In this document: positions 1 through 59,554 of the stretch, piece by piece
How the letters are laid out: each line of letters begins with the position of its first letter
Position numbering within the stretch: position 1 is the first letter of the stretch
From: Candidatus Omnitrophota bacterium
GTDB taxonomy: Bacteria > Omnitrophota > Gorgyraeia > Zapsychrales > JBDRMG01
Length of the DNA: 59,554 nt
Assembly: GCA_043812495.1 (NCBI GenBank)
Contig: JBDRMG010000043.1
Location: 1-59,554, forward strand
Reading direction: 5' to 3'
The notes under the pieces: model-generated
The model's input: only the letters and a program-made list of their open reading frames with translations
Databases searched by the model: none
Told to the model about the DNA's origin: nothing
Translations under genes and position numbers: made by a program

Positions 1-1
1 T

Positions 2-118
2 TTCTTTCATTTCTTGCGTTATCTCTTTCGAGAGCAAAGCCTTTCGATACTTCACTGGCAAGACCAAATGATAGTGGATTTGGTAAGCGCAATGATATCC
101 TTTGTGTACTTGTCCCAT
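2..118 (-). mobile_element. tnpA: IS200/IS605-family Y1 (HUH) transposase TnpA, N-terminal 39 codons, running off the window edge
   Basis: Hand translation of the minus strand from ATG at 118: MGQVHKGYHCAYQIHYHLVLPVKYRKALLSKEITQEMKE, matching the IS200 TnpA N-terminal pattern H-x-x-Y-x-x-x-Y-H-x-V-x-x-x-K-Y-R. Not in the ORF track. Confidence 0.85.
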
Positions 119-151
119 GGGTTACCATATTACCTTGAAAAACTACGGTTT

Positions 152-1063
152 TCAAACTTTCCCTACATATGGTATCCCAGTGGCAAGACCACAGGGAATA
201 ATCAAGTTCAAATTGATCGGAAGAGCCACTTTACTAAAATAAACAAATAAGGATTGAAAAATAATATAGATTTGCAACAACGGAAAATCTGTATACTGAA
301 AACTGCTATACATAGCTTTTTGAGTATAGCCCAAAGTAAATTGATTTAATACAGCCATGCGCATCGACACGTAAATCGTAAGAACAATGCCAAATCCAAA
401 AATATAAGGCCATCGATGCAGGATCAGATTCTTAGCATTTCTTTCCACAAAATAATAATCGTATGTTAACAGAATAAAAGGTAACATCACGGCAAGTTCT
501 TTGGTCAATAAGGCGATAAAAAACAGCACCAGAGATAACCCATAAAGTATAATTTTATTTTTCTGGCCTTTCAAAAATTTCGCGTACGATAAAAATGATC
601 CCAACATCAAACAGGTCACGACAATATCCCTTCGGTTAAAGACGGCTGACACGGGCTCCGTGTGCAACGGATGGAGGCAAAACAAAATAGCGCTCACAGT
701 CGCAAAAAAATCATCTTCGAAAATTTCTCTGGCAAAATAAAAAATGAGAACCGCGCATAAAAAATGCAAGAACACATTGTGCAAATGAAAGAAAAAAGGA
801 TTCAAGTCCCATAGCTGATAATCCAGCATAAAAGACATCAAAAAGAGGGGACGATAATAAATGTCAAAACCTCTACCCCAGGAAGAGAGGTCATTAAGAT
901 TCTTGTGAAAAAAATCAGAAATGTATTTGAAATGTCGAATAAAAGGATTTTTCACGATAAAGGCCTGATCATCCCAGACAAAATCATTAAAGAGCGTATT
1001 CCCGTACGCCAAAGACGTTAAGAGAAAAAGACTGAAGATCACCAACCGTCTATCGACGACCAT
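152..1063 (-). pseudogene. TMTC/DUF1736-like GT-C membrane glycosyltransferase, truncated by the IS200-like insertion
   Basis: N-terminal motifs (NTLFNDFVWDD, YYRPL, LHPLHTEPVSAVFNRRD, KELAV) fit TMTC-like proteins. The reading loses family character after PINLNL (about 205-197) and stops at 152 with no TPR domain. Start set at ATG 1063 (MVVDRR). Confidence 0.7.
176..196 (-). mobile_element. Subterminal hairpin of the IS200-like element left end
   Basis: Minus strand CCCTGTGG-TCTTG-CCACTGGG, an imperfect stem with one T.T mismatch, about 60 nt upstream of the tnpA ATG. Confidence 0.65.
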
Positions 1064-3050
1064 GTTTTTGTCTTTCCTTTTTTCCTGTCGCTTGCCGAAG
1101 ATCTTGGATTTGATCGCGCAATTGCGCAGCCCTTTCGAACTGCAGGTTTCTTGCGGCCAATTCCATTTCGCGCTCAAGCTCAGCGATATAGCTCGCAAAC
1201 GCATGATCTTCCGGATTTTGGCCGGCTATTTGAGCGACATATTCCTCGGCCTCTTCGAATTGTTCGATTCCCTGGTGAATCGCCTTTTGAATCGACCGCG
1301 GCGTGATACGGTTCTTCGTGTTAAAAGCGATCTGGATTTTTCGACGCCTCTCGCTTTCTTGAATAGCCGCCTTCATCGCTTGAGTCATTTTGTTCGCGTA
1401 CATGATGACGCATCCGTTGATATGGCGCGCGGCCCGACCCGCCACCTGAATAAGCGAAGTTTGCGAGCGTAAAAACCCTTCTTTATCGGCATCAAAGATC
1501 GCGACCAACGACACTTCCGGCAAATCCAGACCCTCGCGCAGCAAGTTGACTCCCACGAGGCAATCAAATTCTTTCATGCGTAATTCTTTCAATATTTTGA
1601 CCCGGTCAAAGGTCTCGATTTCCGAATGTAAGTATTTTACCTTTAATTGAGCCTCTTGCAAATACTCTGTCAAATCTTCTGCCATCCTCTTGGTGAGGGT
1701 CGTGACCAGAACCCGTTCATTTTTCTTAGCTCGCTTTTGAACTTCCTTCATAAGATCCTGCACCTGACCCTGGGTGGGTCGAATCGCAATCGGCGGATCG
1801 ATAATCCCGGTCGGTCGGATGATTTGTTCGACAATATGGTCTTTGCTTTCCTTACGTTCAAAAGGTCCCGGTGTCGCAGAAACAAAGATCCTTTGACCGA
1901 TGGTAGATGTAAATTCGTCAAATTTTAGCGGTCGATTATCCAAACAAGAGGGAAGCCGAAATCCATGCTCCACCAGAGTCTCTTTTCTTGAGCGATCCCC
2001 TTCATACATTCCGTTCAATTGCGGAATCGTCACGTGGGATTCGTCAATAGCCACCAGGAAATCCTTCGGAAAATAATCAATCAGGCAGAACGGGCGACTG
2101 CCGGCCGGACGCCCCGAAAGCGATCGAGAGTAATTCTCGATCCCATGACAATAGCCAACCTCCTTAAGCATTTCCATATCATAACGCGTTCGTGAATTTA
2201 ATCGCTCGGCTTCGAGTAATTTTCCATTTTGTTTAAAGAATTCCACCCGTTCTTGAAGCTCTCCCTCAATGAGCCCAAGACCGCGGTCAATGCTCTCCTG
2301 AGCCATAATAAAGTGTTTGGCGGGATAAACGGCAATCTTTTCAACCTCAGACTTGATTTCGCCCGTAACAGGGTCAATTTGAGAAATTTGAGAAATGCGA
2401 TCTTGCGCAAACTCCAGTCGAATGGCTTCCTGACGGTACGCCGGAAAAATCTCAACAACCTCTCCGCGAACTCTGATTTTTCCTCTGGTAAATTCATAAT
2501 CATTTCGCTCGTATTGCATTTCAACCATGGAGCGAAGTATTTCATCCCGGTCAACGATTTGACCCAGCGTGCAAACAAGCAAGCGGTCCTTGTATTCTTC
2601 GGGAGATCCGAGATTATAGATACAAGAAACGCTGGCGACAATTAAAGTATCGCGTCGGGATAATAGCGAGCTTGTGGCCGAGAGCCTTAAGCGATCCAGG
2701 TTGTCGTTGATCGAAGCATCCTTCTCGATATAAATATCCGTCTGGGGAATATACGCCTCGGGCTGATAATAATCGTAGTAACTCACAAAATACTCAACCG
2801 CATTCTCGGGAAAGAATTCCTTAAATTCACTGTAGAGCTGAGCCGCTAATGTTTTGTTATGCGAAATCACGAGGGTGGGGCGATTAATTTGTTCAATGAC
2901 ATTCGCGAGCGTAAAGGTCTTGCCGCTTCCGGTGACACCTAAGAGTACTTGGGCACGGTCATTATGCTGAATGCCTTTCAGAAGCTGATCAATGGCCTTG
3001 ATCTGCTCAGGAACAGGTCGGAATTTACTTTTTAAGACAAATTTTTCCAT
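1050..3050 (-). CDS. uvrB: Excinuclease ABC subunit B
   Basis: Walker A GVTGSGKT, FVSYYDYYQPEAY, IDESH, C-terminal UVR domain. Confidence 0.99.
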   Translation of the reverse strand: MEKFVLKSKFRPVPEQIKAIDQLLKGIQHNDRAQVLLGVTGSGKTFTLANVIEQINRPTLVISHNKTLAAQLYSEFKEFFPENAVEYFVSYYDYYQPEAYIPQTDIYIEKDASINDNLDRLRLSATSSLLSRRDTLIVASVSCIYNLGSPEEYKDRLLVCTLGQIVDRDEILRSMVEMQYERNDYEFTRGKIRVRGEVVEIFPAYRQEAIRLEFAQDRISQISQIDPVTGEIKSEVEKIAVYPAKHFIMAQESIDRGLGLIEGELQERVEFFKQNGKLLEAERLNSRTRYDMEMLKEVGYCHGIENYSRSLSGRPAGSRPFCLIDYFPKDFLVAIDESHVTIPQLNGMYEGDRSRKETLVEHGFRLPSCLDNRPLKFDEFTSTIGQRIFVSATPGPFERKESKDHIVEQIIRPTGIIDPPIAIRPTQGQVQDLMKEVQKRAKKNERVLVTTLTKRMAEDLTEYLQEAQLKVKYLHSEIETFDRVKILKELRMKEFDCLVGVNLLREGLDLPEVSLVAIFDADKEGFLRSQTSLIQVAGRAARHINGCVIMYANKMTQAMKAAIQESERRRKIQIAFNTKNRITPRSIQKAIHQGIEQFEEAEEYVAQIAGQNPEDHAFASYIAELEREMELAARNLQFERAAQLRDQIQDLRQATGKKERQKHGRR

Positions 3051-3062
3051 GGATGCCGAATG

Positions 3063-3229
3063 TTATTCTACTTCGCATAACCAATGGTAACGATGATATA
3101 TGTCCTTCTTCGTAGCCTTGGCAAAGGAGACCTTCGTAGAATATTCCTGCCTGCCGGCAGGCAGGCTCGTCAGAATAATTCTCCGAAGCCTGTACCATTA
3201 TGTTCCATTAGTAAGGCGAAGGAGAATAA
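3063..3229. repeat. Dispersed MITE-like repeat, family A copy 1, with two nested palindromic inserts
   Basis: Terminal inverted repeats TTATTCTACTTCGC ... GCGAAGGAGAATAA (13/14 match). Near-identical backbone at 48648-48765. Confidence 0.85.
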
Positions 3230-3265
3230 AGGAAGGATCGCAAAAACAATGGCCACTTTTTCTGA

Positions 3266-3718
3266 CTATTTCTCAAGGAGTTCGGAAATCCGATTAAAGA
3301 TTTTCTCAACAACCGGGTCGTTCTTATAGCTCTGAATGCTTTTGAATAAAGCAGGCGTTACGGAGAAATACCGTATTTCCACGTCTGTGCTTTTGTTCAA
3401 TGACCAAACGTAAATATTTAGACTCATATAGCGGGAGGATAAGAGAAGGGGTGTCTGCCGAACATTGGTAAAAATGAGGATTTGTTTACTCTCTTCACCC
3501 GGAATAAGGCCTTCCTGTTCAAAAACAGCAGGATGTGACGTATCAGAGATCTTCCACCCTAAATTCTTGAGGGCCTCCAAAGTGGCATTAAGCGTATCCT
3601 CATAACTTGCATAATATTTTTTCTCATAAGGAAATTCGTCTCTTAAGTACTTAGGAATTTTGACAGTTACGCAACCCGCGCAAACCATGAATAAAATCAA
3701 GCAAATAACTTTTTTCAT
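3266..3718 (-). CDS. Hypothetical lipoprotein
   Basis: Signal peptide with lipobox-like CAGC; RBS GGAGG upstream. Confidence 0.75.
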   Translation of the reverse strand: MKKVICLILFMVCAGCVTVKIPKYLRDEFPYEKKYYASYEDTLNATLEALKNLGWKISDTSHPAVFEQEGLIPGEESKQILIFTNVRQTPLLLSSRYMSLNIYVWSLNKSTDVEIRYFSVTPALFKSIQSYKNDPVVEKIFNRISELLEK

Positions 3719-3759
3719 ACCTGGCCTCCCGTTTTATTTCTGGCTTTGAAGAATGTCCT

Positions 3760-3788
3760 ATTATATATCTTTGATGCCTTCTGGTCAA
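3760..3788 (-). promoter_or_regulatory. Sigma70-type promoter for the lipoprotein gene (and possibly uvrB)
   Basis: Minus strand TTGACC-17 nt-TATAAT. Confidence 0.7.
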
Positions 3789-3848
3789 CGATCTGATCAT
3801 CAATTCAATCAGCGGATTCTTAAATGAAAGCTAACTTCGTGAGCTATC

Positions 3849-5963
3849 TTAGGGATTGGGGTTCTCCTGGATCGCTTTATTGGCTTCGTTCTCAATATAT
3901 TTTTGTATTCCTTCGCTTACTTTGTCTTTGAGTTTATCGCGAAAATCGCTTTTTACGAGTTCTGTGCGTAGCCCTCCCTCAAAACCGCTTAAATGGACGA
4001 CAAAATCCAATCGATCTTCTCGTTCACGGGCAATGGCCATGAGTTTCCTGAAAATTTTTGATTGGGCAAGCAGTTTCCTCGGTAAACTTAAAGCGACATG
4101 GCCCTCCAGCCAGCTGTTAACGGCCACATCAAAACTTGAGCGCATCGCAATATCAGGTCCGTCGAAATCAAATCGTCGTATACGGCTTTCGTTCGCAGAA
4201 GACTCAAAATCACACAAAATTTGTGCATCGTTAATGGTTTTGATCGATGGAATCCCAATAAAATCTGCGACTTTATCCAGGGGCTCAAGTTCACTGAGTT
4301 CAAATTGATCCGCTTGCACCAGGCCTTTGACAGAAGGACCTTTCTTCTCATTGAGAAGAATGACCCCGCTAAAATTCCCAGACATGCGGCCTTTGAGCGG
4401 CGCAAGTAACTTCACATCAACCAAATGAAGTTGATCGGCTTTAAGCATTAATGAATAATCTTTCTTTTGAGGATTGATATTCACATGTCCTTTGATGTGG
4501 ACCTGACCTCCATAGCCATTGAATTGAAGGTCATGGATTTCTGTTTTCCGGCCGATAAAACTCAACGAGGCGTGGGCGTCTTTAAAACCAAAGGACTGCG
4601 CCTCAAGAACGCCCTGATCCGTTGTCTCGCTTGCGATCAGCTCAAGACTTGAAATTTGTAGGGAAATTTGAGATTGTTCTTTCGTCTGATTCTCCCTGGA
4701 AAAAATAAAATCACTTAATGATAACGTATACTGTCTTGTTTTCTCGCTATTGCGGCCCGCAAGGCTTAGCTGTCCTTTAAACTGAGGACCAACCGTTTGC
4801 CCTTTTAAGCCGGCCTGTAAGAACGAGGCATCGGACTCTTTTTCCTTTGCCTTCTGCAAAGCCGAAACACTCATGCGCAGATTCCAAAAAGGTCGCGCAA
4901 AATCTTTCACGGAGCCTTTGATCGAAAGAGCAAACTGATTATCCAGAATTCCCCGCATTTCTTTAACGGTAAGAGTCTTGTCTTTAAACCGATAATCCGC
5001 CAGGCAGGAAAAATGGTCAATAAGTAAAAGATCCTTATCGAACGTTAAGCGAACAGTCGGCATGGCGAGCTCCGATTTGAGGTTGAGATCAGATAGCTCG
5101 CCCGCCAGCTGAGCTATATAGCGGATTCCACCGCCCGCAGGCTTAAATTCCTTAAACGCATCCATGTGATCCAAGCGCACATCGTTGGAATATAATTTTA
5201 TGTTTATTTTTGGCTGGACGGGGAAATTCTCAATTATTCCTGAGCCGGAAAAACTGCCGTCACGAACAAAAAGACCGACTTTATTGACCATGATATCCGG
5301 GCCGATCCGCTCGACATCCAAAGTAAACCTATTTCTCTTGAATATATTTTGAAGATTCTTATTCTTAAAATACCAAGAGATCGCCGTGGATTTCTCACTG
5401 TGCACCCAGCCGTCGCAAATCATTCTGTTCTTCTGCTGATCGATACAAAAATTAACCACTAAGGTTAAACGTTGGCCCTGACTGTCTTTTTGCGGAAAAT
5501 TTATTTGTAAATCTCTGAAGCAGATTTTGGCATCGCGAAAGCTGACGCCGGGAACGGATTTTTCATCCTGTTTCTGGGCATCATCGAGAGAGGAAAAGAA
5601 CCGATCCGCAACGATTTGTTCCTGAAATGGCGGCAAGTCAATGCGGGCGTGATCAACCACAATATCCCGCAGAACCAATCGATTGCGAAAAAGTTCTATG
5701 AAAGAATGTTTCAGCGTGATAGACCCCATGGAAAGATAAGCCCGCTGAGAATCCCCAAAGCGGATATTCTCTATTTTGATTCCCGTTAAAGGCGACAACG
5801 TCACGCGTTTCATGGAAATCCACGGACCGGCTGTTTGGGACACAATTTGACCGATGTTTTGAGCGTAGTTATTCTTCAGGATGGCGAAAAAGAGGGCAAA
5901 ACAATAGCAGAGCAAGAAGGGGATAAAAAAATAAACGCAATTTTTGAATGTTTGTTTTTTCAA
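3849..5963 (-). CDS. AsmA-like membrane-anchored periplasmic protein
   Basis: N-terminal TM helix, beta-rich body, AsmA-like C-terminal pattern; TTG start. Confidence 0.6.
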   Translation of the reverse strand: MKKQTFKNCVYFFIPFLLCYCFALFFAILKNNYAQNIGQIVSQTAGPWISMKRVTLSPLTGIKIENIRFGDSQRAYLSMGSITLKHSFIELFRNRLVLRDIVVDHARIDLPPFQEQIVADRFFSSLDDAQKQDEKSVPGVSFRDAKICFRDLQINFPQKDSQGQRLTLVVNFCIDQQKNRMICDGWVHSEKSTAISWYFKNKNLQNIFKRNRFTLDVERIGPDIMVNKVGLFVRDGSFSGSGIIENFPVQPKINIKLYSNDVRLDHMDAFKEFKPAGGGIRYIAQLAGELSDLNLKSELAMPTVRLTFDKDLLLIDHFSCLADYRFKDKTLTVKEMRGILDNQFALSIKGSVKDFARPFWNLRMSVSALQKAKEKESDASFLQAGLKGQTVGPQFKGQLSLAGRNSEKTRQYTLSLSDFIFSRENQTKEQSQISLQISSLELIASETTDQGVLEAQSFGFKDAHASLSFIGRKTEIHDLQFNGYGGQVHIKGHVNINPQKKDYSLMLKADQLHLVDVKLLAPLKGRMSGNFSGVILLNEKKGPSVKGLVQADQFELSELEPLDKVADFIGIPSIKTINDAQILCDFESSANESRIRRFDFDGPDIAMRSSFDVAVNSWLEGHVALSLPRKLLAQSKIFRKLMAIAREREDRLDFVVHLSGFEGGLRTELVKSDFRDKLKDKVSEGIQKYIENEANKAIQENPNP

Positions 5964-6011
5964 AATATAGCGGATTGATAGGCTGAAACGTTAGGGGATA
6001 AAATCCTGACC

Positions 6012-6524
6012 TTAGGGAGTAATTTCCATAAAACGGTTCCCGTTTAGAAAAATCTCAATTTTATCCACATAATAATAAATTTCGTAGGCATTGCCAAATT
6101 GGGACGTTAAGTCTATTTTCTTAAATTCATTGAAAAGAAGGATAAACTGGTCCCTGAACATTTCTTTTTTCAAGAAATCGACTTTCTCCTGGTCATGCTT
6201 CTTCAGGGCAAGTTTTAAAAGAAAAGCGTTCGCCACAAGAGCGAAGGAATGGCTGGAGTCTTCTTCGATGCATTTTCCAAATGCCACAGACGCATCACGG
6301 GCCGCACCGTTTTTGAAATAATATTCACCCAAAGCAAAATAGATTTCGCTTCTTTTTTGGGATGTAATCTTTCCGCTGAGCTGACTGCGCAGTTTCATGA
6401 ATTGATTGATTTCTGGAATCAGATCTTTGCTCTTAAAAAAATAGGCCGCCTCTTGCGCAAAAATATTGGAATGGACTAAGAAGGTCAAGACGACAACAAG
6501 GATGATCATTTTCATCAATTTCAT
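6012..6524 (-). CDS. Hypothetical secreted protein with a TPR-like helix pair
   Basis: Signal peptide; IYFALGEYYF TPR-like segment. Confidence 0.6.
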   Translation of the reverse strand: MKLMKMIILVVVLTFLVHSNIFAQEAAYFFKSKDLIPEINQFMKLRSQLSGKITSQKRSEIYFALGEYYFKNGAARDASVAFGKCIEEDSSHSFALVANAFLLKLALKKHDQEKVDFLKKEMFRDQFILLFNEFKKIDLTSQFGNAYEIYYYVDKIEIFLNGNRFMEITP

Positions 6525-6565
6525 TTCTCACTCCTCTCATTGGACAACCAGATCAGTCTTACCAA

Positions 6566-6880
6566 TCAACAAATTTTTCCGTGTTTATAAGGCCTCTTCT
6601 TATTGATATCGGCCTTGCGCAGTATTTCTTTCTGAATATCGATACGAAGCCCGCCGCATAAATCAAAAAGGCGTATGAATGTATCCGCCAGTTCCTCTTT
6701 AAAATTTTCTTTATTTTGCAAACGGTGGGCTTCCATGGCTTCTGCCAACTCAGTCACGATCAGCATCAAGGCCTCTCCGATATTTCTTTTTTCATCCCAA
6801 AAACCCTTTTTGACCGCTGTTCGATGGCATAATGCTGTTAACTCTCTCAATGTCAGGTCTTCTTTATTTATTTTTGACAA
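6566..6880 (-). CDS. MazG-like nucleotide pyrophosphohydrolase
   Basis: ELAEAMEA...EELADTFIRL motif; RBS AGGAG before the TTG start. Confidence 0.85.
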   Translation of the reverse strand: MSKINKEDLTLRELTALCHRTAVKKGFWDEKRNIGEALMLIVTELAEAMEAHRLQNKENFKEELADTFIRLFDLCGGLRIDIQKEILRKADINKKRPYKHGKIC

Positions 6881-6895
6881 AGCATTTCTCCTTTT

Positions 6896-7070
6896 AATGA
6901 GGTCTGTACTTATGGAACGGCAGTGCCCGCTAATTTCTTTAAAATTTAGCGAGGTCTCGTCAATTCGATTTCATCGAATTGACGGAAACATAAGTGCATG
7001 ACCGAATTAACCCCGCCCGCCACCGAATCAATGGCGGGCGGGGATGAAGCAAATACGATGATGCTATTTC
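6896..7070. repeat. Family B modular two-stem repeat, copy 1
   Basis: AATGAG...ACTTATG[hairpins]CATAAGT...GAATTAACCCC[hairpin]GGGGATGAAGCAAAT...TATTTC. Homologues at 31765, 36468, 42532 and 59354. Confidence 0.85.
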
Positions 7071-7116
7071 TACTTAAAAACCATCACCGAATAACTTGTA
7101 TCGTTAAATCATGCCT

Positions 7117-7848
7117 CTAGCAAATCACATCTCTATTATACTCATCAAAGCCAGTTTTTCTATAGTGCCTTGCGATAAAATCTCTCATATCATTAGCGAG
7201 CGGAATCTCTAGGCGAATCATTTTTTTTGTGACCGGATGAAACCACTGCAATGCGCTCGCGTGCAAGGCGGTGCGTTTAAATTTCAGCGCAAAATCTTTG
7301 GCAAAAGCGTATTTGCGTTCTCCCACAAGGGGATGGCCAATCTGACTAAAATGAATGCGGATTTGATTTGTCCGGCCTGTCTGAGGACTCACTTCAAGTA
7401 CGCTATAAAATTTCTTTGAAGCCATAAGGCGATAGTAAGTCAACGCTCTTTTGGGATGAGCGTTTCTGGAGAACTTTCTTTGATCAACATCCAGGACGGG
7501 ACTTTGAATTGTCCCTTTTGGATGCTTGAGTCGTCCGTGAACGAGGGCAATATATTGCTTCTTGACCATCTGCTTGTGAAATTCATCCATGAGAAGCTTT
7601 TGATTACGCTTTCCTTTCGCAAAAAGAATGATCCCGGACGTATCCCGGTCTAAGCGATGACAAGGATGCAGCCGATACGATAACTGGAGAGGAAGAATAG
7701 CTTGATTGACAATATCCACAAGGGTATGGGATTCACGCTTGGGTGTTGGAATGACCAAAAGGCCGGACGGCTTATTGAAGGCAATGCAGCAATCATCTTC
7801 GTAAACGATGGGGATGATTCGCGAGAGTTGACTTTGTATGAGTTCCAT
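7117..7848 (-). CDS. RluA-family pseudouridine synthase
   Basis: NKPSGLLV, HRLDRDTSG, TGRTNQIRIH motifs. Confidence 0.95.
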   Translation of the reverse strand: MELIQSQLSRIIPIVYEDDCCIAFNKPSGLLVIPTPKRESHTLVDIVNQAILPLQLSYRLHPCHRLDRDTSGIILFAKGKRNQKLLMDEFHKQMVKKQYIALVHGRLKHPKGTIQSPVLDVDQRKFSRNAHPKRALTYYRLMASKKFYSVLEVSPQTGRTNQIRIHFSQIGHPLVGERKYAFAKDFALKFKRTALHASALQWFHPVTKKMIRLEIPLANDMRDFIARHYRKTGFDEYNRDVIC

Positions 7849-7935
7849 GCAGGGTTGGAAATAAGATCGGTATTATGCCTTCAATTTAAAGAATGTCGTT
7901 AAAGAAGGTCAGGATGCCAAAGCATCACGAAAAGC

Positions 7936-8106
7936 TTACTCTCCGTGCGGGGCTTCGCTCTCCGGATCAAACTGTGAGCGCAACAATTCCGTCAAATAAT
8001 TGAGCTTACGAATGATAATAATCGGAAATAGGATAAACATCCAAACCTGCAGAAGAAAGGCAATAATCATCTGAAAAGGCGTAACTGAAACCGATAAATT
8101 TTCCAT
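7936..8106 (-). CDS. Small 56-aa membrane protein (not in ORF track)
   Basis: Hand translation MENLSVSVTPFQMIIAFLLQVWMFILFPIIIIRKLNYLTELLRSQFDPESEAPHGE; ATG is 7 nt after the PilZ stop; one hydrophobic helix. Confidence 0.65.
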   Translation of the reverse strand: MENLSVSVTPFQMIIAFLLQVWMFILFPIIIIRKLNYLTELLRSQFDPESEAPHGE

Positions 8107-8113
8107 AAACGTC

Positions 8114-8539
8114 TTAATCCTTCGTTATGGTTGGATTGTCCATGGGGACTTTTTTTAAAGTGGAGTCCACATAGTCAGCAATCATTTTCCGGTCTTTCTG
8201 TTCCATTTCGCTAAAATAAATAGCGACTTGGAAATAATCATCACCCGGCTCTGATTCCACCCGGACGATCACTCCTTGGCAGGAGATCTTTTTAGGCACA
8301 TCTTTGTTGCGTCTTTTAAATGGTAAAAGCAGATGGATCTTGAGTTTGGTCATCGGCTCAAGATACTTGTTGACGCGGCAATACGCTCCGGCGCAGCTTA
8401 AATTACGCGTTTCCGTCACCATATCAAAATCATCACTGCATATTTTGACCGGAATATTATTCTTCAGACGCGGATGCTTTCGTCGTTCGTTCAACGGAGC
8501 TTTTTGAGCCGCTTCTTGATCCATAGAATGGTCTAGCAT
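8114..8539 (-). CDS. PilZ-domain protein
   Basis: RRKHPR and NLSCAG match the RxxxR and (D/N)xSxxG c-di-GMP motifs. Confidence 0.9.
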   Translation of the reverse strand: MLDHSMDQEAAQKAPLNERRKHPRLKNNIPVKICSDDFDMVTETRNLSCAGAYCRVNKYLEPMTKLKIHLLLPFKRRNKDVPKKISCQGVIVRVESEPGDDYFQVAIYFSEMEQKDRKMIADYVDSTLKKVPMDNPTITKD

Positions 8540-8548
8540 GAGATTGGT

Positions 8549-8707
8549 TTAACCTTTTTTAGCTTCTTCGGGAGCCTTGCTTTTTGCCTTCCAGCAGTTT
8601 TTATTGCAATAATACTGTCCGTTACGATAGTATTTTGTTGCTTTTCTTAATGGTTTCTTGCAATTTAAACAATTTGTTGCGATTTCAACAGTTTTTTCTT
8701 CAGCCAT
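8549..8707 (-). CDS. Small 52-aa Cys4 zinc-finger-like basic protein (not in ORF track)
   Basis: Hand translation MAEEKTVEIATNCLNCKKPLRKATKYYRNGQYYCNKNCWKAKSKAPEEAKKG; CxxC...CxxxC; AAAGGAG upstream; stop is 9 nt before the PilZ start. Confidence 0.7.
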   Translation of the reverse strand: MAEEKTVEIATNCLNCKKPLRKATKYYRNGQYYCNKNCWKAKSKAPEEAKKG

Positions 8708-8847
8708 ACAGCATTATACTCCTTTCTTAAGAAAATTCCACTTGATTTCAATTCTTTCAAATAACATTGACTCTGAATTGTTTCCTACTATAGCACAAGA
8801 TCGACTTTTTTAAAAGAATCAAATCATGGGAATGGTTTTTTAGGTAA

Positions 8848-9192
8848 TTAAAATCGGCGTGATCGCACGTAGCTTTGAATGCCCTCTCGGGCATTAGAGG
8901 ATTCATTGACAAATTCAACGCCGGCGCGGTAGCGGTCCGAATAAGGAACTTGCTGAACCCACGCTACGCGGCCGGTCAAGTCGACAACATGGGGAACATC
9001 TTGAAGCTTAAGGCGCATCGCTATTTCAGTATGAAGAGGGACAAAATCGTTCATGCTGATTTTGATTCCGCCCTCGCTGAGATCACTAGCCAGACATCCG
9101 CCAAACTTGCCCTGTTCTTTGAACTGGTAATGAACAGGCTCTTGGTAGCGAACGCGTTTAAATCTTCTTTTCTCTAAATATTCAGTTTCCAT
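8848..9192 (-). CDS. PilZ-domain protein
   Basis: RRFKR and DLSEGG motifs; start reassigned to METEY (ATG 9192). Confidence 0.88.
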   Translation of the reverse strand: METEYLEKRRFKRVRYQEPVHYQFKEQGKFGGCLASDLSEGGIKISMNDFVPLHTEIAMRLKLQDVPHVVDLTGRVAWVQQVPYSDRYRAGVEFVNESSNAREGIQSYVRSRRF

Positions 9193-9247
9193 AATAAAAA
9201 ATCCACGACCTCTTAACTTTGAGATGCCGTGGCTTTCATCCAATTTA

Positions 9248-9275
9248 AGTATAGCACAATGTCTTCAATTTACAA
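9248..9275 (-). promoter_or_regulatory. Promoter for the PilZ genes (divergent)
   Basis: Minus strand TTGTAA-16 nt-TATACT with extended -10 TG. Confidence 0.5.
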
Positions 9276-9306
9276 TTTATTTTTCGCACACCATTGCTTA
9301 ATCTGC

Positions 9307-9335
9307 TTGTCCAGATCGTCCTCCCATGTTATAAT
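9307..9335 (+). promoter_or_regulatory. Sigma70-type promoter of exeA, probably giving a leaderless mRNA
   Basis: TTGTCC-17 nt-TATAAT with extended TG; ATG 7 nt downstream; no SD. Confidence 0.65.
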
Positions 9336-9342
9336 CTGGCCT

Positions 9343-10143
9343 ATGTATAAAAAGTTTTACGGGCTTAAAGAGAATCCTTTCAATGTCACGAGTGACCCTG
9401 CCTTTTTTTATGCGAGCGCCCACCACAAGGAAGCTTATTCTCATCTGACCTACGGAATCAAGCAAAGAAAAGGAATCATTGTCATCACCGGTGAAATCGG
9501 GACCGGAAAAACAACCCTTTGCCGCACACTCTTAAATCATCTGGACACCAAGACAAAAACGGCTTTTATTTTAAATCCGAATTTCTCGGAACTACAGTTG
9601 CTGCAATTGATTATAAAAGACTTTGGCATTGTCACAGCCCGCAAAGACAGGGCCTCTTTAATCAATGTCCTCAATGATTTTCTAATTGAAGAAACCAGTC
9701 AGGGCAATAACATCGTCGTCATCATTGATGAAGCGCAAAACCTCAAGGAAAGACAGCTGGAACACATCCGCCTTCTTTCCAATCTTGAAACGGAGAAGGA
9801 AAAACTACTGCAGATTGTCCTTGTCGGCCAGCCTGAGCTTGCGGAGAAACTGAAACTCCATTCTCTGCGTCAGATTAACCAAAGAGTCATCGTGCGTTAT
9901 CATATTTTGCCTTTGGAGAAAAACGAAATCACCAGCTACATCTACCATCGGCTCAAAGTGGCCGGGGCATCCAATAAATTGCGATTTTCTGAGGAAACCA
10001 TGGAGGAAATCTATCTTTATTCCGGCGGGACGCCCCGCCTGATCAATATTATTTGTGATCATGCTTTGTTGGCCGGATTCGTTGCGGAGAAATTTACCTT
10101 GGATTATCCATTGGTTAGAAAATGTATTGAAGAAATCGGGTGA
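9343..10143 (+). CDS. ExeA/GspA-family AAA ATPase (ATPase domain only)
   Basis: MYKKFYGLKENPF N-terminus, GEIGTGKTT, IIDEAQNL, LVGQPEL, GGTPRLIN; start reassigned to ATG 9343. Confidence 0.92.
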   Translation: MYKKFYGLKENPFNVTSDPAFFYASAHHKEAYSHLTYGIKQRKGIIVITGEIGTGKTTLCRTLLNHLDTKTKTAFILNPNFSELQLLQLIIKDFGIVTARKDRASLINVLNDFLIEETSQGNNIVVIIDEAQNLKERQLEHIRLLSNLETEKEKLLQIVLVGQPELAEKLKLHSLRQINQRVIVRYHILPLEKNEITSYIYHRLKVAGASNKLRFSEETMEEIYLYSGGTPRLINIICDHALLAGFVAEKFTLDYPLVRKCIEEIG

Positions 10144-10148
10144 CCGCC

Positions 10149-10625
10149 ATGAGTATTATTTATGAGGCTCTCAAAAAGACACAATCACAGCTTGAAAAGA
10201 AGCTCAAGGTGCATCATTCGGTCAAAAAAGGAGAAAGGAATACGGTCGTTTGGGTTGCGACTATTTTGGTCTTTATCGGATTTGTCGGTTGCGCCGGAGC
10301 GCTTCTTTATATCATTCTTTTAAAACCGTCTCTCGAGATGGTTTCCGTCCAAAAGCAAACCGAAACTGTGCCTTCTCGAGAAATTATTCCAACTTCCCGT
10401 CAAGACTCCGCGCGAGGGTCAAGGCCATCAAGAAATGATTTACCTGCTTCCGATCTTACTTTAAACGGCATCATTGCCATGGAGGGCGATTATTTTGCCT
10501 TGATCAATAATGAAATTCTTAGAGAGGGAGAATATATTGAAGGCAAGCGGATTGCTAAGATTTCCGTAGATAAGGTTGAGATCGAAGATAACGGACAGTT
10601 GATCATCCTCAAGACTCCCCGCTAG
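10149..10625 (+). CDS. ExeB/GspB-like protein
   Basis: MSIIYEALKK N-terminus, one TM helix, C-terminal LNGI...INNEILREGE domain; directly after exeA. Confidence 0.8.
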   Translation: MSIIYEALKKTQSQLEKKLKVHHSVKKGERNTVVWVATILVFIGFVGCAGALLYIILLKPSLEMVSVQKQTETVPSREIIPTSRQDSARGSRPSRNDLPASDLTLNGIIAMEGDYFALINNEILREGEYIEGKRIAKISVDKVEIEDNGQLIILKTPR

Positions 10626-10633
10626 GATCTGAC

Positions 10634-10757
10634 TCATTTGAAAAGGTTCTTTCTTATTTAGGATGGATGAAAGAACCTGGGCCATTCAATCTTTTTATCA
10701 TCTATTTGTCTTTCTTAAAGTTATGAAGTATTTATCAATCTCAATAAAAATGGCCCA
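10634..10757. repeat. Family C double-inverted-repeat element, copy 1
   Basis: AGGTTCTTTC-15 nt-GAAAGAACCT then TGGGCCATT...AATGGCCCA. Near copy at 25153-25276; expanded copy at 49454-49660. Confidence 0.85.
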
Positions 10758-10776
10758 AAAATTTCCTTGGATCGAC

Positions 10777-11190
10777 TTATCTGGAAGGGCTTTGCTCTAT
10801 GAGGCCATACGATGTCAAAAGATATCGCTTACCGCCGGCTTCAAGCAAGACATCATTCTTTCGTATTTCTAGAACCTTATAATCGCCAATTTCATCATTT
10901 TCCTGAACGAGAATTCCGTTAATAAAGGCATTTTTCGCTGTTTCAGACCAAACAATCCCATTTAAGCTCAGCTCTGTCTTTGGGCGTGTCAATTTCGGAA
11001 CTTCTTGAACGGCTTTCAAGGGCGCAAAGGGATCCTCCCGGCCATACTGGTCTTTGGGCAGCACTCTTTGCTCGGCTAATAATTTTCTTTTCTCGATCCA
11101 CGAAGACTGCTCCTGGGCATCGGATGAACCGGCCTGCCAGACTCCTAAGCACACCCCGCAGATGAGTAATAGTTTGATATTCCTATTCAT
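10777..11190 (-). CDS. PilP-like pilus assembly protein
   Basis: GREDPFAPL followed by LSLNGIVWS; last gene of the PilMN-O series. Confidence 0.65.
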   Translation of the reverse strand: MNRNIKLLLICGVCLGVWQAGSSDAQEQSSWIEKRKLLAEQRVLPKDQYGREDPFAPLKAVQEVPKLTRPKTELSLNGIVWSETAKNAFINGILVQENDEIGDYKVLEIRKNDVLLEAGGKRYLLTSYGLIEQSPSR

Positions 11191-11804
11191 TTTTCTTTCA
11201 AACGATCCGTAGACAGCTTATACATCGCCAACATCAATTCGACGTTGAGGTCTTGCGACTCTTGCCGGCCTAAGCTAATTTTGAAATCTTCAATACTGAT
11301 CAATTTCGGCTGCTTGGCGAGGGAGACGAGAAAATTGATCAGAGATTTGAAATCGCCCCGGTAGCGAACCTGAACGATGGATTTGGCATAAACGGATACA
11401 AATTCATCATTCACATCGGAAGGGGCGAGAACGTCTTCTTTAATAGGCTTAATAAAAGTGATCTTTCCCCCTGCTTCTTCGGTGAAATAATTGAGCTGTT
11501 TGAGAAAAAGGCTGGCTTCCTCATCCGTAAAGAATTTTTTCCATCGCGCTTCAATTTGAGACTGAACCCGCACAAATTCTTCCTTTAAGGGCATCAAAGA
11601 CTGCAATTTTTCTCCCCCGAGTTTTAAGACAAACTTCTGATTACCCCTTTGCCGCTGTAAGGTTGTTAAGTTGGCAAGCGTTGGCGTAATGACTTTAGCA
11701 AAGAGCAAAAGACACATCAAGCAAGTCAAAATAACAGCCATGGTCTTCTGATGCTGAGGGTCTTTTAAAAATATTTTCTTTAATTGTTTTGATGAGCTGG
11801 CCAT
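11187..11804 (-). CDS. PilO-like protein
   Basis: TM helix, coiled coil, C-terminal YRGDFKSLINFL...LISIEDF pattern; position after PilMN. Confidence 0.8.
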   Translation of the reverse strand: MASSSKQLKKIFLKDPQHQKTMAVILTCLMCLLLFAKVITPTLANLTTLQRQRGNQKFVLKLGGEKLQSLMPLKEEFVRVQSQIEARWKKFFTDEEASLFLKQLNYFTEEAGGKITFIKPIKEDVLAPSDVNDEFVSVYAKSIVQVRYRGDFKSLINFLVSLAKQPKLISIEDFKISLGRQESQDLNVELMLAMYKLSTDRLKEK

Positions 11805-11819
11805 CTTAATATTTCTTCT

Positions 11820-13367
11820 CTATGGCTTTCTTACGGCCTTCTCTTGTGTTTTTAACTTGCCGGTGATGGTGTAATAGGCAAATTCTTGGTTCTCCTGCTT
11901 ATCTTGGATCACGCCTAATTTCACATTCTCAAAATACGGAGATTCCTTTAACGTACGCTCAAAATTAAATGCAGCCTCTTGGGATAAGGCTTCCCCGGCA
12001 AGATTCATGGAATAATCCGCCGTAATATTCAAAGACAACAGCCGAGCGTCTTTGGGAATGATGGCTTGAATTTCCTCTAAAACATCATCCAATGACCTCT
12101 GGTGAACTTCCTCAAAAAATTGTTCCTGAAGACGCATTTCTTCGACATTTTTCTGGCTTTTTCTCTCAAGATCAATCAAATCAGCATATTGCGCCGGCAA
12201 ATCGTCTACTTGACTTTGAAGAGTAATGATTTCTTTCTTAAGGGTATTGATCCTTAAGCGTAAAGAAACAAAAAATAAGCTTAGAGCCATCACCAAAAAG
12301 ACAGAAAAGAATGCAATCCTCTTCAGTCGCTTTTTCATCTCGTTAAAGCGGATCGCTTCAACCGGACAAAGATCCAGGTTGAGAGGAAATTCACCCAAAC
12401 CCAATCCTTTCATGGATAAACCGATCACCCGTGCCAAATACTGGTTGTGATCTTGCCTTTGAAAGCCCCCTACCTTTTCGTCTTTGGGAATAAAATCCAG
12501 AGGGTCGGCGATATCCATGGAAATGCCGTTGATGGACAGCTTTTCATCCGGACTTCGACGTAAACGAGAAATGCTCTGAACTTCACCGGCAAGAACAATC
12601 TTTTCCACTTCCGCCTGAGAACCAAACTTGGAGTGATAATACTGAATGACATTGTCTAATTCCTGAATCAATTTAGCCAAGAATGGTTTCATTTCTTGAT
12701 CATTGGACAGCCCCTGATCCAATGTATGCGTATAAAACAATCTGTTGTCTTTATAAATATTGATGACGGTGCTGCCGGCATCAACGATGACTGTCACCAC
12801 AGCCTGACCCGAGGCGGTCTTGATTGAGCCCTCAAACAGGGCCCTTTGCGCCGCCAATGAATTATCATCAATACCGACAAGATTCAACCGCGCTTCTTGC
12901 GTCATTTGAACATAGCTATCCACCAAAGATTTCTTTGCAGCCGCGATCAAAACCACTGCTTGCTTGACTCCGGCTTCGCTCGGTTGGTCCGCCACCTGAT
13001 AATCGCTGATGGTTTCAAAACCCGCAAAAACGACAAATTTACTGATTTGTGTTTTGACGGCTTCTTTGAGGGCGCGATCGGACATGTGCGCAAAACGACT
13101 CAAATGCAAGACAACATCCGCGCCTCGACAACCCATGATCACGTCTTTGGTGCTAATGCCTTCGCGCGCCAACAACTTCCTGACGCTTTGGCCTAGAACT
13201 TTTGGCTGGATAATAACGCCGTCTTCGATTGCTCCCAGAGGCGTTGGCAGTGAAGCCAAGCGAGCAATCACCAATCCTTTGACAGCTTTCTTGACTACTG
13301 CGACATAGATCATCTGCGGATTGATATCAAGACCGATAGCGATTTTTCTCTTCAATGCTTTTTTCAT
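11820..13367 (-). CDS. PilM-PilN fusion protein
   Basis: Actin-like PilM N-terminal part (IGLDI, IVDAGSTV, IVLAGE), then NLDLCP-TM-coiled coil and a PilN domain (LAGEA...LKESPYFENV). Confidence 0.85.
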   Translation of the reverse strand: MKKALKRKIAIGLDINPQMIYVAVVKKAVKGLVIARLASLPTPLGAIEDGVIIQPKVLGQSVRKLLAREGISTKDVIMGCRGADVVLHLSRFAHMSDRALKEAVKTQISKFVVFAGFETISDYQVADQPSEAGVKQAVVLIAAAKKSLVDSYVQMTQEARLNLVGIDDNSLAAQRALFEGSIKTASGQAVVTVIVDAGSTVINIYKDNRLFYTHTLDQGLSNDQEMKPFLAKLIQELDNVIQYYHSKFGSQAEVEKIVLAGEVQSISRLRRSPDEKLSINGISMDIADPLDFIPKDEKVGGFQRQDHNQYLARVIGLSMKGLGLGEFPLNLDLCPVEAIRFNEMKKRLKRIAFFSVFLVMALSLFFVSLRLRINTLKKEIITLQSQVDDLPAQYADLIDLERKSQKNVEEMRLQEQFFEEVHQRSLDDVLEEIQAIIPKDARLLSLNITADYSMNLAGEALSQEAAFNFERTLKESPYFENVKLGVIQDKQENQEFAYYTITGKLKTQEKAVRKP

Positions 13368-13369
13368 GA

Positions 13370-13786
13370 TTAGGGTGCTATTTCTCTATAATCGCGAATC
13401 CGTAGTGGATAAGGAACCGATGTCGGCAAAACCATCAAACGCACAAAAATTCTTCTTCGATATGTATTTTCCACAACGCCTAAAGAATTGAGCGTGACCA
13501 TCGGCCCGGGGCCGTTGGTGACCGCAACGGTATAGGTCGAATTTGCACCTATAGGGAATTGTACCTGATTAAAGCCCGCGCTCCAATTGTTATTTTGCCT
13601 TAATTCATAGATCGACCGCCCGATACCGGCCTCGGCGACATAATAGGCCATGAGTGAAAATTTATTATTCTGGGCAATCTGAAAATCGGTGGACGCCAAC
13701 TGTGAAATCCCGATGACAAAGAGAGCCAGGAAAAACAAAAGAAAAACAACCAAAAGGAGAACAGAACCTCTTGAATTATAAGCCAT
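13370..13786 (-). CDS. PilX-like minor pilin
   Basis: SRGSVLLLVVFLL...AYYVAEAGI PilX N-terminal pattern; start reassigned to MAYNS. Confidence 0.8.
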   Translation of the reverse strand: MAYNSRGSVLLLVVFLLFFLALFVIGISQLASTDFQIAQNNKFSLMAYYVAEAGIGRSIYELRQNNNWSAGFNQVQFPIGANSTYTVAVTNGPGPMVTLNSLGVVENTYRRRIFVRLMVLPTSVPYPLRIRDYREIAP

Positions 13787-15743
13787 AGGCCAACAGCCTT
13801 CCCGCATTAGACCCGATAAATATCATTCCATTGGCAATCGTTGGAGAAAAATACTGCGTTCGCCCCACATTCGGTGACTGCTGAACAATGTTGCCGCTTG
13901 TTTCGTCAATGACGTAAGCGTAATCACCGGCACTGACATAAACATATTGCCCGCTAAGGACAAGGGCCGAAAGAATATCTCTGTCCAAGCGTTGCGACCG
14001 GCCAATATCTCTTCCGTCAGCTGTGCTAAGTTTATGGACATATCGACCGGCACCCACATAAATATAAGTTCCGTCAATCGAAATAGCCGGCGACCCTTGA
14101 ACAGATCCGCTGAGTCGATCGGATTGCCAAAGTTGGGCGCCCGCTTGCGCATCGTAAGCATACACATATCTATCGTTATTACCTGAGTAAACAACATTTA
14201 TTCCTAAAATCGGATTATAATAGACGCTCGGTGAAGATTGAAAGGGCTGCGAACCTCCCTGTCCGCCGATTACAGGCACAATAATAACGGATCCGTCGCT
14301 AGACGAGATTTTGAATTCTACCTGATCAATGCGCGCATCAAATCGCATAGAGATAGGGACCGTTTCTCCCGGATTAATTGTTTGAACAGAAGTAAAATTG
14401 GCTACGCTTCCGCTGCCGTTACCTGGGGCGATAAGAGAACGCCAGACCCTGAGGCCATTCCACAGCACTTCATTGTAATGGGCGCCGCCAACATATTCGG
14501 CAACCAGAGAAATCACTTGAATAGGAACAGGCGGTTCTGATCTGTTAATAATATCAAATTTAAGCGTTCGATTTCCCTGCTGATCCTCTCGAGACCCTTC
14601 GACATATTCAAGAGGACCGCTGGCCCCCGATCCCCCGGCGCCCCAAAAAAGACTTCCGTCCGTTAAGGAAATGGCAAAAATGCTTCGCGTTGCCATCACA
14701 TATAAGACATTATCCAGAATCACGGGTGTGACATATTCAATTGTTTGATTGAGCCGCGGGGATTGCCAAATCCTTTGACCGGTATTTTTATTCAATCGAT
14801 AGACAGATTCTCCGGCCGTTATATACACCGAATCACCGTAAATAACGGGAGCTGAATGATTAACTTCTCCGTCAAATCGTTGCGCGGGCGGCACGCTCCA
14901 TATCAACTCTCCTTTGATTTTGTCATACGCGTAGGCCTCCCGCCCGGCGGCCACATAAAGGTAATCTCCATCAATGGCAAGCGGTGAATTCAAATCATTG
15001 CCGATAAATGTGGCCCACAGGATAGCGCCCGTATCCGCATCAATGGCAGTAATATTCTGATTTGTGCAGCCTGTAAAAACCATATCCTCATCGACGACGG
15101 CAGAGGAATCAGAAAGATCGCAAATGAGATTGGCTTGCCAGCGACTGGCCAAAAAAAGCGGATTGATCAGTTCGTCTGTAATGCCTAAACCCTGGATACC
15201 GTTACGATATTGAAGCTGCTGATTATCCCTTCGTCTTTTCACCCTCGAGGAAACAACCATATTGTTGACGCTTCCATCAGGATCAGAAATTTCAAGCGTC
15301 GCAAGGACAGAGCGGATCTTCGAAGGCATTGTGGTCTGTGTGACCCCATCTTCCGGATAGTAAGTGAATTGGGATTGATCTCCGATCGGAGCGACAAGAT
15401 CCGCCAAGGGAGAACCCACTGGGCCGTAGTGTAAGACATGATTATCAAGATCGATTTCAAATCGTTTAAAAACACCGTTACTGTCTGTGTAATAAAGGTT
15501 GGCCGCATCGCTTAAGCGGCCAAAATTATGGGCCGTGCGGATTTCTCGTGAAATCAAATCCAGGGCCACGCGCCCTTTTTGGATCAGTTCCGTGCGTCTT
15601 ATCCCTGTGTCCCAAGAACGAAATGATCCCCGGAAGGCCAAAGACACCGTCGCCAGGATAATTCCCATAATCGCGACCACAAAAATAACTTCGATTAAGG
15701 TGAGGCCGTTGCTCGCATAAGAATGGCGCTGATTCCTGTTCAT
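13776..15743 (-). CDS. Type IV pilin/PilW-GspJ-like protein fused to a PQQ/BamB-type beta-propeller
   Basis: GLTLIEVIFVV prepilin motif; about 8 repeats of type (A/Y)xDxxxGxxxW at aa 200-367 and 500-655, interrupted by a beta-rich insert. Confidence 0.85.
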   Translation of the reverse strand: MNRNQRHSYASNGLTLIEVIFVVAIMGIILATVSLAFRGSFRSWDTGIRRTELIQKGRVALDLISREIRTAHNFGRLSDAANLYYTDSNGVFKRFEIDLDNHVLHYGPVGSPLADLVAPIGDQSQFTYYPEDGVTQTTMPSKIRSVLATLEISDPDGSVNNMVVSSRVKRRRDNQQLQYRNGIQGLGITDELINPLFLASRWQANLICDLSDSSAVVDEDMVFTGCTNQNITAIDADTGAILWATFIGNDLNSPLAIDGDYLYVAAGREAYAYDKIKGELIWSVPPAQRFDGEVNHSAPVIYGDSVYITAGESVYRLNKNTGQRIWQSPRLNQTIEYVTPVILDNVLYVMATRSIFAISLTDGSLFWGAGGSGASGPLEYVEGSREDQQGNRTLKFDIINRSEPPVPIQVISLVAEYVGGAHYNEVLWNGLRVWRSLIAPGNGSGSVANFTSVQTINPGETVPISMRFDARIDQVEFKISSSDGSVIIVPVIGGQGGSQPFQSSPSVYYNPILGINVVYSGNNDRYVYAYDAQAGAQLWQSDRLSGSVQGSPAISIDGTYIYVGAGRYVHKLSTADGRDIGRSQRLDRDILSALVLSGQYVYVSAGDYAYVIDETSGNIVQQSPNVGRTQYFSPTIANGMIFIGSNAGRLLAYGL

Positions 15744-15800
15744 CTTTTAAACCCAATCATTCCTTGTTGAATTAATAAAATTTGCTTCACATCACAGGGT

Positions 15801-15863
15801 ATTGACCCCGCCCTTTTGGATTTGTTGCAGCAATAGCCTGATATCCAAAAGGGCGGGGTTAAT
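15801..15863. repeat. Long GC-rich hairpin, family D copy 1
   Basis: 21-bp stem ATTGACCCCGCCCTTTTGGAT / ATCCAAAAGGGCGGGGTTAAT; related to 42806-42879. Confidence 0.8.
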
Positions 15864-15970
15864 GCTTCGATTTTACTCAGCACTCCTTCGATGAAAGCAC
15901 CATGAGCCATGTCGAAGGGTTCCGGCAGCCCCGCTTCTTGCTTTCGCAAAAAAGCAGCGGGGCGCCGTCA

Positions 15971-16363
15971 TTAATAATTCGCGATTTTCGCACTTAAGAC
16001 AACTTTTGTCTCCGCTGAATCAGGCGGCCAGTCACTCGCATTTTCATCGACCCAAACCGTTGCTTCAACGACCTTGAGATTTAAAATGTCTATAGGACCA
16101 TCGGCCGAATATACAATACGAAATTTGTAATTTCCCTCTATCACTCCCTCTTGATAAGAAGGTGTTGTAAAATCATTTTTTAAAAGCTGAATCTCCTCCT
16201 CCATCTTTTGCTGCGCGAGATAAAGACATTTGATTTCTCCTTCTTGCCTTTGGCTCATGATCAACGTGCTCTGAATCAGCCCGATCACGGGAACGATCAT
16301 GATAGACAATATGACAATCGCGCCCAAAACTTCAATTAACGTAAATCCGTTTTTTTTCTTCAT
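15971..16363 (-). CDS. Minor pilin (PilV/GspI-like)
   Basis: KNGFTLIEVL prepilin cleavage/methylation motif. Confidence 0.85.
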   Translation of the reverse strand: MKKKNGFTLIEVLGAIVILSIMIVPVIGLIQSTLIMSQRQEGEIKCLYLAQQKMEEEIQLLKNDFTTPSYQEGVIEGNYKFRIVYSADGPIDILNLKVVEATVWVDENASDWPPDSAETKVVLSAKIANY

Positions 16364-16788
16364 ATTTTCAAGAAACTTATCATTCCGGTGGCAGAGACGA
16401 TACTAATCACATACTGATCTCCTCCGGCTGAAAGAGTAACGCCGGTTCCGCTCGAGGCATTGCCCAGAGATTCAAATACAAAAACCACATCCCCGCCTAT
16501 TGTTATATCTTCATCGAGGGTTCTTTTTTCGCCGACCTGCGCGTCGGAGGAATCAAGAATTCGGTATGTTTTGCTTAAAGGGTCGATTTCCAGGCGATAT
16601 TGACCGGCATGCGTGATCGCCAGGCTGCGCGTTAATCTTAAATCACCGACCAAAGCGCGGGCGCTTGCCTGCAATTGTGTTTGCAGCAAAGCAACGGGAT
16701 TAGCCCTCATTAAAGCCAGGCCGGCTAAAATAGAAATAAGGACGATGACAAATATAATTTCTACAGCGCTATAACTTTTTTTGTTCAT
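16360..16788 (-). CDS. Minor pilin (FimT/GspH-like)
   Basis: KKSYSAVEII prepilin-like motif; ARALVGDLRLTRSLAI and VFESLG GspH patterns. Confidence 0.82.
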   Translation of the reverse strand: MNKKSYSAVEIIFVIVLISILAGLALMRANPVALLQTQLQASARALVGDLRLTRSLAITHAGQYRLEIDPLSKTYRILDSSDAQVGEKRTLDEDITIGGDVVFVFESLGNASSGTGVTLSAGGDQYVISIVSATGMISFLKI

Positions 16789-16796
16789 TGTTCTCT

Positions 16797-18953
16797 TTAG
16801 ATCAACCCTTTCGAAGCCAATTGTTCTAAATTCTTTCTGGCTTCTTCTCGGGTTAATGCATAGGCCTTCGCCTTATTATACATGTCTTTGGCCTTTTGAT
16901 AGGAACCGATATTGTGATAAGAAGCACCCAAATAAAGATAGGCGAGTTCAATACCGCGAGCTTGATCTTGATGCGCGCGGATGGCTTTCTTGAATTGGCC
17001 AATCGCCGCCGGATAATTCCCTTTGATAAACTGAATCAAGCCAAGCTGAATGAAGGCTTTAAAGTGTTTGGGGTCATATCTTAAAGCCAGTTTAAATTCT
17101 TGTGTTGCTTCATCCCACAGGCCCAATTTTTGCTTCACAAGACCCAAATTAAAATGGGACGCGGAGGCAAAAGGCGCGAGGCTTACGTCCTTTTCAAAAT
17201 AGTGCTCTGCCTCTTTTAAATTGCCCTGCTTCTCGTAAATAATTCCCAGGCGTTCATAGGCCAAAAAAGATTCGGGATCTTCTTGTGTTTTTCTTTTGTA
17301 TTCCTCGATAAGCTCTTCATAATCCCGATCGGTTTCGATTCCCCGAAACGTCGGGTCAATGGGATTGACTTTTTTGTATTCAAACTTTCTGATCAAATCC
17401 TTAAATTTTGGAACATTCTTAACGTATACCAAAGAAATGTCATCCCAATACACAAGCCTCCAGTCGCGGTCTCTGTATAAATTTTCATAGAGGTGGTGTT
17501 TATTCGTTGATAAAGAATAATACACAACCGTATAGTCGATATCGTATTTCGCAAAAATGTCCTTCCATTGATTTTGGCCGACGGGTAATCGATAAGCCGC
17601 CTCGTAGTCTTCATAAACATTATTGTTTAAATATTGAATCAACCGGCCGTCGATGAAGACCAGCTCATCGGGATAAAGCGACCAAATCAGAAAACCTCCG
17701 AATCCATAGGAGTTAAACATGCGTCCCCTGATGTGGTTTTCCTTAATAAATGATACAGCGCCAACAGGGTAACGGCCCCGGTGAGGTCCTGCTTCTTTTA
17801 AGGCCAAGAGATGGCGATCGCAGCGATGACGGACAGAAAAAAGCACAAGAATAATTAAGATAATGACTTGAATCACGAGACGCGCATAAGGATTGGCCAA
17901 AATTCTAATCTTCATGACCAAGGGCTTCAGATATTCGACAATATGCTTAAGATTGTGCGCAAGAAAACAACACGATAAGATGGCAAATAACTCCGCATGC
18001 CGAATCGCCAGCTGAAAGACGGAGAATCCCAGCACGAAAAGAGCAAGATAGGTCAAATCAAGTTTCTTTGGATTCCCCAATAACGATAAGAGGGTGACAA
18101 AAAAGAAAATGGAATATTTGCTACCAGATAAGATATTCGGGGCGATGTTCTCCTGCAAAACCCCTTGCAAGGGCATGATGGCCGTCATGGCCGGTCCTTG
18201 CATCTGGAAACAAAAAAGATGCAAGCGATAACCATGAGGATTAACCAAAGAAGCCAGGCTGACAAGGAGGAAATAAAACCAAAGCCTCTTGATGTCAGGC
18301 CCTTGCAGGATTGCATCTTGATCTTGCGAGAAATAACGAGCTGTTTTTAAGCGAAGATATTCTCCCAGCGCAAACAAAAAAAGTATGGCGCAACCGGCCA
18401 AGGCCGAGGCATGGGTGTTCACGCCGATAATCACCAATAAGGGCAAAATCCATAATCGGTCTTTCCTCTTGTATTTATAAGAAACGAGGATAAATAGAAA
18501 AAGGCTTAAAATAAAATACGAAATTGTTTCGGCTCTCAGCATAAACCGCATGGAACTGCATAAAAAGGTGAACACAGTCGCGATCAAGGCAATGTATTTC
18601 TTGCCGGCAACCATCATCAGCGTTTGATAGAGAATAAAAAAGGTGAGTGTGATTAAAGAGGCTTTGAAAAGCAAAAGGCCGCTAAAACCCGCCCATCGAT
18701 AGGTTAAGGTATAAATGATTTCAGCCAGCCAATGATGGTTCATCCAAGGTTGGCCGAAAGCTGTGAATGAATATATATCTACTTGGGGGATTGTATGATG
18801 CTCGAGGATAAACTGGCCTGCGCGAAGATACCACCAGATGTCATAACAAAGAATACGAAAACCGATGTGAAGAATAAGGAGGACAAATACGCTAAGAGCG
18901 ATTAACCATTCTAATAATTTCTGAGTTTTTCCTATCCATAAACATTGCGACAT
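16797..18953 (-). CDS. Polytopic membrane protein with predicted GT-C-like N-terminus and C-terminal TPRs
   Basis: DIWWYLRAG...HHWLAE motif, many TM helices, GRMFNSYGFGGFLIW...VFIDGR, about 4 TPRs. Confidence 0.7.
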   Translation of the reverse strand: MSQCLWIGKTQKLLEWLIALSVFVLLILHIGFRILCYDIWWYLRAGQFILEHHTIPQVDIYSFTAFGQPWMNHHWLAEIIYTLTYRWAGFSGLLLFKASLITLTFFILYQTLMMVAGKKYIALIATVFTFLCSSMRFMLRAETISYFILSLFLFILVSYKYKRKDRLWILPLLVIIGVNTHASALAGCAILFLFALGEYLRLKTARYFSQDQDAILQGPDIKRLWFYFLLVSLASLVNPHGYRLHLFCFQMQGPAMTAIMPLQGVLQENIAPNILSGSKYSIFFFVTLLSLLGNPKKLDLTYLALFVLGFSVFQLAIRHAELFAILSCCFLAHNLKHIVEYLKPLVMKIRILANPYARLVIQVIILIILVLFSVRHRCDRHLLALKEAGPHRGRYPVGAVSFIKENHIRGRMFNSYGFGGFLIWSLYPDELVFIDGRLIQYLNNNVYEDYEAAYRLPVGQNQWKDIFAKYDIDYTVVYYSLSTNKHHLYENLYRDRDWRLVYWDDISLVYVKNVPKFKDLIRKFEYKKVNPIDPTFRGIETDRDYEELIEEYKRKTQEDPESFLAYERLGIIYEKQGNLKEAEHYFEKDVSLAPFASASHFNLGLVKQKLGLWDEATQEFKLALRYDPKHFKAFIQLGLIQFIKGNYPAAIGQFKKAIRAHQDQARGIELAYLYLGASYHNIGSYQKAKDMYNKAKAYALTREEARKNLEQLASKGLI

Positions 18954-18989
18954 ACATAAGTGTTGCTAACTTCTTGTATTTCATAAAAC

Positions 18990-19322
18990 TCATGGATGGG
19001 CATGAGCGGCCGCATCAACCCGATTGTTTGTTGCATTATATGTATAAACTGTTGCGAAGGGGCAAGTGGGTACTTCGCCAAAATAATCGGTGTTCTGAAG
19101 GACGTCTGTATTGAAAGAAGCGTTATCAACCGGATAAGCTCCTGTCCTTAAGCGAAAAAGTTCAATCTGGCTGTTAATAATCGAAATATTAGCACGATCT
19201 GTGTCTATCTGTGATTGTCTTATGGTACGGAAAATTCTTGGAATGGCCAGCCCGGCTAACGCGGCCAAAACAATAACAACAAACAAAACTTCAATCAGTG
19301 TAAATGCTTTTTTTCTGTTCAT
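18990..19322 (-). CDS. Major pilin/pseudopilin (GspG/ComGC-like)
   Basis: KKAFTLIEVL, ELFRLRTGAYP; strong RBS AGGAGG. Confidence 0.88.
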   Translation of the reverse strand: MNRKKAFTLIEVLFVVIVLAALAGLAIPRIFRTIRQSQIDTDRANISIINSQIELFRLRTGAYPVDNASFNTDVLQNTDYFGEVPTCPFATVYTYNATNNRVDAAAHAHP

Positions 19323-19367
19323 GTCGCCTCCTGTTTAAATCATCGTTTTATTAATAAATACTAATAT

Positions 19368-19376
19368 ATTTTAGCA
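19368..19376 (-). promoter_or_regulatory. Possible extended -10 internal promoter for the pilin gene
   Basis: TGcTAAAAT in an AT-rich 90-bp gap; no clear -35. Confidence 0.35.
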
Positions 19377-19413
19377 CTCGAACGAATAGATCATAAACAT
19401 TTTTTCATTTTGT

Positions 19414-20616
19414 TTAGGCGCCTGATATTTGTTGAATCAAGTCGAAAATCGGAAAATAAACAGCCATGGCAATAAATCCGACAACAGCGGCCAAAATGGC
19501 TGTCAAAAGCGGCTCAACAGTCACAACAATTCGCTTGATCAAGATATCAATATCCCGATCAAGCGAATTGGCATTTTTCTCAAGCATGGAATCCAATGTC
19601 CCGCTTTCCTCGCCGGCCATCATCATTTGCGCCGTGGTTGCGGGAAAAATATTTTGATTCATCAAGGGTGCCGATATCAAGCCTCCGTTTTTAACGCTCT
19701 CTCTCATTTGTCCGACAATCTTCTCAGCGGACGTATTTCCAATCACTTTATTGGCCACGTCAAGGGCTTCCAGGGCCGGAATGCCGCTTGAAAGCATATC
19801 CCCAAGTGTGCGAATAAAACGAGAAACAGCAGCCAAGCGATTCAGCTTGCCAAAAACAGGCATCTTCAGTTTCGCCTCGTCGATCCATTGGCGGAATTTC
19901 GCCAAATGCTTTATGCGGGAATAGACAAAAACAACGCCACCTATCAAAGACAACACAGCCCACCAATACCGGCGGACAAGAAAACTGATAAAAATTAAAG
20001 TCCGTGTCGGCCCGGGCAAAACTATTTTCATTTGAGTATAAACCTTGCTAAAAATTGGGACAATGACAATAATCAAAAATGTCACGACCAAACAAGCCAG
20101 GATGCCGACCAAAACCGGATATGCAAAAGCGGATTGGACCTTTTGCCGTAAATCATGCTGACGTTCCAAGTGAATAGCCAATCGATCCAAGACTTTTCCT
20201 AAATAACCGCCGGTTTCTCCGGCCTTAATCATACCGATAAAAAATTCAGAAAATATTTCTGGATGTTTGGCTAAGGCCTGCGAAAAGGCGCTTCCGCCTT
20301 CGATGCTAAAACCGATATCTTGAACAATATCCTTTAAGGCGGGATTATCCACCTGCCGTTCTAGAGCCTGAAGCGATTTCAAAAGAGGAATGCCCGCGCT
20401 GACCAAATCCGCCAACTGTTGCGTGAGAGTCACTAAGTCGGTATTTGATATGCGCCGCTTTCTTGAAAATATAGATTTTCTTTCTTTCGATAAAGAAACG
20501 ATCAAAAGACCGACTTCGTTTAATTTCGCCGTGACTTGATCCTCGCCGACCGCATCCATGCTCCCTTTGTAAATCTTTCCCGTATTATCTTTGGCGGTAT
20601 ATTGAAATCTAGGCAT
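19414..20616 (-). CDS. pilC: Pilus platform protein PilC/GspF
   Basis: MPRFQYTA start, two T2SSF domains, KAGETGG, AGEESG. Confidence 0.93.
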   Translation of the reverse strand: MPRFQYTAKDNTGKIYKGSMDAVGEDQVTAKLNEVGLLIVSLSKERKSIFSRKRRISNTDLVTLTQQLADLVSAGIPLLKSLQALERQVDNPALKDIVQDIGFSIEGGSAFSQALAKHPEIFSEFFIGMIKAGETGGYLGKVLDRLAIHLERQHDLRQKVQSAFAYPVLVGILACLVVTFLIIVIVPIFSKVYTQMKIVLPGPTRTLIFISFLVRRYWWAVLSLIGGVVFVYSRIKHLAKFRQWIDEAKLKMPVFGKLNRLAAVSRFIRTLGDMLSSGIPALEALDVANKVIGNTSAEKIVGQMRESVKNGGLISAPLMNQNIFPATTAQMMMAGEESGTLDSMLEKNANSLDRDIDILIKRIVVTVEPLLTAILAAVVGFIAMAVYFPIFDLIQQISGA

Positions 20617-22180
20617 TGTTATCCTCGGCGCTGACATAAATGACGCGCTTGACTTCCTCAAATGTTGAAATCTTATTTACGACCTTCCCAACGCCGTTGG
20701 CTTGCAAGGTCTTCATGCCTTCTTGGACAGCGAGTTCTTTTATTTCTGTTGAGGATTTCCTTTCTAATACAAGTTTTTGAATTGCCGGAGTCACCCGCAT
20801 CACCTCAAAGACAGCCACGCGTCCCCGAAAACCCGTTTGATAACAATAATCGCAGCCTTTTCCCTTGGCGAGCTTAATCTGATTTTGAAGATTCAGTTGA
20901 AGTTCTTTTAATTCTTCTGCGCTAGCCGTATACTCGCCCTGACATTCGGGACAGATGACACGCACTAATCTCTGGCTAATGGCTCCGATCACCGTCGACG
21001 ATATTAAAAACGGTTCGATATCCATATCCAATAATCTTGTGACGGCGCTCGGCGCATCGTTGGTATGCAAGGTGCTTAAGACAAGGTGGCCGGTGAGGGC
21101 CGCCTGAATCGCAATTTCCGCGGTCTCTTTATCTCTGATTTCACCGACCATGATCACGTCGGGATCCTGGCGGAGAATCGTGCGTAAACCGTTACTGAAC
21201 GTCATATCCGAGGACGGATCAACCTGAATCTGCGTGATGCGATCGAGCTGGTACTCGACCGGATCTTCAATCGTGACAATATTTAATTTTTTGGCATCAA
21301 ACTGGCTCAGAGCCGAATAAAGCGTTGTGGTCTTGCCGCTTCCGGTGGGGCCTGTGACCAAAATCATTCCGTACGGTTTTGTGATCAGGGAACGAAACAC
21401 TTTCTCATCCGGCTCATTGAGTCCCAGTTTTTCAAGACTTAAGAGCATGGAGCTTCGGTCAAGAATGCGGATCACGACCTTTTCTCCGTTGATCGCTTTC
21501 ATCGTTGAAATTCTAAAATCATAATCCTTTTTATCTTTCTTAATCGACAGATGGCCGTCCTGGGAACGCCTTTTTTCTGTAATATCCATATTCGAAAGGA
21601 CTTTGATGCGCGAAACAACCGCCGCTTCGATATGTTTAGGGATCTTCATAATATCATGCAAGATGCCGTCCACGCGGTAACGGACCATCATCTCAGGATC
21701 TTGCGGTTCCAGGTGGATATCGCTAGCCTTCGCCGTAATGGCTCCGTAAATAAAATCGTTCACGAGACGGACAATGGGAATATCTTCGACCTTGCCGATC
21801 TCTTTAATGTCTGAATCCTGCGCTTCCTTTTGGGTCTCTCTCATCTTTTTGATGCGCATATCGATGAGGTCCTGCTTGCTTTTGGCATCCACCTTATAAT
21901 ACTTGTTCATGGCCTGCTGGACTTCTTTTTCGAGTGCGATCATGGGTTTGATTCGATTTCCGGTGAGAAGTTCGATTTCATCGCGGGCGGCAAGATCCTG
22001 AGGGGATACAAAAGCAACATGCAGGACGTTCTCTTCGAGTTTGACAGAAATGGCTTTATGCTGGCGGGCGATGTTTTCCGGTAAAAGATGGACAATTTGC
22101 GGATCCAGCTCATGTTCTGAGAGCTTGATATAGTCAAAACCTTTTTGCTTGGCGAGCTCTTTGGCTTCTTGTTCGGTCAT
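20609..22180 (-). CDS. pilB: Pilus extension ATPase PilB/GspE
   Basis: GPTGSGKTTT, LRQDPDVIMVGEIRD, HTND, CPEC...CDYC zinc motif. Confidence 0.95.
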   Translation of the reverse strand: MTEQEAKELAKQKGFDYIKLSEHELDPQIVHLLPENIARQHKAISVKLEENVLHVAFVSPQDLAARDEIELLTGNRIKPMIALEKEVQQAMNKYYKVDAKSKQDLIDMRIKKMRETQKEAQDSDIKEIGKVEDIPIVRLVNDFIYGAITAKASDIHLEPQDPEMMVRYRVDGILHDIMKIPKHIEAAVVSRIKVLSNMDITEKRRSQDGHLSIKKDKKDYDFRISTMKAINGEKVVIRILDRSSMLLSLEKLGLNEPDEKVFRSLITKPYGMILVTGPTGSGKTTTLYSALSQFDAKKLNIVTIEDPVEYQLDRITQIQVDPSSDMTFSNGLRTILRQDPDVIMVGEIRDKETAEIAIQAALTGHLVLSTLHTNDAPSAVTRLLDMDIEPFLISSTVIGAISQRLVRVICPECQGEYTASAEELKELQLNLQNQIKLAKGKGCDYCYQTGFRGRVAVFEVMRVTPAIQKLVLERKSSTEIKELAVQEGMKTLQANGVGKVVNKISTFEEVKRVIYVSAEDNNA

Positions 22181-22189
22181 TTTTCTTCT

Positions 22190-22561
22190 TTAAGATGTCA
22201 ACAGGGCCTTGGCCACTTTCTCGAGTAAAGAAACAGGCGTAAAGGGTTTGACAATGTAGTCCACAGCGCCAAGATCAAGGGCTTGAGACACGCTGTCGCT
22301 TTCGGCTTTGGCGGTAAACATAATCACGGGGATAAATTTTGTCTCTTCACTTTCCTTGAGTTTTCCTAAGGCCTCATACCCGTCCATTTGCGGCATCATG
22401 ATATCCAGAATGATAAGATCTGGCTTCTCCTGCTTGGCTTTGGCAATGCCGTCTTTTCCATCGATGGCGGTTATCACATCATAACCGCTGGCCTTCAGGC
22501 GCGATTGGACCATTTTGACGATATTCATTTCATCATCAATCACAAGAATTCTTTTGGACAC
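22190..22561 (-). CDS. Single-domain response regulator (CheY-like)
   Basis: ILVIDDE, LDIMMP, TAK, VKP. Confidence 0.95.
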   Translation of the reverse strand: MSKRILVIDDEMNIVKMVQSRLKASGYDVITAIDGKDGIAKAKQEKPDLIILDIMMPQMDGYEALGKLKESEETKFIPVIMFTAKAESDSVSQALDLGAVDYIVKPFTPVSLLEKVAKALLTS

Positions 22562-25117
22562 TTAAAGCCTCCCTATTTTCTTCATCAATTCTTTCTGCGT
22601 GGTCCCGTCATCGGGGAATGTGACCATCTTGGCAATGATTTGTATCTTTGAGCCAAGACCTTGCGACGCCAAATACTCTTCGATATCCTTGATCATGCGT
22701 CCCGCCACCAGAGGCGCGTTTTCTTTTGTTGTTAAAGGCAGCATCATCAGGATCGCATCTGTGCTCTTCAGGACAAGATCGGCTTTTCGCCGCAGGCTTT
22801 TTCTGATTATATCATTAAAATGAGCAAGCACATCCTGTGTTTTTTCTTTTCCCAGGGTTTTCTCAACCGTTAAGAAGTTTGCTATCTCAAAAACGATCAG
22901 GGACAGGGATTCTCTGAACCGAATGGCTTCTTTGATGCCATTGGTAACATATTCTTCGAAGGCCTGATCCACCGAAATTCTGGGTAAGTCAAAGATAAAT
23001 TTTGTTCCCTCATTGAGTTTGCTTTCGACCTTGATGTGCCCGCCGTGTAGTTCAATGATCCCTTTGCAGATCGATAAGCCCAATCCCGTTCCTTTGCCTC
23101 CGGGCCCGTAAGGCCGGTCAAATTGCTCAAATTTTCCAAAGACCTTGGGTAGGTTTTCTTCGGCAATCCCGCGGCCCGTATCCTCAAATTGACATTCAAG
23201 GGCGCGTTCCTTATCCTCTAGGGAAATCCCGATATATCCTTTTTCCGTGAAATTCAACGCATTATCCATAAGGCTCTCGAACACTTGGGTGATTCTCTCA
23301 TGATCAAGAAAAAGTTCAATATTATCGTGTGAAAACTGAGTCTTGGCTTGCAGTCCTTTTTCCTCGCAGGACAAGCGATACTTCTTGACAACTTGCCGAA
23401 CAAGATCCGTCACGCTGACCATGACGCGGCGCAAGGTAATTTTTTCAGCTTCTAAGTTGGAAATATCTAATAATTCGTTGACCACATGCCGCAGGCGGTC
23501 AATCCCTTCAAACGACATATGCAGATATTCTTTCTGCTCATCGTTGAGTCCGCCGTGCATCTCCTCGAGCACCTGACTAACGCCCTCTTGAATAATCGTC
23601 ATGGGAGTGCGCAGTTCATGGGAAACCGTGCTGATAAAATCGGACTTCAACTGATCGAGCTTGCGGATTTCCTCTGTTTTGCCTTCAAGTTCGCGCAACA
23701 ATTCTTTGTTCTTGCGGTCTTTTTTAGCCAACTCAAAAAGAAGCATATCCCGTTCTTCCTTGTCTTGACGCAATCGGGATATGGGTTGCAGGTCATCCGA
23801 TGATTCGCTTTTCGTTTCTTGAGTTTTGATGGTTTCATCAAAAATATTTTTTTCTTCCCTGAGTCCCTCAGCTAAATCAACCTTCTGAAGCAATTCCTTT
23901 GCGGTTTGGCCGTCTTCTGGAAAATTCGCGACCTTTTGAGAGATATCAATGACCTTGTCCATATTTTCTTGGGTCAAATATTGAAAAAAACTATTCTGGA
24001 TTCTTGCCGAAAGCATCAGGGCATCCTTTTTCTCTGTCTGTGTCAGAACCATGAGAATCGAATTCTTCCCTTCGAGTGACAAATCAGCCTTGCGTCGAAG
24101 GTTGGTTTTGGCAATCTTGCGCAAGCCTTCAATCATCAAGGACAAACGTGCCCGATCCATATTATCAAACGCCTGCGCGGCATTTTGGATATGAAAGACG
24201 ACAATCGACAAAACACCTTTTTGGCGACTGGCGTTTTTGATGCCACTACGCACATATTCCTGAAATATCTGCTCCACAGAAAGTTTTGGCAACGTGAATG
24301 TAAATGTTGTTCCCTTGTTGACTTCGCTTTTGACTTTGATCTGACCTCCGTGCAGCTCGACAATTCCCTGACAAATCGATAAGCCCAGGCCCGTTCCTTT
24401 CTCTTTTGTCAGGGCCGACTGGTCAAATTTCTGAAATTTCCCAAAGACCAAGGGCAAATTTTCCTTCGCGATGCCGAACCCCGTATCCGCGACGCTGCAG
24501 ACAATCACATCGTTTCTGTCCAAAACGGACAAAGCGATCTGTCCGGTTTGAGTAAATTTAAAGGCATTGCCGATGAGATTGATAAAGACCTGAATGATCT
24601 TGTCGCGGTCAACATAGAGCTCTATGTGTTCTTTGTTGAATTCGGTTTTGATGTTCAAGCCAAGATCTTTCGCTTGCGGAAGAAAGGTCGTTTTGACGCC
24701 TTTGACTAAATCGACTATGTCTACGGCTTCTCGACGAATGTCGGCTCTTTCCGCTTCGAGGCGGGAGATATCCAAAAGATTCTCAACGATTCTACGCAAG
24801 CGGTCAATATCCGACAGCGACATGGACAAAAATTCTTTCTGTTCCTGCGTCGTGACTCCCAGAAGGCCCTCCAAGACCTGATGAATCCCTTCGCGAATGC
24901 TCGTTAAGGGCGTGCGCAATTCGTGAGAAACGACAGAAACAAATTCGGATTTCGCTTCGGCAAATTTCTTGAGCTCCTCATTTTTCTTTTCCAGCTCTCG
25001 ATAAAGAACCCTGATCCCTTCGTTGGTCTTCTTTAAACCGACTTGGGTATATTCGGCTTCTTTCTTGAGCTGCTCGATTTCTTTTTCAAGATCTTGAATA
25101 TGTGAATGTTCGCTCAT
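22562..25117 (-). CDS. Tandem (HisKA-HATPase-degenerate GGDEF)x2 histidine kinase
   Basis: Two H-boxes (SHELRTPL, SHELRTPM), two complete N/G1/F/G2 sets, two GGDEF-like folds with RRKAD; no TM helices. Confidence 0.85.
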   Translation of the reverse strand: MSEHSHIQDLEKEIEQLKKEAEYTQVGLKKTNEGIRVLYRELEKKNEELKKFAEAKSEFVSVVSHELRTPLTSIREGIHQVLEGLLGVTTQEQKEFLSMSLSDIDRLRRIVENLLDISRLEAERADIRREAVDIVDLVKGVKTTFLPQAKDLGLNIKTEFNKEHIELYVDRDKIIQVFINLIGNAFKFTQTGQIALSVLDRNDVIVCSVADTGFGIAKENLPLVFGKFQKFDQSALTKEKGTGLGLSICQGIVELHGGQIKVKSEVNKGTTFTFTLPKLSVEQIFQEYVRSGIKNASRQKGVLSIVVFHIQNAAQAFDNMDRARLSLMIEGLRKIAKTNLRRKADLSLEGKNSILMVLTQTEKKDALMLSARIQNSFFQYLTQENMDKVIDISQKVANFPEDGQTAKELLQKVDLAEGLREEKNIFDETIKTQETKSESSDDLQPISRLRQDKEERDMLLFELAKKDRKNKELLRELEGKTEEIRKLDQLKSDFISTVSHELRTPMTIIQEGVSQVLEEMHGGLNDEQKEYLHMSFEGIDRLRHVVNELLDISNLEAEKITLRRVMVSVTDLVRQVVKKYRLSCEEKGLQAKTQFSHDNIELFLDHERITQVFESLMDNALNFTEKGYIGISLEDKERALECQFEDTGRGIAEENLPKVFGKFEQFDRPYGPGGKGTGLGLSICKGIIELHGGHIKVESKLNEGTKFIFDLPRISVDQAFEEYVTNGIKEAIRFRESLSLIVFEIANFLTVEKTLGKEKTQDVLAHFNDIIRKSLRRKADLVLKSTDAILMMLPLTTKENAPLVAGRMIKDIEEYLASQGLGSKIQIIAKMVTFPDDGTTQKELMKKIGRL

Positions 25118-25152
25118 GAAGAAATTGTTCAGTTAAAATGGGAATAAGAAAT

Positions 25153-25276
25153 TCATTTAAAAAGTTCTTTCTTATTTAGGGTCAATGAAAGAACCTGGGC
25201 CATTCAATCTTTTTCATCATCTATTTGTATTTCTTTAAATTATGAGATATTTATCAATCCCAATAAGAATGGCCCA
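25153..25276. repeat. Family C element, copy 2
   Basis: Colinear with 10634-10757; ends 1 nt before the receiver stop codon. Confidence 0.85.
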
Positions 25277-25277
25277 T

Positions 25278-25643
25278 TTAAGACGTGGCCAAGAGACGAT
25301 CAACCTTTTCTATCAATTTTTCGCTTTCAAACGGCTTGACGACGTATTCGGTGACTCCCTCGACTTTAAAGATATCCTGAAGCTGATCTTTGGCCGTGAG
25401 AACAATGATCGGAGTCTTTTTAAGGTCAGCAATCTTTTTAAATTCAAGGACAAACGTGTATCCGTCCATCCGAGGCATCATAATATCAAGAATGACAAGA
25501 TCAGGTTTTTCCTTTTTGACCTTCTCCAGGCCTTCTTGACCGTCTTTTGCTGAGATGACCTGGTAATGGTTAAGCTCAAGACGGGCCTTCACCACATCAA
25601 CCAGATCCGGCTCATCGTCAATCACTAAGATTTTCTTACTCAT
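25278..25643 (-). CDS. Single-domain response regulator (CheY-like)
   Basis: ILVIDDE, LDIMMP, TAK, VKP; RBS AAGGAGG. Confidence 0.95.
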   Translation of the reverse strand: MSKKILVIDDEPDLVDVVKARLELNHYQVISAKDGQEGLEKVKKEKPDLVILDIMMPRMDGYTFVLEFKKIADLKKTPIIVLTAKDQLQDIFKVEGVTEYVVKPFESEKLIEKVDRLLATS

Positions 25644-25725
25644 GCGACCTCCTTAACTTCTCTTAATTTTCAATCGATCGTGCAATAGTGAAAGGGCTTT
25701 GTAATACCATTCACTAACTAGGTTC

Positions 25726-26823
25726 TTATTCCATGAATAATGTGATAGCCTTCTTGATGAGTGAACCAGGGATATTTTCTATTACACGCACTTTTCCAAT
25801 TTGCGTCGGCACGACAAATCGATTGCGAGGCCCCTTAAACTTTTTGTCGTGCGCCATCATCGCCAGAATTCGATTCAAGGGAATGGATGTAATTTTTTGC
25901 GGAAGACCGACATTGGTTAATAAGTCGTTCAAGGCTTGGAAGTGTTTTTTTGCTAACAGGTCCATCTCAAGAGCTATGTGCGCAGCGATTCTCATTCCTA
26001 AGCCAATGGCCTCTCCGTGATGATACTTTGTATAGCGGCCGGCGGCTTCAAGGGCGTGACCCGCGGTATGTCCAAAATTCAAGATCGTCCGGATTCCTTT
26101 GATCTCTCGCTCATCGGTCGCAACGACCTTGGCTTTCATCCGGCTGCACGCTAGCACAATTTTCATCAAAACATGCGCATCGTACGATAAAGCTTTCTTG
26201 TAATTCTTTTGTATATAGATAAAAAGATTTTTGTCGCTAATAACGCCGTATTTGATAGCTTCAGCCAAACCATTTCGCATCTGACGCTGACTTAGAGTTG
26301 TTAAGGTCGCGACATCCGACCAGACCATGCGGGGCTGATAAAATGCGCCGATCAGGTTCTTCCCGATAGCAAGATCAATCGCCGTCTTGCCTCCGATCGC
26401 GGAATCAATTTGCGCCAAAAATGTCGTCGGGACCTGAATATAGGGAACACCCCGCTTGTAAACGGCAGCAAGAAAACCTGCCAAATCCCCAATCACGCCG
26501 CCGCCCAAGGCCACAATAAAGATTTTTCGATGGATGTCATACTTCGCGATTCTCTCCAGAAGCCCAACAGCAACCTTGGCGGATTTGCTTTTTTCCGTGT
26601 CCGGTACATGAAAAATTTTAACGGAAAAACCATTTCGTTTTAAACCCGCAATCAATGTTCGGCCATACAGCCGATCGATCATGGGGTTGGTAACAATCAC
26701 CGCATCCTGCCCGCACGCTAAAGACATGATCGCCTCTCCGCACTGGCCCAGACTGTCATAGCCAGTGATAATCGGGTAGGAATTTTTCTTGAGGTTAACG
26801 GTTACGGTCTTAAGAATCGCCAT
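25726..26823 (-). CDS. aroB: 3-dehydroquinate synthase
   Basis: ALGGGVIGDLAGF, QVPTTFLAQIDSAIGGKT, LNFGHTAGHALE. Confidence 0.97.
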   Translation of the reverse strand: MAILKTVTVNLKKNSYPIITGYDSLGQCGEAIMSLACGQDAVIVTNPMIDRLYGRTLIAGLKRNGFSVKIFHVPDTEKSKSAKVAVGLLERIAKYDIHRKIFIVALGGGVIGDLAGFLAAVYKRGVPYIQVPTTFLAQIDSAIGGKTAIDLAIGKNLIGAFYQPRMVWSDVATLTTLSQRQMRNGLAEAIKYGVISDKNLFIYIQKNYKKALSYDAHVLMKIVLACSRMKAKVVATDEREIKGIRTILNFGHTAGHALEAAGRYTKYHHGEAIGLGMRIAAHIALEMDLLAKKHFQALNDLLTNVGLPQKITSIPLNRILAMMAHDKKFKGPRNRFVVPTQIGKVRVIENIPGSLIKKAITLFME

Positions 26824-26849
26824 CCAAAAATCCTCACGCAAAGAAACAA

Positions 26850-27674
26850 CTATAAAACAAGATTAATCCTCTCGACGATTATCACAGGATATTCATAGGT
26901 CTTTTGGGAGTCGTCCATTAATTTTCCCTGCACCCTGGCTTTATAGTGGACGAAATAATCAATAATATGCCGGGGGACTTTTAAATAATAGGCAACTTCT
27001 CCGTCGATCATGAGCTTATAGCGAATATCCCTGTCCGGAACGACGCGACCCAAATCTTCAATATATCCTGTGGCCGCAAATGGTTCGGGTTGTTCTTTCT
27101 TGATGGCTGGTTTCGACTTCGAACGCACCTCAATTTGAGTTTCCGGCGGCTCTTGCTTATTCTGATAAACGCTCCGGCTGGGCAATTGGACGACGCGTGG
27201 CGCAGGAAGTGAATAAGACTTGAGCGCAACAAACTTCTCATTGACCCAGCCAAAACTTTCGTCTGTCGGCTCGATTTTGTACCAATCATCGATCTTGGCC
27301 AGGATATTCACAAGGGCGCCTTCTTTCATTTGCCCCAACACGGTATGCGGCTCACCTTTTCCCGCGCGGATATTGACAAGACTAGTCGTGATCTTCCCTA
27401 TATTTTCTCTGACTCTCTCTACGTATTGGGCGCTAATAAAGGCATCGGCCTGGGAAGGTAATTTGATCTTGTACCAACTGAAACTTTTGCCAACGACGAC
27501 AACCTCATCGTTCTTGTTCAGTTGGCAGAGTCGTTCGTAATTGACGCTTTGGCCCGCGCGCACATTGACGCGGTCCGTCGTCATTTGACCGAGAAAAGGA
27601 AATTTCTCTTCGCCATGGACAGTCTGGCACATACAGCATAGAACCACGGTGAGAAAAATAACCTTTTTGGGCAT
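26850..27674 (-). CDS. Secreted protein with two SH3b domains
   Basis: Signal peptide; VNVRAG...WYKI and VNIRAG...WYKI repeats. Confidence 0.85.
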   Translation of the reverse strand: MPKKVIFLTVVLCCMCQTVHGEEKFPFLGQMTTDRVNVRAGQSVNYERLCQLNKNDEVVVVGKSFSWYKIKLPSQADAFISAQYVERVRENIGKITTSLVNIRAGKGEPHTVLGQMKEGALVNILAKIDDWYKIEPTDESFGWVNEKFVALKSYSLPAPRVVQLPSRSVYQNKQEPPETQIEVRSKSKPAIKKEQPEPFAATGYIEDLGRVVPDRDIRYKLMIDGEVAYYLKVPRHIIDYFVHYKARVQGKLMDDSQKTYEYPVIIVERINLVL

Positions 27675-27689
27675 TTTATAGGAAATAAT

Positions 27690-27938
27690 TTAAGCGGCGG
27701 TTTTTTCTTCAGGCTTGGCTGCTTGGGCGTCCTGGCCTGGTTGGCCTTCTTCGGCTGCTTTTGCCTTTGCCTTCTTAGCCTTAATCTTGACAATCTTCGT
27801 CTTGGGTAAACCAGCGATCGATTGCCCTTCAGACCAAAGACCTTTTTTCATGAGATCTTTGATGCGCTCAATCCGCGTGAGGACGGAGCGCTGCTGCGCC
27901 GTTGCTGAATCAACCTTTAGTGATGGGTGAAGTGACAT
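27690..27938 (-). CDS. PVC-superphylum small basic (signature) protein
   Basis: MSLHPSLK...RSVLTRIERI...GLPKTK matches the small basic protein family of Planctomycetes/Verrucomicrobia/Chlamydiae. Confidence 0.85.
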   Translation of the reverse strand: MSLHPSLKVDSATAQQRSVLTRIERIKDLMKKGLWSEGQSIAGLPKTKIVKIKAKKAKAKAAEEGQPGQDAQAAKPEEKTAA

Positions 27939-28538
27939 TTAGAGTCTCCTGACTAAACAGTCTTTATACTTTCTTTTTAATTGACTTAAATTTTCCTGGG
28001 CATCATTTCTTTGTGAAAAAGATCCGACGCAAACAATCGAAAATTTTCCCTTAGGAAGCACAAAGATTTCATAATGACTGAAACCGTCTTTCTTTAATCG
28101 GCTGGCTTCTTTTTGCGCATACTCTTCTTTTTGAAAAGAGGCAACCTGAATCGTATAGGAATTTTGAGGATTGCTCTTTGGGCTCTCCTCTTTGAGTTGA
28201 GCAAGAATCATTGGCTCTTGTTCGCTTGCATCCTGTTGATCAGACGAAGCTTTAACCCTTTCTGTTGGTTCGGGGAGAATAACTTCGGTTTGAGACACGG
28301 ATTCCTCTGTGGCGGTTTGCGGACTCAGATGAGGTTGGTACACAATTTTCTTACCTTTTTCAACTCCCAAAGAAAATGAAAGAATCATAGTCATCAAAAT
28401 AAAAATACCGCCAATGACAACATTTTCTAACGACAGTCTTAGGTTAGAGAAAAAATAAGGACGTTTGCTGTCCTTAGGTGTTTGGCCCTGCGCATGGGGA
28501 AAGAGTTCGAATTGTGTATGTCTATAATTAATATTCAT
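27939..28538 (-). CDS. SPOR-domain membrane protein
   Basis: TM helix; YTIQVASF...VCVGSF SPOR domain. Confidence 0.88.
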   Translation of the reverse strand: MNINYRHTQFELFPHAQGQTPKDSKRPYFFSNLRLSLENVVIGGIFILMTMILSFSLGVEKGKKIVYQPHLSPQTATEESVSQTEVILPEPTERVKASSDQQDASEQEPMILAQLKEESPKSNPQNSYTIQVASFQKEEYAQKEASRLKKDGFSHYEIFVLPKGKFSIVCVGSFSQRNDAQENLSQLKRKYKDCLVRRL

Positions 28539-28553
28539 ACAAGTATTATAATT

Positions 28554-29606
28554 TTAATCTTCTAGGTAACTCAAGTAATTTCTGAACTTTTTTTGCTTGG
28601 AGAGTTCCGTGAAGGCTTTCACGACAACGGGGTCAAATTGAGTTCCGCTATTGCGTTTCAATTCTCCGAGTGCTTCAGGAATAGATAAGGCCTTTTTGTA
28701 GGGACGCAAACGGATCATGGCTTCAAACGTCGTAACAACAGACATCACCCTTGCGCCGAGAGGGATCTGTTCTTTCTTGAGCCCCAGGGGATAACCTGTC
28801 CCGTCATACTTTTCGTGATGGTAAAGAATGATCGGCAAGACAGGCTTTAAAAAAGCGACAGGCTTAATCAATTCAACGCTCTTGGCGGGGATATCCCGCA
28901 TCAATTGAAATTCTTCGGGAGACAACTGGCTTGACTTCGATAAAATCTCATAGGGCACGTCGATAGAGCCGGCATCGTGCAGCATGCTCGCATATTGAAG
29001 ATTTTGGATTTGCTCTTGCCCCATGTTGAGCTTTTCGGCCAAACTTTTAACAATACGAAAGTAGGCCGGGTCATGGGCGGTCACGCTGGGAGTTCGCTTT
29101 TCAAGTAGTTTTCCGATGGACTTAATGCTTCCCAAAATAATTCTCTGCTGCTCTTCATAGAGTTGCAAATTCTTTATAGCCGTAACAGCCTGCTCGGCAA
29201 TAACAGACAATATTTCCCTGTCAAACTCAGTAAATTTCTTTCCCTTCTTATCTCGGCTGATAAAGATAGCCCCAATATTATCATCCGCAACCAGAGGAAG
29301 TCCGATGAGGCGATGGCGATGAATGGATCGGCCCAAGGCAACTTCTATCTCTTGTTCTGTGATGCGCTTCAAATCTGCTTTTTTCTCAATGAGAACATGG
29401 CCTTTTTGATTATAAATTGAAATGAGTTTAATCTTTTTACTAGTCTCATCGAGCAAATAAATACTGCAGGAACTCGATTTGATGAGCTGGCAAACAAGAC
29501 GCGTCAGACGCAATAAGAGCTCTTTGACATTATACGTCGAATTCACCAAACGATACACCATGTGCACCGCGGAAAGGGCATATTGATATTTTTGTGTCGT
29601 AATCAT
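28554..29606 (-). CDS. GAF + HD-GYP domain protein, apparently degenerate
   Basis: GAF (FTEFDREILSVIAEQ), LHD, HHEKYDGTGYP, RPYK. Confidence 0.88.
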   Translation of the reverse strand: MITTQKYQYALSAVHMVYRLVNSTYNVKELLLRLTRLVCQLIKSSSCSIYLLDETSKKIKLISIYNQKGHVLIEKKADLKRITEQEIEVALGRSIHRHRLIGLPLVADDNIGAIFISRDKKGKKFTEFDREILSVIAEQAVTAIKNLQLYEEQQRIILGSIKSIGKLLEKRTPSVTAHDPAYFRIVKSLAEKLNMGQEQIQNLQYASMLHDAGSIDVPYEILSKSSQLSPEEFQLMRDIPAKSVELIKPVAFLKPVLPIILYHHEKYDGTGYPLGLKKEQIPLGARVMSVVTTFEAMIRLRPYKKALSIPEALGELKRNSGTQFDPVVVKAFTELSKQKKFRNYLSYLED

Positions 29607-29611
29607 CGTGT

Positions 29612-30808
29612 TTAAACTTTCTCGTAAGGATTAAAAAGTCTTTTGTGCTCATCTAAGGCAAATCGATCGGTCATGGATGCGATATAGTTGCAGATAATCT
29701 CATACTTTTCTTTTTTGTTATAGCGCCGGTCTCTTGCGTAAACCGAATACGGCAACTGATTGGGATTCTTTTTATACACGCCAAAAAGATCATCAATAAT
29801 TCTCTTGGCCTTTGATGTCATTCGTTCGACGCGATAGTGATGATAAAGTTTTTTCTCAACCAAAGCCTGCAGCTCCGTTCGCAGCCTGGCCATTTTTTCA
29901 CCGAAATTAATGATTTTTTCTTTGCATGTCTTAGCTTCATCAGCTGAACGGAAATCCTTTCGGCTTAATCGTTGACTGGAGGCCTCCATCAGGTCCTTCA
30001 CCTGCATATCAATCAATTCCTTAACGATTTGATACTTGAGCATATTTTTATCTGCCGAATGGATAAGACCTTTGATCCTTTCTAAGGCCTTCTTCCAGAG
30101 ATCATTATCCGTCAAATCCTGCTCGGTGATACATCCGGATGTTAGGCCGTCATCAATATCATGGTTCAAATAAGCCAAAGAATCGGCAATATCAACAACC
30201 CTGGCTTCCAAAGTCGGCTTATCGGCATCGTCTTCTTGAAAAGTGGGAATATCCGATTTTCTTTTAATATGATGATCATAGGGGGTGTCATGCTTCAGAA
30301 TGCCGATGCGCACCTCTTTGGTGAGATTCAACCCCGGAAAATTGGAATAACGTTTCTCGATTTTCGTCACAATCTCATAACTGCGAAAATTATGATTAAA
30401 ATCCAATTTCTGTGATTTCATCTTCTTATTGAGAATATCTTCGCCGGCATGCCCGAACGGCGCGTGACCTAAATCATGAGCCAGGGCGATCGCTTCAATC
30501 AGGTCCTCATTGAGCCTAAGATTCCGGCCGATGCTTCTTGCGATTTGCGCTACCTCAAGCGAATGCGTCAGCCGCGTGCGATAATAATCTCCTTCAAAAA
30601 TAACAAAGACCTGGGTTTTGTATTCCAACTTTCGAAAGGCCTCGCAATGGACAATCCGATCGCGATCCCGCTGAAAGCATGTGCGCGTGTCGTGCTGGGA
30701 CTCCTTGTAAAAGCGAAGTTGTGAATCTTTGCTTTTCATGGCATACGGAGCCAGCGTCTGAACTTCAAGTACTTCTATTTCTTCGCGTTTGCGTATTGTG
30801 TTAGACAT
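29612..30808 (-). CDS. dgt: Deoxyguanosinetriphosphate triphosphohydrolase (dGTPase)
   Basis: FQRDRDRIVH, RKLEYKTQV, RTRLTHSLEV, HDLGHAPFGHAGE; exact start uncertain (30808 or 30814). Confidence 0.93.
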   Translation of the reverse strand: MSNTIRKREEIEVLEVQTLAPYAMKSKDSQLRFYKESQHDTRTCFQRDRDRIVHCEAFRKLEYKTQVFVIFEGDYYRTRLTHSLEVAQIARSIGRNLRLNEDLIEAIALAHDLGHAPFGHAGEDILNKKMKSQKLDFNHNFRSYEIVTKIEKRYSNFPGLNLTKEVRIGILKHDTPYDHHIKRKSDIPTFQEDDADKPTLEARVVDIADSLAYLNHDIDDGLTSGCITEQDLTDNDLWKKALERIKGLIHSADKNMLKYQIVKELIDMQVKDLMEASSQRLSRKDFRSADEAKTCKEKIINFGEKMARLRTELQALVEKKLYHHYRVERMTSKAKRIIDDLFGVYKKNPNQLPYSVYARDRRYNKKEKYEIICNYIASMTDRFALDEHKRLFNPYEKV

Positions 30809-31266
30809 TTCCAAAGCTCATTAAGCGATTGAGAAATTACTTTTGTTTGGGCAATCACGGGCATAAAATTGATATCTCCGCTCCATCGCGGAACAATATG
30901 AATATGCAAATGGCCGGGAAAACCCGCGCCCGCCACACGCCCGAGATTCATGCCGATATTGTATCCCGCCGGTTGAATAGCCTTGTCGAGAAGCGCCTTG
31001 GTCTTTTCCGCTAAAGACAAAAGATCTAGTTTTTCGTCCCGGCTCAATTTGGCCAATTCCCCCACATGACGATTCGCCACAATAAGGACATGCCCGTTAT
31101 TATACGGATAAATATTGAGAACAGCAAAGGCATGTTGGCTTCGCAAAATAATATAATTTTTTTTATCCTGCTTCGAACGATGAATCCGGCAAAACACGCA
31201 ACCTTTTGTTTTCCGATTCAGCTTTTGAAGATAGGTTACACGCCAGGGCGCCCAGAGTTTATCCAT
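30775..31266 (-). CDS. HIT-family hydrolase (FHIT/Ap4A-like)
   Basis: LWAPWR, CVFC, NIYPYNNGH, HLHIHIVPRW. Confidence 0.95.
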   Translation of the reverse strand: MDKLWAPWRVTYLQKLNRKTKGCVFCRIHRSKQDKKNYIILRSQHAFAVLNIYPYNNGHVLIVANRHVGELAKLSRDEKLDLLSLAEKTKALLDKAIQPAGYNIGMNLGRVAGAGFPGHLHIHIVPRWSGDINFMPVIAQTKVISQSLNELWKCLTQYANAKK

Positions 31267-31747
31267 GATCTGTCCTCACTTTAACAATTTTGCCTTCGAT
31301 GTGATCGTTGATTTCCAGGATACCGTAAGATCGATAGGGCGCAAATATCATATCGTTGGGGCTGCCGGGATTGAAATACAATACACCGTCTATAACTTGG
31401 TTAAAAGGATGATGGGAATGTCCGAAGACAACGACATCCACATGTTCGTTTTTAAATTCTTTTTGCACTGTTTCAAGCAAGTTCTGCGGCGCTCCTTCAC
31501 CGTGAAATAAGCCGATAGAATGCTTCTCTAGTTTTACAATGTCCCGCCGGGGAATTGCGCGACGCACCGAAGATTCATCCATATTGCCATAAACGGCTTT
31601 AACATCTTTGATCTTCTTGAGTTCTGCTATGGAGCTTAGGGAACAAAGATCGCCAACGTGGAAAATGAGATCCACGGCGAGGAAATCGTCGAGCATTTGC
31701 TTCGGTAACGGTCGTGAATGCGTATCCGCCACAACGCCGATTTTCAT
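31259..31747 (-). CDS. YfcE-like metallophosphoesterase
   Basis: DTH, HVGD, GNMD, FHG, GHSH, NPGS. Confidence 0.93.
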   Translation of the reverse strand: MKIGVVADTHSRPLPKQMLDDFLAVDLIFHVGDLCSLSSIAELKKIKDVKAVYGNMDESSVRRAIPRRDIVKLEKHSIGLFHGEGAPQNLLETVQKEFKNEHVDVVVFGHSHHPFNQVIDGVLYFNPGSPNDMIFAPYRSYGILEINDHIEGKIVKVRTDHG

Positions 31748-31764
31748 TATTAGTCTTTCCTCTC

Positions 31765-31948
31765 AATAAGGCCTGCGCTTATGGAATGATAATGCCCGCT
31801 AATTTTCTCAGAATTAAGCGAGGTCTCGTCAATTCGATAGAATCGAATTGACGGAAACATAAGTGCATGGCCGAATTGACCTTGCCCACCAAAATTGTTA
31901 AACAATTTTGGTGTGGCGGGGATTAAGCAAATGCAACTATAATATTTC
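31765..31948. repeat. Family B modular repeat, copy 2
   Basis: Same scaffold as 6896-7070; same first-arm sub-hairpins, different second apical hairpin. Confidence 0.88.
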
Positions 31949-31977
31949 CTTTTGCCGCAAGGTGATTCACAGCGACG

Positions 31978-33618
31978 CTAACGTACAATGTAGGGTTTGT
32001 CGTAAAGACTCAAGAGCGTATTCAACTCGTTTTCGCTCCAAATCCACATTCTTTCCTGTAAGGCCCTCAGGCGAACATTGGCCTCGAGATCGCTCAAGGA
32101 AATAACGACGCGTTTCTGTTTCTTTTGGCTGGTTCTTTTGGATTCAGCTAAGAAGGCATCCATTTCATTCTCGAATAAAGAGCTCTCCTTTAAAATAATA
32201 AACCAGACGTCCTCGGTGGACTCCGCTTTAATGATATCAAAACTCTCATACGTATTTTTCTTTCGATTCATCGGATTAATCTCTCGGAAAAGAGGCAATT
32301 TGTATCTTCGTCCATTGATCGTAAAGGCTTCATTATCAAAGCAGTGCAAAAGCTCAATGATTCTCGCTGATAAGTCTCTTTCGGAAATCAGCGTGAAATC
32401 ATGGACAAGGCTTTCGAGCTCTTTTTGAAAAAGTTCTTTCTGCCGCTGTGTGGTTGAATCGATCATCGACATTCGTTTTTGGAATACATATTTGATCCAA
32501 TATTTAAGTAGCTTATCGACGTAATGATAATAATTGCCATTCTTATCAAGAATGCCCAAATCAATGAGTCGATTCAATTTTTGCGTGATAAATGTTTTCT
32601 TCAGATGCGTGGCGTCCACCAAGTCTTGCAACTTATTCTGGCCATGAGCCAAAGCCAAGAGGAGACGCGGGACGGCGGCGTTCGCCTTGGAAAAGCTCAA
32701 ATGATGCATCATGAGGTCAAAATGGCGGCTCAAGATCCCCCATCGACTGAAAATCGTATTTTCGATGGCCTGGGACAATAATGGCAAATAGACCTCACAT
32801 TGATTATGCAAAATACTCAGACGAATCAACTCCTGACAAAGCATATTGATGTAAAACGGATGACCGCCCGTAAAGTCAATCAGAAAGTTCTTCAAAAGAG
32901 GCTTGATGATAATATTGCGAAGATTATACTCAATAAATTCCTGAGACGTTTTGAGGTCAAAGGGGCCGACGTGGACAACTTCAAAGTGCCCGAATAAAAG
33001 CGATAAGCGTTCAGAAAGAATCTGCTGGGCCACATCCCCTAGAGAACTTGCAACCAAATACAGGCATTTTTTCTGGGTCATGATCTTTTTGCCCAGTTCG
33101 CCAAAAACATTGTTGATGCCAAGCTCCTCGAGATTATGAAACTCATCAAGGATAATCAGGCAGAATTTTCCTGATTCGTTGGCAAAAATCTCCGGTAGCG
33201 AAATCAAGTCGCGATACGCTTCGCTGATCCTTCCTTTCGTCAGGCTGGTTTGAATTTTCTTGATTTCTTCGACGGTCTGCGGAATGTGTTTCTTTGTACT
33301 CTCCAAAAGAAGATTCAAATCGTCATGCAGGGGCAGATTGATGCTCTTAGAGAGATGATACAGAATGCTGCCGGCAAATTTATGAAATACATAGTTTGCA
33401 TCTCTATGATCAAGGTCAAGGTAAAGGGGGATGACGGCATCGTCATCCAAATCAGATAAAAATTTGCGCAATAACGAGGTTTTTCCGATATACCGCGGCC
33501 CCAAGAAAGCGATATTCTGGCGATAACCGTCCTTAAGATCGATGACGCGTCTTTTGAGCAAATCGATTGTTGTCGTCCGGTCAAAAAAATTATTCTCACA
33601 ATCCATCATCAGACTCAT
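31978..33618 (-). CDS. Archaeal-type AAA+ ATPase with winged-helix and divergent C-terminal domain
   Basis: Walker A GPRYIGKT, Walker B IILDEF, TGGHPFY sensor, wHTH-like segment. Confidence 0.8.
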   Translation of the reverse strand: MSLMMDCENNFFDRTTTIDLLKRRVIDLKDGYRQNIAFLGPRYIGKTSLLRKFLSDLDDDAVIPLYLDLDHRDANYVFHKFAGSILYHLSKSINLPLHDDLNLLLESTKKHIPQTVEEIKKIQTSLTKGRISEAYRDLISLPEIFANESGKFCLIILDEFHNLEELGINNVFGELGKKIMTQKKCLYLVASSLGDVAQQILSERLSLLFGHFEVVHVGPFDLKTSQEFIEYNLRNIIIKPLLKNFLIDFTGGHPFYINMLCQELIRLSILHNQCEVYLPLLSQAIENTIFSRWGILSRHFDLMMHHLSFSKANAAVPRLLLALAHGQNKLQDLVDATHLKKTFITQKLNRLIDLGILDKNGNYYHYVDKLLKYWIKYVFQKRMSMIDSTTQRQKELFQKELESLVHDFTLISERDLSARIIELLHCFDNEAFTINGRRYKLPLFREINPMNRKKNTYESFDIIKAESTEDVWFIILKESSLFENEMDAFLAESKRTSQKKQKRVVISLSDLEANVRLRALQERMWIWSENELNTLLSLYDKPYIVR

Positions 33619-34277
33619 GGCAAATAATAGAGCGGGTTGTTCGCTTCGGCGTTTTTTCTAATTTCAAAATGTAAATATGCTAATCGGGTATTTTCTGCAA
33701 CGTTGGCGATAGGCGTCCCCTTGGCAACGGTATCGCCCACATTCGCCAAAAGGGTATTGTTCTGACCATAGACTGTAAAGTAACCGTCTAAGTGATCCAG
33801 GATTATGGTTTTGCCATAACCGCTTAAGCGATCAGCAAAGACGACCCGACCTCCTCGCGAGGCATAAACCGTTTCGCCGGCATCAACTTGAATATTGATT
33901 CCTTTATTAGCACCGCTTTTTGTCCACTGGCCAAAATAAGAAACAACCTTTCCTTTGAGGGGCCAACTGAATTCATCCGGTTTCAAACTATTCTCATCAA
34001 GAAGGACCTGCTGCGCACAGGCGGCCCCGGGGATGAAAATTAACTGACCCTTCTCAATTTGGGCCACATTAGGGATACGATTGGCTTTAATAATTTCATC
34101 CATGGTTACGCCGTAAGTTTGGGCAATACGCCAAATCGTCTCGCCGGCCTGGACGGTATGGTAAGAGCCTTCTTTGCGCGGGGAATGTTCGTACGAGGGA
34201 ACATACTCCGTTGTCGCACAACCCGCCATCAATAGCAAAAACAAGAAAAAGCTAATATATGAATGGTCCTTAAGCAT
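33615..34277 (-). CDS. LysM + M23 peptidase lipoprotein (NlpD-like)
   Basis: Lipobox MAGC, LysM domain, M23 with GINI, ILDH and LHFEIR; the first Zn ligand (HxxxD) appears degenerate. Confidence 0.9.
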   Translation of the reverse strand: MLKDHSYISFFLFLLLMAGCATTEYVPSYEHSPRKEGSYHTVQAGETIWRIAQTYGVTMDEIIKANRIPNVAQIEKGQLIFIPGAACAQQVLLDENSLKPDEFSWPLKGKVVSYFGQWTKSGANKGINIQVDAGETVYASRGGRVVFADRLSGYGKTIILDHLDGYFTVYGQNNTLLANVGDTVAKGTPIANVAENTRLAYLHFEIRKNAEANNPLYYLP

Positions 34278-34292
34278 TGAATAATTATCCTA

Positions 34293-34364
34293 AGCGAGGG
34301 ACGGGAGTTGAACCCGCGACGTCCAGCTTGGGAAGCTGACATTCTACCGCTGAATTACCCTCGC
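34293..34364 (-). tRNA. tRNA-Gly (CCC), CCA not encoded
   Basis: GCGAGGG acceptor stem, anticodon loop TT-CCC-AA, GGTTCAAC T-loop; full cloverleaf folds. Confidence 0.97.
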
Positions 34365-35011
34365 AATTTATTCTCGCAACTCTCAAGAGCTTTCTTAAAT
34401 TCGCGCACTGCACTGCCGGGGTTTTGCGCAAGACAAATATCCCGGCAAACAGCAATGCGTCGAACGCCGCGCACGCTAAGCTCATCCATAATCCGTCGAT
34501 TGATGCCTCCAATCGCAAAGACCGGAATGCGCATCTTTCTCTCAACAGCACTCAGCCATGACAAATCCATGGGTTTGCGCATCGGCTTGGTCAAAGTCTT
34601 AAATACGGAACCAAAACCAATATAGGAAGCCCCTTCGCGTTGTGCTTTAAACGCTTGCTTCAGAGACTGACAAGAAGCGCCGATGAGATATTTGCTTCCC
34701 AAAATATTTCTGGCTGCCTTAATAGAAATATCATCTTGCCCCAGGTGAACACCCGCTGCGTTAGTGGCCAAGGCCATATCAATTCTGTCGTTGATGATCA
34801 AGGGAATTCGGCCTTTGCATATTCTCAAAATTTTCTTAACGCAACCAATCATATCTTTGGCCGAACCTCTTTTATCTCGAAGCTGAATAATATCCACTCC
34901 GTTCTGAAGGGCTGTCTTGGCAATCTCAATAAGGCGATCGTACGCATGAACTTCTGCGTCCAGAATCAGATATAGATTACAATTTTTCGATAATTTTTTT
35001 TTCCAGGTCAT
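34355..35011 (-). CDS. thiE: Thiamine-phosphate synthase
   Basis: IIQLRDK, IINDR, GVHLGQDD, FKTLTK, FAIGGI. Confidence 0.93.
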   Translation of the reverse strand: MTWKKKLSKNCNLYLILDAEVHAYDRLIEIAKTALQNGVDIIQLRDKRGSAKDMIGCVKKILRICKGRIPLIINDRIDMALATNAAGVHLGQDDISIKAARNILGSKYLIGASCQSLKQAFKAQREGASYIGFGSVFKTLTKPMRKPMDLSWLSAVERKMRIPVFAIGGINRRIMDELSVRGVRRIAVCRDICLAQNPGSAVREFKKALESCENKLRG

Positions 35012-35399
35012 AAACCTTGTACCGTGACTTTTTAAAAATTGCGGTCTTTTTCGGGCAGATCATTTTTGAAAATTCTTCGAGGACCCGGATCGATTCTTTC
35101 ACTCTCTGGCTATTGGCAAGAAAAATATCTCGGATGCCATCGCGTTGCAATTCTGTCCGTGTCGATCGGCACCCCTGATCGCCTGAAATATCACGCGCCT
35201 GGAATAATTGTTCCTGATTCTTTAAAGAATCAAAGAGCGAGAAAGATAATTGATGGCGTATCTGTTTATAGGTCTTGGTCCATCGGGCGTGATTTAAGGC
35301 AAATCGTGTGATATCTTCACAGACCCGTAAGCCCTCTTTGGCGCGATTCAAGTTGGCGTCAATGACGCGATAAACTTTCTGGTGTGTTACTCTTTGCAC
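34977..35399 (-). CDS. Stand-alone ThiD2-like domain protein
   Basis: RVIDANLNRAKEGLRVCED...RVLEEFSK...RYKVYDLEK, as in the N-terminal domain of long ThiE proteins. Confidence 0.85.
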   Translation of the reverse strand: MQRVTHQKVYRVIDANLNRAKEGLRVCEDITRFALNHARWTKTYKQIRHQLSFSLFDSLKNQEQLFQARDISGDQGCRSTRTELQRDGIRDIFLANSQRVKESIRVLEEFSKMICPKKTAIFKKSRYKVYDLEKKIIEKL

Positions 35400-35875
35400 T
35401 TTGTCCGTATCAACCGAATGAGGTTGGTTGTCGAATACCCTTTGAGATATTTTATCAGCTCGACCTTGCCGTGCAAAGCGCGGACAATATCATTGCCGAT
35501 GACCTTTTTATTTTTCCAATCAGCGCCTTTGATCAGAACGTCGGGTTTGAGCGCTTGGACCAAACGGTAAGGATCCGCTTCATGAAAAATAACCACGTAA
35601 TCCACGCAAGATAAGGCCGCAAGAACACGCGCCCGATTATTCTGAGAATTGATCGGTCGCTTGTGTCCTTTTATTTTCTTGACGGATGCGTCACTATTGA
35701 GCCCAACAACAAGAATCCTGTTGAGTTTCTTTGATTTTTCCAAATAATCAATATGGCCAACATGCAAAAGGTCAAAACAGCCATTGGTAAAAGCAATTGT
35801 CCGGCCGCGTTTCTTCCATGCGGGGAGAATGCGCTTGAGCGTTTTGACATTCACAATTTTACGATGTGTATTCAC
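35387..35875 (-). CDS. rfaE2: D-glycero-beta-D-manno-heptose 1-phosphate adenylyltransferase
   Basis: FTNGCFDLLHVGH, VGLNSDASV, LIKGADW, STTNLI. Confidence 0.93.
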   Translation of the reverse strand: MNTHRKIVNVKTLKRILPAWKKRGRTIAFTNGCFDLLHVGHIDYLEKSKKLNRILVVGLNSDASVKKIKGHKRPINSQNNRARVLAALSCVDYVVIFHEADPYRLVQALKPDVLIKGADWKNKKVIGNDIVRALHGKVELIKYLKGYSTTNLIRLIRTKCKE

Positions 35876-36447
35876 TTTTTATAGAAATGGTTTTCGACTA
35901 GCTCGCAAAGAGAATGAATGACGCAGGCATGGGTTTCCTGAATCCTGGCTGTTTTATGCGAAGGAACGACGAGGCAGATGTCGCAAATCTTTGCTAAACG
36001 ACCTCCGTCGCATCCTGTCAAGGCAACCGTCTTAAGGCCCATGCGTTTGGCTTGCCGAACTCCTTCGATGACATTTTTTGAATGACCGCTCGTTGAGATG
36101 GCAAAGGCCATATCGCCTTTCGCAGCGAGACCGGCAATTTGCCTGGCGAACACCGTATCGAATCCATAATCATTTCCCAAGGCAGTCAGGGTGGATGTAT
36201 CAGTCGTCAGGGCGATAGCCGCGAGAGGTTTTCGTTCTTTTTCAAACCGTCCGATCAGCTCAGCCGCCATGTGCTGACAATCCGATGCGGATCCTCCATT
36301 ACCAAAAAGGACGATTTTCTTTTTTCGTCCTAATGCCCTAATCATTTCCTTAGCCATTTTGACAATAGTGTCTGCGCTAGCTTTCAGAGTCTCTTCTTTG
36401 ATTTGAATCGATTCTTGGAAACGTTGCTTAATGATTTGCTTCATCAT
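35872..36447 (-). CDS. gmhA: D-sedoheptulose-7-phosphate isomerase
   Basis: GNGGSASDCQHMAAE, NDYG, STSG, IQETH. Confidence 0.96.
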   Translation of the reverse strand: MMKQIIKQRFQESIQIKEETLKASADTIVKMAKEMIRALGRKKKIVLFGNGGSASDCQHMAAELIGRFEKERKPLAAIALTTDTSTLTALGNDYGFDTVFARQIAGLAAKGDMAFAISTSGHSKNVIEGVRQAKRMGLKTVALTGCDGGRLAKICDICLVVPSHKTARIQETHACVIHSLCELVENHFYKK

Positions 36448-36467
36448 GGGTCCTATCCATCCCTTTC

Positions 36468-36598
36468 AATGAGACCATGACTTATGGACGTCCCGTAAAA
36501 AGCGGGGCTAACATAAGTCATAAGGCCGAATTGACCCCGAGCTCACCATTGATTCAGTGGCTAGCGAGGGGATTAAGCAAATTAAATTATAATATTTC
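36468..36598. repeat. Family B modular repeat, copy 3 (minimal form)
   Basis: ATGACTTATG/CATAAGTCAT stem, GAATTGACCCC...GGGGATTAAGCAAAT. Confidence 0.85.
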
Positions 36599-36601
36599 CT
36601 T

Positions 36602-37639
36602 TTATTCTGCGAAAAAGACTTTCGCAATCTCATATAGATCCATATTAACGGTCTTACGCGTTTCGATCGCTTTAGAAATATCAATAAATCGTATGCGGTT
36701 GTTGTGCAAACTCACCATTTTCCCGAACTTGTTGTCTCTCACCAATTCCACAGCCTTGACACCAAAACGTGTGGCGATCACGCGGTCGAAAGCGCTGGGT
36801 GATCCTCCTCGCTGGATATGCCCCAGAACACTCACGCGCGTTTCATAATTTGTTTCCCGAGAAATGATGCGCGCAAGGATTTCTCCGATACCGCCAAAAC
36901 GACGATGCCCAAATTCATCTAATTCTTCTTTGATTTTCGCCTCATTCTCTTGACCCTGTATTTCTACGCCTTCGGAAACAACGACAATGCTGAATGTTTT
37001 TCCTCTCTTATGTCGACTTCTTAAGGCCTCGCATATTTCTTTAACATTCACTGGGATTTCCGGAATCAAAATCATATCGGCTCCGCCGGCGATTCCCGAC
37101 TCCAGGGCAATCCATCCGGTATATCGGCCCATGACCTCAATGACAATAATACGGTGATGGCTTTCGGCCGTTGTGTGAAGGCGATCAATGCATTCGGTGG
37201 CTACGTTCACCGCTGTATCAAAACCAAACGCGTAATCGGTACCGTTGAGCGCGTTATCAATGGATTTCGGAACGCCCACGACGCGAATAACACCTTTTTG
37301 ATGAAGGGTATAGGCCACACGAAAGGTATCTTCCCCTCCGACCACAATTAAGGCATCAATGCCGCTGCGCTTATAGTTTTCTTTGATTTTCTTTATATGC
37401 TCCGGATTGTGCAGTGGATTGATACGGCTTGTCCCGAGAATGGTTCCGCCCCGATCAAGAATTCCGGACGTCGCCTTGAGATCCAGAATTCTCATATCAT
37501 TTTCAATCAGACCTTCCCATCCGTTCTTGATTCCCGTAACGACGTAGCCTTCTTGAAGGCTTTTGCGAACGACGGCACGAATGACGGAATTCAATCCCGG
37601 GCAATCGGCCCCACCAGTCAAAATCCCAATCTTTTTCAT
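36602..37639 (-). CDS. pfkA: 6-phosphofructokinase
   Basis: TGGADCPGLN, GGTILGTSR, PKSIDN, EVMGR, LGHIQRGG. Confidence 0.95.
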   Translation of the reverse strand: MKKIGILTGGADCPGLNSVIRAVVRKSLQEGYVVTGIKNGWEGLIENDMRILDLKATSGILDRGGTILGTSRINPLHNPEHIKKIKENYKRSGIDALIVVGGEDTFRVAYTLHQKGVIRVVGVPKSIDNALNGTDYAFGFDTAVNVATECIDRLHTTAESHHRIIVIEVMGRYTGWIALESGIAGGADMILIPEIPVNVKEICEALRSRHKRGKTFSIVVVSEGVEIQGQENEAKIKEELDEFGHRRFGGIGEILARIISRETNYETRVSVLGHIQRGGSPSAFDRVIATRFGVKAVELVRDNKFGKMVSLHNNRIRFIDISKAIETRKTVNMDLYEIAKVFFAE

Positions 37640-37654
37640 TTGATTGACCTCTTT

Positions 37655-38263
37655 TTAACTTCTATACCCCTGAAATGGGACCGCGGTCTCAGACTCTTGA
37701 TCCTTATCCTGCCGAGGGCCTTTGGATTTGGATTGATCAGAAATCATTTTGATAATATGAAGACGAACCGTCACGGTCTCGTCGAGCCCTAAAATCTCCT
37801 GAATCTTATTCTTAATCGTGTCTTGCAATTTAGATGTCATTTCGGGGATATTGACATCGGCCCGCAGAACCAGTTTGGCCTCAATGCTGACGCCCTTTTT
37901 GCCTGCCACAATCGTTGGCTTGACGTCTTTCACTTCCGGATTTTTGTAAAGCATCCTCTTGACCAAGTCTTCAACGGCGACAAGAGACACACTCACGCGC
38001 CCCGAGGGATTATCAAAAGCAATCGTTCTTTCTTTTTGTTGGTTCCCTGAAATAATACGGGCTAAAATGAAGCTAAAAATAATCAATCCGCAACTTGTGA
38101 TCGTCACGGCCATATTGACCGTTGGATCATTATGAACGATTCTAAGATAATAGCTTACATCATTGAGCGTAATGACATCGGTCGCGAAGAGAATCACGGC
38201 ACCGCTTAAGACAGAAATGATGAGAACATAAAATGATATGGCCAAACGAGTAAAAAATTTCAT
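37655..38263 (-). CDS. amaP: AmaP-like alkaline-shock membrane anchor protein
   Basis: Two TM helices, G-x-V-x-VS...AVEDLV, adjacent to an Asp23 gene. Confidence 0.7.
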   Translation of the reverse strand: MKFFTRLAISFYVLIISVLSGAVILFATDVITLNDVSYYLRIVHNDPTVNMAVTITSCGLIIFSFILARIISGNQQKERTIAFDNPSGRVSVSLVAVEDLVKRMLYKNPEVKDVKPTIVAGKKGVSIEAKLVLRADVNIPEMTSKLQDTIKNKIQEILGLDETVTVRLHIIKMISDQSKSKGPRQDKDQESETAVPFQGYRS

Positions 38264-38616
38264 GACTTCCCCCTCTCGATACCTTGGATATTCACATGGA
38301 TATCTTTCAGATTTATTTCGGCAATCTTCTCAACCCGCGTTCGAATCGCGTCCTGAACCTGTCGCGCGATATCCGGAATATTGATGCCATAATGCACTAA
38401 GATCTTCACTTCGATCATAACTTCTCCTTCCGGATCAATATGCACACTAATCCCCGGATAGCTTGTTTTCCCGCAAAAATCCATCACGCGAGTCATGAGA
38501 TCCCCGGGAATCAAGCTCACGCCTTCGATTTCATGAATCGTCGAATAAGCAATATCGGCCAAAACCTTCTTGTGAATTTGAATAGACCCAAAATCAATTT
38601 TGTTTTCTTCGGTCAC
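38260..38616 (-). CDS. Asp23/Gls24-family protein
   Basis: GSIQIHKKVLADIA...YGINIPDIARQVQ...IHVNIQGI. Confidence 0.9.
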   Translation of the reverse strand: MTEENKIDFGSIQIHKKVLADIAYSTIHEIEGVSLIPGDLMTRVMDFCGKTSYPGISVHIDPEGEVMIEVKILVHYGINIPDIARQVQDAIRTRVEKIAEINLKDIHVNIQGIERGKS

Positions 38617-38619
38617 GAG

Positions 38620-39975
38620 TTATCCCTCCCCTTCGATTTTTGCAATCTTTTCTAAGAAATGCGTAGATACGGTTCCTTTCGTAAATATCGGATTATTCAG
38701 AATTTTAATATGCAAAGGAATAGTCGTTTTAATGGGGCTGATATAAAATTCTTCTAAAGCGCGGATCATGGTTCTGATCGCCTCTTCACGATTTCGTCCA
38801 TAAGTAATCAATTTGGCCACCATCGAATCATAAAACGGGCTGATGACATATCCCGGATAAATATGCGTATCCACGCGGACTCCGAAACCGCCGGGAAGAT
38901 TAAGCTGTTCGATTTTTCCCGGGCAGGGCAGAAAATTGTTATCAGGATCTTCCGCATTGACGCGGCATTCGATGGCCGCTCCTTTGATTTTGACATCCGC
39001 CTGTTTAATCTTCAATTTCTCACCGGCGGCGATACGCATCTGTTCCTTAACAATATCCACGCCCGTGACCATTTCTGTCACAGGATGCTCGACCTGAATG
39101 CGCGTATTCATCTCCATAAAATAAAAAGATCCGTTGTTGTCCAGCAGAAATTCAATGGTCCCTGCGCCGGTATAGCTGACGGCCTTCGCCGCCTTGATGG
39201 CTGCATCCCCCATTTTCTTTCTTAATTTGGAATCGAGCACCGGACAAGGCGCTTCTTCGAGAATTTTCTGATGCCGTCTCTGAATGCTGCAATCCCGCTC
39301 ACCCAAATGAATCGTATGACCGCGTTGATCAGCCAAAATTTGGAATTCGACATGACGCGGGTCCGCAATATACTTTTCCATATATACGTTGGGATTTCCA
39401 AACGCAGCTTCTGCTTCATTCTGGGCCATCGTAAAAGAACTCACCAGACTGACATCATTATGGCAAACTCTCATTCCTTTGCCCCCGCCGCCGGCGGCAG
39501 CTTTAATGATCACGGGATATTTTATTTTTTTCGCTAACCGTAACGCTTCTTCCTTGGTTTTGATCACATCATTGGCGCCGGGAGTCACGGGAACGCCAAC
39601 CTTGCGCATGGTTTCCCTGGCCTTAACCTTATCGCCCATTAATTGCATCGCAAGCGGTGTCGGCCCAATGAATGTGATATTGCATGATTCGCAGATCTCC
39701 GCAAAATGGGAATTCTCCGCAAGAAAACCATAACCCGGATGAATGGCCTCAACGTCAGTAATCTCTGCCGCTGAAATGATGGCCGGAATATTAAGATAAC
39801 TATCCCGGCTAGGGGCATTGCCGATACATACGGCTTCATCGGCAAACCGCACATGGAGGGAATCGCGATCCGCTTCGGAAAATACGGCGACAGTGCGAAT
39901 ATTGAGTTCTTTACACGCGCGAATGATTCTTAAGGCGATTTCGCCTCTATTGGCAATGAGGATTTTTGAGAACAT
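38620..39975 (-). CDS. accC: Acetyl-CoA carboxylase biotin carboxylase subunit
   Basis: [36 protein letters not shown]. Confidence 0.98.
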
Positions 39976-39978
39976 ACT

Positions 39979-40440
39979 CTAGACCGGCTCAACAACAAAA
40001 AGCGTTTGGCCGAATTCAACGGGTTCGGCATTCTCGACCGCCACTTCAGTGATCTTGCCTCTGATCTCTGACTTGATTTCATTCATCAGTTTCATGGCCT
40101 CGACAATGCATACCACCTGGCCGATTTCCACAATTTGACCGACTTCGACAAAGGGTGCTGCTTCCGGCGAAGGAGCGCGATAAAATGTTCCGACCATGGG
40201 AGAAACAATTTCTTTAAGGTTTTTTATGGTTTGGGTTTCCGGCGCTTGGGGCGCAGCGGGCCCGATTGGTAAGCTCGATTCCACTTGATATTGCGCTGAG
40301 GCACTTGACATCGGTTGACCCATAGGCTGTCCAAAGGATTTCTTGATTCTGAATTTTGTTCCCTCTCGTTCGACTTCGATTTCCGAAAGGCCATGCTCGT
40401 TCATCAGATTAATAATTTCTTTGATCTCTTTTAAATTCAT
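39979..40440 (-). CDS. accB: Biotin carboxyl carrier protein
   Basis: SPMVGTFY, EAMKLMNE. Confidence 0.98.
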   Translation of the reverse strand: MNLKEIKEIINLMNEHGLSEIEVEREGTKFRIKKSFGQPMGQPMSSASAQYQVESSLPIGPAAPQAPETQTIKNLKEIVSPMVGTFYRAPSPEAAPFVEVGQIVEIGQVVCIVEAMKLMNEIKSEIRGKITEVAVENAEPVEFGQTLFVVEPV

Positions 40441-41003
40441 TTCTGCACCCTTTCGACATACTGGCCGGTTCGCGTATCAATTTTGATCCAATCCCCCTGA
40501 TTAATAAAAAGAGGAACCTGCGCAATGGCCCCGGCGTCGATCTTGGCCGGCTTGGTCCCCGCTTTAGACGTATCACCCTTAAATCCCGGTTCTGTTTCCA
40601 CGATTTGCGCAATGATAAAATTGGGTAATGTGACTTTCTGGAGTTTGTGCTCACAAAAAATCGCTGTGACATCCGCGTTTTCCTGGAGATAGGAAATCAC
40701 GTCTCCTAGCTGATTGCGCGAAAGCACGGATTCCTCAAAGGTATGCTGGTCCATAAAATGAAAGATATCCTGGCTGCGATATAAATATTGGAGTGTTTTC
40801 TGCTCGAGAAAAACATCTTCGAGCTTCTCGGAGCTCTTATAGGTCCGCTCGATAGTGAGATCTGATTTAAAATTTTTAAGTTTGACGCGGACAAAGGCCG
40901 CACCTTTGCCCGGCTTGACGTGATGGTATTCCGTGACGATATAGATATCGTTATTGAGGCGAAGGCCCAACCCGGAGGTAATTTGATTAATGGATATTGT
41001 CAC
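40437..41003 (-). CDS. efp: Elongation factor P
   Basis: HVKPGKGAAFVR, GFKGDT, VPLFI, DTRTG. Confidence 0.98.
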   Translation of the reverse strand: MTISINQITSGLGLRLNNDIYIVTEYHHVKPGKGAAFVRVKLKNFKSDLTIERTYKSSEKLEDVFLEQKTLQYLYRSQDIFHFMDQHTFEESVLSRNQLGDVISYLQENADVTAIFCEHKLQKVTLPNFIIAQIVETEPGFKGDTSKAGTKPAKIDAGAIAQVPLFINQGDWIKIDTRTGQYVERVQK

Positions 41004-42039
41004 TTAGAACCTTATATCCTTTTTTTGTTACAAGAACCATGTCCTCATAACGAATGCCGAACCGTCCGGGGATATAAACCCCTGGTTCAACAGTAAAGAC
41101 CATCCCTTCTTCAAGGATGGATGAGCTTTTCGACGAAATGGCCGGGCTCTCATGAACCTCGAGACCCACGCCATGGCCAAGTGAATGGCTAAAATACTTA
41201 GCTAACTTATATTTTCGTAAATACTTACGGGCTTTAAAATCGATGTCCTTGACCGCAATCCCCGGTCGGATTTCTTGAATCGCTTCCCGTTGTGCAGCAC
41301 GAACGTAAGTATATGTTTTCTGTATAAGTTGCGGTATTTTACCCAAAAAAAACATGCGTGTCAAGTCGGATTTGTAGCCTTGATAGTCTATGCCCATATC
41401 AATCAGTACGGGCTCGCCTTCTTGAAGCTTTCGGTCTGTGATTTTGGCATGAGGATAACAGGAATGGGGGCCGAAGGCAATGATGGGATGAAAAGAAAAC
41501 TTAACATTTTGCGCTTTCACAAAGCGCTCCAGATGGTCTAGAATTTGGCACTCTTTTATGCCAGCTTTGATATAGCGTTTAATGAACTCAAAGGCCTTTA
41601 GATTGATAGCAATGGCCTTTTGAATTTGTCGAATCTCTTCCGGGCTCTTGATCTGACGAAGTCGCCCCACGAGATGATTTTTCATCATCCATCGGACTCC
41701 TTTAGGCGTACAGCCTTTGAGACGCTTGAGATCATACGCCGAGAGATGCCGTCCGTCAAAGCAGACGCTTTGGATATGATTTTTTCTGATTAATTCCTTA
41801 AGAGCATCACCGATGGATTGGGTATAGCATTTGACTTGAATTCCTCCCAAATGCTTCTTGGCCTCGAGCACATAACGTGCATCCGTAATGTATACGGCTT
41901 CTTGAGACATAACCCACAACCAGGAATCCGCAGAGGGATAACGAGTCAAATACGTTATGTCGCTATCGTGTGGGATCAGAAAAGCTCTGTGAGCGTCCTT
42001 GCGATAAAACTGGATGAGTTTTTTGAGTCGAGAATTCAC
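40987..42039 (-). CDS. Xaa-Pro aminopeptidase (M24)
   Basis: DMG...SDLTR, HSLGHGVGLEVHE, TVEPG, GIRYED. Confidence 0.95.
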   Translation of the reverse strand: MNSRLKKLIQFYRKDAHRAFLIPHDSDITYLTRYPSADSWLWVMSQEAVYITDARYVLEAKKHLGGIQVKCYTQSIGDALKELIRKNHIQSVCFDGRHLSAYDLKRLKGCTPKGVRWMMKNHLVGRLRQIKSPEEIRQIQKAIAINLKAFEFIKRYIKAGIKECQILDHLERFVKAQNVKFSFHPIIAFGPHSCYPHAKITDRKLQEGEPVLIDMGIDYQGYKSDLTRMFFLGKIPQLIQKTYTYVRAAQREAIQEIRPGIAVKDIDFKARKYLRKYKLAKYFSHSLGHGVGLEVHESPAISSKSSSILEEGMVFTVEPGVYIPGRFGIRYEDMVLVTKKGYKVLSDNIH

Positions 42040-42076
42040 GGTATTAGCTGAATCAGGTTAGCGTCCTGTACAAATG

Positions 42077-42517
42077 TTATTTGCCCAGAAGGGTGGCTAA
42101 AGCCTCAAGTCCCAAAAGATAACTTTGAACTCCAAAGCCGCTGATCTGACCGGAACTAACAGGGGCGATCAAAGACGTGTGTCGGAATTCCTCCCGAGCG
42201 TAGATATTCGAAAGATGAACTTCCACAGTCGGCAATTGGACGGCCGCCAAGGCGTCGTGAATCGCAACGCTTGTGTGCGTGTAGGCCGCGGGATTGATCA
42301 AGATTCCTTGAATTTTATTCTTCTTGGCTTGACCAATCGTATCCACAATTTCTCCCTCATGATTGGATTGAAAGATGACCAACGTCATGCGGTGTTTCTG
42401 GACTTGTTTCTTAAGCTGACCATTAATAGCCGCGAGGGTTTGCTTTCCGTAGATTTTTGTTTCTCTTTTACCTAACAGATCCAAATTGGGTCCATGAATC
42501 ACAAGTATCTTTTTCAA
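42077..42517 (-). CDS. aroQ: Type II 3-dehydroquinate dehydratase
   Basis: [32 protein letters not shown]. Confidence 0.97.
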
Positions 42518-42531
42518 TGTAAGCCTCCTTC

Positions 42532-42879
42532 AATGAGCGCATCACTTACGGAACGAGCGGAACGTGAGTGACGTAAGTGATATTCGCGAATTGAATCCCC
42601 ACACCAATTTGACGGCATGGGAATATTTTTAATTAATGGTTTAGACACAATGAGACCGTTTTCTTCGAACTTAGCGTTTCATGTCAAATTGGTGTGGGGG
42701 TCTAAGTCTGCCTCAAACTTACGTCTTTCACTAGCGCTCAATCCGTAAGTTTTTTCCTCCTAAGACCTTCTTTAATGAGCCCACCTTTGAATCAATGGCG
42801 GGCTCATTGACCCCGCCTTTTTGGCGGATCTTCACAAATTATTATTTTCCTCGCCTCGCCAAAAGGGCGGGACGCCGTC
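42532..42879. repeat. Cluster of at least five hairpins including family B copy 4 and family D copy 2
   Basis: ATCACTTACG/CGTAAGTGAT; CCCCACACCAATTTGAC/GTCAAATTGGTGTGGGG; AAACTTACG/CGTAAGTTT; AATGAGCCC/GGGCTCATT; CCCGCCTTTTTGGCG/CGCCAAAAGGGCGGG. Confidence 0.88.
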
Positions 42880-42891
42880 GACCTTCCCAAT

Positions 42892-43047
42892 TCATTGCTC
42901 CGCCTCATCGACGAGCATGATGGGAATCCCGTCTTTGATAGGATATTTTCGCCCGCATTGGACGCAGACAATTTTTTTCTCCTCAAGCTTCACATCACTC
43001 TTGCATGCGGGACAGGCCAAAATCTTCAGTAATTCGTTATCGATCAT
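42892..43047 (-). CDS. Trm112-like small protein (not in ORF track)
   Basis: Hand translation MIDNELLKILACPACKSDVKLEEKKIVCVQCGRKYPIKDGIPIMLVDEAEQ. Confidence 0.93.
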   Translation of the reverse strand: MIDNELLKILACPACKSDVKLEEKKIVCVQCGRKYPIKDGIPIMLVDEAEQ

Positions 43048-43442
43048 TTGGACCCCTCTTGATTCAAGACATCGACATATTTCATTTGAAGCTCATACAA
43101 CAGTTGACCAAGCGCAACGTCTTCCTGATGATTAAGATTTCCCTTGGTCTTGTCTTTAAGCATGGAGAGCGTATCGATCAGGAGCTTGGCCTGCTGCAAA
43201 TTTTTTTCGACCTTGTTATCCAGGGGATTGGGAATTTCACCCAAGAACACCATGGCTTGATAGGCCAGGCTCGTCATATAACTCAAGAAATTAATTTCTA
43301 AAGAATCGTCCCCGGGAATATGTTCCTCAGTCTGCTTTGTCTCGGAAGATGCTTGTGTCTCTTGCTTGGGTGCGGATTCTGTGTCTTTTTGCTTGGCCAT
43401 AGATTCCTTCCAGCCTTCATCCACGTATTTTTCGTCTCCCAT
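43044..43442 (-). CDS. DUF1844-like protein
   Basis: LAYQAMVFLGEIPNP...AKLLIDTLSMLKDKTKGNL...LQMKYV. Confidence 0.85.
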   Translation of the reverse strand: MGDEKYVDEGWKESMAKQKDTESAPKQETQASSETKQTEEHIPGDDSLEINFLSYMTSLAYQAMVFLGEIPNPLDNKVEKNLQQAKLLIDTLSMLKDKTKGNLNHQEDVALGQLLYELQMKYVDVLNQEGSK

Positions 43443-43451
43443 AAAGACCTC

Positions 43452-44369
43452 CTAAGTAATTCGAATTCCCGCATAACCGACAACGGATCGAGTGTCGCCT
43501 GTTGTATCCCCGCTTGTTTGATAACGGATTAAATCGGCTTGCATGGCCCCGAGCCCCTTGACAATCTCAAGCAAAATAAAGACAGCAACGACGCCGCACA
43601 TGCTCACATGGAGGCGTTCGACGCGCTCGAGCATATTATCTGAATCAAGTCTCAAAATCGACTCGATCACATGCTGATCTTTTTTATAAGCGTCTTCCTG
43701 CGGTTCGTAGTGCGTCATATCCGAGCTGGCAACGATCGTAACATCGCTAGTGCATTGCAATTCTTTAATAACATCTAGGATGTCTTTAGCGATATCTTTA
43801 TAAATTTTCTTATTGTTGGCCTGGGAAACGACGATAGGAACTATCCGGATATCCTTTTGGGCCATTTGTAAAAAAGGCAGCAACACCTCGATGCAATGTT
43901 CCCCATCATGCGCCAGATGATCCGCCTTTAAATATTTAGATTTTTCCACAAGACACGAAGCGATCTCTGTGTCTACAGGAACATCCCCCAAGGGTGTGCG
44001 CCAGGACCCTTGGGTTCTCACGCTAAAAAGCTCTCCAGCGCCGGTATGGTTGGGACCCAAAATAATAAGTCTATTTCTTAACTCGCAGGAGTTCACGGTT
44101 TGAGCGGCCACAAAACCGGAATAGTCATAACCGGCATGAGGCAGGATAACTCCTTTAGCCAATTTTCTGTCCTGGGGGGGTTCCTTTTTTCCAAATGACA
44201 AAATCGTTTCTTTTAACTTCCTGGATTCCCCTGGGTAAAAATATCCCGCAACAACAGCCTCACGCATTATATCCTTCAATCCTTTTTTAGTCATTAATCT
44301 TTCGGGCCAGAATTCATTCTTTACGGCTTCGCGTACGGATAGAATATCATCGATTAAAAACTCTGTCAA
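43452..44369 (-). CDS. MEMO1-family (AmmeMemoRadiSam protein B)
   Basis: REAVVAGYFYP, PHAGYDYSG, GPNH, EHCIEV, SSDMTHY; start may be ATG 44267. Confidence 0.93.
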   Translation of the reverse strand: MTEFLIDDILSVREAVKNEFWPERLMTKKGLKDIMREAVVAGYFYPGESRKLKETILSFGKKEPPQDRKLAKGVILPHAGYDYSGFVAAQTVNSCELRNRLIILGPNHTGAGELFSVRTQGSWRTPLGDVPVDTEIASCLVEKSKYLKADHLAHDGEHCIEVLLPFLQMAQKDIRIVPIVVSQANNKKIYKDIAKDILDVIKELQCTSDVTIVASSDMTHYEPQEDAYKKDQHVIESILRLDSDNMLERVERLHVSMCGVVAVFILLEIVKGLGAMQADLIRYQTSGDTTGDTRSVVGYAGIRIT

Positions 44370-44409
44370 TGCATGAGCAGCGAACGGTTCGCCTTATTTT
44401 CCAGTCATC

Positions 44410-44922
44410 TTATGTTTTTGCAGAGGAGTTTTTCTTCTTAGCGCTATCCTGTCCCTCTCTAAGAATCTGAGCACCAATTTGCAGGATATCAATCTGTGAT
44501 ATGATGCCGCAAAGTGTTTGACTCTTATCCACAATGGGAATGCAGCCGTATTTTTTATCCGCCATGATCAATAAAGCATCCGCAACGCTATTCTCAGAAC
44601 TCAAGGTTGTCACTTGCTGGGTCATGACGTGTTTTAATATAAAATCATCCAGAATTTCTTGATCATAAAACCAGGTTCCGTCTTCTCTTTTGCGGGGAGA
44701 ACAGATGCGATAGAGATCGCGCTGCGTAATAATGCCAACCAATTTATTTTTATTATCAAGGACGGGGAGATGGCGAATCTCGTACTCTTGAAACTTCTTC
44801 GCCGCATGGCTGAAAGGCTCATCCTGATTCAGGCAGATAACTTTTTTTGTCATGATTTCTTGAATTTTCACTTTATTGAGCAACGAGCGGATATAATAAT
44901 TTTCACTGTATTTGAGTTCCAT
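44410..44922 (-). CDS. CBS-domain pair protein (AcuB-like)
   Basis: IRHLPVLD, GIITQRDL, YGCIPIVD. Confidence 0.9.
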   Translation of the reverse strand: MELKYSENYYIRSLLNKVKIQEIMTKKVICLNQDEPFSHAAKKFQEYEIRHLPVLDNKNKLVGIITQRDLYRICSPRKREDGTWFYDQEILDDFILKHVMTQQVTTLSSENSVADALLIMADKKYGCIPIVDKSQTLCGIISQIDILQIGAQILREGQDSAKKKNSSAKT

Positions 44923-44945
44923 CTGTTGGCTCCTTTGATACTTTG

Positions 44946-45641
44946 TTACTCTTCAATTTCATAAGAAATCACCACATTGAAGGTGAGTTCCGGAAATTTC
45001 AAGTTGTCCGGAAACGGCGGAAAAGGTGAGGCATCCTTAACGCTTTTCTGGCTCAGTTCCTTCAAGTAGATATTGGCCATGGTCCGTTCTTCACTGAGTT
45101 TGAGTTGTTTCAAGATGCCGTCTGAGGAGACGACAAATGTCAAATAGACCTTTCCCGTATCGTACTGATCGTAATTCTCATAGGTTTTCTCTCGGATATT
45201 ATTGCGGATAATTTGATAATAGCTCAGATACATCGGATTATCGATTTTCTCGGATGACAAAGGAGGAACCGTGATCTTTCTTTTGACCTGATCTTTGTTG
45301 ACTTGCGCAGGTTGTTTCTTGGGAAGCTCAATTTTATCCAACAGTTTGGACAAATCCTTGATAAAAGAGTCCGTTTCGGAAGGCTCTTTCAGGCTCACTT
45401 GAGTCCTGCGTTCCTGCTCTTTCTTGATTTCTTGTTTTGGCTGCGCTATTCTTTCCTGCTTCTTCATTTGTGATTTGATATTAAAGTAAGTCACTTCGAT
45501 GGTCTTGAGCGGCTGCAAGAAGGGGTTGTTTTTAGAATACGATAATTTTGTCAAAAAAAGGACATGAATCGTTAAGGAAATCAGCAGGGCATATCGAAAG
45601 AATTTATCTTCCATCATAGGTTGGTTTTTAAGTTCATTCAA
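44946..45641 (-). CDS. TonB/TolA-like C-terminal domain membrane protein
   Basis: ISLTIHVLFL TM with conserved S/H, linker, VSSDG...ASPFPPFP. Confidence 0.78.
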   Translation of the reverse strand: MNELKNQPMMEDKFFRYALLISLTIHVLFLTKLSYSKNNPFLQPLKTIEVTYFNIKSQMKKQERIAQPKQEIKKEQERRTQVSLKEPSETDSFIKDLSKLLDKIELPKKQPAQVNKDQVKRKITVPPLSSEKIDNPMYLSYYQIIRNNIREKTYENYDQYDTGKVYLTFVVSSDGILKQLKLSEERTMANIYLKELSQKSVKDASPFPPFPDNLKFPELTFNVVISYEIEE

Positions 45642-45733
45642 CTACATCGATTATTGTGAGAACAACATCTTACCATAATCTTGCTCCCTTTGACAAAAGG
45701 ATTGGGAGATCCGCGCAAGCAGAACAACCCGGT

Positions 45734-46405
45734 CTACGGTTTAGTCCGCCAGGTTTCTTTGATGATGTAAAGCAGAAATCGAAAGGTATCAAGGGCGGGA
45801 TTGATTTTGCTTGTTTCATTGCGATAGATTGTCCTGATCGGAACGGAGTGGATTGGAAAACCTTTTCGGCTGGCTTTAACTAAAACTTCTGTCTCGATTT
45901 CAAAATCGCAAGAGAAACATTGGATGTTCTCTAAAACTTCCCGGCCGATATATCTAAAACCACATTGCGTATCAGGAATTTTCTGTCGGCACAGAGAGGA
46001 AATCATCCCAGACATCACCCGGTTGGTCAAAAGACGAATCTTGGGCATTCCTTGTGGGTTATTCATACGCGTTCCGGTAATAACACTTGCAGGGGAATCT
46101 TTTGCCTTACTGATAAATTGATCAATGTCCTCGACCGCATGCTGTAAATCCCCATCCATCGTTATGACACCGTCAAAATCATGAGCCAAGGCATAAGTAA
46201 ATCCATCCCGCAGCGACGCGCCTTTGCCTTTCTTTTTCTCATGCGTAAGCACGACCGCCCCCTGCTCTTTAGCGACTGATCCCGTAGGATCGCTGGACCC
46301 ATCGTCAATCACAACAGCGTCTAGATTCTTGTTCTTGAGCTGGTGAATCAGCTGGCCGATGGTTCTCGCCTCATTATGCGCAGGAATAACGATGCAAGGT
46401 TTCAT
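45734..46405 (-). CDS. Family 2 glycosyltransferase
   Basis: IVIPAHNE, DDGSSD, GKGASL, MDGDLQH, DTQCGFR. Confidence 0.93.
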   Translation of the reverse strand: MKPCIVIPAHNEARTIGQLIHQLKNKNLDAVVIDDGSSDPTGSVAKEQGAVVLTHEKKKGKGASLRDGFTYALAHDFDGVITMDGDLQHAVEDIDQFISKAKDSPASVITGTRMNNPQGMPKIRLLTNRVMSGMISSLCRQKIPDTQCGFRYIGREVLENIQCFSCDFEIETEVLVKASRKGFPIHSVPIRTIYRNETSKINPALDTFRFLLYIIKETWRTKP

Positions 46406-47256
46406 TCGATCCAAAACTTTCTGAACATGAGCCACTGGGTCGGCGTCGCCCGAATTTCTTTTTCAATAATGGCCGCGTAGGTTTTCATCAATTGTAAGAT
46501 ACTCTCTTCTTCACCCAACGACTGATCGGCGTAAAGCGGTTCTTTAAAGGTTAGTGTAAAAGAATTATCTTCGTGACGAATAAGAAACACAGGAACAATG
46601 GGGGCATTCATTTTTCTGGTAAAAACAGCGGCCCCTTTGGGAATCAACGTCTTTTTTCCAAGAAAATCAATAATCTCCCCGTTGGCCGTAAAATCACGAT
46701 CTGCCGCTATGGCGATAATGTGGTTATTTTTAAAGGCTTCAAGACAGCGTCTGATCGCTATGTTCGAGGGAATAATCTTAACTCCCTTGACCTGCCTTTG
46801 ATGATTGAATAAATCGTTAACCGGTCTTTCTTTGTGGGGAAGGGCAATCGCTCCGATGGGATAGCCCAGCACAGAAATAATCGTCGCTCCCAGTTCCCAA
46901 TTTCCGATATGAGCCGTCAAGGTGATAGCTCCCTTGCCTTGCGCAAGAACATTATCAAGATAATGCCGATTAACGATGTTGATCTTTTGATCGATGAAGG
47001 TTTGATCCAGATGTTTAGCGATACGGAAGAATTCGACCAAATATTTTCCGAAGTTGCGAAAGACCGTCCGCGCGAACGGCGCAATCTTTTTTTCATCCGG
47101 GCAAATGACCCGCAAATTATCTTTAACAGCCCGGCGATCGCGGAAAGAGAATAAATAATGAAGATCGGAAATAAATATTGCGACCCCGTAAGCCGCTTTC
47201 AAGGAAAGGACATTAGCCAAAAAATAACCGATTTTGTAAACAACGTATTTAAACAT
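46402..47256 (-). CDS. Lipid A/lysophospholipid acyltransferase (HtrB-like)
   Basis: TAHIGNWE (HxxxxE), AADRD, QWLMFRKFW. Confidence 0.9.
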   Translation of the reverse strand: MFKYVVYKIGYFLANVLSLKAAYGVAIFISDLHYLFSFRDRRAVKDNLRVICPDEKKIAPFARTVFRNFGKYLVEFFRIAKHLDQTFIDQKINIVNRHYLDNVLAQGKGAITLTAHIGNWELGATIISVLGYPIGAIALPHKERPVNDLFNHQRQVKGVKIIPSNIAIRRCLEAFKNNHIIAIAADRDFTANGEIIDFLGKKTLIPKGAAVFTRKMNAPIVPVFLIRHEDNSFTLTFKEPLYADQSLGEEESILQLMKTYAAIIEKEIRATPTQWLMFRKFWIE

Positions 47257-48373
47257 ACACGGGGCTCACATTTGATAAAACTAATTTGGCGATATCATAG
47301 GACGCATGGGTTCGGCTCTTATCGAGGGCCGCTTGGCGCATCGCCAAAAGACGTTCCGGGGTCTTCAGCAAAATGTCGATCTCCTGACCAACATCTTTAA
47401 CGTGATTCACGCGCACGGCCATACCGTTTTTGATGAAAAAATCCGTATTGCGCTCTTCTTGCCCCGGAATGGGTTTGACAATCACTAAAGGTAATCCTTT
47501 GGCCAAAGATTCGGCGGTCGTTAAGCCGCCGGCTTTCGTAACGGCGAGCGTCGAGACTTCCATGAGCTCATCGATATTATCCGCATATTCAAAAATCAAA
47601 ATTTTTCTAGGAGATTTGAAATGAATTTTCTTGAGCCACTTGATCAGCTTTTTATTGGTGCCAGCCACAACGATCAGCTGAAATGCTGTTTCTATTTTAT
47701 TTAGGGATTTGACAATATTCTTAATTGGGCCCAAACCTTGTCCTCCTCCCATAATGAGAATGGTCGGGATGGCCGGATCAAGCCCAAGATCGCTTACGAT
47801 CGCATCCCTGTCCAAAGTTTTTGTGAATTTCGGATCAATGGGAATGCCGAATAGTTTGATACGCTCCTGCGGGATTCCCTCCTTTAAGAAACGCTCGCGC
47901 GCCTCCTGAGAGGGCACAATAAAATAATCCACGCTGTCGTTCAGCCAATAGGAATGCGGGGCGTGATCCGTGAGAACTCCTATGAGAGTCGTTTTCAACC
48001 GATACGTTTTCTTAAAATCCGCGAATAAACCGCAAGGAAATGCTTGTGTGCATATCACAGCATCGGGCTGGAATTGCCCAAACAATTTAGCCAATTTTTC
48101 ATGCTTGGATTTGTGAATAGCCTCTTTGATGGATTGAGTTCGCTTGACGATCTTGGGATTATCGTACAGGTAATCCCAAATTTTTGGCGTTCTTTTGATG
48201 ACACCCATATACGCCTTATTGATAATTTTCTCTATAATGGGATAGGCAAATTCAAAACCATTGACCCGGGATGTCTCGACGGACGGGTCAAGATCTTTGA
48301 GGGCCTTTTCAATGGCCTTGGAAGCCTGATGATGGCCCGAGACTTCCGTGATATACATCAAAAGAACTTTCAT
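47249..48373 (-). CDS. MGDG-synthase/UgtP-like glycosyltransferase (GT28)
   Basis: SGHHQAS, VLTD...HSYW, GIPI, MGGGQG, TKAGGLTTAE, PGQEERN. Confidence 0.9.
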   Translation of the reverse strand: MKVLLMYITEVSGHHQASKAIEKALKDLDPSVETSRVNGFEFAYPIIEKIINKAYMGVIKRTPKIWDYLYDNPKIVKRTQSIKEAIHKSKHEKLAKLFGQFQPDAVICTQAFPCGLFADFKKTYRLKTTLIGVLTDHAPHSYWLNDSVDYFIVPSQEARERFLKEGIPQERIKLFGIPIDPKFTKTLDRDAIVSDLGLDPAIPTILIMGGGQGLGPIKNIVKSLNKIETAFQLIVVAGTNKKLIKWLKKIHFKSPRKILIFEYADNIDELMEVSTLAVTKAGGLTTAESLAKGLPLVIVKPIPGQEERNTDFFIKNGMAVRVNHVKDVGQEIDILLKTPERLLAMRQAALDKSRTHASYDIAKLVLSNVSPVYV

Positions 48374-48404
48374 GAAGTATTCCTCATTTTCGAGCGTTGA
48401 AGCA

Positions 48405-48635
48405 TTATTGAATCGTCAGAAGAGCGCAACCGATAGCGATTTTATCGCCTTCCTTCACGACAATCTCTTTGATTCGTCCTGATACAGAAGCAGGGACATC
48501 AAACGAGGCTTTATCCGTAACACATTCCACGACATTGTCTCCCTCGTTAACTTGATCGCCCGTTTTGACATACAAACAGGAAATTGTTGCTTTGTGAATT
48601 CCTTCGCCTAAATCCGGCAAGCACACAGAAGTCAT
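48405..48635 (-). CDS. Stand-alone lipoyl-domain protein
   Basis: LPDLGEG, ECVTDKASFDV (DKA lipoyl-Lys motif). Confidence 0.88.
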   Translation of the reverse strand: MTSVCLPDLGEGIHKATISCLYVKTGDQVNEGDNVVECVTDKASFDVPASVSGRIKEIVVKEGDKIAIGCALLTIQ

Positions 48636-48647
48636 TGTCTTCTCTCC

Positions 48648-48765
48648 TTATTCTACTTCGCATAACCAATGGAAACGATAGTATATGCTTCGTAGAATAT
48701 TCTCTTCAGAATAATTCTCCGAAGCCTGTACCATTATATTCCTTTAGTAAGGCGAAGGAGAATAA
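48648..48765. repeat. Family A MITE-like repeat, copy 2 (without inserts)
   Basis: Same terminal inverted repeats and backbone as 3063-3229. Confidence 0.85.
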
Positions 48766-49418
48766 ATCATTTCCATATTGAAAATTTTAGAAAAACCGCG
48801 GATCATTTCTTTCTTGACCAAAGCACACTCCGTGGGTTGTCCGCACAAAGAATGCATGGTGGTCATGGCTGTATCCAGACCGCACGGCTTGATCATTGAA
48901 AAATAGTTTAGGTCGGTATTGACGTTGAGGGCCAATCCGTGAAACGTCACCCACTGGCGAACGCCGATACCGATCGAAGCGATCTTGCCTTTTGGGGTAA
49001 AGACACCTCGTTGTCCGTTCCTGCGGAAAGCGACAATCGCAAAGGACAATAACGCGTCCATGACCACCTGCTCCAATTTTTCCATATATTCCTTAAGGTC
49101 CTTACGCCATAACTTTAAAGGAAAGATCGGATAGATAACCATCTGACCCGGACCATGAAAAGTAACCTCTCCTCCCCGATTCGTGCGGATAATATCTATT
49201 TTGTTCTTCATGATTTTCTCTTGAGGCCGCAAGAAATTTTTCTCTGAAGCCAGTCGCCCCAAAGTAAAAACTGGCGGGTGCTCGCAAAAAAGCAATTGCG
49301 GTTGTTCCTCTCGGACAACATCCCCAAGAATCTTGAGCTGATGACCATAGGCCTCTGGGTAAGAAATAAGACCGAAGTCCATGACCCGACACTTGATCGC
49401 AGTAGCAACATTCATCAT
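48744..49418 (-). CDS. lipB: Octanoyltransferase
   Basis: EHPPVFTLGR, RGGEVTFHGPGQ, KIASIG, HGLALN, PCG. Confidence 0.96.
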   Translation of the reverse strand: MMNVATAIKCRVMDFGLISYPEAYGHQLKILGDVVREEQPQLLFCEHPPVFTLGRLASEKNFLRPQEKIMKNKIDIIRTNRGGEVTFHGPGQMVIYPIFPLKLWRKDLKEYMEKLEQVVMDALLSFAIVAFRRNGQRGVFTPKGKIASIGIGVRQWVTFHGLALNVNTDLNYFSMIKPCGLDTAMTTMHSLCGQPTECALVKKEMIRGFSKIFNMEMIYSPSPY

Positions 49419-49453
49419 GTAGAGTTATTTTATCAGAAAATCGCAAAAATAAA

Positions 49454-49660
49454 AAAAGGTTCTTTCTTGTTTAGGGTGAATGAAAGAACCTGATTCCAGA
49501 GATTATTAAGTGATTAAACAGATTTGGTTTCCGGCGATATCAATAAATCTGTGTAATCAATTTTATAATCATTGTCATCAGGGCCATTCAATGATTTTTG
49601 CTATCTAATCTTGTTACAATAGATTATGAATATTCCTTCATCCTGAATAAGAATGGCCCA
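49454..49660. repeat. Family C element, copy 3, with an 89-bp hairpin insert
   Basis: Both family C inverted repeats present, separated by the extra segment 49492-49580. Confidence 0.8.
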
Positions 49661-49661
49661 C

Positions 49662-49709
49662 AAAAAAACCTTGTTTCTTTTCATTTTTCACCAAAGAACA
49701 AGGCTTTTT
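49662..49709 (-). terminator. Probable intrinsic terminator after icd
   Basis: Minus strand CCTTGTTCTTT...AAAGAAACAAGG followed by T7; the stem is AT-rich. Confidence 0.5.
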
Positions 49710-49750
49710 CAGGTCATGAGGCCATGGACAAACTGTCTTTCGCAGAAAAT

Positions 49751-50848
49751 CTAATCCGATCGTAACTTTTGACAAATGGCTTCGGCCATGTCTTGAGTGC
49801 CGACAGCCGTTGGGTCATTGCGGTCGGGCTTCAAGTCATACGTTACGGCTTTCCCTTCTTTCAGAACTTTCTTGACGGCATTCTCCAGGCGATCGGCTGC
49901 CTCTTTTTCATTGAGATAGCGCAACATCAAAACGCTCGATAGAATCGTTGCCGTCGGATTCACAATGTTCTGGCCCGTATATTTCGGAGCGGATCCATGC
50001 ACCGGTTCAAAGAGAGCCATGTCATCGCCGATATTGGCGCCCGGGGCAATGCCTAAACCTCCAACGAGGCCCGCGCAAAGATCAGAAACAATATCCCCGT
50101 ATAAGTTCGGGAGGACTAAGACATCGTAGAGTTCCGGCTTCTGAACCAATTGCATGCACATATTGTCGACAATGACATCCTGAAACGCGATCTTTCCTTC
50201 ATACTCCCTGGCCACATCTTGAGCGACTTTCAGGAAAAGTCCATCGGTAAATTTCATAATATTCGCTTTATGAACAGCGCTGACCTTCTTTCGATTATTT
50301 TTAACGGCGTAGTCAAAAGCAAATTTCACAATGCGTCGCGTCGCGTATTCGGAAATCGGCTTGATGGAGATCGCCGAGTCCATGCGGACTTGCTTAGACT
50401 GAAGTCGATTAAATTCCTTGATTAGATTCTTCGCGTCCTGGCTATTGGCTTCGAATTCGACCCCCGCGTAGAGATCTTCCGTATTCTCGCGCACAATGAT
50501 GAGATCAATATGCGTTGCCTTGGCTTTTGTACCCTCATAATATTTGCAAGGGCGAACGCACGCGTAAAGATCAAGCGTATGGCGCAACTGCACATTCACA
50601 GACCGAAAACCTTTGCCCACAGGAGTCACAATCGGACCTTTGATTGCCACTTTATTTTTTCTGATGGAGGCAATGGCTTGTTCCGGAAGAGGTGTGCCGA
50701 ATTTCTTAATAGCGTGCTCACCGACCATCTGTTCGTCCCATTGAATCTTAACACCCGTGGCCTCAACGCATTTTTTCATGGCCTCGGATACTTCAGGACC
50801 TATTCCATCACCTGGAAGAAGGCTAACAGAATGAGAGATTTTTCCCAT
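49751..50848 (-). CDS. icd: Isocitrate/isopropylmalate dehydrogenase family (probably IDH)
   Basis: GDGIGPEV, IKGP..TP, RENTED, HKANIMK, PNLYGDIVSDL, EPVHGSAP. Confidence 0.88.
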   Translation of the reverse strand: MGKISHSVSLLPGDGIGPEVSEAMKKCVEATGVKIQWDEQMVGEHAIKKFGTPLPEQAIASIRKNKVAIKGPIVTPVGKGFRSVNVQLRHTLDLYACVRPCKYYEGTKAKATHIDLIIVRENTEDLYAGVEFEANSQDAKNLIKEFNRLQSKQVRMDSAISIKPISEYATRRIVKFAFDYAVKNNRKKVSAVHKANIMKFTDGLFLKVAQDVAREYEGKIAFQDVIVDNMCMQLVQKPELYDVLVLPNLYGDIVSDLCAGLVGGLGIAPGANIGDDMALFEPVHGSAPKYTGQNIVNPTATILSSVLMLRYLNEKEAADRLENAVKKVLKEGKAVTYDLKPDRNDPTAVGTQDMAEAICQKLRSD

Positions 50849-50853
50849 TGATT

Positions 50854-51900
50854 TTATAATTGTTTAAATTCTTCGGGATTCTTGGCTTTGCTTAGGGCTA
50901 CATCGTAGGTGATGATGCCTGAATGATAGAGCTCTTTTAACGATTTGTCCATTGATTTCATACCGTACTGGCTGCCGGTCTGAATAACTGTCGGAATCTG
51001 CTCAATGGCTTGCTCTCGAATCAAGTTTCTCACGCTAGGTGTTGCAATCATTACCTCTGTAGCCAGAACTCGACCTGTACCGCTTGCGCGCGGAAGCAAC
51101 AACTGCGAGACAACACCCTGCAAGCAATCAGAGAGTTGCAGTTTGATCTGTTGTTGCTGATGAGGCGGGAACACATCAATGATACGTTCGATCGTTTGCG
51201 GAGCATCGGGCGTATGCAAGGTCGCCAGAACCAAGTGTCCTGTCTCGGCAGCGGTCAGGGCTGTTCCAATGGTCTCCAAATCTCGCATCTCACCCACCAC
51301 GATGATATCCGGATCTTGTCGCAAACAACGCTTGAGGGCCTCCGCAAAAGAACGCGTATCGCTATGCACCTCGCGCTGTTTAATAATGCATTTCTTGTTG
51401 TGGTGAATGTATTCGATGGGGTCTTCGATGCAGATCACCAGGTTACTACGCTCGCCGTTAATGAGTTCGATCATGGCGGCCAAGGTTGTTGTCTTACCCA
51501 TCCCCGTGGGCCCTGTCACAAGAACAAGCCCGTTCGGTCGACGCGCCAGGTCGCAGACAACGTTCGGTAATCCCAATTCATCGATGGCAGGGATAAACAA
51601 AGGAATGCGCCGAAAAGCCGCTTCTACGCATCCTTTTTGCATATGAATATTGGCTCGAAATCGATCCATGCCCGGTAAGGCCAAAGAAAAATCTAACTCG
51701 AGTTCATGCTCAAATTTTTCTTTCTGGCGGTCGGACAAAACACTATAAATCATTTTCTTCAGTTCTTCTCGGCTCAAACTTTTGAATTTGGTGAGCATCA
51801 ACCGACCGTCGATTCTTAAGACAGGGGGTGTATTTTCTGTCAAATGCAAATCAGACGCATTCTGCTCAATCGTCAACATCAGGAGGTCTCGAAATTCCAT
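50854..51900 (-). CDS. pilT: Pilus retraction ATPase
   Basis: GPTGMGKTTT, IEDPIE, LRQDPD, AETGHLVLATLHT. Confidence 0.95.
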   Translation of the reverse strand: MEFRDLLMLTIEQNASDLHLTENTPPVLRIDGRLMLTKFKSLSREELKKMIYSVLSDRQKEKFEHELELDFSLALPGMDRFRANIHMQKGCVEAAFRRIPLFIPAIDELGLPNVVCDLARRPNGLVLVTGPTGMGKTTTLAAMIELINGERSNLVICIEDPIEYIHHNKKCIIKQREVHSDTRSFAEALKRCLRQDPDIIVVGEMRDLETIGTALTAAETGHLVLATLHTPDAPQTIERIIDVFPPHQQQQIKLQLSDCLQGVVSQLLLPRASGTGRVLATEVMIATPSVRNLIREQAIEQIPTVIQTGSQYGMKSMDKSLKELYHSGIITYDVALSKAKNPEEFKQL

Positions 51901-51957
51901 TTTTTCATCCTTTGCTAAATTTTTATTAATGACATGACAGCGGTTTCGTTCACTGCT

Positions 51958-53124
51958 TCATGAATTTTTCTTAACCCAATCTTGAATGCGTTTGGTTCCC
52001 TCTCGGATGCGCTCTACGGATGTGGCAAAGCTCAGCCGCATATAGCCTTTAGCGCCAAAACCGTCGCCCGGAATAATGGCCACGTTGGTTTCCTCGAGGA
52101 TCCTTTTGGCTAATTCGTTCGCATCGGACCCAATCTTTGAGAAATCACAAAAAATATAAAAGGCTCCTTGGGGAACGGCAAATTTGATCTCCGGAATTTC
52201 TTTCAAGCAGGAGACCATGACGTCCCGTCTCTTTTTGAATTCGTCGCGCATGGTGTTTATACTTTCTTGGGAGGCTTGTAAAGCGGCCACAGCGGCCTTC
52301 TGGCTAATAGAAGTCGGATTTGACGTCGAGTGGTCTTGAAGTTTCTTGGCGTAGTCTGCTATTTCCTGGGATGCCCCAAAATAACCAATGCGCCACCCTG
52401 TCATGGCATAGGCTTTCGAAACGCCATTGACGGTTGCTGTCAGATGATAAATATCTTCATTCAAAGAACCAAGGGATGGATAGGCTTCATTATTATAAAC
52501 CAATTTTTCATAAATTTCATCGCTAATCACAAAGAGTTGTTTTTGGACACAGACATCGGCAATCGCTTTTAACTCGTCTTTGGTATACAACATCCCTGTC
52601 GGATTGGAGGGTGAGTTAAGAACGAGGCACTTTGTTTTCTTTGTGACGCTCTTTTTAAGCTGTTCGGCTGTTATTTTGAACTGCGCGTCAAGTGTTGTTT
52701 GGATAAACTTAGGAGTACCCCCGGCAATTTTCACCATTTCCGGATAGCTCACCCAGAAAGGCGAAGGAATCAGAACCTCATTGCCTTCGTCGACCAAAAC
52801 CTGAATCAAATTAAACAGAGAATGCTTGGCTCCGCAGGAAACAACGATTTGATTGGGAGAATATTTGAGATGATTGTCTTGCAGGAATTTCTTGGAAATG
52901 ATTTCGCGCAGATCCGCAATCCCTACGCTCGGCGTGTATTTTGTAAAACCGCTACGAATCGCCTCAATCGCCGCATTATTAATAAAATCCGGCGTATTGA
53001 AATCCGGTTCACCTCCGGCAAAATTCACGACATCATGGCCTTTGGCTTTAAGTTCTTTGGCTTTTGCCGTAATTGCCAGCGTCAAGGACCCGGCAACATT
53101 CTTGAGGCGCTTGTTGATCTGCAT
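51958..53124 (-). CDS. Class I/II PLP aminotransferase (aspartate aminotransferase-like)
   Basis: GEPDF, NSPSNPTG, SDEIY, SKAYAMTGWRIG. Confidence 0.95.
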   Translation of the reverse strand: MQINKRLKNVAGSLTLAITAKAKELKAKGHDVVNFAGGEPDFNTPDFINNAAIEAIRSGFTKYTPSVGIADLREIISKKFLQDNHLKYSPNQIVVSCGAKHSLFNLIQVLVDEGNEVLIPSPFWVSYPEMVKIAGGTPKFIQTTLDAQFKITAEQLKKSVTKKTKCLVLNSPSNPTGMLYTKDELKAIADVCVQKQLFVISDEIYEKLVYNNEAYPSLGSLNEDIYHLTATVNGVSKAYAMTGWRIGYFGASQEIADYAKKLQDHSTSNPTSISQKAAVAALQASQESINTMRDEFKKRRDVMVSCLKEIPEIKFAVPQGAFYIFCDFSKIGSDANELAKRILEETNVAIIPGDGFGAKGYMRLSFATSVERIREGTKRIQDWVKKNS

Positions 53125-53140
53125 TGAAAAAGGTCAACCG

Positions 53141-53812
53141 TTACTGTGATTTATCCTTTTTAAAGATCTTCTTGAAGCCACCCAGCATTTTTTTCTTAGG
53201 CTTTTCTTGAGGTTCTTGAGACTTCTCTTCTTTGCTCACGGGAACTTCAGAAATTTTAGGTTTTTCTTCTTGAGGCGTTTCTTTTTCTTTTTTCTCAACG
53301 GTTGATTCCGGAAGGTGTTCTTTTCCGGGTAGTTCTTGAACTTTTTTTGTCTTTTTTGAGATTGACTTGGCGGATTCCGCCTTGTCTTTCTGCGTAATAT
53401 CTTCCTTCTTCTTCAGCTTACTCTTGGCTGCCTTTTTGGTTTCAATAACCTGAATATCTTTCTCGGTCAGTTCAAGATAAGCCAACTGGGCATGATCGCC
53501 TCTTCTCATCGAAAGAGGGATAACGCGCGTATAGCCTCCGGGACGGTTTTTAAATCGGACAGCAATTTTATTAAAAAGATCGCTGACGAGTTGATGATCG
53601 CACAGAATCGAAAAGGCCTTGCGCTTAGCCGCCAACGTTCCCCGTTTTCCCAAGGTGATCAACCGGTCCACAAGCTTTCTAGCTTCTTTGGCTTTTGCTT
53701 TGGTCGTACGGATCCGTTCATGTTTGAGGGTGGCCTTGGCCATATCTCGCAAAGTGGCTTTCCTCCAACTTGTGTTGCGCCCAAGTCGATTACCAGTCAA
53801 TTGATGTCGCAT
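53141..53812 (-). CDS. rplQ: 50S ribosomal protein L17 with long C-terminal extension
   Basis: MRH...ITLGK...GGYTRV core, aa 1-119, then a K/E-rich tail. Confidence 0.97.
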   Translation of the reverse strand: MRHQLTGNRLGRNTSWRKATLRDMAKATLKHERIRTTKAKAKEARKLVDRLITLGKRGTLAAKRKAFSILCDHQLVSDLFNKIAVRFKNRPGGYTRVIPLSMRRGDHAQLAYLELTEKDIQVIETKKAAKSKLKKKEDITQKDKAESAKSISKKTKKVQELPGKEHLPESTVEKKEKETPQEEKPKISEVPVSKEEKSQEPQEKPKKKMLGGFKKIFKKDKSQ

Positions 53813-53818
53813 CTTGTG

Positions 53819-54811
53819 TTATTCCTTCTTTCTTAATTTCTTAAGGTCGATTTTCATGCCTAAATTCAATCCCATGGCTTTCAGAAGGTCATTGATTTCC
53901 GTCAGCGATTTCTTTCCAAAATTACGGAAATTCAATAACTCCGATTCTGACTTTCGCACCAATTCGCCAATCGTCTTAATAGCGGCTTCTTTGAGACAAT
54001 TGGCGCTACGCACCGAGAGTTCGAGTTCTGAAATAGGCAAGCGAAACTTTTCGTACAATGTTTTCTCTTCGGCCGTGATCTCCTCTTCTTCCTCTTCCTC
54101 TTCGGGCAGCTGACCATAGCTCACAAAGACGTCCAGGTGCCGCTGCAAAATATTTGCCGCGTAAAGAAGAGCTTCTTTGGGATTGATACCGCCGTTGGTC
54201 CAAATTTCTGTGAGGAGTCTATCGTAGTCCGTTCTTTGGCCGACACGCGTATTCTCGACCCAGAAATTCACTTTAATAATAGGTGTAAAGATGGAATCGA
54301 CGGCGACGGTCCCCAGCGGTGCTCCCTCTTTTTTATTTTGTTCCGCCGGCACATAACCTCGTCCGCGGGAAACTTCCATTTCCATATGAAATTTTGTATC
54401 CCGCGTGAGCGTGGCAATGTGCAAGTTGGGATTCACAATCTCAATGGTTTCATCGCAGATGATATCCTTAGCCTTCACATCACCTTTTTTGTCTGCTTTG
54501 ATGTAAATCGTTTTCATTGTTTTGGAATGAGAACGAAGAACCAATTTCTTAATATTGAGGACAATATCCGTCACAGGCTCGTAAACGCCAGGAATGGTCG
54601 AAAACTCATGCTGCACACCGTCAATCTTAATTGACGTGACCGCGCTTCCTTCTATGGATGATAAAAGAATTCTTCGCAGAGAGTTTCCGAGCGTAACACC
54701 ATAGCCTCGCTCAAAAGGTTCGGCGACAAATTTGCCATACTCATTGTTATACGTGGATTCATCGCAATCGAGCCTCTTGGGCATCTGGAAATCTTTCCAT
54801 TTAATTCCCAT
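53819..54811 (-). CDS. rpoA: RNA polymerase alpha subunit
   Basis: [35 protein letters not shown]. Confidence 0.99.
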
Positions 54812-54847
54812 CTGTTTCCTCCTAAATCGGTTATGGGTGAAGAAAAA

Positions 54848-55474
54848 TTATCGCGAATAAAGCTCGACGATAAGTTGTTCTTTGATGTTAAGCTGGATAT
54901 CTTCGCGAATGGGAAGTCTCAGAACTTTTCCCTTAAAGTGGTCGCGGTCGACACTCAGCCATGCCGGAACAGCGCGGTCTTTGGTCATCTCGATATTGTC
55001 CTTAAACCGTTTCTGATTTATGTCCTTCATCTTGAGAACGATCTCATCGTCCTTCTTGACCAGAAAAGAAGGGATATTCACGCGACGATCGTTCACAGTA
55101 GCAAATCCATGGGTCACCACCTGCCGAGCTTCCCGACGCGAAGTCGCAAAGCCCATTTGAAAAATGACATTGTCTAACCGTCGTTCCAGCAATTGAAGCA
55201 AAATCTCACCGGTAACACCTTTGGATCGTCCGGCTTTGGCAAAATAACCACGAAATTGCTTTTCAAGAATTCCGTAAATTCTTTTAACTTTTTGTTTCTC
55301 GCGAAGCTGTAAACCGAAGTTTGACAGTTTGACGCGCTTTGCGCCGTGTTGCCCCGGAGCATATTCTCTGCGTAAGATTGCGCAGCGATCTGTATAGCAA
55401 CGCACGCCTTTTATGAACAGTTTTTCTCCTTCTCGTCGACATAAACGACAAGCTGGTCCGCTATCTCTCGCCAT
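54848..55474 (-). CDS. rpsD: 30S ribosomal protein S4
   Basis: [20 protein letters not shown]. Confidence 0.99.
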
Positions 55475-55489
55475 CTTTTTCCTCTCTCA

Positions 55490-55879
55490 TTAAACTCTGC
55501 GTTTTTTACGCGGTCGGCATCCATTGTGCGGTATGGGTGTTACATCTTTGATGGATGTCACCTCAAGGCCCGCAGCGGCCAACGCGCGAATCGCGGATTC
55601 TCGACCGGATCCGGCCCCTTTGACGTAGACATCGACGGTCTTCAGGCCCATGTCTTTGGCTCTTTTGGCCGCATCCGAAGAAGCGATTTGAGCCGCAAAA
55701 GGAGTTGATTTTTTTGATCCCTTAAATCCGACATGCCCCGGACTCGACCACGCGATCACATTACCCTGTTTATCCGTAATCGAGATCAACGTATTATTGA
55801 ACGTCGCCTTAATATGAGCTACGCCGCTTGTGACCCCACGTAATGCTTTTTTCTTAGATTTGATTGTTTTTTCAGCCAT
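55490..55879 (-). CDS. rpsK: 30S ribosomal protein S11
   Basis: [21 protein letters not shown]. Confidence 0.99.
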
Positions 55880-55891
55880 TCTGTTCCTTTT

Positions 55892-56266
55892 TTATTCTTC
55901 TTTTCTAATAGTCCCTACCATGCGACGTTTTCCCTTGCGCGTACGCGCATTTGTTTTTGTTCTTTGTCCTCGGGATGGTAAACCCTTTTTATGACGGGAA
56001 CCCCGGTAGGAGCTTGTATCGATCAAACGTTTGATATTCTGTGTGACCTCACGCTTAAGATCACCCTCGACTCGGAAATTCTTCTGAATGATCGTGGAAA
56101 TCCTTGCGACCTCTTCATCGGAAAGATCCTTCGCGCGTTTATCATAGCTGATTTGAGCTTCATCCAAAATCCGCCGGGAAACAGTTTGTCCGACGCCATG
56201 GACATAGCGCAGAGAGATTTCAATTCTCTTTTCTCTTGGGATATCGACCCCCATGACCCTTGGCAT
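55892..56266 (-). CDS. rpsM: 30S ribosomal protein S13
   Basis: [10 protein letters not shown] start, [18 protein letters not shown]. Confidence 0.99.
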
Positions 56267-56270
56267 AGTT

Positions 56271-56384
56271 TTATCCTTGTCTTTGCTTATGTTTGGGATT
56301 CGCACAAATGACGCGAACGACTCGTTGTCGTCTCACAATGCGGCATTTGCTGCAAATTCTTTTGACCGATGATTTGACTTTCAT
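56271..56384 (-). CDS. rpmJ: 50S ribosomal protein L36 (not in ORF track)
   Basis: Hand translation [37 protein letters not shown]. Confidence 0.98.
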
Positions 56385-56385
56385 A

Positions 56386-56604
56386 TTATTTGTTCCTGTA
56401 GGTTATCCGTCCTCGACTTAAATCATAAGGTGAAAGCTCAACCTTCACCTTGTCTCCGGGTATGATACGGATAAAGTGCATACGTATTTTTCCGGAAATA
56501 TGCGCTAAGACAATATGCCCGTTGTCCAATTTGACGCGAAACATCGCATTGGGCAATGCCTCTTGAACAATCCCTTCCACTTCAATCAGATCTTCTTTAG
56601 CCAT
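56386..56604 (-). CDS. infA: Translation initiation factor IF-1
   Basis: [24 protein letters not shown]. Confidence 0.99.
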
Positions 56605-56605
56605 A

Positions 56606-57364
56606 TTATTGCGTAAAGATTTCCGGTCCTTTTCCCGTGACAGCTACCGTATGTTCAAAATGCGCTGAGGGTTGACCATCCTGCGTGACAACGGTCCACC
56701 CGTCGTTCAAAATTTTGGTTTGCCATGAACCGGCATTCACCATCGGTTCAATGGCAAGCACCATACCTTCCTTCAAAAGAGGTCCCTGATGGGGCCGTCC
56801 GAAATTGGGGATTTCCGGATCCTCATGCAAAGCTTTTCCAATTCCGTGCCCAACAAATTCTCTGACAACCGAAAAACCGTGTGATTCAACAAAACTTTGT
56901 ATGGCATGCGAGATATCGGACAAATGATTCTCCGCTTTGGCCTGCGCTATTCCTTTGTCTAAGGACACTTTTGTCACATCGATCAATCGCTGCCATCTTG
57001 CATCAATGGGCCCGATCCCTATCGTAAAAGCCGTATCCGCATAGTATTGATCCACAATGATGCCAATGTCGATACTCAGAATATCGCCTTCCTTTAGAAT
57101 GCGATTTGCAGGAATTCCGTGAACCACTTCTTCGTTGATCGATGTGCATATGCAAGCCGGATATCCACGGTATCCCTTAAAGGCGGATTGAGCCTTCGCG
57201 CGCCGAATCAGTTTCTCGGCCTTCTTGTCGATTTCTTGGGTCATTATCCCCGGTTTTAAAGAACGCTTAATGTCTTCTCGAATAGATGCTAAAATCTTAC
57301 CTGATTTCCTAAGAGCTTGGAGTTCGTCGTTCGTCTTAATTTTAATGAGCTGTTCTTTTTTCAT
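56606..57364 (-). CDS. map: Type I methionine aminopeptidase
   Basis: [33 protein letters not shown]. Confidence 0.98.
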
Positions 57365-58004
57365 GAAATAACTTCATGATGATTTTTATAACCTGCGCCG
57401 CATCCAGATTGCCATTAATCTTGACAAGTTTATTCTGTTTCTGGTAATAATCAATAATCGGCTTTGTGCTTTCTAAATAAATATCCATACGTTTCTTGAT
57501 TGTTGCTTCATTGTCATCAGGTCGTTGATACAACTCGCCCTGGCAAAGATCACACGTGCCATCAATTTTTGCAGGCTTATTGACCATATGAAAAAGAGCT
57601 CCGCAGGACCGACAAACCCGCCGACCCGTCAATCGCTGAATGACGATGGGTAACGCTGTTTCCATATACAAAACATAATGGATCGGCTTCTTTATTTTAG
57701 CCAAAATCTGATCAAGATCTTGTGCCTGCTGCGTGGTCCGGGGAAATCCATCCAGCATATATCCGCGATTAACCTCGGGGTCATTCGCCAGTTTTTGCTC
57801 AATCATTTCCGTAACGATTTCATCAGGCACGAGGCCGCCGGACTCTACATATTTCTTTACTTTTTGGCCTAGGGGCGAATCCTTCCCCATCTCTTCTCTG
57901 AGTAAGTCACCCGTCGAAATATGAGTCAAACCGAATTCTTCCTTTAATAGTTTTGCTTGAGTTCCTTTGCCGGCACCGGGTGGCCCTAAGAGAATGATGT
58001 TCAT
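57342..58004 (-). CDS. adk: Adenylate kinase (Zn-lid type)
   Basis: GPPGAGKGT, DGFPRT, CRSC...CDLC. Confidence 0.99.
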   Translation of the reverse strand: MNIILLGPPGAGKGTQAKLLKEEFGLTHISTGDLLREEMGKDSPLGQKVKKYVESGGLVPDEIVTEMIEQKLANDPEVNRGYMLDGFPRTTQQAQDLDQILAKIKKPIHYVLYMETALPIVIQRLTGRRVCRSCGALFHMVNKPAKIDGTCDLCQGELYQRPDDNEATIKKRMDIYLESTKPIIDYYQKQNKLVKINGNLDAAQVIKIIMKLFHEKRTAH

Positions 58005-59350
58005 CGCCGTCCTTTAAGCTGCCCGGATTTCATAAATCCATCGTAATGACGCGTCAGAAGATGTGATTCAATTTGTTTTAAGGTATCCAGCATAACACCG
58101 ACCATAATCAGAACACCTGTGCCTCCGAAAAACGAAGCTACAAGATAAGGAACTTTAAAGGCGGCCATAATGGCATCCGGCATAATCGCAATACAACAGA
58201 TAAAGAGCGCGCCCGCCAGGGTGATTCTCGTCATGACAAAATCCAAATAATCCGCGGTGGGTGTACCCGGTCGAACGCCGGGAATAAAACCGCCATACTT
58301 TTTCATATTTTCCGCAATATCAATAGGATTAAAAACGATGGCCGTATAAAAATAACAGAAAAATACGATCAGCACTCCATAAAGAATATAATATACGGCT
58401 GTTCCGCGCGTTATCATATTGGCAAAAGCCATAAACTTTTGATTCGGGATAAAACTGGCCAATGTCGCCGGAAAAAGAATCAACGATTGAGCAAAAATGA
58501 TGGCAATGACACCGGCGGTATCAACTTTCAAGGGAATATAGGTGCTTTGCCCTCCGTAGACTCTTCGTCCAACAACGCGACGAGCATATTGAACAGGTAT
58601 CTTTCTCTGTCCCTGCGTGATGAGAGCAACGGAAAACACAACCGCAATAAGAAAGAAAATCATGATAACCAATGTCAACGGTTGAATCTGCCGGGCTGCA
58701 GCCGTGCTGGGCGATAACAACAAAATCAAATTATTGATCGCCGATGGGGCTCTGGAAAGAATCCCCGCGGTAATGATCAGGGAGATACCGTTTCCGATGC
58801 CTCGCTCCTGAATCTGTTCACCCAACCACATCAAAAGCAATGTCCCGCTTGTGAGCGTCACAACCGTAGTGAAGCGAAACCATAATCCCGGGTTATCCAC
58901 AATACGCAAACCCTGAAACGCTTGCGGACTTTCAAGCCAAAGAGCAATAAAATAGGATTGCACCAACGAAAGAGCCAATGTTCCGTAGCGCGTATATTGA
59001 TTGATCTTGTGATACCCTGCTTGTCCTTGTTTGGCCAATTTTTCTAAAGCAGGAATCACAGCGGTCAAAAGCTGCATAATAATCGAAGCCGAAATATACG
59101 GCATGATGCCTAAAGAAAAAACTGTCAGCTTCTGCAACGCACCGCCAGAAAACATGTTCATAATGTTAAAGATCGTCCCGCCGCCGGATTTTGCGTTGAT
59201 GGTATTGAAAAACTCAGCAAGCATCGCCCCATTGACGCCAGGGGTTGGGATATAGCAACCGACACGATAAAGAGCAATAATCCCTATAGTAAAAAGGATC
59301 TTTTTCTTAAGATCAGGTATTTTAAAACAATTGGCAAAGGCACTGAGCAT
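58001..59350 (-). CDS. secY: Preprotein translocase subunit SecY
   Basis: LGIMPYISASII, GIGNGISL, GGFIPGVRPG, GGTGVLI. Confidence 0.99.
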   Translation of the reverse strand: MLSAFANCFKIPDLKKKILFTIGIIALYRVGCYIPTPGVNGAMLAEFFNTINAKSGGGTIFNIMNMFSGGALQKLTVFSLGIMPYISASIIMQLLTAVIPALEKLAKQGQAGYHKINQYTRYGTLALSLVQSYFIALWLESPQAFQGLRIVDNPGLWFRFTTVVTLTSGTLLLMWLGEQIQERGIGNGISLIITAGILSRAPSAINNLILLLSPSTAAARQIQPLTLVIMIFFLIAVVFSVALITQGQRKIPVQYARRVVGRRVYGGQSTYIPLKVDTAGVIAIIFAQSLILFPATLASFIPNQKFMAFANMITRGTAVYYILYGVLIVFFCYFYTAIVFNPIDIAENMKKYGGFIPGVRPGTPTADYLDFVMTRITLAGALFICCIAIMPDAIMAAFKVPYLVASFFGGTGVLIMVGVMLDTLKQIESHLLTRHYDGFMKSGQLKGRR

Positions 59351-59353
59351 GAT

Positions 59354-59419
59354 GAAATATTATTAATGTATTTGCTTAATCCCCAGCCCGCCACTGAATC
59401 AATGGCGGGCGAGGTCAAT
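59354..59419. repeat. Family B half-copy in reverse orientation, directly upstream of secY
   Basis: GAAATATTAT...ATTTGCTTAATCCCC-AGCCCGCCACTGAATCAATGGCGGGCG-AGGTCAAT, the reverse complement of the right half of copies 1-3. Confidence 0.8.
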
Positions 59420-59554
59420 GGTTCGACTTTGCTGCTATGTATAAAGTCAAGTTTTTAAAATAAAGGTTCTTTGATAAATTAAAACCAATTTCCAAAAAGA
59501 GAGACTTGCTGCTATTCGTGGCACGGTATAAAACCGTCACACTAGTTTAAGATT

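Follow-up and report, generated by a model that had tools for sequence, protein, structure and literature searches.

A hairpin-forming DNA repeat family of Omnitrophota, probably mobile and linked to small GIY-YIG nuclease cassettes

The window, a 59,554-nt stretch of DNA from an Omnitrophota draft metagenome bin (66 contigs, 1.9 Mb), carries beside its housekeeping genes four copies of a composite repeat and one reversed half copy, which lie where the original prediction had placed its "Family B". Each full copy opens with a long hairpin that we call the clamp (47–120 nt), immediately followed on the 3′ side by a second, CCC...GGG hairpin. Copies 1–3 then continue into a 27-nt tail, CAAAT...TATTTC, which was also correctly described for the half copy at 59354. 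The parts are as follows, R1 being our covariance model of the clamp.

6894–7010, plus strand: clamp of copy 1, TTAAT-GA-GGTC-TGTACTTATG ... CATAAGTGCA-T-GACC-GA-ATTAA (R1, 35.5 bits)
7011–7043, plus strand: second hairpin of copy 1, CCCCGCCCGCCACCGAATCAATGGCGGGCGGGG, a CCC...GGG module (repeat family D5; DNA fold)
7044–7070, plus strand: tail of copy 1, ATGAAGCAAATACGATGATGCTATTTC (repeat family D9)
31763–31879, plus strand: clamp of copy 2, TCAAT-AA-GGCC-TGCGCTTATG ... CATAAGTGCA-T-GGCC-GA-ATTGA (R1, 33.7 bits; DNA fold)
31880–31921, plus strand: second hairpin of copy 2, CCTTGCCCACCAAAATTGTTAAACAATTTTGGTGTGGCGGGG (DNA fold)
31922–31948, plus strand: tail of copy 2, ATTAAGCAAATGCAACTATAATATTTC
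36466–36534, plus strand: clamp of copy 3, with a short apical hairpin, TCAAT-GA-GACC-ATGACTTATG ... CATAAGTCAT-AA-GGCC-GA-ATTGA (R1; DNA fold)
36535–36571, plus strand: second hairpin of copy 3, CCCCGAGCTCACCATTGATTCAGTGGCTAGCGAGGGG (DNA fold)
36572–36598, plus strand: tail of copy 3, ATTAAGCAAATTAAATTATAATATTTC
42530–42594, plus strand: clamp of copy 4, TCAAT-GA-GCGC-ATCACTTACG ... CGTAAGTGAT-AT-TCGC-GA-ATTGA (R1, 60.2 bits; DNA fold)
42597–42699, plus strand: second hairpin of copy 4, 103 nt, with inverted ends CCCCACACCAATTTGAC ... GTCAAATTGGTGTGGGGG around a ~70-nt interior (repeat pair I9)
42700–42766, minus strand: degenerate second clamp of copy 4, TCTAAGTC..., a weak call (R1, 18 bits at 42715–42752, plus reading by eye)
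42771–42849, plus strand: variant element beside copy 4, TTAATGAG-hairpin-CTCATTGA, then CCCCGCC..GGCGG and a tail-like CAAATTATTATTTTCC (read directly)
59354–59414, minus strand: reversed half copy, tail plus CCC...GGG hairpin with no clamp (repeats I1, I2 and D5)

The clamp of copy 1 folds as DNA with −45.4 kcal/mol (z −9.3), and its apex (~6916–6990) is filled by a ~75-nt insert of two hairpins that includes CGTCAATTCGAT-TTC-ATCGAATTGACG. Copy 2 carries the same two-hairpin insert at its apex, and the two copies do have CGTCAATTCGAT-nnn-ATCGAATTGACG in common with different loops, TTC and AGA (repeat pair I4), as had been noticed. Copy 3 scores 65 bits under R1 on the plus strand and 17.6 on the minus strand. 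Copy 4 is without a tail, and the weakly called reverse clamp may turn it into a convergent doublet; in the variant element next to it the TTAATGAG/CTCATTGA arms are fully complementary. The reversed half copy directly adjoins the start of secY.

The clamp is a 19-bp stem of the form T-N-AAT / GA / 4 bp / 10 bp ... 10 bp / 1–2-nt bulge / 4 bp / GA / ATT-N′-A. The pairs originally quoted for stem 1 are all present, namely TGTACTTATG/CATAAGTGCA (one T:G), TGCGCTTATG/CATAAGTGCA (one G:T), ATGACTTATG/CATAAGTCAT and ATCACTTACG/CGTAAGTGAT, but the stem had been drawn too short, as it runs on from the 10-bp segment through 4 bp and the GA/GA loop to T-N-AAT. The conserved unpaired letters are those of the internal GA/GA, and the ends are T-N-AAT and ATT-N-A. 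When clamps were defined by their inner stems alone, GA/GA was found in 90 of 102 and at least four of the five outer pairs in 88 of 102; the outer N/N′ pair, which played no part in finding the copies, is C-G in 56, T-A in 35 and A-T in 21 of 121 clamps and is unpaired in nine. The GA/GA internal loop and the 1–2-nt bulge mark one strand of the clamp. Other genomes of the phylum usually have a symmetric form, clamp(+), CCC-hairpin, clamp(−). The variant amplified in this genome has the 27-nt tail in place of the second clamp, and most copies here consist of a single clamp and tail. The tail is peculiar to this genome, which adds to what was first described.

Nor is the repeat confined to a few copies: it amounts to ~121 clamps in this genome, and R1 counts 118. 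The search of related genomes with a covariance model, proposed at the outset, returned clamps in 35 of the 41 genomes of the order, at 0–118 copies each, and in 188 of 301 sampled Omnitrophota genomes (136 of 207 genera). Matches in a scan of public genomes fell almost entirely in Omnitrophota-labelled records, and among IMG/VR viral sequences there were three pattern matches, none of which is a clamp by the model. Against Rfam (release 15) the whole window gave a tRNA-Gly as its sole match, and no score in a permissive Rfam scan of copy 1 exceeded 17.6 bits, gathering scores being at least 34. Comparison with tagged REP families and with the SRM motif discussed below likewise gave no match, in keeping with the expectation that the family was undescribed; it is a hairpin-forming DNA repeat family spread across the whole of this uncultured phylum.

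Pairing, rather than sequence, is what the stems conserve, as predicted. In 60 copies of this genome (alignment A1) 98.1% of cells are paired, compared with 75.7% after shuffling and ~30% with slid partners, and 13 of 19 pairs have changed on both sides; in a phylum set of 110 clamps from ~75 other genomes the values are 96.3% and 19 of 19, and none of 500 shuffles reached the observed value on any measure, although such cells count sequences, not events, and are inflated by subfamily amplification. Two of the 60 sequences in A1 are real arms from which long apical inserts were trimmed by hand, so that only their loops, not their pairs, are artificial. Compensating mutations maintain this pairing, and they act at the level of DNA, not RNA. 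There is no excess of G:T over A:C mismatches (26 vs 21 in this genome, 33 vs 37 across the phylum), both strands fold about equally well (−21.1 vs −19.9 kcal/mol), and with respect to their flanking genes 58 copies of this genome are antisense and 33 sense. The repeat is not a terminator, which agrees with the earlier opinion that it is no simple one. The TATAAT of the tail was considered as a general promoter and rejected: one promoter-like site was found, in copy 3 only, and the region has 20 such sites against 21.3 expected from shuffles.

The second arm connects the repeat to a protein. Cassettes of ~300 bp end in terminal inverted repeats which, joined to each other, make up the CCC...GGG hairpins, and intact cassettes encode only a single-domain GIY-YIG nuclease of 84–100 aa. 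A GIY-YIG ORF bounded by inverted repeats and, outside these, by two convergent clamps, clamp(+) first and clamp(−) last, occurs at at least seven loci in six genomes (G000:C5, G001:C18, G040:C32, G017:C24, G010:C13 twice, and L129); on contig C5 the ORF (24312–24563, minus strand) has 84 aa and lies in a 301-nt cassette. The inverted-repeat family CCACACCAATT comes in sizes of 29 nt (15 copies), ~99 nt (seven) and 301 nt with the gene (one), and the families CCCCCACACCAATT, CCCAGCACTAATTTT and CCCTTGACATTTT are each found both gene-less and around a GIY-YIG ORF. The second hairpin of copy 4 belongs to the family of the 301-nt cassette on contig C5, and the interior of this type of hairpin occurs in the opposite orientation on contig C66. 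Since gene-less hairpins fall in the same inverted-repeat families as the cassettes, we read the short ones, and copy 4's ~100-nt insert with them, as probable internally deleted, MITE-like cassette derivatives; homology of the ~70-nt interior of copy 4 to a nuclease gene was not found, and the reading is based on the inverted repeats and size classes. Both the joined inverted repeats in the second arm and the GIY-YIG gene that the cassette bears elsewhere go beyond the original prediction.

This genome has 16 Pfam GIY-YIG matches, mostly open frames of 88–130 aa. The nearest solved relatives of the cassette protein are the stand-alone UPF0213 proteins (1zg2, 1ywl), and no specific NCBIfam model matched it. 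Clamp count correlates with GIY-YIG count (rho 0.46–0.48, p ~0.002, uncorrected for phylogeny), whereas for Y1_Tnp count rho is −0.11. The link to the nuclease is looser than these figures suggest. Only about 10–15% of the small GIY-YIG genes of the order are flanked by clamps; most adjoin tRNA genes with other hairpins. Some clamp-rich genomes, such as G026 (63 clamps) and G038 (37), show just the two baseline GIY-YIG matches, which implies that the nuclease is not obligatory or acts from a diverged gene. The two cassettes of G010 have their inverted repeats in common and lie between different clamps, and clamps could be targets of the cassettes rather than parts of the same element.

The distribution of copies resembles that of an insertion. 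Copy 3 (36466–36598) fills the PFK-SIS junction, and the comparison of orthologous sites suggested earlier found this junction empty, at just 5–25 nt, in 14 of 16 syntenic relatives. The tail variant is present in 50 copies here, nine of them identical over 30 nt, and in none of 40 relatives. The same guest clamp sits at the same position in seven host clamps of different subfamilies, one clamp type pairs with at least six different second hairpins and the converse is also true, and second hairpins change orientation from copy to copy; the hairpins of the apex and of the second arm are indeed the interchangeable modules that they had been taken for. At 80 loci of other genomes neighbouring clamps are convergent in 17 cases and divergent in none, with spacers mostly of 25–95 nt, and such doublets are present in the closed genomes G184 and G178. 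No consistent direct repeat that might be a target-site duplication was found at the flanks of 41 tail-bearing copies or at the PFK-SIS junction; "AAAGG" stands on both sides of copy 3 and is absent from the other copies. A search of this genome for unoccupied targets in the form of "empty doublets" (GAATTNA joined directly to TNAATTC) gave two chance-like matches, none convincing, and an exact-protein look-up of the SIS protein for strain-level empty sites gave no record. Along the closed 2.0-Mb genome G184 both strands are intermixed, with no visible replication-strand pattern. Copies are placed exactly between a stop codon and an SD-like AAGGA; an SD-like motif lies within 12 nt of 42 of 121 clamps, the AARGA flank is found in both gene contexts, and divergent promoter regions are avoided (5 divergent vs 14 convergent intergenic settings).

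The most reasonable explanation, to which we give a probability of about 60%, takes "Family B" to be a mobile DNA repeat, neither coding nor autonomous, that is linked to GIY-YIG cassettes, and not an RNA gene. In the mechanism we propose, the top strand would fold during replication or repair, and an enzyme specific for such structures, either the small nuclease or some other protein supplied in trans, would recognise the folded hairpin together with the conserved letters AATGA, CTTAYGG, CRTAAG and GAATT and nick it at the foot or apex, after which repair would copy an element into the nicked position. Copying at the nick would make hairpins gather more hairpins at set positions, either in the apex (between GA...GA) or at the foot on the 3′ side, and modules would reassort in consequence. 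A need for folded stems in recognition would explain the compensatory changes, and because an AAGGA-like sequence directly adjoins the clamp on its outer side, copies would fit between a stop codon and the next RBS and leave operons unsplit. More tentatively, the clamp might be the structure recognised in cis in a so far overlooked class of minimal prokaryotic mobile element whose sole protein is an ~85-aa GIY-YIG ssDNA nuclease, an enzyme that reads the folded strand and opens its apex or foot, the element having an AAGGA-like end. In such an element the strand would be identified by its GA/GA loop and bulge, with the covarying stems giving the shape; opening of the apex or foot would lead to a fixed "hairpin-in-hairpin" grammar and BIME-like mosaics, and the RBS-like AAGGA end would let it colonise the tight operon junctions of such small genomes without polar damage.

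A structured non-coding or cis-regulatory RNA, one side of the choice first offered, is the least probable of the alternatives and has very little chance of being correct. It would sit well with the strong covariation, with the tandem GA/GA loop, a common RNA motif, and with the many copies that lie inside operons and hence must be transcribed. It is contradicted by G:U pairs that are not in excess (33 vs 37 A:C), by copies in both orientations (58 antisense vs 33 sense), by palindromic doublets that are convergent in a ratio of 17:0, and by an insertion-like pattern of presence and absence, with 0–118 copies and empty orthologous sites; it also goes without an Rfam match or an enrichment of promoter-like sites. 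The other side of that choice, a BIME-like platform collecting REP modules or an ssDNA element, is the one that fits. Movement as a REP/REPIN system by the RAYT-like Y1 tyrosine transposases of this genome, for which one could cite an architecture like REP doublets or BIMEs and seven Y1_Tnp matches, three of them 330-aa RAYT-like genes, is also highly improbable. Other repeats (GGGGACGTTGATGATAG..., GGGGTCAGGTCTCGAC...), not clamps, lie to either side of these RAYT-like genes, clamp number does not track Y1 number, and there is no Y1 match in G006 and G008, with 54 clamps each, or in G038; on these three grounds a RAYT partner was rejected. Clamp ends moreover bear no GTAG or CGTC tag, and the closed genome has no visible replichore strand pattern.

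A rival with rather more in its favour, which we still consider unlikely, is an element in DNA or RNA kept by the host for its function, either a hairpin that stabilises or processes mRNA or a site for nucleoid proteins or topoisomerase as in BIMEs, spreading mainly by recombination or gene conversion, with cassettes merely homing into clamps. Speaking for it are conserved letters that hold phylum-wide, the exact placement of copies between stop codon and AAGGA, their avoidance of divergent promoter regions, clamp-rich genomes lacking extra GIY-YIG genes, and cassettes of one inverted-repeat family between different clamps. Against it, the range from 0 to 118 copies within one order, the empty orthologous junctions of relatives, the burst of identical copies specific to this genome, the use of both orientations to transcription and the guest clamp at one fixed position in seven different hosts all point to selfish spread, to which a later use by the host may have been added.

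The repeat fills many operon junctions across a whole uncultured phylum, with ~120 copies in the 1.9-Mb genome studied here, and its covariation is strong enough to pass as a new RNA family when RNAs are sought by covariation; weighing G:T against A:C mismatches, together with orientation tests, offers a practical way to tell a DNA repeat from an RNA. Through this family a very regular DNA hairpin with one marked strand is also linked to tiny GIY-YIG nucleases that stand alone, a protein group of which Ssn (2025), site-specific ssDNA cutters with biotechnological use, are the only characterised members (PMC11893778). How CGTC REPs spread without a tyrosine transposase was a question left open by Di Nocera et al. 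(PMC3733652). Should the Omnitrophota proteins recognise the clamp, they would provide a testable case of REP-like repeats doing so, and would be new ssDNA nucleases specific for structure plus sequence.

Several known systems resemble the clamps in part. The second hairpins of the clamp family have terminal inverted repeats in common with a gene-bearing element, at sizes of 29, ~99 and 301 nt, which recalls prokaryotic MITEs. In these (Neisseria Correia/NEMIS and Rickettsia palindromic elements) gene-less inverted-repeat derivatives far outnumber gene-bearing relatives; insertion within operons and possible effects on transcripts are further likenesses. Unlike MITEs, the clamps showed no consistent target-site duplication, their inverted repeats are themselves covarying hairpins, and the gene associated with them does not encode a DDE transposase. 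Integron attC sites and IS200/IS605 ends conserve structure over sequence, have a variable terminal structure and use the asymmetry of an imperfect palindrome to mark the folded ssDNA strand that is recognised, all of which have counterparts in the conserved structure, strand-marking asymmetry and variable terminal structure of clamps. The clamps differ in being without an R/L box consensus, integrase or cassette array, their neighbours being housekeeping genes, and in having no visible replichore strand bias (G184); the orientation bias with replication direction and the Y1 transposase partner of IS200/IS605-derived PATEs are likewise not seen, as strands are intermixed along G184 and there is no correlation with Y1.

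With REP, REPIN and BIME repeats (PMC3116915, PMC2817692, PMC3733652) the family shares more than 100 short palindromic intergenic copies, inverted doublets foldable into larger structures, mosaics of modules, a location between co-directional and convergent genes, compensatory changes in hairpins and no obvious target duplication, and the REPIN architecture of two inverted repeats and a short spacer is that of the clamps. Tagged REP superfamilies are palindromes of 20–40 bp with an unpaired GTAG or CGTC at one end (PMC3733652). The clamps do not fit either class, for CGTC only opens the apical module of copies 1 and 2, inside a stem; a clamp has no end tag, has a far longer, bipartite 19-bp stem with an invariant GA/GA loop and bulge, and nests into the apices and feet of hairpins, and its gene-bearing relatives carry a GIY-YIG nuclease in place of a Y1 transposase.

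In Ssn/NTS the gene for a single-domain GIY-YIG protein (~94 aa) has a hairpin repeat to either side, and hundreds of further copies of this repeat occur with no gene; the repeat is asymmetric, one ssDNA strand alone is cut, and the repeat-gene-repeat architecture was noted as insertion-sequence-like (PMC11893778). The same size of protein (~85–100 aa), hairpin repeats on both sides of the nuclease gene (seven loci in six genomes) and strand-marking asymmetric repeats that also occur gene-less are found here. The SRM motif HGTCWYN(0-2)YYVSBRHN(0-5)WNVSBRGN(0-2)RNCYNB has seven matches in this genome, vs 6–10 in five block-shuffled genomes, and none lies in a clamp. The flanks here are two-tiered, with CCC...GGG inverted repeats and a separate 55–65-nt clamp, and the best solved relatives are the UPF0213 proteins. 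To our knowledge Omnitrophota, unlike Ssn, have no known context of natural transformation. REP/REPIN/BIME repeats and Ssn/NTS are the closest known systems.

The original prediction placed four full copies and a reversed half copy of an intergenic repeat in the window, and all five were found at these positions:

6896, plus strand: copy 1, between MazG-like and pseudouridine synthase genes
31765, plus strand: copy 2, between metallophosphoesterase and ATPase genes
36468, plus strand: copy 3, between SIS-domain protein and phosphofructokinase (PFK) genes
42532, plus strand: copy 4, between type II dehydroquinase and DUF1844 genes
59354, reversed: half copy, directly adjoined by secY

The housekeeping genes on either side of the full copies are all on the minus strand. 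The draft genome (1.94 Mb, 66 contigs, 44.5% G+C) contains the window as its contig C43. The first bases of the window are already inside a Y1_Tnp (IS200-type transposase) match (2-88, minus strand), and a full copy, with one in-frame TAG, is found at the beginning of contig C64 (G000:C64:87-449); the assembly break at the window start was probably caused by a multi-copy IS. An 851-codon minus-strand ORF (22562-25117) holds an internal 264-nt repeat (22920-23183 and 24225-24488, 71% identical).

Searching the whole genome for nothing more than AATRA ... KAATTDA enclosing a paired stretch returned 121 copies of the element we call the clamp. The predicted first stem exists but its extent had been underestimated. 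In the longer stem, an outer helix (T-N-AAT paired with ATT-N'-A) is followed inward by a symmetric GA/GA internal loop, a 4-bp helix and a 10-bp inner helix that ends in CTTAYG/CRTAAG, with a bulge of 1-2 nt confined to the 3' side. G-A ... G-A(A) brackets the apex, which in the smallest elements (47 nt) is just a GAA triloop and in others carries one or two extra hairpins. Directly 3' of the clamp lies a palindrome opening with CCC and closing with GGG (the second hairpin), followed in ~50-70 copies of this genome by a 27-nt tail, ATTAAGCAAAT-N-CAATTATAATATTTC. Folded as DNA, copy 3 adopts the clamp architecture on either strand at comparable energies (-21.1 and -19.9 kcal/mol, z ~ -4); copies 1 and 2 reach z ~ -9. 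Elsewhere in the window, a solo CCCC...GGGG palindrome (15801-15863) stands between ATTGA and TTAAT, which are the feet of clamps lacking their bodies; it is adjoined by a second CCCCGC hairpin (15921-15975) followed by CGCCGTCATTAAT, the reverse of the clamp left arm.

Among 60 copies of this genome, 98.1% of alignment cells were paired, as against 75.7% in shuffles and ~30% with slid partners, and 13 of 19 pairs showed changes on both sides (268 cells). Because the catalogue required pairing in the inner 14 pairs, two independent pairing checks were made. The outer pair N/N', unused in the search, was C-G in 56 copies, T-A in 35, A-T in 21 and unpaired in 9. When clamps were defined by the inner helices alone, GA/GA was present in 90 of 102 and at least four of the five outer pairs in 88 of 102. 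We also scanned 185,579 species genomes with a sequence-only pattern that demanded no pairing, and aligned 110 clamps, from 80 loci of that scan, that were matched by R1, a covariance model built from the copies of this genome. Across this phylum alignment 96.3% of cells were paired, each of the 19 pairs had changes in both partners, and covariation scored 0.535 versus 0.164 in shuffles (0 of 500 as high). These figures, like those for the genome, suggest more independent compensatory events than took place, because cells count sequences rather than events and subfamilies have been amplified. The covariation of the clamp stems is real, and it persists in the larger set on which the original prediction had staked its case.

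Several results point to selection of this pairing at the level of DNA rather than in a structured non-coding RNA, the other reading originally offered. Real RNA helices tolerate G:U pairs and not A:C. Mismatches in the genome comprised 26 G:T plus T:G versus 21 A:C plus C:A, and across the phylum 33 versus 37. By crude gene calls, 58 copies are antisense and 33 sense to both flanking genes; convergent gene pairs enclose 14 copies and divergent pairs 5, and 3 copies fall within ORFs. Where clamps are neighbours in other genomes, they converge in 17 cases and diverge in none, the usual element there being a palindromic composite of clamp(+), CCC-hairpin and clamp(-). An Rfam search matched no family. 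The missing G:T excess, mixed gene orientation, convergent doublets and lack of an Rfam match all speak against an RNA gene; the proposals of selected structure and of a BIME-like platform hold, with selection acting on DNA instead. Promoter- and terminator-like sites occur at chance level only. At copy 3 alone, the tail TATAAT and the TTCGCA of the PFK 3' end form a 10-of-12 promoter-like site directed at the SIS gene (36586-36613, minus strand); such sites are regionally not above chance.

The only strand-specific features are the invariant GA/GA loop, which reads TC/TC on the opposite strand, and the one-sided bulge; copy 3 scores 65 bits with R1 on the plus strand and 17.6 bits on the minus strand. 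In attC sites and IS608 ends, the strand recognised as folded ssDNA is marked by the asymmetry of a palindrome that is otherwise perfect, and by analogy the clamp asymmetry may be of this kind. Cleavage of one strand has likewise been reported for Ssn, a GIY-YIG nuclease with hairpin repeats (PMC11893778).

Within the order, R1 detected clamps in 35 of the 41 genomes, copy numbers running from 0 to 118, and within the phylum in 188 of 301 sampled genomes, representing 136 of 207 genera, where per-genome copy numbers are minima; nearly all element-bearing records in the public-genome scan are labelled Omnitrophota. Of 17 relatives examined, 16 keep the PFK and SIS genes in synteny, 14 of these with a stop-to-start distance of 5-25 nt; here copy 3 occupies a gap of 154 nt. 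The tail occurs 50 times in this genome within 3 mismatches, 9 copies being identical over 30 nt, and gave no match in 40 relatives (nor did a reversed-pattern control), which indicates a recent burst of this tail variant. Insertions are also nested, and modules are exchanged. The same guest unit, a TAAAT-CGGC clamp plus CCTCGAGCG hairpin, sits directly 3' of the ...NNNN-GA of seven host clamps from different subfamilies; one clamp (>=95% identical) precedes at least six unrelated CCC-hairpins, and one CCC-hairpin also trails different clamps. The interior of copy 4's ~100-nt hairpin is reversed on contig C66, and the TAAAT subfamily often adjoins tRNA gene 3' ends. No consistent target-site duplication was found at the copies examined.

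Read outward on the opposite strand from the clamp 5' end, the first five flank bases of the 121 copies spell AAGGA (A 76/121, A 71, G/A 59/41, G 79, A 64). A strict SD-like motif is found no more than 12 nt away in 42 copies, usually with a start codon, judged by eye, 5-9 nt beyond; the preference is weaker but retained next to the 3' end of a neighbouring gene. Either AARGA is truly the end of the element or it is a preferred target; in both cases the element has a stop codon on one side and the ribosome-binding site of the following gene on the other, leaving operons intact. Two further repeat families lie in the window. One, ~120 nt and intergenic (10638-10757, 25156-25276 and 49451-49660; 65-92% identical), contains the hairpin GGTTCTTTC...GAAAGAACC and ends in AATGGCCCA. 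The other (3063-3230 and 48648-48766; 93-95% identical, with TTATTCTACTTCGCATAACCAATGG... and ...GGCGAAGGAGAATAAA) has a CTTCG motif and an SD-like end.

Some second hairpins have gene-bearing relatives. Contig C5 carries, in order, a clamp, CCCCCACACCAATTATT, a GIY-YIG gene of 84 codons on the opposite strand, AATAATTGGTGTGGGGG and a reverse second clamp, a layout shared by five further genomes: G040, G017, G010 (two loci), L129 and G001, whose gene is a pseudogene interrupted by four stops. Three of the four inverted-repeat families among these cassettes (CCCCCACACCAATT, CCCAGCACTAATTTT, CCCTTGACATTTT) are gene-less second hairpins of this genome. The CCACACCAATT family comprises 15 hairpins of 29 nt with loops in either orientation, 7 forms of ~99 nt including copy 4, and a single 301-nt gene-bearing form, size classes that resemble the usual picture of an autonomous element with miniature derivatives and that account for the second arm's predicted range from a short hairpin to a ~100-nt insert. 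The seven members of 96-100 nt (contigs C1, C16 (three), C29, C43 and C66) are near-constant in length, yet the interiors of several are unrelated.

Across 41 genomes, uncorrected for phylogeny, the number of clamps is correlated with that of GIY-YIG matches (Spearman 0.46-0.48, p ~0.002) and not with that of Y1 transposases (-0.11). Only about one tenth of small GIY-YIG genes are clamp-flanked, and two genomes with 63 and 37 clamps (G026 and G038) each have only two baseline GIY-YIG matches. Pfam GIY-YIG matches number 16 in this genome; most are tiny ORFs, and 10 of the 16 lie within 1.2 kb of a tRNA gene. Small GIY-YIG genes adjoin tRNA genes at G000:C29:12288-13330 and C51:7940-8300, in cassettes bracketed by duplicated tRNA segments (tRNA-Val 3' end copies and a repeated tRNA 5' half, respectively). 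The flanks of this genome's three RAYT-like genes are other repeats. These Y1 genes (330 aa, long C-terminal extensions; G000:C2:46102-47079, C45:203-1198 and C4:1223-2215) are each bracketed by their own inverted repeats (GGGGTCAGGTCTCGAC... or GGGGACGTTGATGATAG...), unrelated to the clamp.

With abundance, covariation, insertion polymorphism, module exchange and gene-bearing relatives demonstrated, we infer that the most likely mechanism is one in which a small structure- and sequence-specific nuclease would recognise the folded, strand-marked DNA hairpin, with copy-in at hairpin feet and apices following; both the enzyme-substrate relation and the copying are putative. We place the element with the known hairpin repeats that have a dedicated small nuclease, and its real interest lies in the phylum-wide regularity and the testable nuclease link.

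A full-text literature search found no paper describing palindromic repeats in Omnitrophota. REP/REPIN/BIME elements are closest in behaviour, sharing abundance, doublets, mosaics and compensatory upkeep of hairpins, but the clamp lacks their defining GTAG or CGTC tag (PMC3733652) and RAYT association. The solved structures nearest to the GIY-YIG protein are UPF0213 proteins (1zg2, 1ywl), followed by SLX1. The published SRM motif of the Ssn system is not enriched in the genome (7 matches versus 6-10 in shuffles). Ssn, a 94-aa single-domain GIY-YIG nuclease whose gene is flanked by its repeats, which number in the hundreds, cleaves one ssDNA strand next to the repeat (PMC11893778). Ssn/NTS is the closest published gene-plus-repeat system and the architecture here is the same, whereas the repeat is two-tiered and far longer.

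Follow-up and report, generated by a model that had tools for sequence, protein, structure and literature searches.

A doubled histidine kinase with two degenerate GGDEF tails in a pilus operon of an Omnitrophota bacterium

Described systems closest to the doubled kinase

To our knowledge, few kinases read c-di-GMP directly, and SgmT is the only studied one with a dead GGDEF tail that bears an I-site. PopA of Caulobacter and other I-site-only GGDEF receptors, as cited in the SgmT study, combine a degenerate A-site with an intact I-site; PopA parallels the kinase described here in the (here predicted) use of the I-site as a c-di-GMP receptor, but is a response regulator and not a kinase (PMC3509222). 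In the SgmT/DigR system of Myxococcus xanthus, the SgmT tail carries R763xxD766 and R794, which match R777xxD780 with R807 and R342xxD345 with R372 in the 851-aa kinase reported here (PMC3509222), and both kinases are linked to type IV pilus-dependent behaviour, in the present case by the operon. SgmT differs in its GAF and receiver domains, single transmitter, DNA-binding partner and the tail sequence GGGVF, and binding of c-di-GMP altered its localisation, not autophosphorylation or phosphotransfer (PMC3509222). The present kinase, on the other hand, has two transmitters, two tails, stand-alone CheY-like partners and a place in a pilB operon; with neither GAF nor REC, it does not show the GAF-HisKA-HATPase-REC-GGDEF architecture of the SgmT family. 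The analogy with SgmT drawn in an earlier note on this DNA therefore calls for caution.

Busch et al. in 2009 are said to have described the second transmitter of TodS as a phosphotransfer domain. As for the present kinase, TodS/TodT of Pseudomonas putida and RedCDEF of M. xanthus place two HisKA/HATPase transmitters in one pathway, and for both TodS and RedCDEF such a phosphotransfer role of the second transmitter has been shown (PMC3018481). Non-hybrid two-transmitter proteins accounted for 2 of 15,704 in a 2010 census (PMC3018481). TodS differs, however, in having an internal receiver and PAS sensors, the Red transmitters are separate proteins, and GGDEF tails and a connection with a pilus motor are absent from both systems. 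No REC or PAS domain precedes or separates the two modules of the 851-aa kinase. Receivers that lack a DNA-binding output and target the extension machinery of type IV pili are known in Pseudomonas (PilG/PilH) and Synechocystis (PixE-PilB1), where their input comes from CheA-type chemosensory kinases or from photoreceptors, whereas in the locus described here a HisKA kinase with GGDEF tails would feed the receivers.

The locus and the duplicated kinase modules

The window is the whole of the stretch analysed, 59,554 nt of contig JBDRMG010000043.1 in assembly GCA_043812495.1 (Candidatus Omnitrophota bacterium). The relevant features are the following.

25278-25643, minus strand: RRup, a single-domain receiver of 121 aa (Pfam Response_reg, 94 bits; D9/D10, D53, T83, K103)
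25118-25277, minus strand: spacer of 160 nt with a repeated element (sequence and predicted fold)
22562-25117, minus strand: kinase reading frame of 851 aa (ORF and Pfam domains)
23879-25117, minus strand: kinase module 1 (aa 1-413), with coiled coil 1-54, HisKA 55-123 (H65), HATPase_c 170-278 and dead GGDEF 283-413
within 23879-25117, minus strand: tail motifs of module 1, I-site R342/D345/R372 and GKNSI replacing GGDEF
23813-23878, minus strand: linker of 22 aa (aa 414-435, DLAEGLREEKNIFDETIKTQET), with no counterpart in the family
22565-23812, minus strand: kinase module 2 (aa 436-851), with coiled coil, HisKA 490-558 (H500), HATPase_c 605-713 and dead GGDEF 718-848
within 22565-23812, minus strand: tail motifs of module 2, I-site R777/D780/R807 and STDAI replacing GGDEF
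22190-22561, minus strand: RRdown, a single-domain receiver of 123 aa (Pfam Response_reg, 107 bits; D9/D10, D53, T83, K105)
20609-22180, minus strand: PilB/GspE-type assembly ATPase of 523 aa (T2SSE 441 bits; MshEN, N1E part, 68 bits)
19414-20661, minus strand: PilC/GspF platform protein of 415 aa (T2SSF 190 bits, two repeats)
18990-19322, minus strand: prepilin-type (N-methyl) pilin or pseudopilin of 110 aa (N_methyl and T2SSG matches)

The kinase combines two complete coiled-coil/HisKA/HATPase_c/GGDEF-like modules in one chain, and Pfam accordingly finds HisKA, HATPase_c and GGDEF twice each (HisKA with 114.9 bits over two stretches). The phospho-accepting residues H65 and H500 both lie in SHELRTP (64-70 and 499-505), and each module retains its Mg-binding Asn (N184, N619) as well as the G1, F and G2 boxes, which bears out the earlier reading of two full transmitters. 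Also borne out is the lack of sensor and membrane domains: the Pfam scan finds no PAS, GAF, REC or other sensor domain in the protein, and a top 19-residue Kyte-Doolittle mean of 1.2 means that no transmembrane segment is expected. A remnant of a Rossmann-like sensor domain was found neither upstream of the kinase nor elsewhere in the genome.

The two modules align without gaps at 45% identity over 400 residues (E 1e-114), and their DNA reaches 67-72% identity in short patches only, which excludes a collapsed or duplicated repeat of the assembly, in agreement with the earlier judgement that such an artefact is unlikely, the halves being well diverged. Of 73 positions that are near-invariant in the family, each half retains 67, which implies selection on both. 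Family members terminate 3-10 residues past an ELLxKI motif, and module 2 opens with K436-SESS where module 1 has M1-SEHS; the linker between them probably derives from an intergenic spacer that came to be translated when two genes fused. Each half is 49-50% identical to other family members and 45% to the other half, and the two are sisters in the best tree, but with a support of only 22%. The 851-aa protein represents a true tandem duplication, with fusion, of a single member of this kinase family. Only one such sequence, from a single contig, was found: no second doubled kinase occurs in 30 related genomes, no doubled relative among 1.84 billion representative proteins, and of 119 homologues MAFFT aligns 118 with module 2, none of them doubled. 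The doubled form is new, without a second example in public data, and uncharacterised, the latter in line with the earlier note; the single-module form is common in the phylum.

Degenerate GGDEF tails and a possible c-di-GMP input

Single-module histidine kinases with a dead GGDEF tail are a very large family, common in Omnitrophota, with a coiled coil (xGLKKTNEGI...), HisKA, HATPase_c and a tail of ~135 aa ending in FPxDG...ELL as hallmarks. The doubled kinase is 42-50% identical to hundreds of members, its two tails score 154 and 157 bits with the family tail HMM, and the family clade includes both modules (support 99).

The earlier note would have been refuted by C-terminal domains of another fold, but AlphaFold2, Foldseek and Pfam agree on GGDEF. 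The Pfam score is 41.8 bits for tail 2 and 21.5 bits for tail 1 alone (cut-off 23.8), the tail models have pLDDT values of 89.2 and 89.4, and among the best 50 PDB matches listed by Foldseek all 50 are GGDEF domains for tail 2 and 49 for tail 1 (TM 0.6-0.78), where the remaining one is PelD. The tails are therefore GGDEF folds, and they have a dead A-site and a retained I-site triad of Arg, Asp and Arg. The motif LRRKAD survives in both, as first noticed from the sequence (R342/D345 and R777/D780), with R372 and R807 as the second I-site Arg. In a HMMER alignment to WspR, the RxxD of the tails aligns with RSSD, and the GGEEF position corresponds to G350-KNSI in tail 1 and S785-TDAI in tail 2. 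Since the GG[DE]EF position reads GKNSI and STDAI, neither tail has the signature of an active diguanylate cyclase; the loss of the motif had been recognised before, but with strings (EGKNS, KSTDA) that are one residue off. In the same alignment, the positions of tail 2 that we take to be GTP contacts in GGDEF structures are A, L, E and Q. The spacing from the I-site Asp to the former A-site is four residues, compared with five in the canonical case.

Because the kinase has no sensor domain, we propose that its input is c-di-GMP, predicted from the retained triad to bind to the I-site in both tails. Across the 243 family tails compared, conservation is highest at positions that include the Arg/Asp/Arg triad, which also forms the I-site in PleD and SgmT: the residue equivalent to D780 is kept in 89% and R/K807 in 96%, and an Arg at -4 and/or -3 occurs together with D780 in 86%, while none of the 243 has a GGDEF motif. 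A related arrangement in four genomes (G001, G008, G017 and G025) lends independent comparative support to a c-di-GMP input, since an intact PilZ domain (RxxxR and DxSxxG) is found there at the same kinase-receiver-pilB-pilC position, in kinases of the type PAS-HK-(GGDEF-like without RxxD)-PilZ that are followed by RR, pilB and pilC. Their degenerate tail gives no match when our tails are compared with these kinases by BLASTP, but is detected by the family HMM (E 1e-10 to 5e-4). These kinases thus share with the 851-aa protein the operon position, the kinase core, a homologous dead GGDEF domain and a C-terminal module of c-di-GMP receptor type. They differ in their PAS sensor, single transmitter and tail without RxxD, with c-di-GMP predicted to be read via PilZ, whereas the 851-aa kinase lacks PAS and PilZ, keeps the I-site and is doubled. 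The exchange of an I-site tail for a PilZ tail is most simply explained by two c-di-GMP readouts.

An alternative, possible but unlikely, is that the dead tails are not c-di-GMP receptors at all, and serve structure or dimerisation, receiver docking or the sensing of other nucleotides, with the signal arriving via other proteins, for instance a dCache kinase and the receiver that precedes the family kinase. Because RxxxD replaces RxxD in 25% of the family tails and the Asp-to-A-site spacing is one residue short, the pocket may bind something else or nothing, and the similar tail without any RxxD in the PilZ-bearing relatives indicates a further reason for the retention of the fold. A dCache-HAMP-HK and a receiver precede the family member in all five distinct Rossmann-type loci examined (L016, L017, L025, L026 and L027, with L028 being a second copy of L027), and such a cassette is also found, unlinked, on contig C8 of the present genome. 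The conservation of the triad and the exchange with PilZ nevertheless speak against this alternative and for c-di-GMP as the ligand of the tails. The gated kinase suggested in the earlier note finds partial backing in the tails and in the PilZ relatives, while ligand binding, phosphotransfer and motor control are still inferred.

The genome carries five intact GG[DE]EF proteins, three HD-GYP proteins and PilZ proteins, with a GAF-HD-GYP protein (28554-29606) and a PilZ protein (8848-9243) in the window. A long (~740-aa) PilB paralogue was considered as a carrier of a receiver and rejected, as the C18 paralogue of the genome has a PilZ-like tail at its end. A strict pattern for the c-di-GMP motif of MshEN matches none of eight PilB N-termini.

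Receivers, pilus motor and modes of action

RRdown is closely tied to its neighbours. Its GTG start, preceded by a GGGAGG Shine-Dalgarno sequence, abuts the kinase stop codon TAA (0 nt), and its end lies 9 nt from the pilB ATG, exactly within the 0-9 nt given earlier. No obvious Shine-Dalgarno sequence precedes the kinase ATG, and a longer N-terminus is ruled out by a TAA five codons 5' of this start. The spacer towards RRup contains the inverted repeat GGGCCATTC...GAATGGCCC, then the hairpin GGTTCTTTC-N15-GAAAGAAC and TTTTT, resembling a terminator; the element recurs, almost identical, at the far end of the pilus operon (10600-10790) and, in part, at 49400-49600. In a promoter and terminator consensus scan, sites were no more numerous than in shuffled sequence. 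The receiver on each side of the kinase is present as claimed, but RRup, 160 nt away and behind a repeated terminator-like element, is not tightly coupled to the kinase.

The ATPase, previously called PilB, stays below the NCBIfam cut-offs for both PilB (TIGR02538, 555 bits against 675.65) and GspE (565.9 bits against 630.25), and lacks the first ~50 residues found in orthologues by N-terminal comparison. A PilB-like role is nonetheless supported by its T2SSE domain and by the genomic context with pilC, pilin and pilM genes.

Both receivers have the CheY-like acidic pair, D53, T83 and Lys listed above. RRup is 61-64% identical to post-kinase receivers of G024, G010 and G004 (clade support 94/96), and by this comparison is the orthologue of the receiver directly 3' of single-module kinases in other Omnitrophota. 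RRdown is 56% identical to RR124 of L016 (sister support 89/88), and is likewise the orthologue of the L016 receiver immediately 5' of pilB. The gene order is RR-HK-(dead GGDEF)-RR-RR-pilB-pilC-pilins-pilMN in L016 and RR-HK-(dead GGDEF)-RR-pilB-pilC-pilins-pilM in L026, both with a single-module kinase, which shows a recurrent cassette of a kinase, one or two CheY-like receivers and pilB-pilC-pilins-pilM. Among the five Rossmann-type loci, pilB adjoins these two only. As L016 already has both receiver types next to single-module kinases, and such kinases are followed by two receivers in G010 and G004, the suggestion of one kinase module per receiver is not required.

The modules have lost different residues. 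Module 2 has S615 and N622 in the N-box where the family has N (99%) and K (97%), and module 1 departs from near-invariant ATP-lid/G2-region residues at K230, Q233, K238 and Q250. This asymmetry fits a division of labour, and the two N-box losses weakly suggest the split into one kinase and one phosphatase that was raised in the earlier note.

We give an even chance to a mechanism in which the sensor-less doubled kinase reads c-di-GMP and sets the state of RRup and RRdown, and in which RRdown acts on PilB/PilC, with the work divided between the modules. Ligand at the tails would shift the kinase/phosphatase balance or the localisation of the transmitters, and a further contribution to the input may come in trans from phosphorylated receivers. 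Modules 1 and 2 would determine the phosphorylation of RRup and RRdown; module 1, with its canonical N-box, is the likelier main autokinase, and module 2 may be biased to phosphatase or phosphotransfer activity. RRdown, translationally coupled to the kinase, would act on the motor, and since it lacks an output domain, direct contact with PilB/PilC is proposed. Against this mechanism stand the unchanged kinase activity of SgmT with c-di-GMP in vitro (PMC3509222), the terminator-like repeat and the lack of an obvious Shine-Dalgarno sequence at the kinase start, the three of five distinct Rossmann-type loci that are not beside pilB, and the RxxxD tails and short spacing noted above.

It is improbable that the locus instead encodes a split four-step relay of the TodS/RedCDEF type (T-R-T-R), in which the phosphate would pass from autophosphorylated H65 of module 1 to RRup, H500, RRdown and so to the pilus motor, with module 2 mainly in phosphotransfer. 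The locus order R-TT-R and the S615/N622 losses, which would fit weak autokinase activity, agree with it, and a second transmitter has been proposed as phosphotransfer domain for two-transmitter, multi-receiver loci (PMC3018481). However, module 2 still has its G1, F and G2 boxes and N619, the internal receiver that 96% of known double-transmitter proteins possess (PMC3018481) is missing here, and RRup lies behind the terminator-like element; the single-module kinase of L016 with both receiver types also means that a relay is not ancestral. Quite improbable, too, is a natural single-chain kinase in which the two DHp domains of one polypeptide would pair into the four-helix bundle for which ordinary kinases need two identical chains. 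The functional asymmetry of the dimer would then be built in, with module 1 contributing the ATP-competent catalytic domain, module 2 a face for phosphatase or phosphotransfer activity, and a separate c-di-GMP-binding tail gating each half; the halves would feed two different CheY-like proteins that steer the pilus motor. It is highly improbable that the long frame joins two adjacent paralogous genes by assembly or sequencing error, or reflects a neutral recent loss of a stop codon: its singleton status, the KSESS/MSEHS relic after the 22-aa spacer and a possible internal start at M458, preceded by AAGGAAG, would suit two former genes, but the frame is open across the junction, the halves are too diverged for repeat misassembly, and both keep most of the near-invariant positions.

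With c-di-GMP-read control of the motor as the preferred reading, the locus is a minimal test object, where the only plausible inputs are two I-site tails and the receivers and motor ATPase are encoded alongside. The doubled kinase bears on the way in which a dead GGDEF tail influences its transmitter, a question that SgmT raises as well, and could show whether the very rare non-hybrid two-transmitter proteins work as intramolecular pseudo-dimers or as internal relays. Members of the Omnitrophota are ultra-small, possibly host-dependent bacteria with many pilus and secretion ATPase paralogues. The present genome would couple different PilB paralogues to c-di-GMP differently, by a PilB-PilZ fusion, a receiver-PilB pair and the kinase-receiver-PilB arrangement, and this wiring offers a handle on the regulation of surface filaments in Omnitrophota.

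Organization of the kinase locus and duplication of the kinase

The kinase gene is located on the reverse strand between genes for two CheY-like single-domain receivers, RRup and RRdown, and upstream of pilus genes, in the following order:

25726-26841, -, aroB, the first gene in the order discussed
25278-25643, -, RRup, receiver of 121 aa
25118-25277, -, spacer of 160 nt between RRup and kinase
22562-25117, -, kinase of 851 aa
22190-22561, -, RRdown, receiver of 123 aa
20609-22180, -, PilB/GspE-type ATPase
19414-20661, -, PilC
18990-19322, -, prepilin-type protein

The GTG start of RRdown, preceded by a GGGAGG Shine-Dalgarno sequence, abuts the kinase stop codon, and 9 nt separate the end of RRdown from the pilB ATG. 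The kinase ATG has no obvious Shine-Dalgarno sequence, and a TAA five codons 5′ of it leaves no possible upstream extension of the ORF. The spacer is a repeated element, composed on the minus strand of an inverted repeat GGGCCATTC...GAATGGCCC and a terminal 9-bp hairpin, GGTTCTTTC-N15-GAAAGAAC, followed by TTTTT. A near-identical copy at 10600-10790 closes the pilus operon, so that the kinase/pilus operon has one copy at either end; a third (49400-49600) has the terminal hairpin alone in common. The repeat is probably terminator-bearing, and because of the hairpin, the T-run and the copy that closes the pilus operon, RRup may share a transcript with aroB instead of with the kinase.

Pfam identifies two sets of HisKA, HATPase_c and GGDEF domains in the kinase, and the two modules align with 45% identity over 400 residues with zero gaps (E 1e-114). 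His65 and His500 are both found within identical SHELRTP boxes, and each half has G1, F and G2 boxes and the Mg-binding Asn; the internal duplication with retention of both phospho-histidines, as proposed in the earlier note, is thereby confirmed. Since DNA similarity between the halves is restricted to two short patches (67–72%), an assembly repeat artefact does not explain the duplication. The absence of sensor and TM domains also holds: only a 54-residue coiled coil precedes the first HisKA domain, and there is no hydrophobic segment in the protein (highest 19-residue Kyte-Doolittle mean, 1.2).

Module 2 opens with K436-SESS, which aligns to M1-SEHS of module 1, and is preceded by a 22-residue stretch (414–435) with no counterpart in the single-module kinases described below. 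This is the sequence pattern that would be expected if tandem genes had fused by read-through of a spacer. The histidine kinase tree gives no date for the duplication. An AAGGAAG sequence is located 7–15 nt upstream of an in-frame ATG at codon M458 (23744-23760), immediately ahead of the module 2 coiled coil; M458 could serve as an internal start from which module 2 is made on its own, or the match could be due to chance, as the coding sequence is rich in GAA and AAG.

[quoted passage not shown] As isolated domains they score 41.8 (tail 2) and 21.5 bits (tail 1) with Pfam GGDEF, where the cut-off is 23.8. AlphaFold2 models built from 50-sequence alignments have pLDDT values of 89.2 and 89.4, and among the best 50 Foldseek matches to each model (E 2e-6 to 8e-4, TM 0.6–0.78), GGDEF domains make up the entire list for tail 2 and 49 entries for tail 1, for which the last is PelD. 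In HMMER alignments, R777-K-A-D780 coincides with the RSSD I-site of WspR, and S785-TDAI with the WspR GGEEF motif with a one-residue gap. In the GGDEF domains of Geobacter (6d9m) and Marinobacter (3ign), the residue aligned with Arg807 is the AERIR-helix Arg; the WspR equivalent is Lys. The module 1 equivalents, through a gapless offset of 435 residues, are R342/D345/R372 and GKNSI. By the WspR alignment, the residues of tail 2 at the Mg- and guanine-binding positions of GGDEF domains are A, L, E and Q, and the tails are thus expected neither to be catalytic nor to bind GTP. The same I-site triad is found in SgmT, where R763xxD766 and R794 correspond to R777xxD780 and R807 (PMC3509222).

The single module represents a large family in Omnitrophota. 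Thousands of proteins match the kinase at 42–50% identity, each spanning just one half, and the named matches among them are from Omnitrophota; in the present genome, the tail occurs solely in the doubled kinase. Among 243 family tails, 89% retain D780 and 96% R/K807; 86% combine D780 with an Arg at −4 and/or −3, 60% have strict RxxD and 25% RxxxD only, and the GGDEF motif is found in none (0/243). Judged by sequence conservation, the family tail is under selection at the I-site. Because of the RxxxD-only tails, and because ungapped alignment to the cyclases of the same genome moves the tail register by one residue, the pocket may not be fully canonical.

Single-module relatives and division of roles

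The closest single-module relatives have an N-terminal Rossmann-like domain that is lacking in the doubled kinase. In seven database proteins (P0002, P0003, P0005, P0011, P0016, P0045 and P0095), the N-terminal ~100 residues are Rossmann-like with GxGxxG and give weak GFO_IDH_MocA/CoA_binding matches; the domain could function in nucleotide or redox sensing. The pilus-operon context is conserved around kinases that have a single module (HK-GGDEF*). The order in locus L016 (GCA_024277375.1) is dCache-HK, RR, RR, HK-GGDEF* (506 aa), RR, RR, pilB, pilC, pilins, pilMN, and in L026 (JGI metagenome) it is RR, HK-GGDEF* (521 aa), RR, pilB, pilC, pilins, pilM. The L016 pilB orthologue (10579-12273) is split into two called ORFs of 305 and 251 aa, which jointly cover the window PilB at 60–69% identity, probably owing to a frameshift or sequencing error in that assembly.

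A dCache-HAMP-HK and a receiver precede the Rossmann-type kinases in all five distinct loci examined (L016, L017, L025, L026 and L027, the last of which is duplicated by L028). In the present genome, the upstream half of the L016 cassette is found unlinked from the doubled kinase, on contig C8 (52017-55937, +), as RR, dCache-HK, RR158, RR121, RR121. The C8 dCache-HK is 47–49% identical to kinases preceding HK-GGDEF* genes elsewhere, and the first RR121, directly after RR158, is 61% identical to the L016 "pre-kinase" receiver. A second receiver-pilB-pilC-pilin locus is located on contig C24 (6984-10801, +); it has no adjacent kinase and a receiver that shares 50% identity with RRdown.

RRup belongs to a clade (support 94/96) of receivers directly following single-module kinases in four other genomes, and RRdown is sister (89/88) to the L016 receiver just upstream of pilB; the third, pre-kinase type (100/100) is absent from the window. 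As both types present stand beside single-module kinases, both are older than the duplication. One kinase module per receiver, as the earlier note had suggested as a possibility, is not needed, since a single module serves both types in L016, and two-channel wiring becomes one of several possibilities.

Each half departs from the family at 6 of 73 columns conserved at ≥85%. In the N-box of module 2, residues 615 and 622 are Ser and Asn (family Asn, 99%, and Lys, 97%), and around the ATP lid and G2 box of module 1 the departures are K230 (Q, 100%), Q233 (R, 89%), K238 (G, 86%) and Q250 (K, 96%). At the DHp positions that we take to determine specificity, H+7, +11, +12 and +15 are identical between the halves and +8 differs, as read by eye. 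The complementary decay would fit a division of labour in which one module is the main autokinase and the other acts as a phosphatase or in phosphotransfer. The same decay leaves room for a TodS/Red-like transmitter-receiver-transmitter-receiver relay through kinase and receivers, a possible wiring that would not, however, be the ancestral one.

c-di-GMP input and rarity of the doubled form

The genome encodes five GG[DE]EF and three HD-GYP proteins, and can thus make and break c-di-GMP; it also has PilZ proteins, including one at 8848-9243 in the window. One of the three HD-GYP proteins, GAF-HD-GYP (HD_5) at 28554-29606 (-), is encoded about 3 kb 5′ of the signalling genes and is a likely c-di-GMP phosphodiesterase. 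A kinase, receiver, pilB, pilC operon occurs in four related genomes (G001, same family; G008, G017 and G025, same order), where the kinase is PAS-HisKA-HATPase_c followed by a more decayed GGDEF-like domain without RxxD, and then PilZ with the consensus motifs RxxxR and DxSxxG intact. I-site tail and PilZ tail consequently alternate at the same operon position, which by analogy lends independent support to a putative c-di-GMP input. Sequence, structure prediction, family conservation and this PilZ analogue together give good support to a putative role of the tails as c-di-GMP receptors.

The window PilB lacks ~50 N-terminal residues that are present in orthologues (L016, L026) and in paralogues from its own and related genomes. 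The N-terminal helical segment is the c-di-GMP-binding part of MshE-type ATPases, so that c-di-GMP input by this segment is unavailable here; the shortened PilB agrees with, without proving, a route through the kinase. A 740-aa PilB paralogue on contig C18 (12458-14680, -) has C-terminal ~130 residues that are PilZ-like by motif (RAYSR for RxxxR, NISAGG for NxSxxG), and if this tail holds, the paralogue would join motor ATPase and c-di-GMP receptor directly in one polypeptide.

In 30 related genomes, no reading frame contains the two modules together. The kinase is a singleton in a word-indexed search of 5.8 billion clusters, with no doubled relative, and an exhaustive search of 1.84 billion representatives likewise gave none (best non-self match 465 bits, self 1828). 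The earlier note gave no characterized case, and across these genomes and both protein searches the architecture is without a second example. Multi-kinase proteins were few: metagenomic proteins with four (P0121) or three (P0207, P0221 and P0224) transmitters, with complete HisKA/HATPase_c, which carry receivers and no GGDEF. In a 2010 census, two-transmitter non-hybrid proteins numbered 2 of 15,704, receivers were present in 96% of double-transmitter proteins, and no protein had more than two transmitters (PMC3018481). The window kinase combines two known kinds, SgmT-like kinases with I-site tails and double-transmitter kinases, and judged by gene order its cassette is one typical of the phylum, which would regulate the pilus motor.

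Follow-up and report, generated by a model that had tools for sequence, protein, structure and literature searches.

The window, the whole 59,554-nt stretch of DNA analyzed here, corresponds to contig C43 of a 1.94-Mb Omnitrophota assembly (66 contigs, 44.5% G+C) and contains four complete copies of a hairpin repeat, located upstream of a MazG-like gene, a YfcE-like gene, gmhA, and aroQ. The segment in front of the YfcE-like gene (31948-31748, minus strand), which was flagged in a preliminary description of this DNA, reads in order an L arm, a first hairpin (H1), a second hairpin standing on a foot (H2), a purine tract, and then the ATG of the gene. As that description had it, the four copies share one orientation (minus strand) and a CT(C/T)ATT end, followed by a purine tract and by start codons 15, 17, 20, and 14 nt on; the coordinates were confirmed. 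The features of these copies, and of a partial fifth one, are as follows.

7040..7070, minus strand: copy 1 (MazG-like gene), L arm, a diverged variant, GAAATAGCATCATCGTATTTGCTTCATCCCC
7043-7011, minus strand: copy 1, H1, a perfect 13-bp stem (H1 and H2 together span 6894..7043)
7010-6894, minus strand: copy 1, footed H2 of the TTAATTC...CTCATTAA foot subfamily
6888..6895, minus strand: copy 1, tail and SD, AAAAGGAG; CTCATT end at 6896, TTG start at 6880-6878, gap 15 nt
31918..31948, minus strand: copy 2 (flagged segment, YfcE-like gene), L arm, GAAATATTATAGTTGCATTTGCTTAATCCCC
31884..31917, minus strand: copy 2, H1, a perfect hairpin, GCCACACCAAAATTGTTTAACAATTTTGGTGGGC, present as a helix in the minimum-free-energy fold
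31763..31879, minus strand: copy 2, footed H2 (fold -72.3 kcal/mol, z = -6.1)
31755..31764, minus strand: copy 2, purine tail and SD, GAGAGGAAAG, sharing two bases with the foot end
31747-31745, minus strand: ATG of the YfcE-like gene, with the CTTATT end of copy 2 at 31765 and a gap of 17 nt
36568..36598, minus strand: copy 3 (gmhA), L arm; the TAA stop of a pfkA-like gene (36604-36602) is followed directly by AAGGAAATATT
36567-36538, minus strand: copy 3, H1 (H1 and H2 together span 36466..36567)
36534-36466, minus strand: copy 3, footed H2, TCAATTC...CTCATTGA, scoring 68 bits with covariance model R1
36460..36467, minus strand: copy 3, tail and SD, GAAAGGGA; CTCATT end at 36468, gmhA ATG at 36447-36445, gap 20 nt
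42700-42597, minus strand: copy 4 (aroQ), long-loop H1 with a 17-bp stem, CCCCACACCAATTTGAC, and a ~70-nt loop (copy span 42530..42700)
42594-42530, minus strand: copy 4, footed H2
42524..42531, minus strand: copy 4, tail and SD, GAAGGAGG; CTCATT end at 42532, aroQ TTG at 42517-42515, gap 14 nt
59354..59419, plus strand: partial fifth copy, L arm, H1, and GAGGTCAAT, inverted relative to the genes

The L arm of copy 2 starts 29 nt past the TAG stop of the upstream gene (31980-31978). Its H2 is laid out as an outer helix (TCAAT/ATTGA), a TC:TT internal loop, a stem (GGCCATGCACTTATG.../...CCATAAGCGCAGGCC), and two nested apical hairpins; the internal loop is TC:TC in the majority of family copies. 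In the predicted fold of copy 3, the tail lies outside both hairpins. Copy 4 has no L arm, and further hairpin modules extend upstream of it up to 42879. Unrelated sequence, 99% identical to C8:1-144, breaks off the partial copy after TCAAT, and the secY ATG (59350-59348, minus strand) lies 3 nt from the L end of this copy with no SD there. An Rfam 15 search of the window returned a single match, a tRNA at 34293-34364, and none to the repeat copies.

Anatomy and structural constraint of the repeat unit

Compared across the genome, the repeat unit comprises an A+T-rich L arm, (TAAG/GTT)GAAATATTATAATTGTATTTGCTTAATCCCC, which holds stop codons in two frames, followed by the G+C hairpin H1, the footed hairpin H2, and the purine tail. 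The H1 module swaps between copies, and H2 differs in sequence above a foot that stays constant, T(C/T)AAT-TC-stem...stem-TC-ATT(G/A)A. The tail is an 8-nt purine tract, GAAAGGAG, and reads RAAAAGA where no start adjoins. Most copies measure 118-208 nt and are polar, with the L arm at one end and the tail at the other. Profile searches of the genome (with an nhmmer L model for the L arms) detected 91 L arms, 95 feet with their 5' stem, and 78 right ends; all three are present in 49 copies.

A loose census for ATTC[stem]TCAT gave mostly false positives and was replaced by a structural criterion that combines an outer and an inner helix around the TC:TC loop. To be accepted, a hairpin needed three outer and four inner pairs on either side of a TC:TC loop as well as a stable duplex; the census yielded 123 hairpins after filtering (~120 copies), 116 of which have a called gene on both sides and form the placement set used below. 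The foot types CAATTC..TCATTG (53 hairpins), TAATTC..TCATTA (39), AAATTC..TCATTT (23), and CCATTC..TCATGG (4) rise above the background of other pairings. Because these four matched types stand out, the fourth outer pair covaries (C-G, U-A, A-U; mismatches are rare).

An alignment of 36 different copies has 97% of its cells paired, and both sides change in 14 of 17 pairs; the three outer and four inner pairs were imposed by the census and carry no proof value here, while the other ten were free. When the partners were slid by one to three columns, at most 45% of cells were paired in every control. The invariant TC:TC loop, together with compensatory covariation of the stem, shows a structural constraint that is not required of a purely passive repeat.

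The boundaries of the unit can be read from the 26 closest pairs of copies (88-100% identity), whose homology sets in with L, ~70 nt ahead of the foot, and ends between +2 and +14 past CATT, with a mode at +8. The two ends, GAAATATTATAAT... and ...CTCATTGAAAGGAG, do not form an inverted repeat, and no target-site duplication is present, as the left and right junctions of 31 complete copies do not co-vary. The gmhA copy has an AAAGGA at its left junction, which was considered as a duplicate of the tail and rejected, both because of those junctions and because a 'TAAGG' variant of L occurs in inverted copies as well.

Two further candidate functions were examined. The L arm contains a palindrome, ATTATAAT, that resembles a -10 box and might act as a promoter, and H1 might act as an intrinsic terminator. 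Neither is supported: sites in the 30000-44000 region are at shuffle level, with 22 promoter-like sites around three copies against 22.4 expected, terminator-like sites likewise at the level of the shuffle, and a usable -35 in copy 3 only.

Placement relative to genes and the SD-like tail

The genome is compact (1604 called genes, 90% coding), with 1407 of its 1538 neighbouring gene pairs (91%) co-directional and a median spacer of 29 nt. The 116 hairpins of the placement set fall into co-directional spacers in co-orientation (68) or inverted (38), and into divergent (4) and convergent (6) spacers. The split between co-directional genes, 68:38, is significant (p = 0.005), so the uniform orientation seen in the window stands genome-wide as a bias and fails as a rule, given the 38 inverted copies. 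The distance from CATT to the next start, which depends on a simple custom gene caller whose individual starts may shift by a few codons, is 10-24 nt in 43 of the 116 hairpins (41 of the 68 co-oriented copies and 2 of the 4 in divergent spacers), and its distribution has a sharp peak at 14-15 nt. Two or three further co-oriented copies have a start at 3-6 nt. Among complete copies with L, H1, and foot, 25 of 49 end 0-25 nt before a co-oriented start. The preliminary description, working from four copies, had every one of them ending at a ribosome-binding site; genome-wide this is true of these 25 of 49 complete copies and 43 of 116 footed hairpins.

Placing the element at random intergenic positions in random orientation predicts 3.7% start-adjacent copies, compared to the 43/116 (37%) observed (p = 2e-31). 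A generous null model, in which repeat-free spacers are equiprobable, insertion within 12 nt of a start is disallowed, and orientation is randomised, predicts 16.6% (p = 1e-7). The comparison with random intergenic positions that the preliminary description had called for thus bears out its non-random distance to the start, and the genome-wide lack of orientation or distance bias that it had named as speaking against the pattern is clearly not what is found. The placement bias is real and strongly non-random in about half of the copies. It differs between foot subfamilies: start-adjacent copies make up 33 of 53 (62%) with the CAATTC...TCATTG foot (p = 1e-13 under the generous null), 10 of 37 with the TAATTC...TCATTA foot (p = 0.075), and 0 of 20 with the AAATTC...TCATTT foot. 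The effect comes from the first of these.

Any intergenic repeat might come to lie near starts by chance in so compact a genome, with no special relationship between the two. The short median spacer and the prevalence of co-directional pairs favor this explanation, as does the TAATTC...TCATTA subfamily, which the generous null accommodates. It is nonetheless hardly credible given the excess over the same null in the whole set and in the CAATTC...TCATTG subfamily, the sharp peak at 14-15 nt, the orientation bias, and the recurrence of start-adjacency in four other genomes described below.

The opposite end of the unit also has a characteristic position. The upstream stop lies within the L arm or 0-10 nt ahead of it in ~25 of the 43 start-adjacent copies; in six cases it is inside L, where TTGAAAT provides a TGA or TATAAT a TAA. 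Among the inverted copies, the CTCATT end abuts or supplies the stop of the facing gene in ~17 of 38 (gap -27 to +25 nt), and the complement of CTCATT(G/A)A often provides that stop codon as a TGA or TAA. Three hairpins directly adjoin tRNA ends (gap 0), two at the 5' end of a tRNA-Pro and one at the 3' end of a tRNA-Met.

The bases that follow the foot bear on the origin of the SD. In 53 copies without an adjacent start, the seven bases past CATT read R-A-A-A-a-G-A, and 35 of the 53 have a G at +6. Start-adjacent copies, 43 in all, instead read GAAAGGAG, with a G at +5 in 27 of 43 (compared to 11 of 53 without a start) and at +8 in 24 of 43 (compared to 11 of 53). A strong SD (GGAGG or AGGAG) precedes 63% of element-adjacent genes and 18% of others, and no SD-like motif is found for 2% of genes behind copies and 35% of other genes, figures that are indicative only, since the caller uses the SD as one of its criteria. 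Our main new result is that, judging from these alignments, the purine tract belongs to the repeated unit, because the tail persists where no start follows, the homology of near-identical copies reaches about +8, and the junctions do not co-vary. The element therefore seems to bring an SD rather than to land beside one. Read most simply, a proto-SD comes with the unit, is retained or improved in copies that use it, and decays from G to A in the others. An end that resembles a ribosome-binding site probably explains why about half of the copies are flush against the start of the next gene.

The preliminary description had offered, as one option, a mobile element whose target motif overlaps SD sequences. 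Behavior typical of a repeat is indeed found (copy number, patchiness, lineage-specific sites), whereas an overlapping target does not agree with the position of the tract inside the unit, the reach of the homology, and the lack of a duplication. Insertion directed specifically at an SD-like sequence, with the purine tract as host target, would account for the match of the tract to the host SD consensus and for its weaker form where no gene follows. The empty pfkA-gmhA spacers of relatives also have an SD right after the stop (for example TGAAAAAGGAC and TAAGGGGGAG), like the left junction in the present genome (TAAAAGGA), and an IS200/IS605-like element that inserts sequence-specifically after TCAA in the foot indicates that sequence-directed insertion operates in this genome. 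We nevertheless consider such targeting improbable. RAAAAGA is also found where copies face gene 3' ends or long non-coding stretches, homology and junctions place the tract within the unit, and the occurrence of the 'TAAGG' variant of L in inverted copies marks it as a part of the element rather than an old SD.

On balance, the flagged segment is probably a copy of an amplifying, modular, REP/BIME-like palindromic repeat equipped with stop codons and an SD of its own, which survives in tight spacers and whose tail would there be the SD of the downstream gene. In a compact, one-strand genome, an insertion would persist only where it leaves the upstream gene with an end and the downstream gene with an SD at the proper distance from its start. 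A repeat that supplies both stop and SD signals could persist spanning the interval from stop codon to SD, and its tail would then serve as the SD of the gene downstream; oppositely oriented copies could persist flush against stop codons. Placement would be set by filtering for survival rather than by targeting.

Interspersed palindromic repeats are usually viewed as junk, as terminators, or as stabilizers of mRNA after genes. Here, the repeat unit carries both gene-boundary signals, stop codons and SD, and fills the intergenic gap exactly. This would be a new lifestyle for selfish DNA in a compact genome and a natural 'portable intercistronic junction' of the kind that synthetic biologists build by hand.

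Distribution, site turnover, and mobility

A covariance model built from the alignment of copies (R1) was applied to a sample of 81 Omnitrophota genomes. Matches occur in 48 of them, with 0 to at least 61 copies each; the top count, 61, is that of the present genome, in which only 62 candidates were scored. G001, which represents a sister genus and is the only other genome of the same family, has 11 matches, compared to ~120 copies in the present genome. Counts are patchy within genera as well (0, 14, 0, 0, and 2 in one genus). Among the best 40 hits from four other genomes, 34 have a start (of a frame of at least 30 codons) within 30 nt, usually in the layout CTCATTRAR-GGAG-N5-8-ATG, and in G099 all 12 hits are start-adjacent. 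Since start-adjacency recurs in these four genomes, the pattern seen in the window is characteristic of the family at large.

Individual sites turn over. All 11 relatives compared lack an element at the pfkA-gmhA junction occupied by copy 3; nine of these have a spacer of 3-38 nt there, and the sequence in G001 is TAA-ATA-ATG. Inspection of orthologous sites, as suggested in the preliminary description, thus revealed empty ones; an exact pre-insertion site was not seen among the relatives compared, none of which is of species-level kinship. Exact-protein look-ups of the YfcE-like and gmhA proteins returned no match, and a search of 5.8 billion proteins yielded no near-identical genome, the closest gmhA homolog being 67% identical. 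The present genome and G001 share the copy upstream of yebC; foot and H1 type agree between the two, the H2 stems differ, and a further 27 genomes of the phylum have no element in front of yebC. A tRNA-Pro site is also common to the two genomes despite differing stem sequences, and hairpins of G001 are likewise flush with tRNA ends. The groES region of G001 reads promoter, CIRCE, footed hairpin, AAAAGGAGG, and ATG; that of the present genome has a plain 27-nt spacer between CIRCE and SD, with no hairpin. From its position, the G001 arrangement shows a hairpin predicted to be transcribed within the 5' UTR of an essential operon and evidently tolerated there.

A search of the genome revealed no transposase, terminal inverted repeat, or target duplication tied to the family, whose putative mobility we infer from its distribution alone. 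The genome has seven matches to the Y1 transposase (PF01797). A link to RAYT transposases was considered and set aside, as the ~330-aa Y1 open reading frames are flanked by other repeats and not by footed hairpins. An IS200-like frame on contig C64 has L and H1 upstream of it, in this case as an insertion target. The IS200/IS605-like element and a gene-less derivative sit in feet of the family after GGGGTCAA; the foot is thus a target for another element, an observation on that element and not on how the family moves. GIY-YIG endonucleases were likewise considered: none of the 16 PF01541 matches, mostly small frames beside tRNA genes, is embedded in a family hairpin. Palindrome-associated elements (PATEs) that derive from IS200/IS605 insert in single-stranded form, 3' to a short target. 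The family resembles them in form only, being polar, lacking terminal inverted repeats and target-site duplications, having hairpins near both ends, and showing a biased orientation in a mostly one-way genome. It differs in that no cognate TnpA was identified for it in this genome, and the IS200-like copies here have other end hairpins and target the family foot.

RNA-level readings and relation to known repeats

The preliminary description had also raised a role at the RNA level. The repeat could have been exapted as an RNA module that punctuates or insulates successive cistrons, in which the foot hairpin is cut by an endoribonuclease or locks the upstream RNA, leaving the next cistron with a free SD or a near-leaderless AUG. 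The constant geometry of foot, SD, and start at 13-16 nt argues for such a module, as do the full covariation of the stem around the invariant TC:TC loop and the predicted position of the tail outside both hairpins in copy 3. Further arguments come from starts without an SD 1-6 nt past the foot in this and other genomes, the hairpins flush with tRNA ends here and in G001, the G001 groES hairpin predicted between the CIRCE operator and SD in the 5' UTR, and the yebC and tRNA-Pro sites common to both genomes with differing stems. On the other hand, inverted copies make up 36% of those between co-directional genes, genomes of the phylum have anything from 0 to at least 61 copies, with a tenfold difference within one family, sites are not conserved beyond the family, and no Rfam family matches. 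A weak test based on G-U pairs lends the module no support: selection on the mRNA predicts G-U pairs on the element strand in co-oriented copies and on the other strand in inverted ones, yet the asymmetry is the same in both (co-oriented 41 vs 64, inverted 15 vs 27; Fisher p = 0.85). We therefore consider an exapted RNA module possible and rather unlikely.

The downstream genes, which include those for MazG-like, YfcE-like, and hisC-like products, gmhA, aroQ, yebC, and others, are functionally unrelated. This diversity, together with the lack of site conservation beyond the family, does not fit a gene-specific cis-regulatory leader such as a riboswitch, thermometer, or attenuator.

Several well-supported starts without any SD lie 1-6 nt after the foot, for example that of the hisC-like gene at C29:19245, whose N-terminus presumably lines up from its first residue with Bacillus HisC. 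Such starts close to the foot also occur in genomes G077 and G088. They are unexplained by the supply of an SD and fit an RNA-level reading better.

In a more specific form of the RNA reading, the footed hairpin would be the cis-element of a phylum-wide operon punctuation, in which a dedicated or housekeeping endoribonuclease cuts on the 3' side of the AAU-UC / UC-AUU foot, a proposal that we regard as unlikely. If it were true, the downstream cistron would be an mRNA starting at its SD, nearly leaderless in copies without an SD, and feet would mark the ends of tRNAs. The repeat would be a self-spreading, mobile 'cistron starter', on which Omnitrophota with long one-strand arrays would have become dependent. 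RNase III cuts processing hairpins between the early genes of phage T7, and tRNAs delimit cistrons in the mitochondrial tRNA-punctuation model. The family is similar in presenting a stable hairpin with an internal loop just before the SD of the next cistron in a polycistronic transcript, and some of its copies abut tRNAs. In contrast to both systems, its copies are interspersed, in both orientations, and not at fixed sites, and cleavage is hypothetical here. Were RNA processing to prove true, the operon punctuation of an uncultivated phylum would be directly testable by metatranscriptome.

The probable reading of the family as a mobile-like repeat with its own boundary signals can be compared with described repeats, among which it is closest in form to REP/BIME mosaics. 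Like REPs, BIMEs, and REPINs, it consists of short, G+C-rich intergenic palindromes in many copies and in mosaic with other motifs (PMC3733652, PMC3184786), and it shares with them a conserved foot motif under a variable hairpin, compensatory stems, and a patchy copy number among relatives. REP palindromes have a GTAG or CGTC tetranucleotide at the 5' foot (PMC3733652), and the REPINs of gammaproteobacteria are mobilised by RAYT transposases (PMC3733652, PMC3184786). The family foot, in contrast, is an invariant AATTC...TCATT with no GTAG/CGTC tag, and no RAYT flanked by family hairpins was found in the genome. Moreover, REPs cluster past gene 3' ends, whereas units of the present family run up to the next gene's SD, carry an SD-like tract, and are longer and polar.

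Correia elements (CREE) of Neisseria are also abundant, small intergenic repeats that are co-transcribed and bring expression signals (PMC2649163). They have 26-bp terminal inverted repeats and a TA duplication, and can give rise to promoters, be bound by IHF, and serve as RNase III substrates (PMC2649163). The Omnitrophota family has neither such repeats nor a TA duplication and shows no enrichment of a promoter consensus, and CREE supply promoters, not an SD. The lack of terminal inverted repeats and target duplications likewise separates it from MITEs (PMC10969869), a 2024 review of which nowhere mentions ribosome-binding sites. BOX elements of Streptococcus pneumoniae (boxA-boxB-boxC) are similar in being modular, with variable inner modules and stable stem-loops near genes (PMC3049150). 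They have been reported to alter the expression of the downstream gene depending on orientation, and BOX-borne open reading frames are without good SD sequences (PMC3049150). There is no sequence similarity between the two, and BOX has not been reported to end at or provide a ribosome-binding site.

A literature search combining Omnitrophota with repetitive extragenic or palindromic repeats returned nothing, and this abundant hairpin repeat is apparently undescribed before. Its practical consequence is for annotation. Start-codon and ribosome-binding-site models for Omnitrophota would be skewed by a single repeat-borne SD common to ~40 genes per genome, and gene callers will extend open reading frames into the repeat; our caller ran them into it in 13 cases.

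Translation starts beside family B copies

Family B copies in the genome under study (G000) lie beside several starts that lack a Shine-Dalgarno (SD) sequence. In the window, an inverted L arm ends 3 nt before the secY start (59348-59354, minus strand), reading …TAATAATATTTC-ATC-ATG; this start has no SD, and in-frame stops lie immediately upstream of it. An SD is likewise missing from several further genes that follow an inverted L arm. At three G000 loci, well-supported starts without an SD are positioned just 3 nt past the hairpin foot, in the arrangement CTCATTGAA-ATG, and belong to a hisC-like gene and to two ORFs, 425 aa and 347 aa long:

C29:19245, start 3 nt past the foot
C10:33650, start 3 nt past the foot
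C22, near 38536, minus strand, start 3 nt past the foot

This arrangement, again with no SD, recurs in two other genomes (loci L048 and L077). Two short, very basic ORFs, both missed by our gene caller, display a perfect SD and a start at the canonical distance from a family B tail:

C10:48166-48222 and C10:27890-27973, MSKGRDKPKKEKKKQKKR and MGKRQRRGKLRWRSKRARHGKSPTKGH

We also compared the groES upstream regions of G000 (C3:33790-33900) and of G001, the only other genome of the same family (locus L031, G001:C2:125400-125640). In both genera groES has a sigma-70-like promoter together with a CIRCE operator upstream of it, and the start of the G001 footed hairpin overlaps the final CIRCE bases (GAGTGC-CAATTCAATTC).

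Foot variant and insertions in the foot

One hairpin in the window has a foot variant that lacks the TC:TC loop, its 3′ foot being fully complementary to its 5′ foot (AATGAG/CTCATT):

42775-42807, minus strand, hairpin, TCAATGAG-CCCGCC...GGTGGG-CTCATTAA

The family B foot is also the insertion site of an IS200/IS605-like element, whose Y1 transposase ORF on C64 spans 142 aa with one in-frame TAG. A family B copy on C18 is split by a gene-less derivative of this element, with the break between GGGGTCAA and TTCGGTCATGCAC.

C64:1-720, L arm, H1 and GGGTCAA, then directly the left end of the element
C18:18974-19272, gene-less derivative, ~115 nt, ends 94% identical
Window 2-88, minus strand, another Y1 transposase gene, inside which the window begins
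Window 59411-59554, window end; downstream of L arm, H1 and GGTCAAT, sequence 99% identical to C8:1-144

Other repeat families and GIY-YIG genes

Three proteins of ~330 aa begin with a Y1-transposase domain. Short repeats specific to each (GGGGTCAGGTCTCGAC... or GGGACGTTGATGATAGTATTACA...) lie on both sides of it and bear no relation to family B, and the three may be RAYT-like genes serving other repeat families. The window also contains two additional, unrelated repeat families.

C2:46102-47079, C45:203-1198 and C4:1223-2215, ~330-aa Y1 proteins
Window 3063-3230 and 48648-48766, repeat families D3/D4
Window 10638-10757, 25156-25276 and 49451-49660, repeat families D6/D7

GIY-YIG (PF01541) matches number 16 across the 1.9-Mb genome, approximately 14 of them small stand-alone ORFs of 82-139 aa (for example, C50:16323-16547, C38:12543-12758 and C29:12986-13186). 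Many of these small ORFs directly adjoin tRNA genes, with other hairpin repeats on their flanks.

Follow-up and report, generated by a model that had tools for sequence, protein, structure and literature searches.

What is the run of hairpins that separates a Trm112-like gene from aroQ in this Omnitrophota genome, and what put it there? An earlier note, made from the letters of the window (the whole stretch of 59,554 nt that was analysed), took the region for a hotspot where repeat modules are added one after another, in the manner of REP/BIME arrays grown by a HUH nuclease. The reading favoured here keeps the modules and replaces the enzyme: with a probability of roughly 60%, the spacer consists of accumulated non-coding DNA repeats that fold into hairpins, are specific to Omnitrophota, are gene-less kin of an element carrying a GIY-YIG nuclease gene, and are spread by a nuclease.

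Anatomy of the Trm112-aroQ spacer

The spacer is 374 nt long and lies between co-oriented operon genes (the minus strand is sense); it would be transcribed. The four hairpins described between the two genes are all in place (Table 1). So are a perfect 17-bp stem, whose AT-rich loop was put at about 70 nt and measures 69 nt, and three copies of AATGAG (42533, 42649 and 42774), of which the one at 42649, in the B loop, may be a chance occurrence. H1 and H2 are the CTTACG/CGTAAG hairpins; H2 is an inverted copy of H1, and long-range pairing of the two is possible (42544-59/42735-50 and 42564-78/42717-31). Each arm of D forms a CCGCC/GGCGG mini-hairpin of its own.

Table 1. Features of the spacer, listed from aroQ toward the Trm112-like gene, and the IS200 fragment of the window
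Feature	Position	Strand	Remarks
aroQ start codon, TTG	42515-42517	-	
AGGAGG, ribosome-binding site of aroQ	42524-42529	-	forms the 3' tail of the proximal unit, 6 nt ahead of the TTG
Connector CTCATTGA (TCAATGAG on the + strand)	42530-42537	-	
H1 hairpin	42538-42586		stem 42541-50/42572-81, extended by 42529-42/42582-95
Connector ATTCAATTCG (CGAATTGAAT on the + strand)	42587-42596	-	between central hairpin and H1
B central hairpin	42597-42699		perfect 17-bp arms 42597-42613/42683-42699; 69-nt AT-rich loop
Connector GACTTAGAC (GTCTAAGTC on the + strand)	42700-42708	-	
H2 hairpin	42709-42755		stem 42715-23/42744-52
Left-end motif TCTTAGGAGG of proximal unit	42756-42765	-	
Decayed tail CTCATTAAAGAAGG of distal unit	42766-42779	-	former ribosome-binding tail
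P* hairpin, stem AATGAGCCC/GGGCTCATT	42774-42808		core 42781-42801, 3 mismatches to the 21-nt P consensus
D hairpin	42811-42872		arms 42812-26/42857-71; 30-nt AT-rich loop
Unique 19-nt spacer adjoining the Trm112-like stop codon	42873-42891	-	no repeat coverage
Trm112-like gene stop codon	42892-42894	-	
IS200 fragment of the window	2-88		with hairpin; both unlike these repeats

Read in gene sense, the spacer parses as two tandem scaffold units, a distal one (D and P*) followed by a proximal one (H2-B-H1). In each unit a TCAAT-type connector joins a central CCCC...GGGG hairpin to a second one, after which come a CTCATTRAA tail and a purine-rich tract resembling a ribosome-binding site; D occupies the place of the central hairpin in the distal unit. 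The distal unit looks older: its P core is degenerate and its ribosome-binding tail has decayed. The modules of the proximal unit are 87-100% identical to copies at other loci. The 5' arm of H1 is 100% identical to C3:12681-12716 over 36 nt, starting exactly at CCTCC, and its 3' arm is 92% identical to C9:644-669; the B hairpin matches C1:17550-17661 and C66:17998-18102 at 94-95% identity, lying flipped within the C66 scaffold; for H2 the match is C47:47740-47816, at 87%. Because H1, B and H2 have different closest relatives, the proximal unit is a mosaic. Of the proposed hotspot, then, the junction of recurring modules stands, arranged as two tandem units; the order of their addition is read from anatomy (decay and position), which supports stepwise stacking at this junction.

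Repeats across the genome

Cataloguing the modules genome-wide, as had been suggested, shows that they do recur elsewhere. There are 456 repeat islands, totalling 57 kb in a small, gene-dense genome of 1.94 Mb (about 3% of the DNA), and about 71% of island bases fall outside ORF calls. Their sites are intergenic in almost all cases: repeats are present in 243 of 833 spacers, among which the Trm112-aroQ spacer ranks 12th. The D hairpin had been assigned to a repeat family of its own; this was rejected, the stem being essentially unique in the genome, with a sole similar stem at C33:15967.

The loop motif that had been noticed on different stems, at about 7023, 36546, 42787 and 59393, turns out to be the core of a 21-nt palindrome, P (CCGCCATTGATTCAGTGGCGG), located at 7017, 36543, 42781 and 59388, with a different lower stem each time. 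Allowing up to four mismatches, 151 copies are present in the genome, 49 of them identical, and none in a reversed-pattern control; in 40 relatives the pattern gives 0-3 matches each, confined to two sites at most. The palindrome is imperfect: a T.G mismatch is fixed in the 49 identical copies. Its flanks vary (gagt/acga, cgc/gcg, gagc/gctc), and replication-strand bias of its orientation is not significant (p = 0.23).

The joints between hairpins recur as well. The pattern AATTC-N28-58-CTCATTRA has 65 matches in the genome (3 in the reversed control) and GG[GT]T[CT]AATTC[GA] has 97 (3 in the control); the connector GACTTAGAC is found again at C66:18103, C16:83597, C47:47806 and C15:32285. Hairpins with the B stem number 22, the loops between their 13-nt arms measuring mostly 7 nt (n = 11) or 74-78 nt (n = 7), with one of 279 nt that holds a gene; no direct repeats flank B. 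The left-end motif TCTTAGGAGG has seven copies in the genome, and an AGGAGG-like hexamer precedes six. This hexamer, and the AGGAGG that directly follows CTCATTGA, are conserved parts of the repeat that are indistinguishable from a target-site duplication.

About half of the repeat tails (49 of 106, 46%) sit directly against a start codon, +12 and +13 being the commonest positions, and apparently supply its ribosome-binding site. For every scaffold tail that faces a gene end, about two face a gene start; the same modules adjoin gene ends too, in both orientations relative to transcription. In tails away from start codons AA(A/G)GA is kept and GGAG is lost; because AA(A/G)GA is conserved even there, the tail is to be counted as part of the repeat. 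The repeats shape operon structure, and probably translation, across a whole uncultured phylum.

The same junction in relatives

The order Trm112-like gene to aroQ is kept across the taxonomic order, with a gap of mostly 0-65 nt (30 genome loci and 40 metagenome loci); in the same-family genome G001 it is 32 nt. One two-hairpin unit occupies this junction in the metagenome relative L088; L087, an equally close relative, has none. The 60 relatives searched include no genome of the same genus; look-up of the exact proteins returned no close strain, and the best metagenome relative has 74% aroQ identity. Invariance across diverse relatives would have spoken for a single conserved RNA, as the earlier note pointed out; the repeat region is in fact absent from the junction in nearly all of them. 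Because related loci mostly measure 0-65 nt and this one 374 nt, the spacer is, by comparison of these loci, a lineage-specific expansion and not a conserved RNA.

A nuclease gene inside the B stem

One B-stem hairpin of this genome points to a possible driver. At C5:24295-24599 the B stem (CCCCCACACCAATT) surrounds an intact 84-aa GIY-YIG gene (C5:24312-24563, minus strand), all within a full H-B-H-AGGAGG scaffold. The protein matches PF01541 (E = 1e-16), comes closest in the PDB to the UPF0213 proteins 1ZG2 and 1YWL, and is matched by no NCBIfam model over cut-off. In about seven other genomes, most of them Omnitrophota, the same or a near-identical stem surrounds homologues (52-74% identity). 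An intact or near-identical B stem brackets the gene in C5, L048, L167, L168, L169 and L173, and a degraded one in L170 and L171. Of the MAGs in which the B stem, intact or degraded, goes with a homologue at 55-74% identity, four are Omnitrophota and two bear another label. G001 has a pseudogene within the near-identical stem CCCCCACCAATTA. More distant GIY-YIG homologues have other stems, and gene-bearing counterparts exist for three stem families of this genome (CCCCACACCAATT, CCCCGCACCTTTT and CCCAGCACTAATT). The full-length element is about 450 bp long; the gene lies in the loop of the central hairpin, its stop codon within the 3' arm or abutting it. For six of 15 small GIY-YIG genes, the 150 nt upstream contain a CCGCC...GGCGG hairpin, compared with 5.7% of all genes (p = 1e-4).

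The gene is present in only one of the 22 B hairpins, and arms of 13-19 bp are common to gene-less and gene-bearing copies. On the favoured reading the proximal unit is the gene-less form of the 450-bp element. At the orthologous yebC junction G001 has the gene as a pseudogene and this genome has a gene-less hairpin. A derivation of the B loop by deletion of the gene finds no backing in homology: the idea that the loop is a gene remnant was rejected, its 69 nt having no significant similarity to the GIY-YIG gene. Nor is homology to the gene demonstrable for the 74-78-nt loops of other B-type hairpins, and the gene-less C29 loop does not align to the G001 pseudogene.

From this arrangement we infer that the GIY-YIG nuclease mobilises the repeats. 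The enzyme would recognise its cognate folded hairpin on single-stranded DNA, by analogy with the Ssn nucleases, and nicking at the hairpin would start copying or a gene-conversion-like spread of the repeat. Modules could be swapped or inserted at hairpin apices, giving mosaic units; P cores are found on many stems and B has been flipped once. Each unit brings its own AGGAGG tail; therefore, insertion just upstream of a start codon would leave the downstream gene translatable, which would let more units pile up there. Among the relatives compared, the best at 74% aroQ identity, neither a transposition event nor an excision junction nor a presence/absence polymorphism came to light. The link to the nuclease is weaker for the P, H and D modules than for B.

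A bolder proposal, which we put forward tentatively and think possible rather than probable, is that the scaffolds form an undescribed class of prokaryotic mobile DNA; no published description of this repeat system was found in the literature. The only protein of such an element would be a bare GIY-YIG nuclease of 84 aa, encoded within the loop of the element's terminal hairpin. Gene-bearing and gene-less copies alike would spread by structure-directed insertion on single-stranded DNA, choosing sites just ahead of start codons as well as the apices and junctions of existing hairpins. If so, insertions into operons would be nearly neutral since every copy ends in a ribosome-binding site, and junctions such as Trm112-aroQ would grow by modules. 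Were the GIY-YIG nuclease indeed the driver, it would be a second enzyme class, besides HUH/RAYT, that maintains REP-like repeats; Ssn-type nucleases would be extended to a new hairpin specificity, with possible use as tools for single-stranded DNA.

Alternative explanations

A different understanding of the spacer is that it is a functional structured RNA of the Trm112-aroQ transcript, an intercistronic stabiliser, processing site or translational control element kept for that role. Its place within a transcribed operon suits this idea, as do the end of the H1 stem adjoining the ribosome-binding site, the twofold preference of scaffold tails for gene starts, and the related unit at the same junction in L088. 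The sense strand also folds very strongly. Folding of both strands, which had been proposed as a check, gave structures far better than those of shuffled sequence: z = -6.8 for the whole spacer on the minus (sense) strand and z = -8.4 on the plus strand, with 0 of 100 shuffles as good. Single modules folded as DNA give z = -3.7 (H1, at -14 kcal/mol), -3.9 (B), -1.9 (H2, weak), -4.8 (P*) and -4.5 (D). Yet over 59 units it is the antisense strand that folds better (-25.8 versus -21.9 kcal/mol, p = 3e-9), and G-U pairs are not in excess on the sense strand (32 versus 41). Constraint is at the DNA level: both strands fold, a sense G-U excess is absent, and P occurs in either orientation within scaffolds. 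The junction in nearly all relatives does without the unit, and modules lie in both orientations relative to transcription and beside gene ends too. Rfam 15, at gathering and at relaxed thresholds, yields nothing for the region 42400-43000 beyond a best E of 0.36 or worse, with scores far under the gathering thresholds (the sole match at gathering score in the whole window is a tRNA at 34293-34364), and the spacer contains no sigma-70-like promoter or intrinsic terminator. Retention for an RNA role is thus the least probable of the accounts weighed here, and quite improbable.

Two further accounts, each somewhat less improbable than the RNA and still unlikely, grant that the repeats are DNA elements and look elsewhere than to the GIY-YIG enzyme. 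One is the growth by a HUH (Y1) enzyme that the earlier note favoured: a RAYT or an IS200-type TnpA would cut TCAA-containing connectors beside hairpins and so spread the modules. The enzymes are at hand, with 7-8 Y1_Tnp matches in the genome that include three RAYT-like genes (325-331 aa); P, with its fixed T.G mismatch, is an imperfect palindrome, as REP and IS200 hairpins are; and a C64-type IS200-like element has inserted three times into the repeat connector exactly at GGGGT(C/T)AA|TTCGG, which implies that a Y1 enzyme recognises such sites as targets. What fails is the association of gene and repeat that was to be looked for. The Y1 genes at C2, C45, C4 and C47, RAYT-like ones included, are flanked by unrelated, low-copy inverted repeats of their own (4, 17 and 1 arms in the genome); it is a GIY-YIG gene that the B stem encloses, and neither this genome nor the relatives' loci inspected showed a Y1 gene inside a scaffold. 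The ends of the C64 element (LE ACCCAGCGGGGAATCCCCGCC... and RE ...CCACGGCTGTAAAGCCGTGGGTATCTATT) are unlike B, H, P and D, its tnpA has an in-frame TAG, and a GTAG tag is absent; the caution that the window's own IS200 hairpin does not resemble the repeats, and that its TnpA is not shown to be the driver, was well placed. Y1_Tnp matches are missing in 8 of 35 scaffold-rich relatives, and GIY-YIG matches, at the threshold used, in 9 of 35. Over 61 genomes scaffold number correlates weakly with either count; with rho at 0.32 for GIY-YIG and 0.27 for Y1, these correlations are too weak to discriminate between the two. The other account, on a par with the HUH enzyme in likelihood, needs no dedicated enzyme: replication template switching by the host at hairpins, together with slippage and with gene conversion or homologous recombination among dispersed copies, would build the units, and the GIY-YIG genes would be passengers homing into loops. 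The mosaic ancestry of modules and the flipping of B between perfect inverted arms are as such processes would have it; the gene is missing from most hairpins, the B loop is not homologous to it, and one scaffold-rich relative has neither enzyme type. Against this, 49 identical P cores on unrelated stems and 456 islands in 1.9 Mb call for efficient copying. Across genomes, moreover, a given stem goes with a given protein clade, at 55-74% protein identity, and the stop codon lies in the stem or abuts it; this pairing of stem and clade argues for co-evolving ends rather than random homing.

Relation to known repeat systems

The nuclease-spread repeats proposed here share much with REP, REPIN and BIME elements, as had been noted from their mosaic behaviour and from palindromes joined by fixed connectors; those traits hold, and the defining motifs and the RAYT partner do not. 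REP-type elements are short (20-40 bp) imperfect palindromes, almost always extragenic and in high copy, with an unpaired GTAG/CGTC tag at one end and a RAYT gene flanked by the repeats (Bertels & Rainey 2011, PMC3116915; Di Nocera et al. 2013, PMC3733652). P is likewise short, palindromic, extragenic and in high copy. Inverted doublets fold into larger hairpins in both systems, clusters are mosaics with fixed linkers, and a partner enzyme gene is flanked by the same repeats. The GTAG/CGTC tag is not found beside P, where the connectors are TCAATGAG and CGAATTGAC; the bracketed gene encodes a GIY-YIG nuclease, not a Y1 transposase; the ribosome-binding tail places these units mainly just upstream of start codons, whereas REP elements lie downstream of genes; and hairpins are here nested at the apices of others. 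With the enterobacterial BIMEs (REP types Y and Z with defined linkers) the mosaic principle alone is common, the sequences being unrelated.

Pneumococcal BOX, enterobacterial ERIC and neisserial Correia elements, of 100-250 bp, are modular, form long hairpins, and sit in operons, where they are co-transcribed and in some cases provide expression signals. To our knowledge none of them has a hairpin-enclosed nuclease gene or a conserved ribosome-binding tail, nor do we know of any in which a 21-nt palindrome is nested at the apex of many different stems. As in MITEs, terminal inverted repeats (the B arms) are common to gene-less copies and the gene-bearing element; H1 and H2 are mutually inverted as well. 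Spacers of this kind mimic structured RNAs and break assemblies; in annotation they are better masked or labelled as repeats.

A close parallel to the gene-bearing form is Ssn, a single-domain GIY-YIG nuclease (CDD family cd10448) that measures about 90 aa and cuts single-stranded DNA site-specifically beside the folded repeat. NTS/SRM hairpin repeats flank its gene on both sides; these are dispersed in tens to hundreds of copies, and the repeat-gene-repeat layout has been likened to an insertion sequence (Chenal et al. 2025, PMC11893778). Here too a small single-domain GIY-YIG gene is bracketed on both sides by a dispersed hairpin repeat (22 B-stem hairpins); for the 84-aa protein cd10448 and cd10456 are the candidate families. 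The differences are that both arms pair around the gene, with the stop codon in or abutting an arm, and that extra flanking hairpins, connectors and a ribosome-binding tail make up a unit of about 450 bp. The SRM consensus itself (HGTCWY..YYVSBRH..WNVSBRG..RNCYNB) shows no enrichment in the genome, with 7 matches and 7 in the reversed control; neither 42400-43000 nor the 300-nt flanks of the 15 GIY-YIG genes contain one.

With IS200/IS605 elements and their miniature derivatives the repeats share a hairpin-dependent, single-strand logic and insertion by a short specific sequence with no obvious duplication. The modules share no sequence with IS200 ends, and IS200 uses the connector as a target only. 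The C64-type element has a miniature derivative of its own in this genome, an LE+RE form of about 120 bp at C18:19039-19160.

Architecture of the spacer

The spacer under study (42518-42891, 374 nt) lies in a co-oriented gene run comprising a Trm112-like gene, aroQ, pepP and efp. Read in the gene sense (minus strand), it consists of 19 nt of unique sequence followed by two tandem units that obey a connector grammar. Each unit, or scaffold, has a central hairpin (B or D), connectors, flanking hairpins (H1 and H2, of CTTACG/CGTAAG type, or P*) and a tail; P* is a degenerate form of a 21-nt palindrome, P (CCGCCATTGATTCAGTGGCGG). Every feature listed in the earlier note, which had read the region as modules stacked stepwise, is present: a repeat finder recovered the hairpins, and the note's recurring ‘loop motif’ proved to be the centre of P, carried on a different lower stem at each site. 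The note did not state that H1 and H2 are mutually inverted copies. Nested long-range pairs (42544-59/42735-50 and 42564-78/42717-31) enclose B; the minimum-energy fold is a single hairpin of ~210 nt on either strand. Folding of both strands, a check the note had named, gave z = -6.8 (minus) and -8.4 (plus) for the spacer; DNA folds module by module ranged from z = -1.9 (H2) to -4.8.

Positions of the features discussed. Bare numbers are window positions in plus-strand numbering; C, contigs of this genome (C43 carries the B hairpin at 42597); L, loci of relatives
Feature	Position	Strand	Remarks
aroQ	42077-42517	-	TTG start
AGGAGG of proximal unit	42524-29	-	six bases, then aroQ TTG
H1 hairpin (CTTACG/CGTAAG)	42541-50/42572-81		repeat finder
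B stem	42597-42613/42683-42699		perfect 17-bp, 69-nt loop; repeat finder
H2 hairpin (CTTACG/CGTAAG)	42715-23/42744-52		repeat finder
Proximal unit, order	TCTTAGGAGG at 42756-65	-	TCTTAGGAGG, H2, GACTTAGAC, B, ATTCAATTCG, H1, CTCATTGA, AGGAGG
CTCATTAAAGAAGG of distal unit	42766-42779	-	
AATGAGCCC/GGGCTCATT hairpin	42774-42808		repeat finder
P* core	42781-42801		three mismatches vs consensus
D hairpin	42812-26/42857-71		repeat finder
Distal unit, order	D at 42811-42872	-	D (CCCC...GGGG-type central hairpin), TCAATGAG, P*, CTCATTAAAGAAGG
Trm112-like gene	42892-43047	-	51 aa
P in window	7017, 36543, 42781, 59388		
Long-loop central hairpins	C43:42597, C1:17552, C66:18000, C16:25207, C16:62747, C16:131832, C29:15325, C2:54249, C47:29210		
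Double mini-hairpin module	C3:12716-12792, C9:575-640, C5:24200-24270, C15:32170-32260		
RAYT-like genes	C2:46102-47079, C45:203-1198, C4:1223-2215		N-terminal Y1_Tnp domain, long C-terminal extension
C64-type IS200 sites	C64:450-600, C18:19039-19160, C24:100-170, C8:76550-76650		
tRNA-associated GIY-YIG genes	L052, L055, L057, L059, L056, L058, L066; C66:14680, C36:601, C51:8024		relatives; this genome

Growth of the spacer

One way to understand such a spacer is as a conserved RNA gene. This was rejected: no Rfam family matches the spacer, and the junction gap is tiny in nearly all relatives. Searches of the spacer for promoter-like and terminator-like sites found none. The order Trm112-like to aroQ is conserved throughout the taxonomic order, with a gap of ~0-65 nt at almost every one of 30 genome loci (32 nt in G001, the sole genome of the same family); at 40 metagenome loci the gap is -2 to 98 nt, bar three outliers (139, 172 and 221 nt) with unrelated spacer sequences. 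These gaps mark the 374-nt spacer as an expansion specific to its lineage, and the junction also occurs elsewhere in a simpler state. The two closest relatives each have an aroQ 74% identical: one (L087) has an ATGA stop/start overlap; the other (L088) has a 98-nt spacer with one two-hairpin unit, bearing the same connectors, GGATTCAATTCGCG ... GCGCTCATTGAAGGAGG, immediately 5' of the TTG start.

The proposal that modules were added one after another, in the manner of REP/BIME, is supported in substance by distal decay, abutting units and the one-unit state of L088. The distal unit has a degenerate P core and a degenerate tail, while proximal modules share 87-100% identity with copies elsewhere in the genome, and the distal tail directly adjoins the proximal unit's left end. 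Such an abutment would be expected if a new unit inserted beside the ribosome-binding site and brought a new one with it. These features fit addition of unit after unit; as no close strains were found, we infer the order of events rather than observe it.

The ribosome-binding tail belongs to the repeat. The match to the copy on contig C3 begins exactly at the AGGAGG complement, and the consensus AA(A/G)GA of repeat-associated tails (n = 106) is retained even where no gene follows. Tails flush with a start codon number 49 of 106, most commonly at an offset of +12 or +13, the canonical distance for a Shine-Dalgarno sequence. Tails pointing at the start of a gene outnumber those pointing at a gene end by about two to one.

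The proximal unit is a mosaic in its own right. The 5' arm of H1 shares 100% identity over 36 nt with C3:12681-12716, where the same outer arms enclose two small hairpins of a different kind. B shares 94-95% identity with C1:17550 and C66:17998, the C66 copy being flipped relative to its scaffold, and H2 shares 87% with C47:47740. Many unrelated stems carry a P core as their cap; at the yebC junction, which is orthologous in the two genomes, a P core tops the left hairpin here but not in G001. The modules thus have separate histories.

A genome-wide repeat family

The catalogue that the note had called for shows the modules recurring throughout the assembly (1.94 Mb, 66 contigs, ~90% complete): 456 short-repeat islands occupy 57 kb, or ~3% of the genome by self-comparison. 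In keeping with an Omnitrophota source, the nearest homologues of one protein of this genome come from ‘Candidatus Omnitrophota’ MAGs. Repeats of at least 40 nt occur in 243 of 833 spacers (those of at least 20 nt), among which the Trm112-aroQ spacer ranks 12th; the locus is one among ~240 repeat-bearing spacers and moderately interesting as an example of its family. The family is apparently undescribed; full-text literature searches found no description of repeats of this type in Omnitrophota.

P occurs 151 times at no more than four mismatches (control, 0), and 49 copies are identical; relatives have 0-3 matches each, at no more than two sites. A T.G imperfection is fixed in all 49, which argues for copying from a master sequence, not selection of each copy for pairing. 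The connector grammar reads TCAATGAG - hairpin - CGAATTGAC in one orientation and (GGGG)TCAATTCG - hairpin - CTCATTGA + AAGGAG in the other; the genome has 65 matches to AATTC-N28-58-CTCATTRA and 3 to its reversed control.

Several variants accompany these. A composite of ~150 bp, GAAATATTATAATTGTATTTGCTTAATCCCCGC - P - GCGGGGTCAATTCGG - P-capped hairpin - CTCATTGAAAGGAG, occurs ~35 times (C6:25414-25530, C47:78865-78960 and C33:27935-28030, for example), its left hairpin replaced by an AT-rich head containing TATAAT. Long-loop central hairpins keep nearly constant loops (74-78 nt between 13-nt arms), of sequence no more similar across subfamilies than shuffled controls; loops of 45-51 nt are likewise kept in a B' family. 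A double mini-hairpin module, CGTCAAATTGCC..GGCAATTTGACG - AGATCT - CGCCAGATTTCC..GGAAATCTGGCG, is nested at the H-hairpin apex in several copies; its palindrome centre, GAGATCTCG, occurs ~27 times.

The picture fits hairpins that matter as DNA, with which side effects on mRNA are compatible. Among 59 H units genome-wide, the sense strand is not enriched in G-U pairs (32 vs 41). More stable folds form on the strand complementary to the ribosome-binding tail (-25.8 vs -21.9 kcal/mol, p = 3e-9), which could mark it as the one on which the hairpins act. P takes either orientation within scaffolds, and one copy of B is flipped.

Candidate enzymes

Two kinds of enzyme have to be weighed as partners of the repeats. 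The earlier note had supposed a HUH nuclease as driver, and the behaviour is similar to that of REP/BIME; however, the GTAG/CGTC tags of those elements are absent here, and no RAYT is bracketed by the same repeats (PMC3733652, PMC3116915). Y1_Tnp gave 7-8 matches in this genome. Three RAYT-like genes (325-331 aa) and one 220-aa gene each have their own flanking inverted repeats, unrelated to B, H, P and D; those of the RAYT-like genes number only 4, 17 and 1 arms genome-wide. A HUH driver is not supported. The note was right that the IS200 fragment (2-88) and its hairpin are unrelated to the repeats. A second IS200-like element (contig C64), unlike that fragment, has its left end after GGGGT(C/T)AA and its right end before TTCGG at three sites, so it inserted into a scaffold connector; this makes the connector a Y1 target, and the modules not thereby Y1 cargo.

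For the B module and the three-hairpin unit at least, a small GIY-YIG nuclease has better support as the partner, and it may mobilise them. One of the genome's 15 small GIY-YIG genes (C5:24312-24563) occupies the 279-nt loop of a B-stem hairpin (ACCCCCACACCAATTA, a perfect stem of 16-18 bp). Its TAA stop adjoins the 3' arm, and the hairpin belongs to a complete scaffold (H - B - H - CTCATTAAAGGAGG - ATG). All four Omnitrophota homologues in species-representative genomes (65-74% identity) lie inside the same B stem (perfect arms of 16-19 bp), and in at least three of them H hairpins, a tail of the CATTGAAGGAGG type and the TTCAATTC/TTTAATTC connector are present as well. Two more homologues, from MAGs with other taxonomic labels (57-61% identity), retain a degraded B stem, and farther homologues in CPR bacteria use other stems, often inside rRNA genes. 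At the yebC junction of G001, a stem near-identical to that of B encloses a GIY-YIG pseudogene; the B hairpin at that junction in this genome is gene-less. The gene-in-hairpin layout recurs on a CCCCGCACCTTTT stem in one relative (G023) and on CCCAGCACT stems in three (G051, G011, G034), both stem families being present gene-less here. A CCGCC...GGCGG hairpin, a class that includes P and D, lies within 150 nt upstream of 6 of the 15 genes vs 5.7% of all genes (p = 1e-4). Across genomes, scaffold counts fail to tell the two candidates apart (rho 0.32 with GIY-YIG, 0.27 with Y1).

The closest described system is Ssn/NTS. Ssn nucleases (~90 aa, a GIY-YIG domain alone) cut single-stranded DNA beside their own hairpin repeats, which also bracket their genes (PMC11893778). 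Here, by contrast, the arms pair around the gene, and the unit adds extra hairpins and a ribosome-binding tail; the published SRM motif has 7 genome matches vs 7 in the control, none in the spacer region. The best solved relatives of the C5 protein are UPF0213 proteins.

Minor observations

The RAYT repeat type with 17 arms, GGGGACGTTGATGA, makes up a small REP-like family of its own. An in-frame TAG interrupts the reading frame of the C64 tnpA, and C18:19039-19160 is a mini-derivative of ~120 bp with both ends (LE + RE) of that element. Distant GIY-YIG homologues in CPR and other MAGs (L172, L177, L178) sit in other perfect hairpin arms within 16S/23S rRNA genes. In these Omnitrophota many small GIY-YIG genes are found within or next to tRNA genes; the tRNA is partly duplicated on both sides, with a CCCCGCC...GGCGGGG mini-hairpin at the junction. 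At L050 (G023) a downstream response-regulator gene seems to take its GTG start codon from the 3' arm of the hairpin around the GIY-YIG gene.
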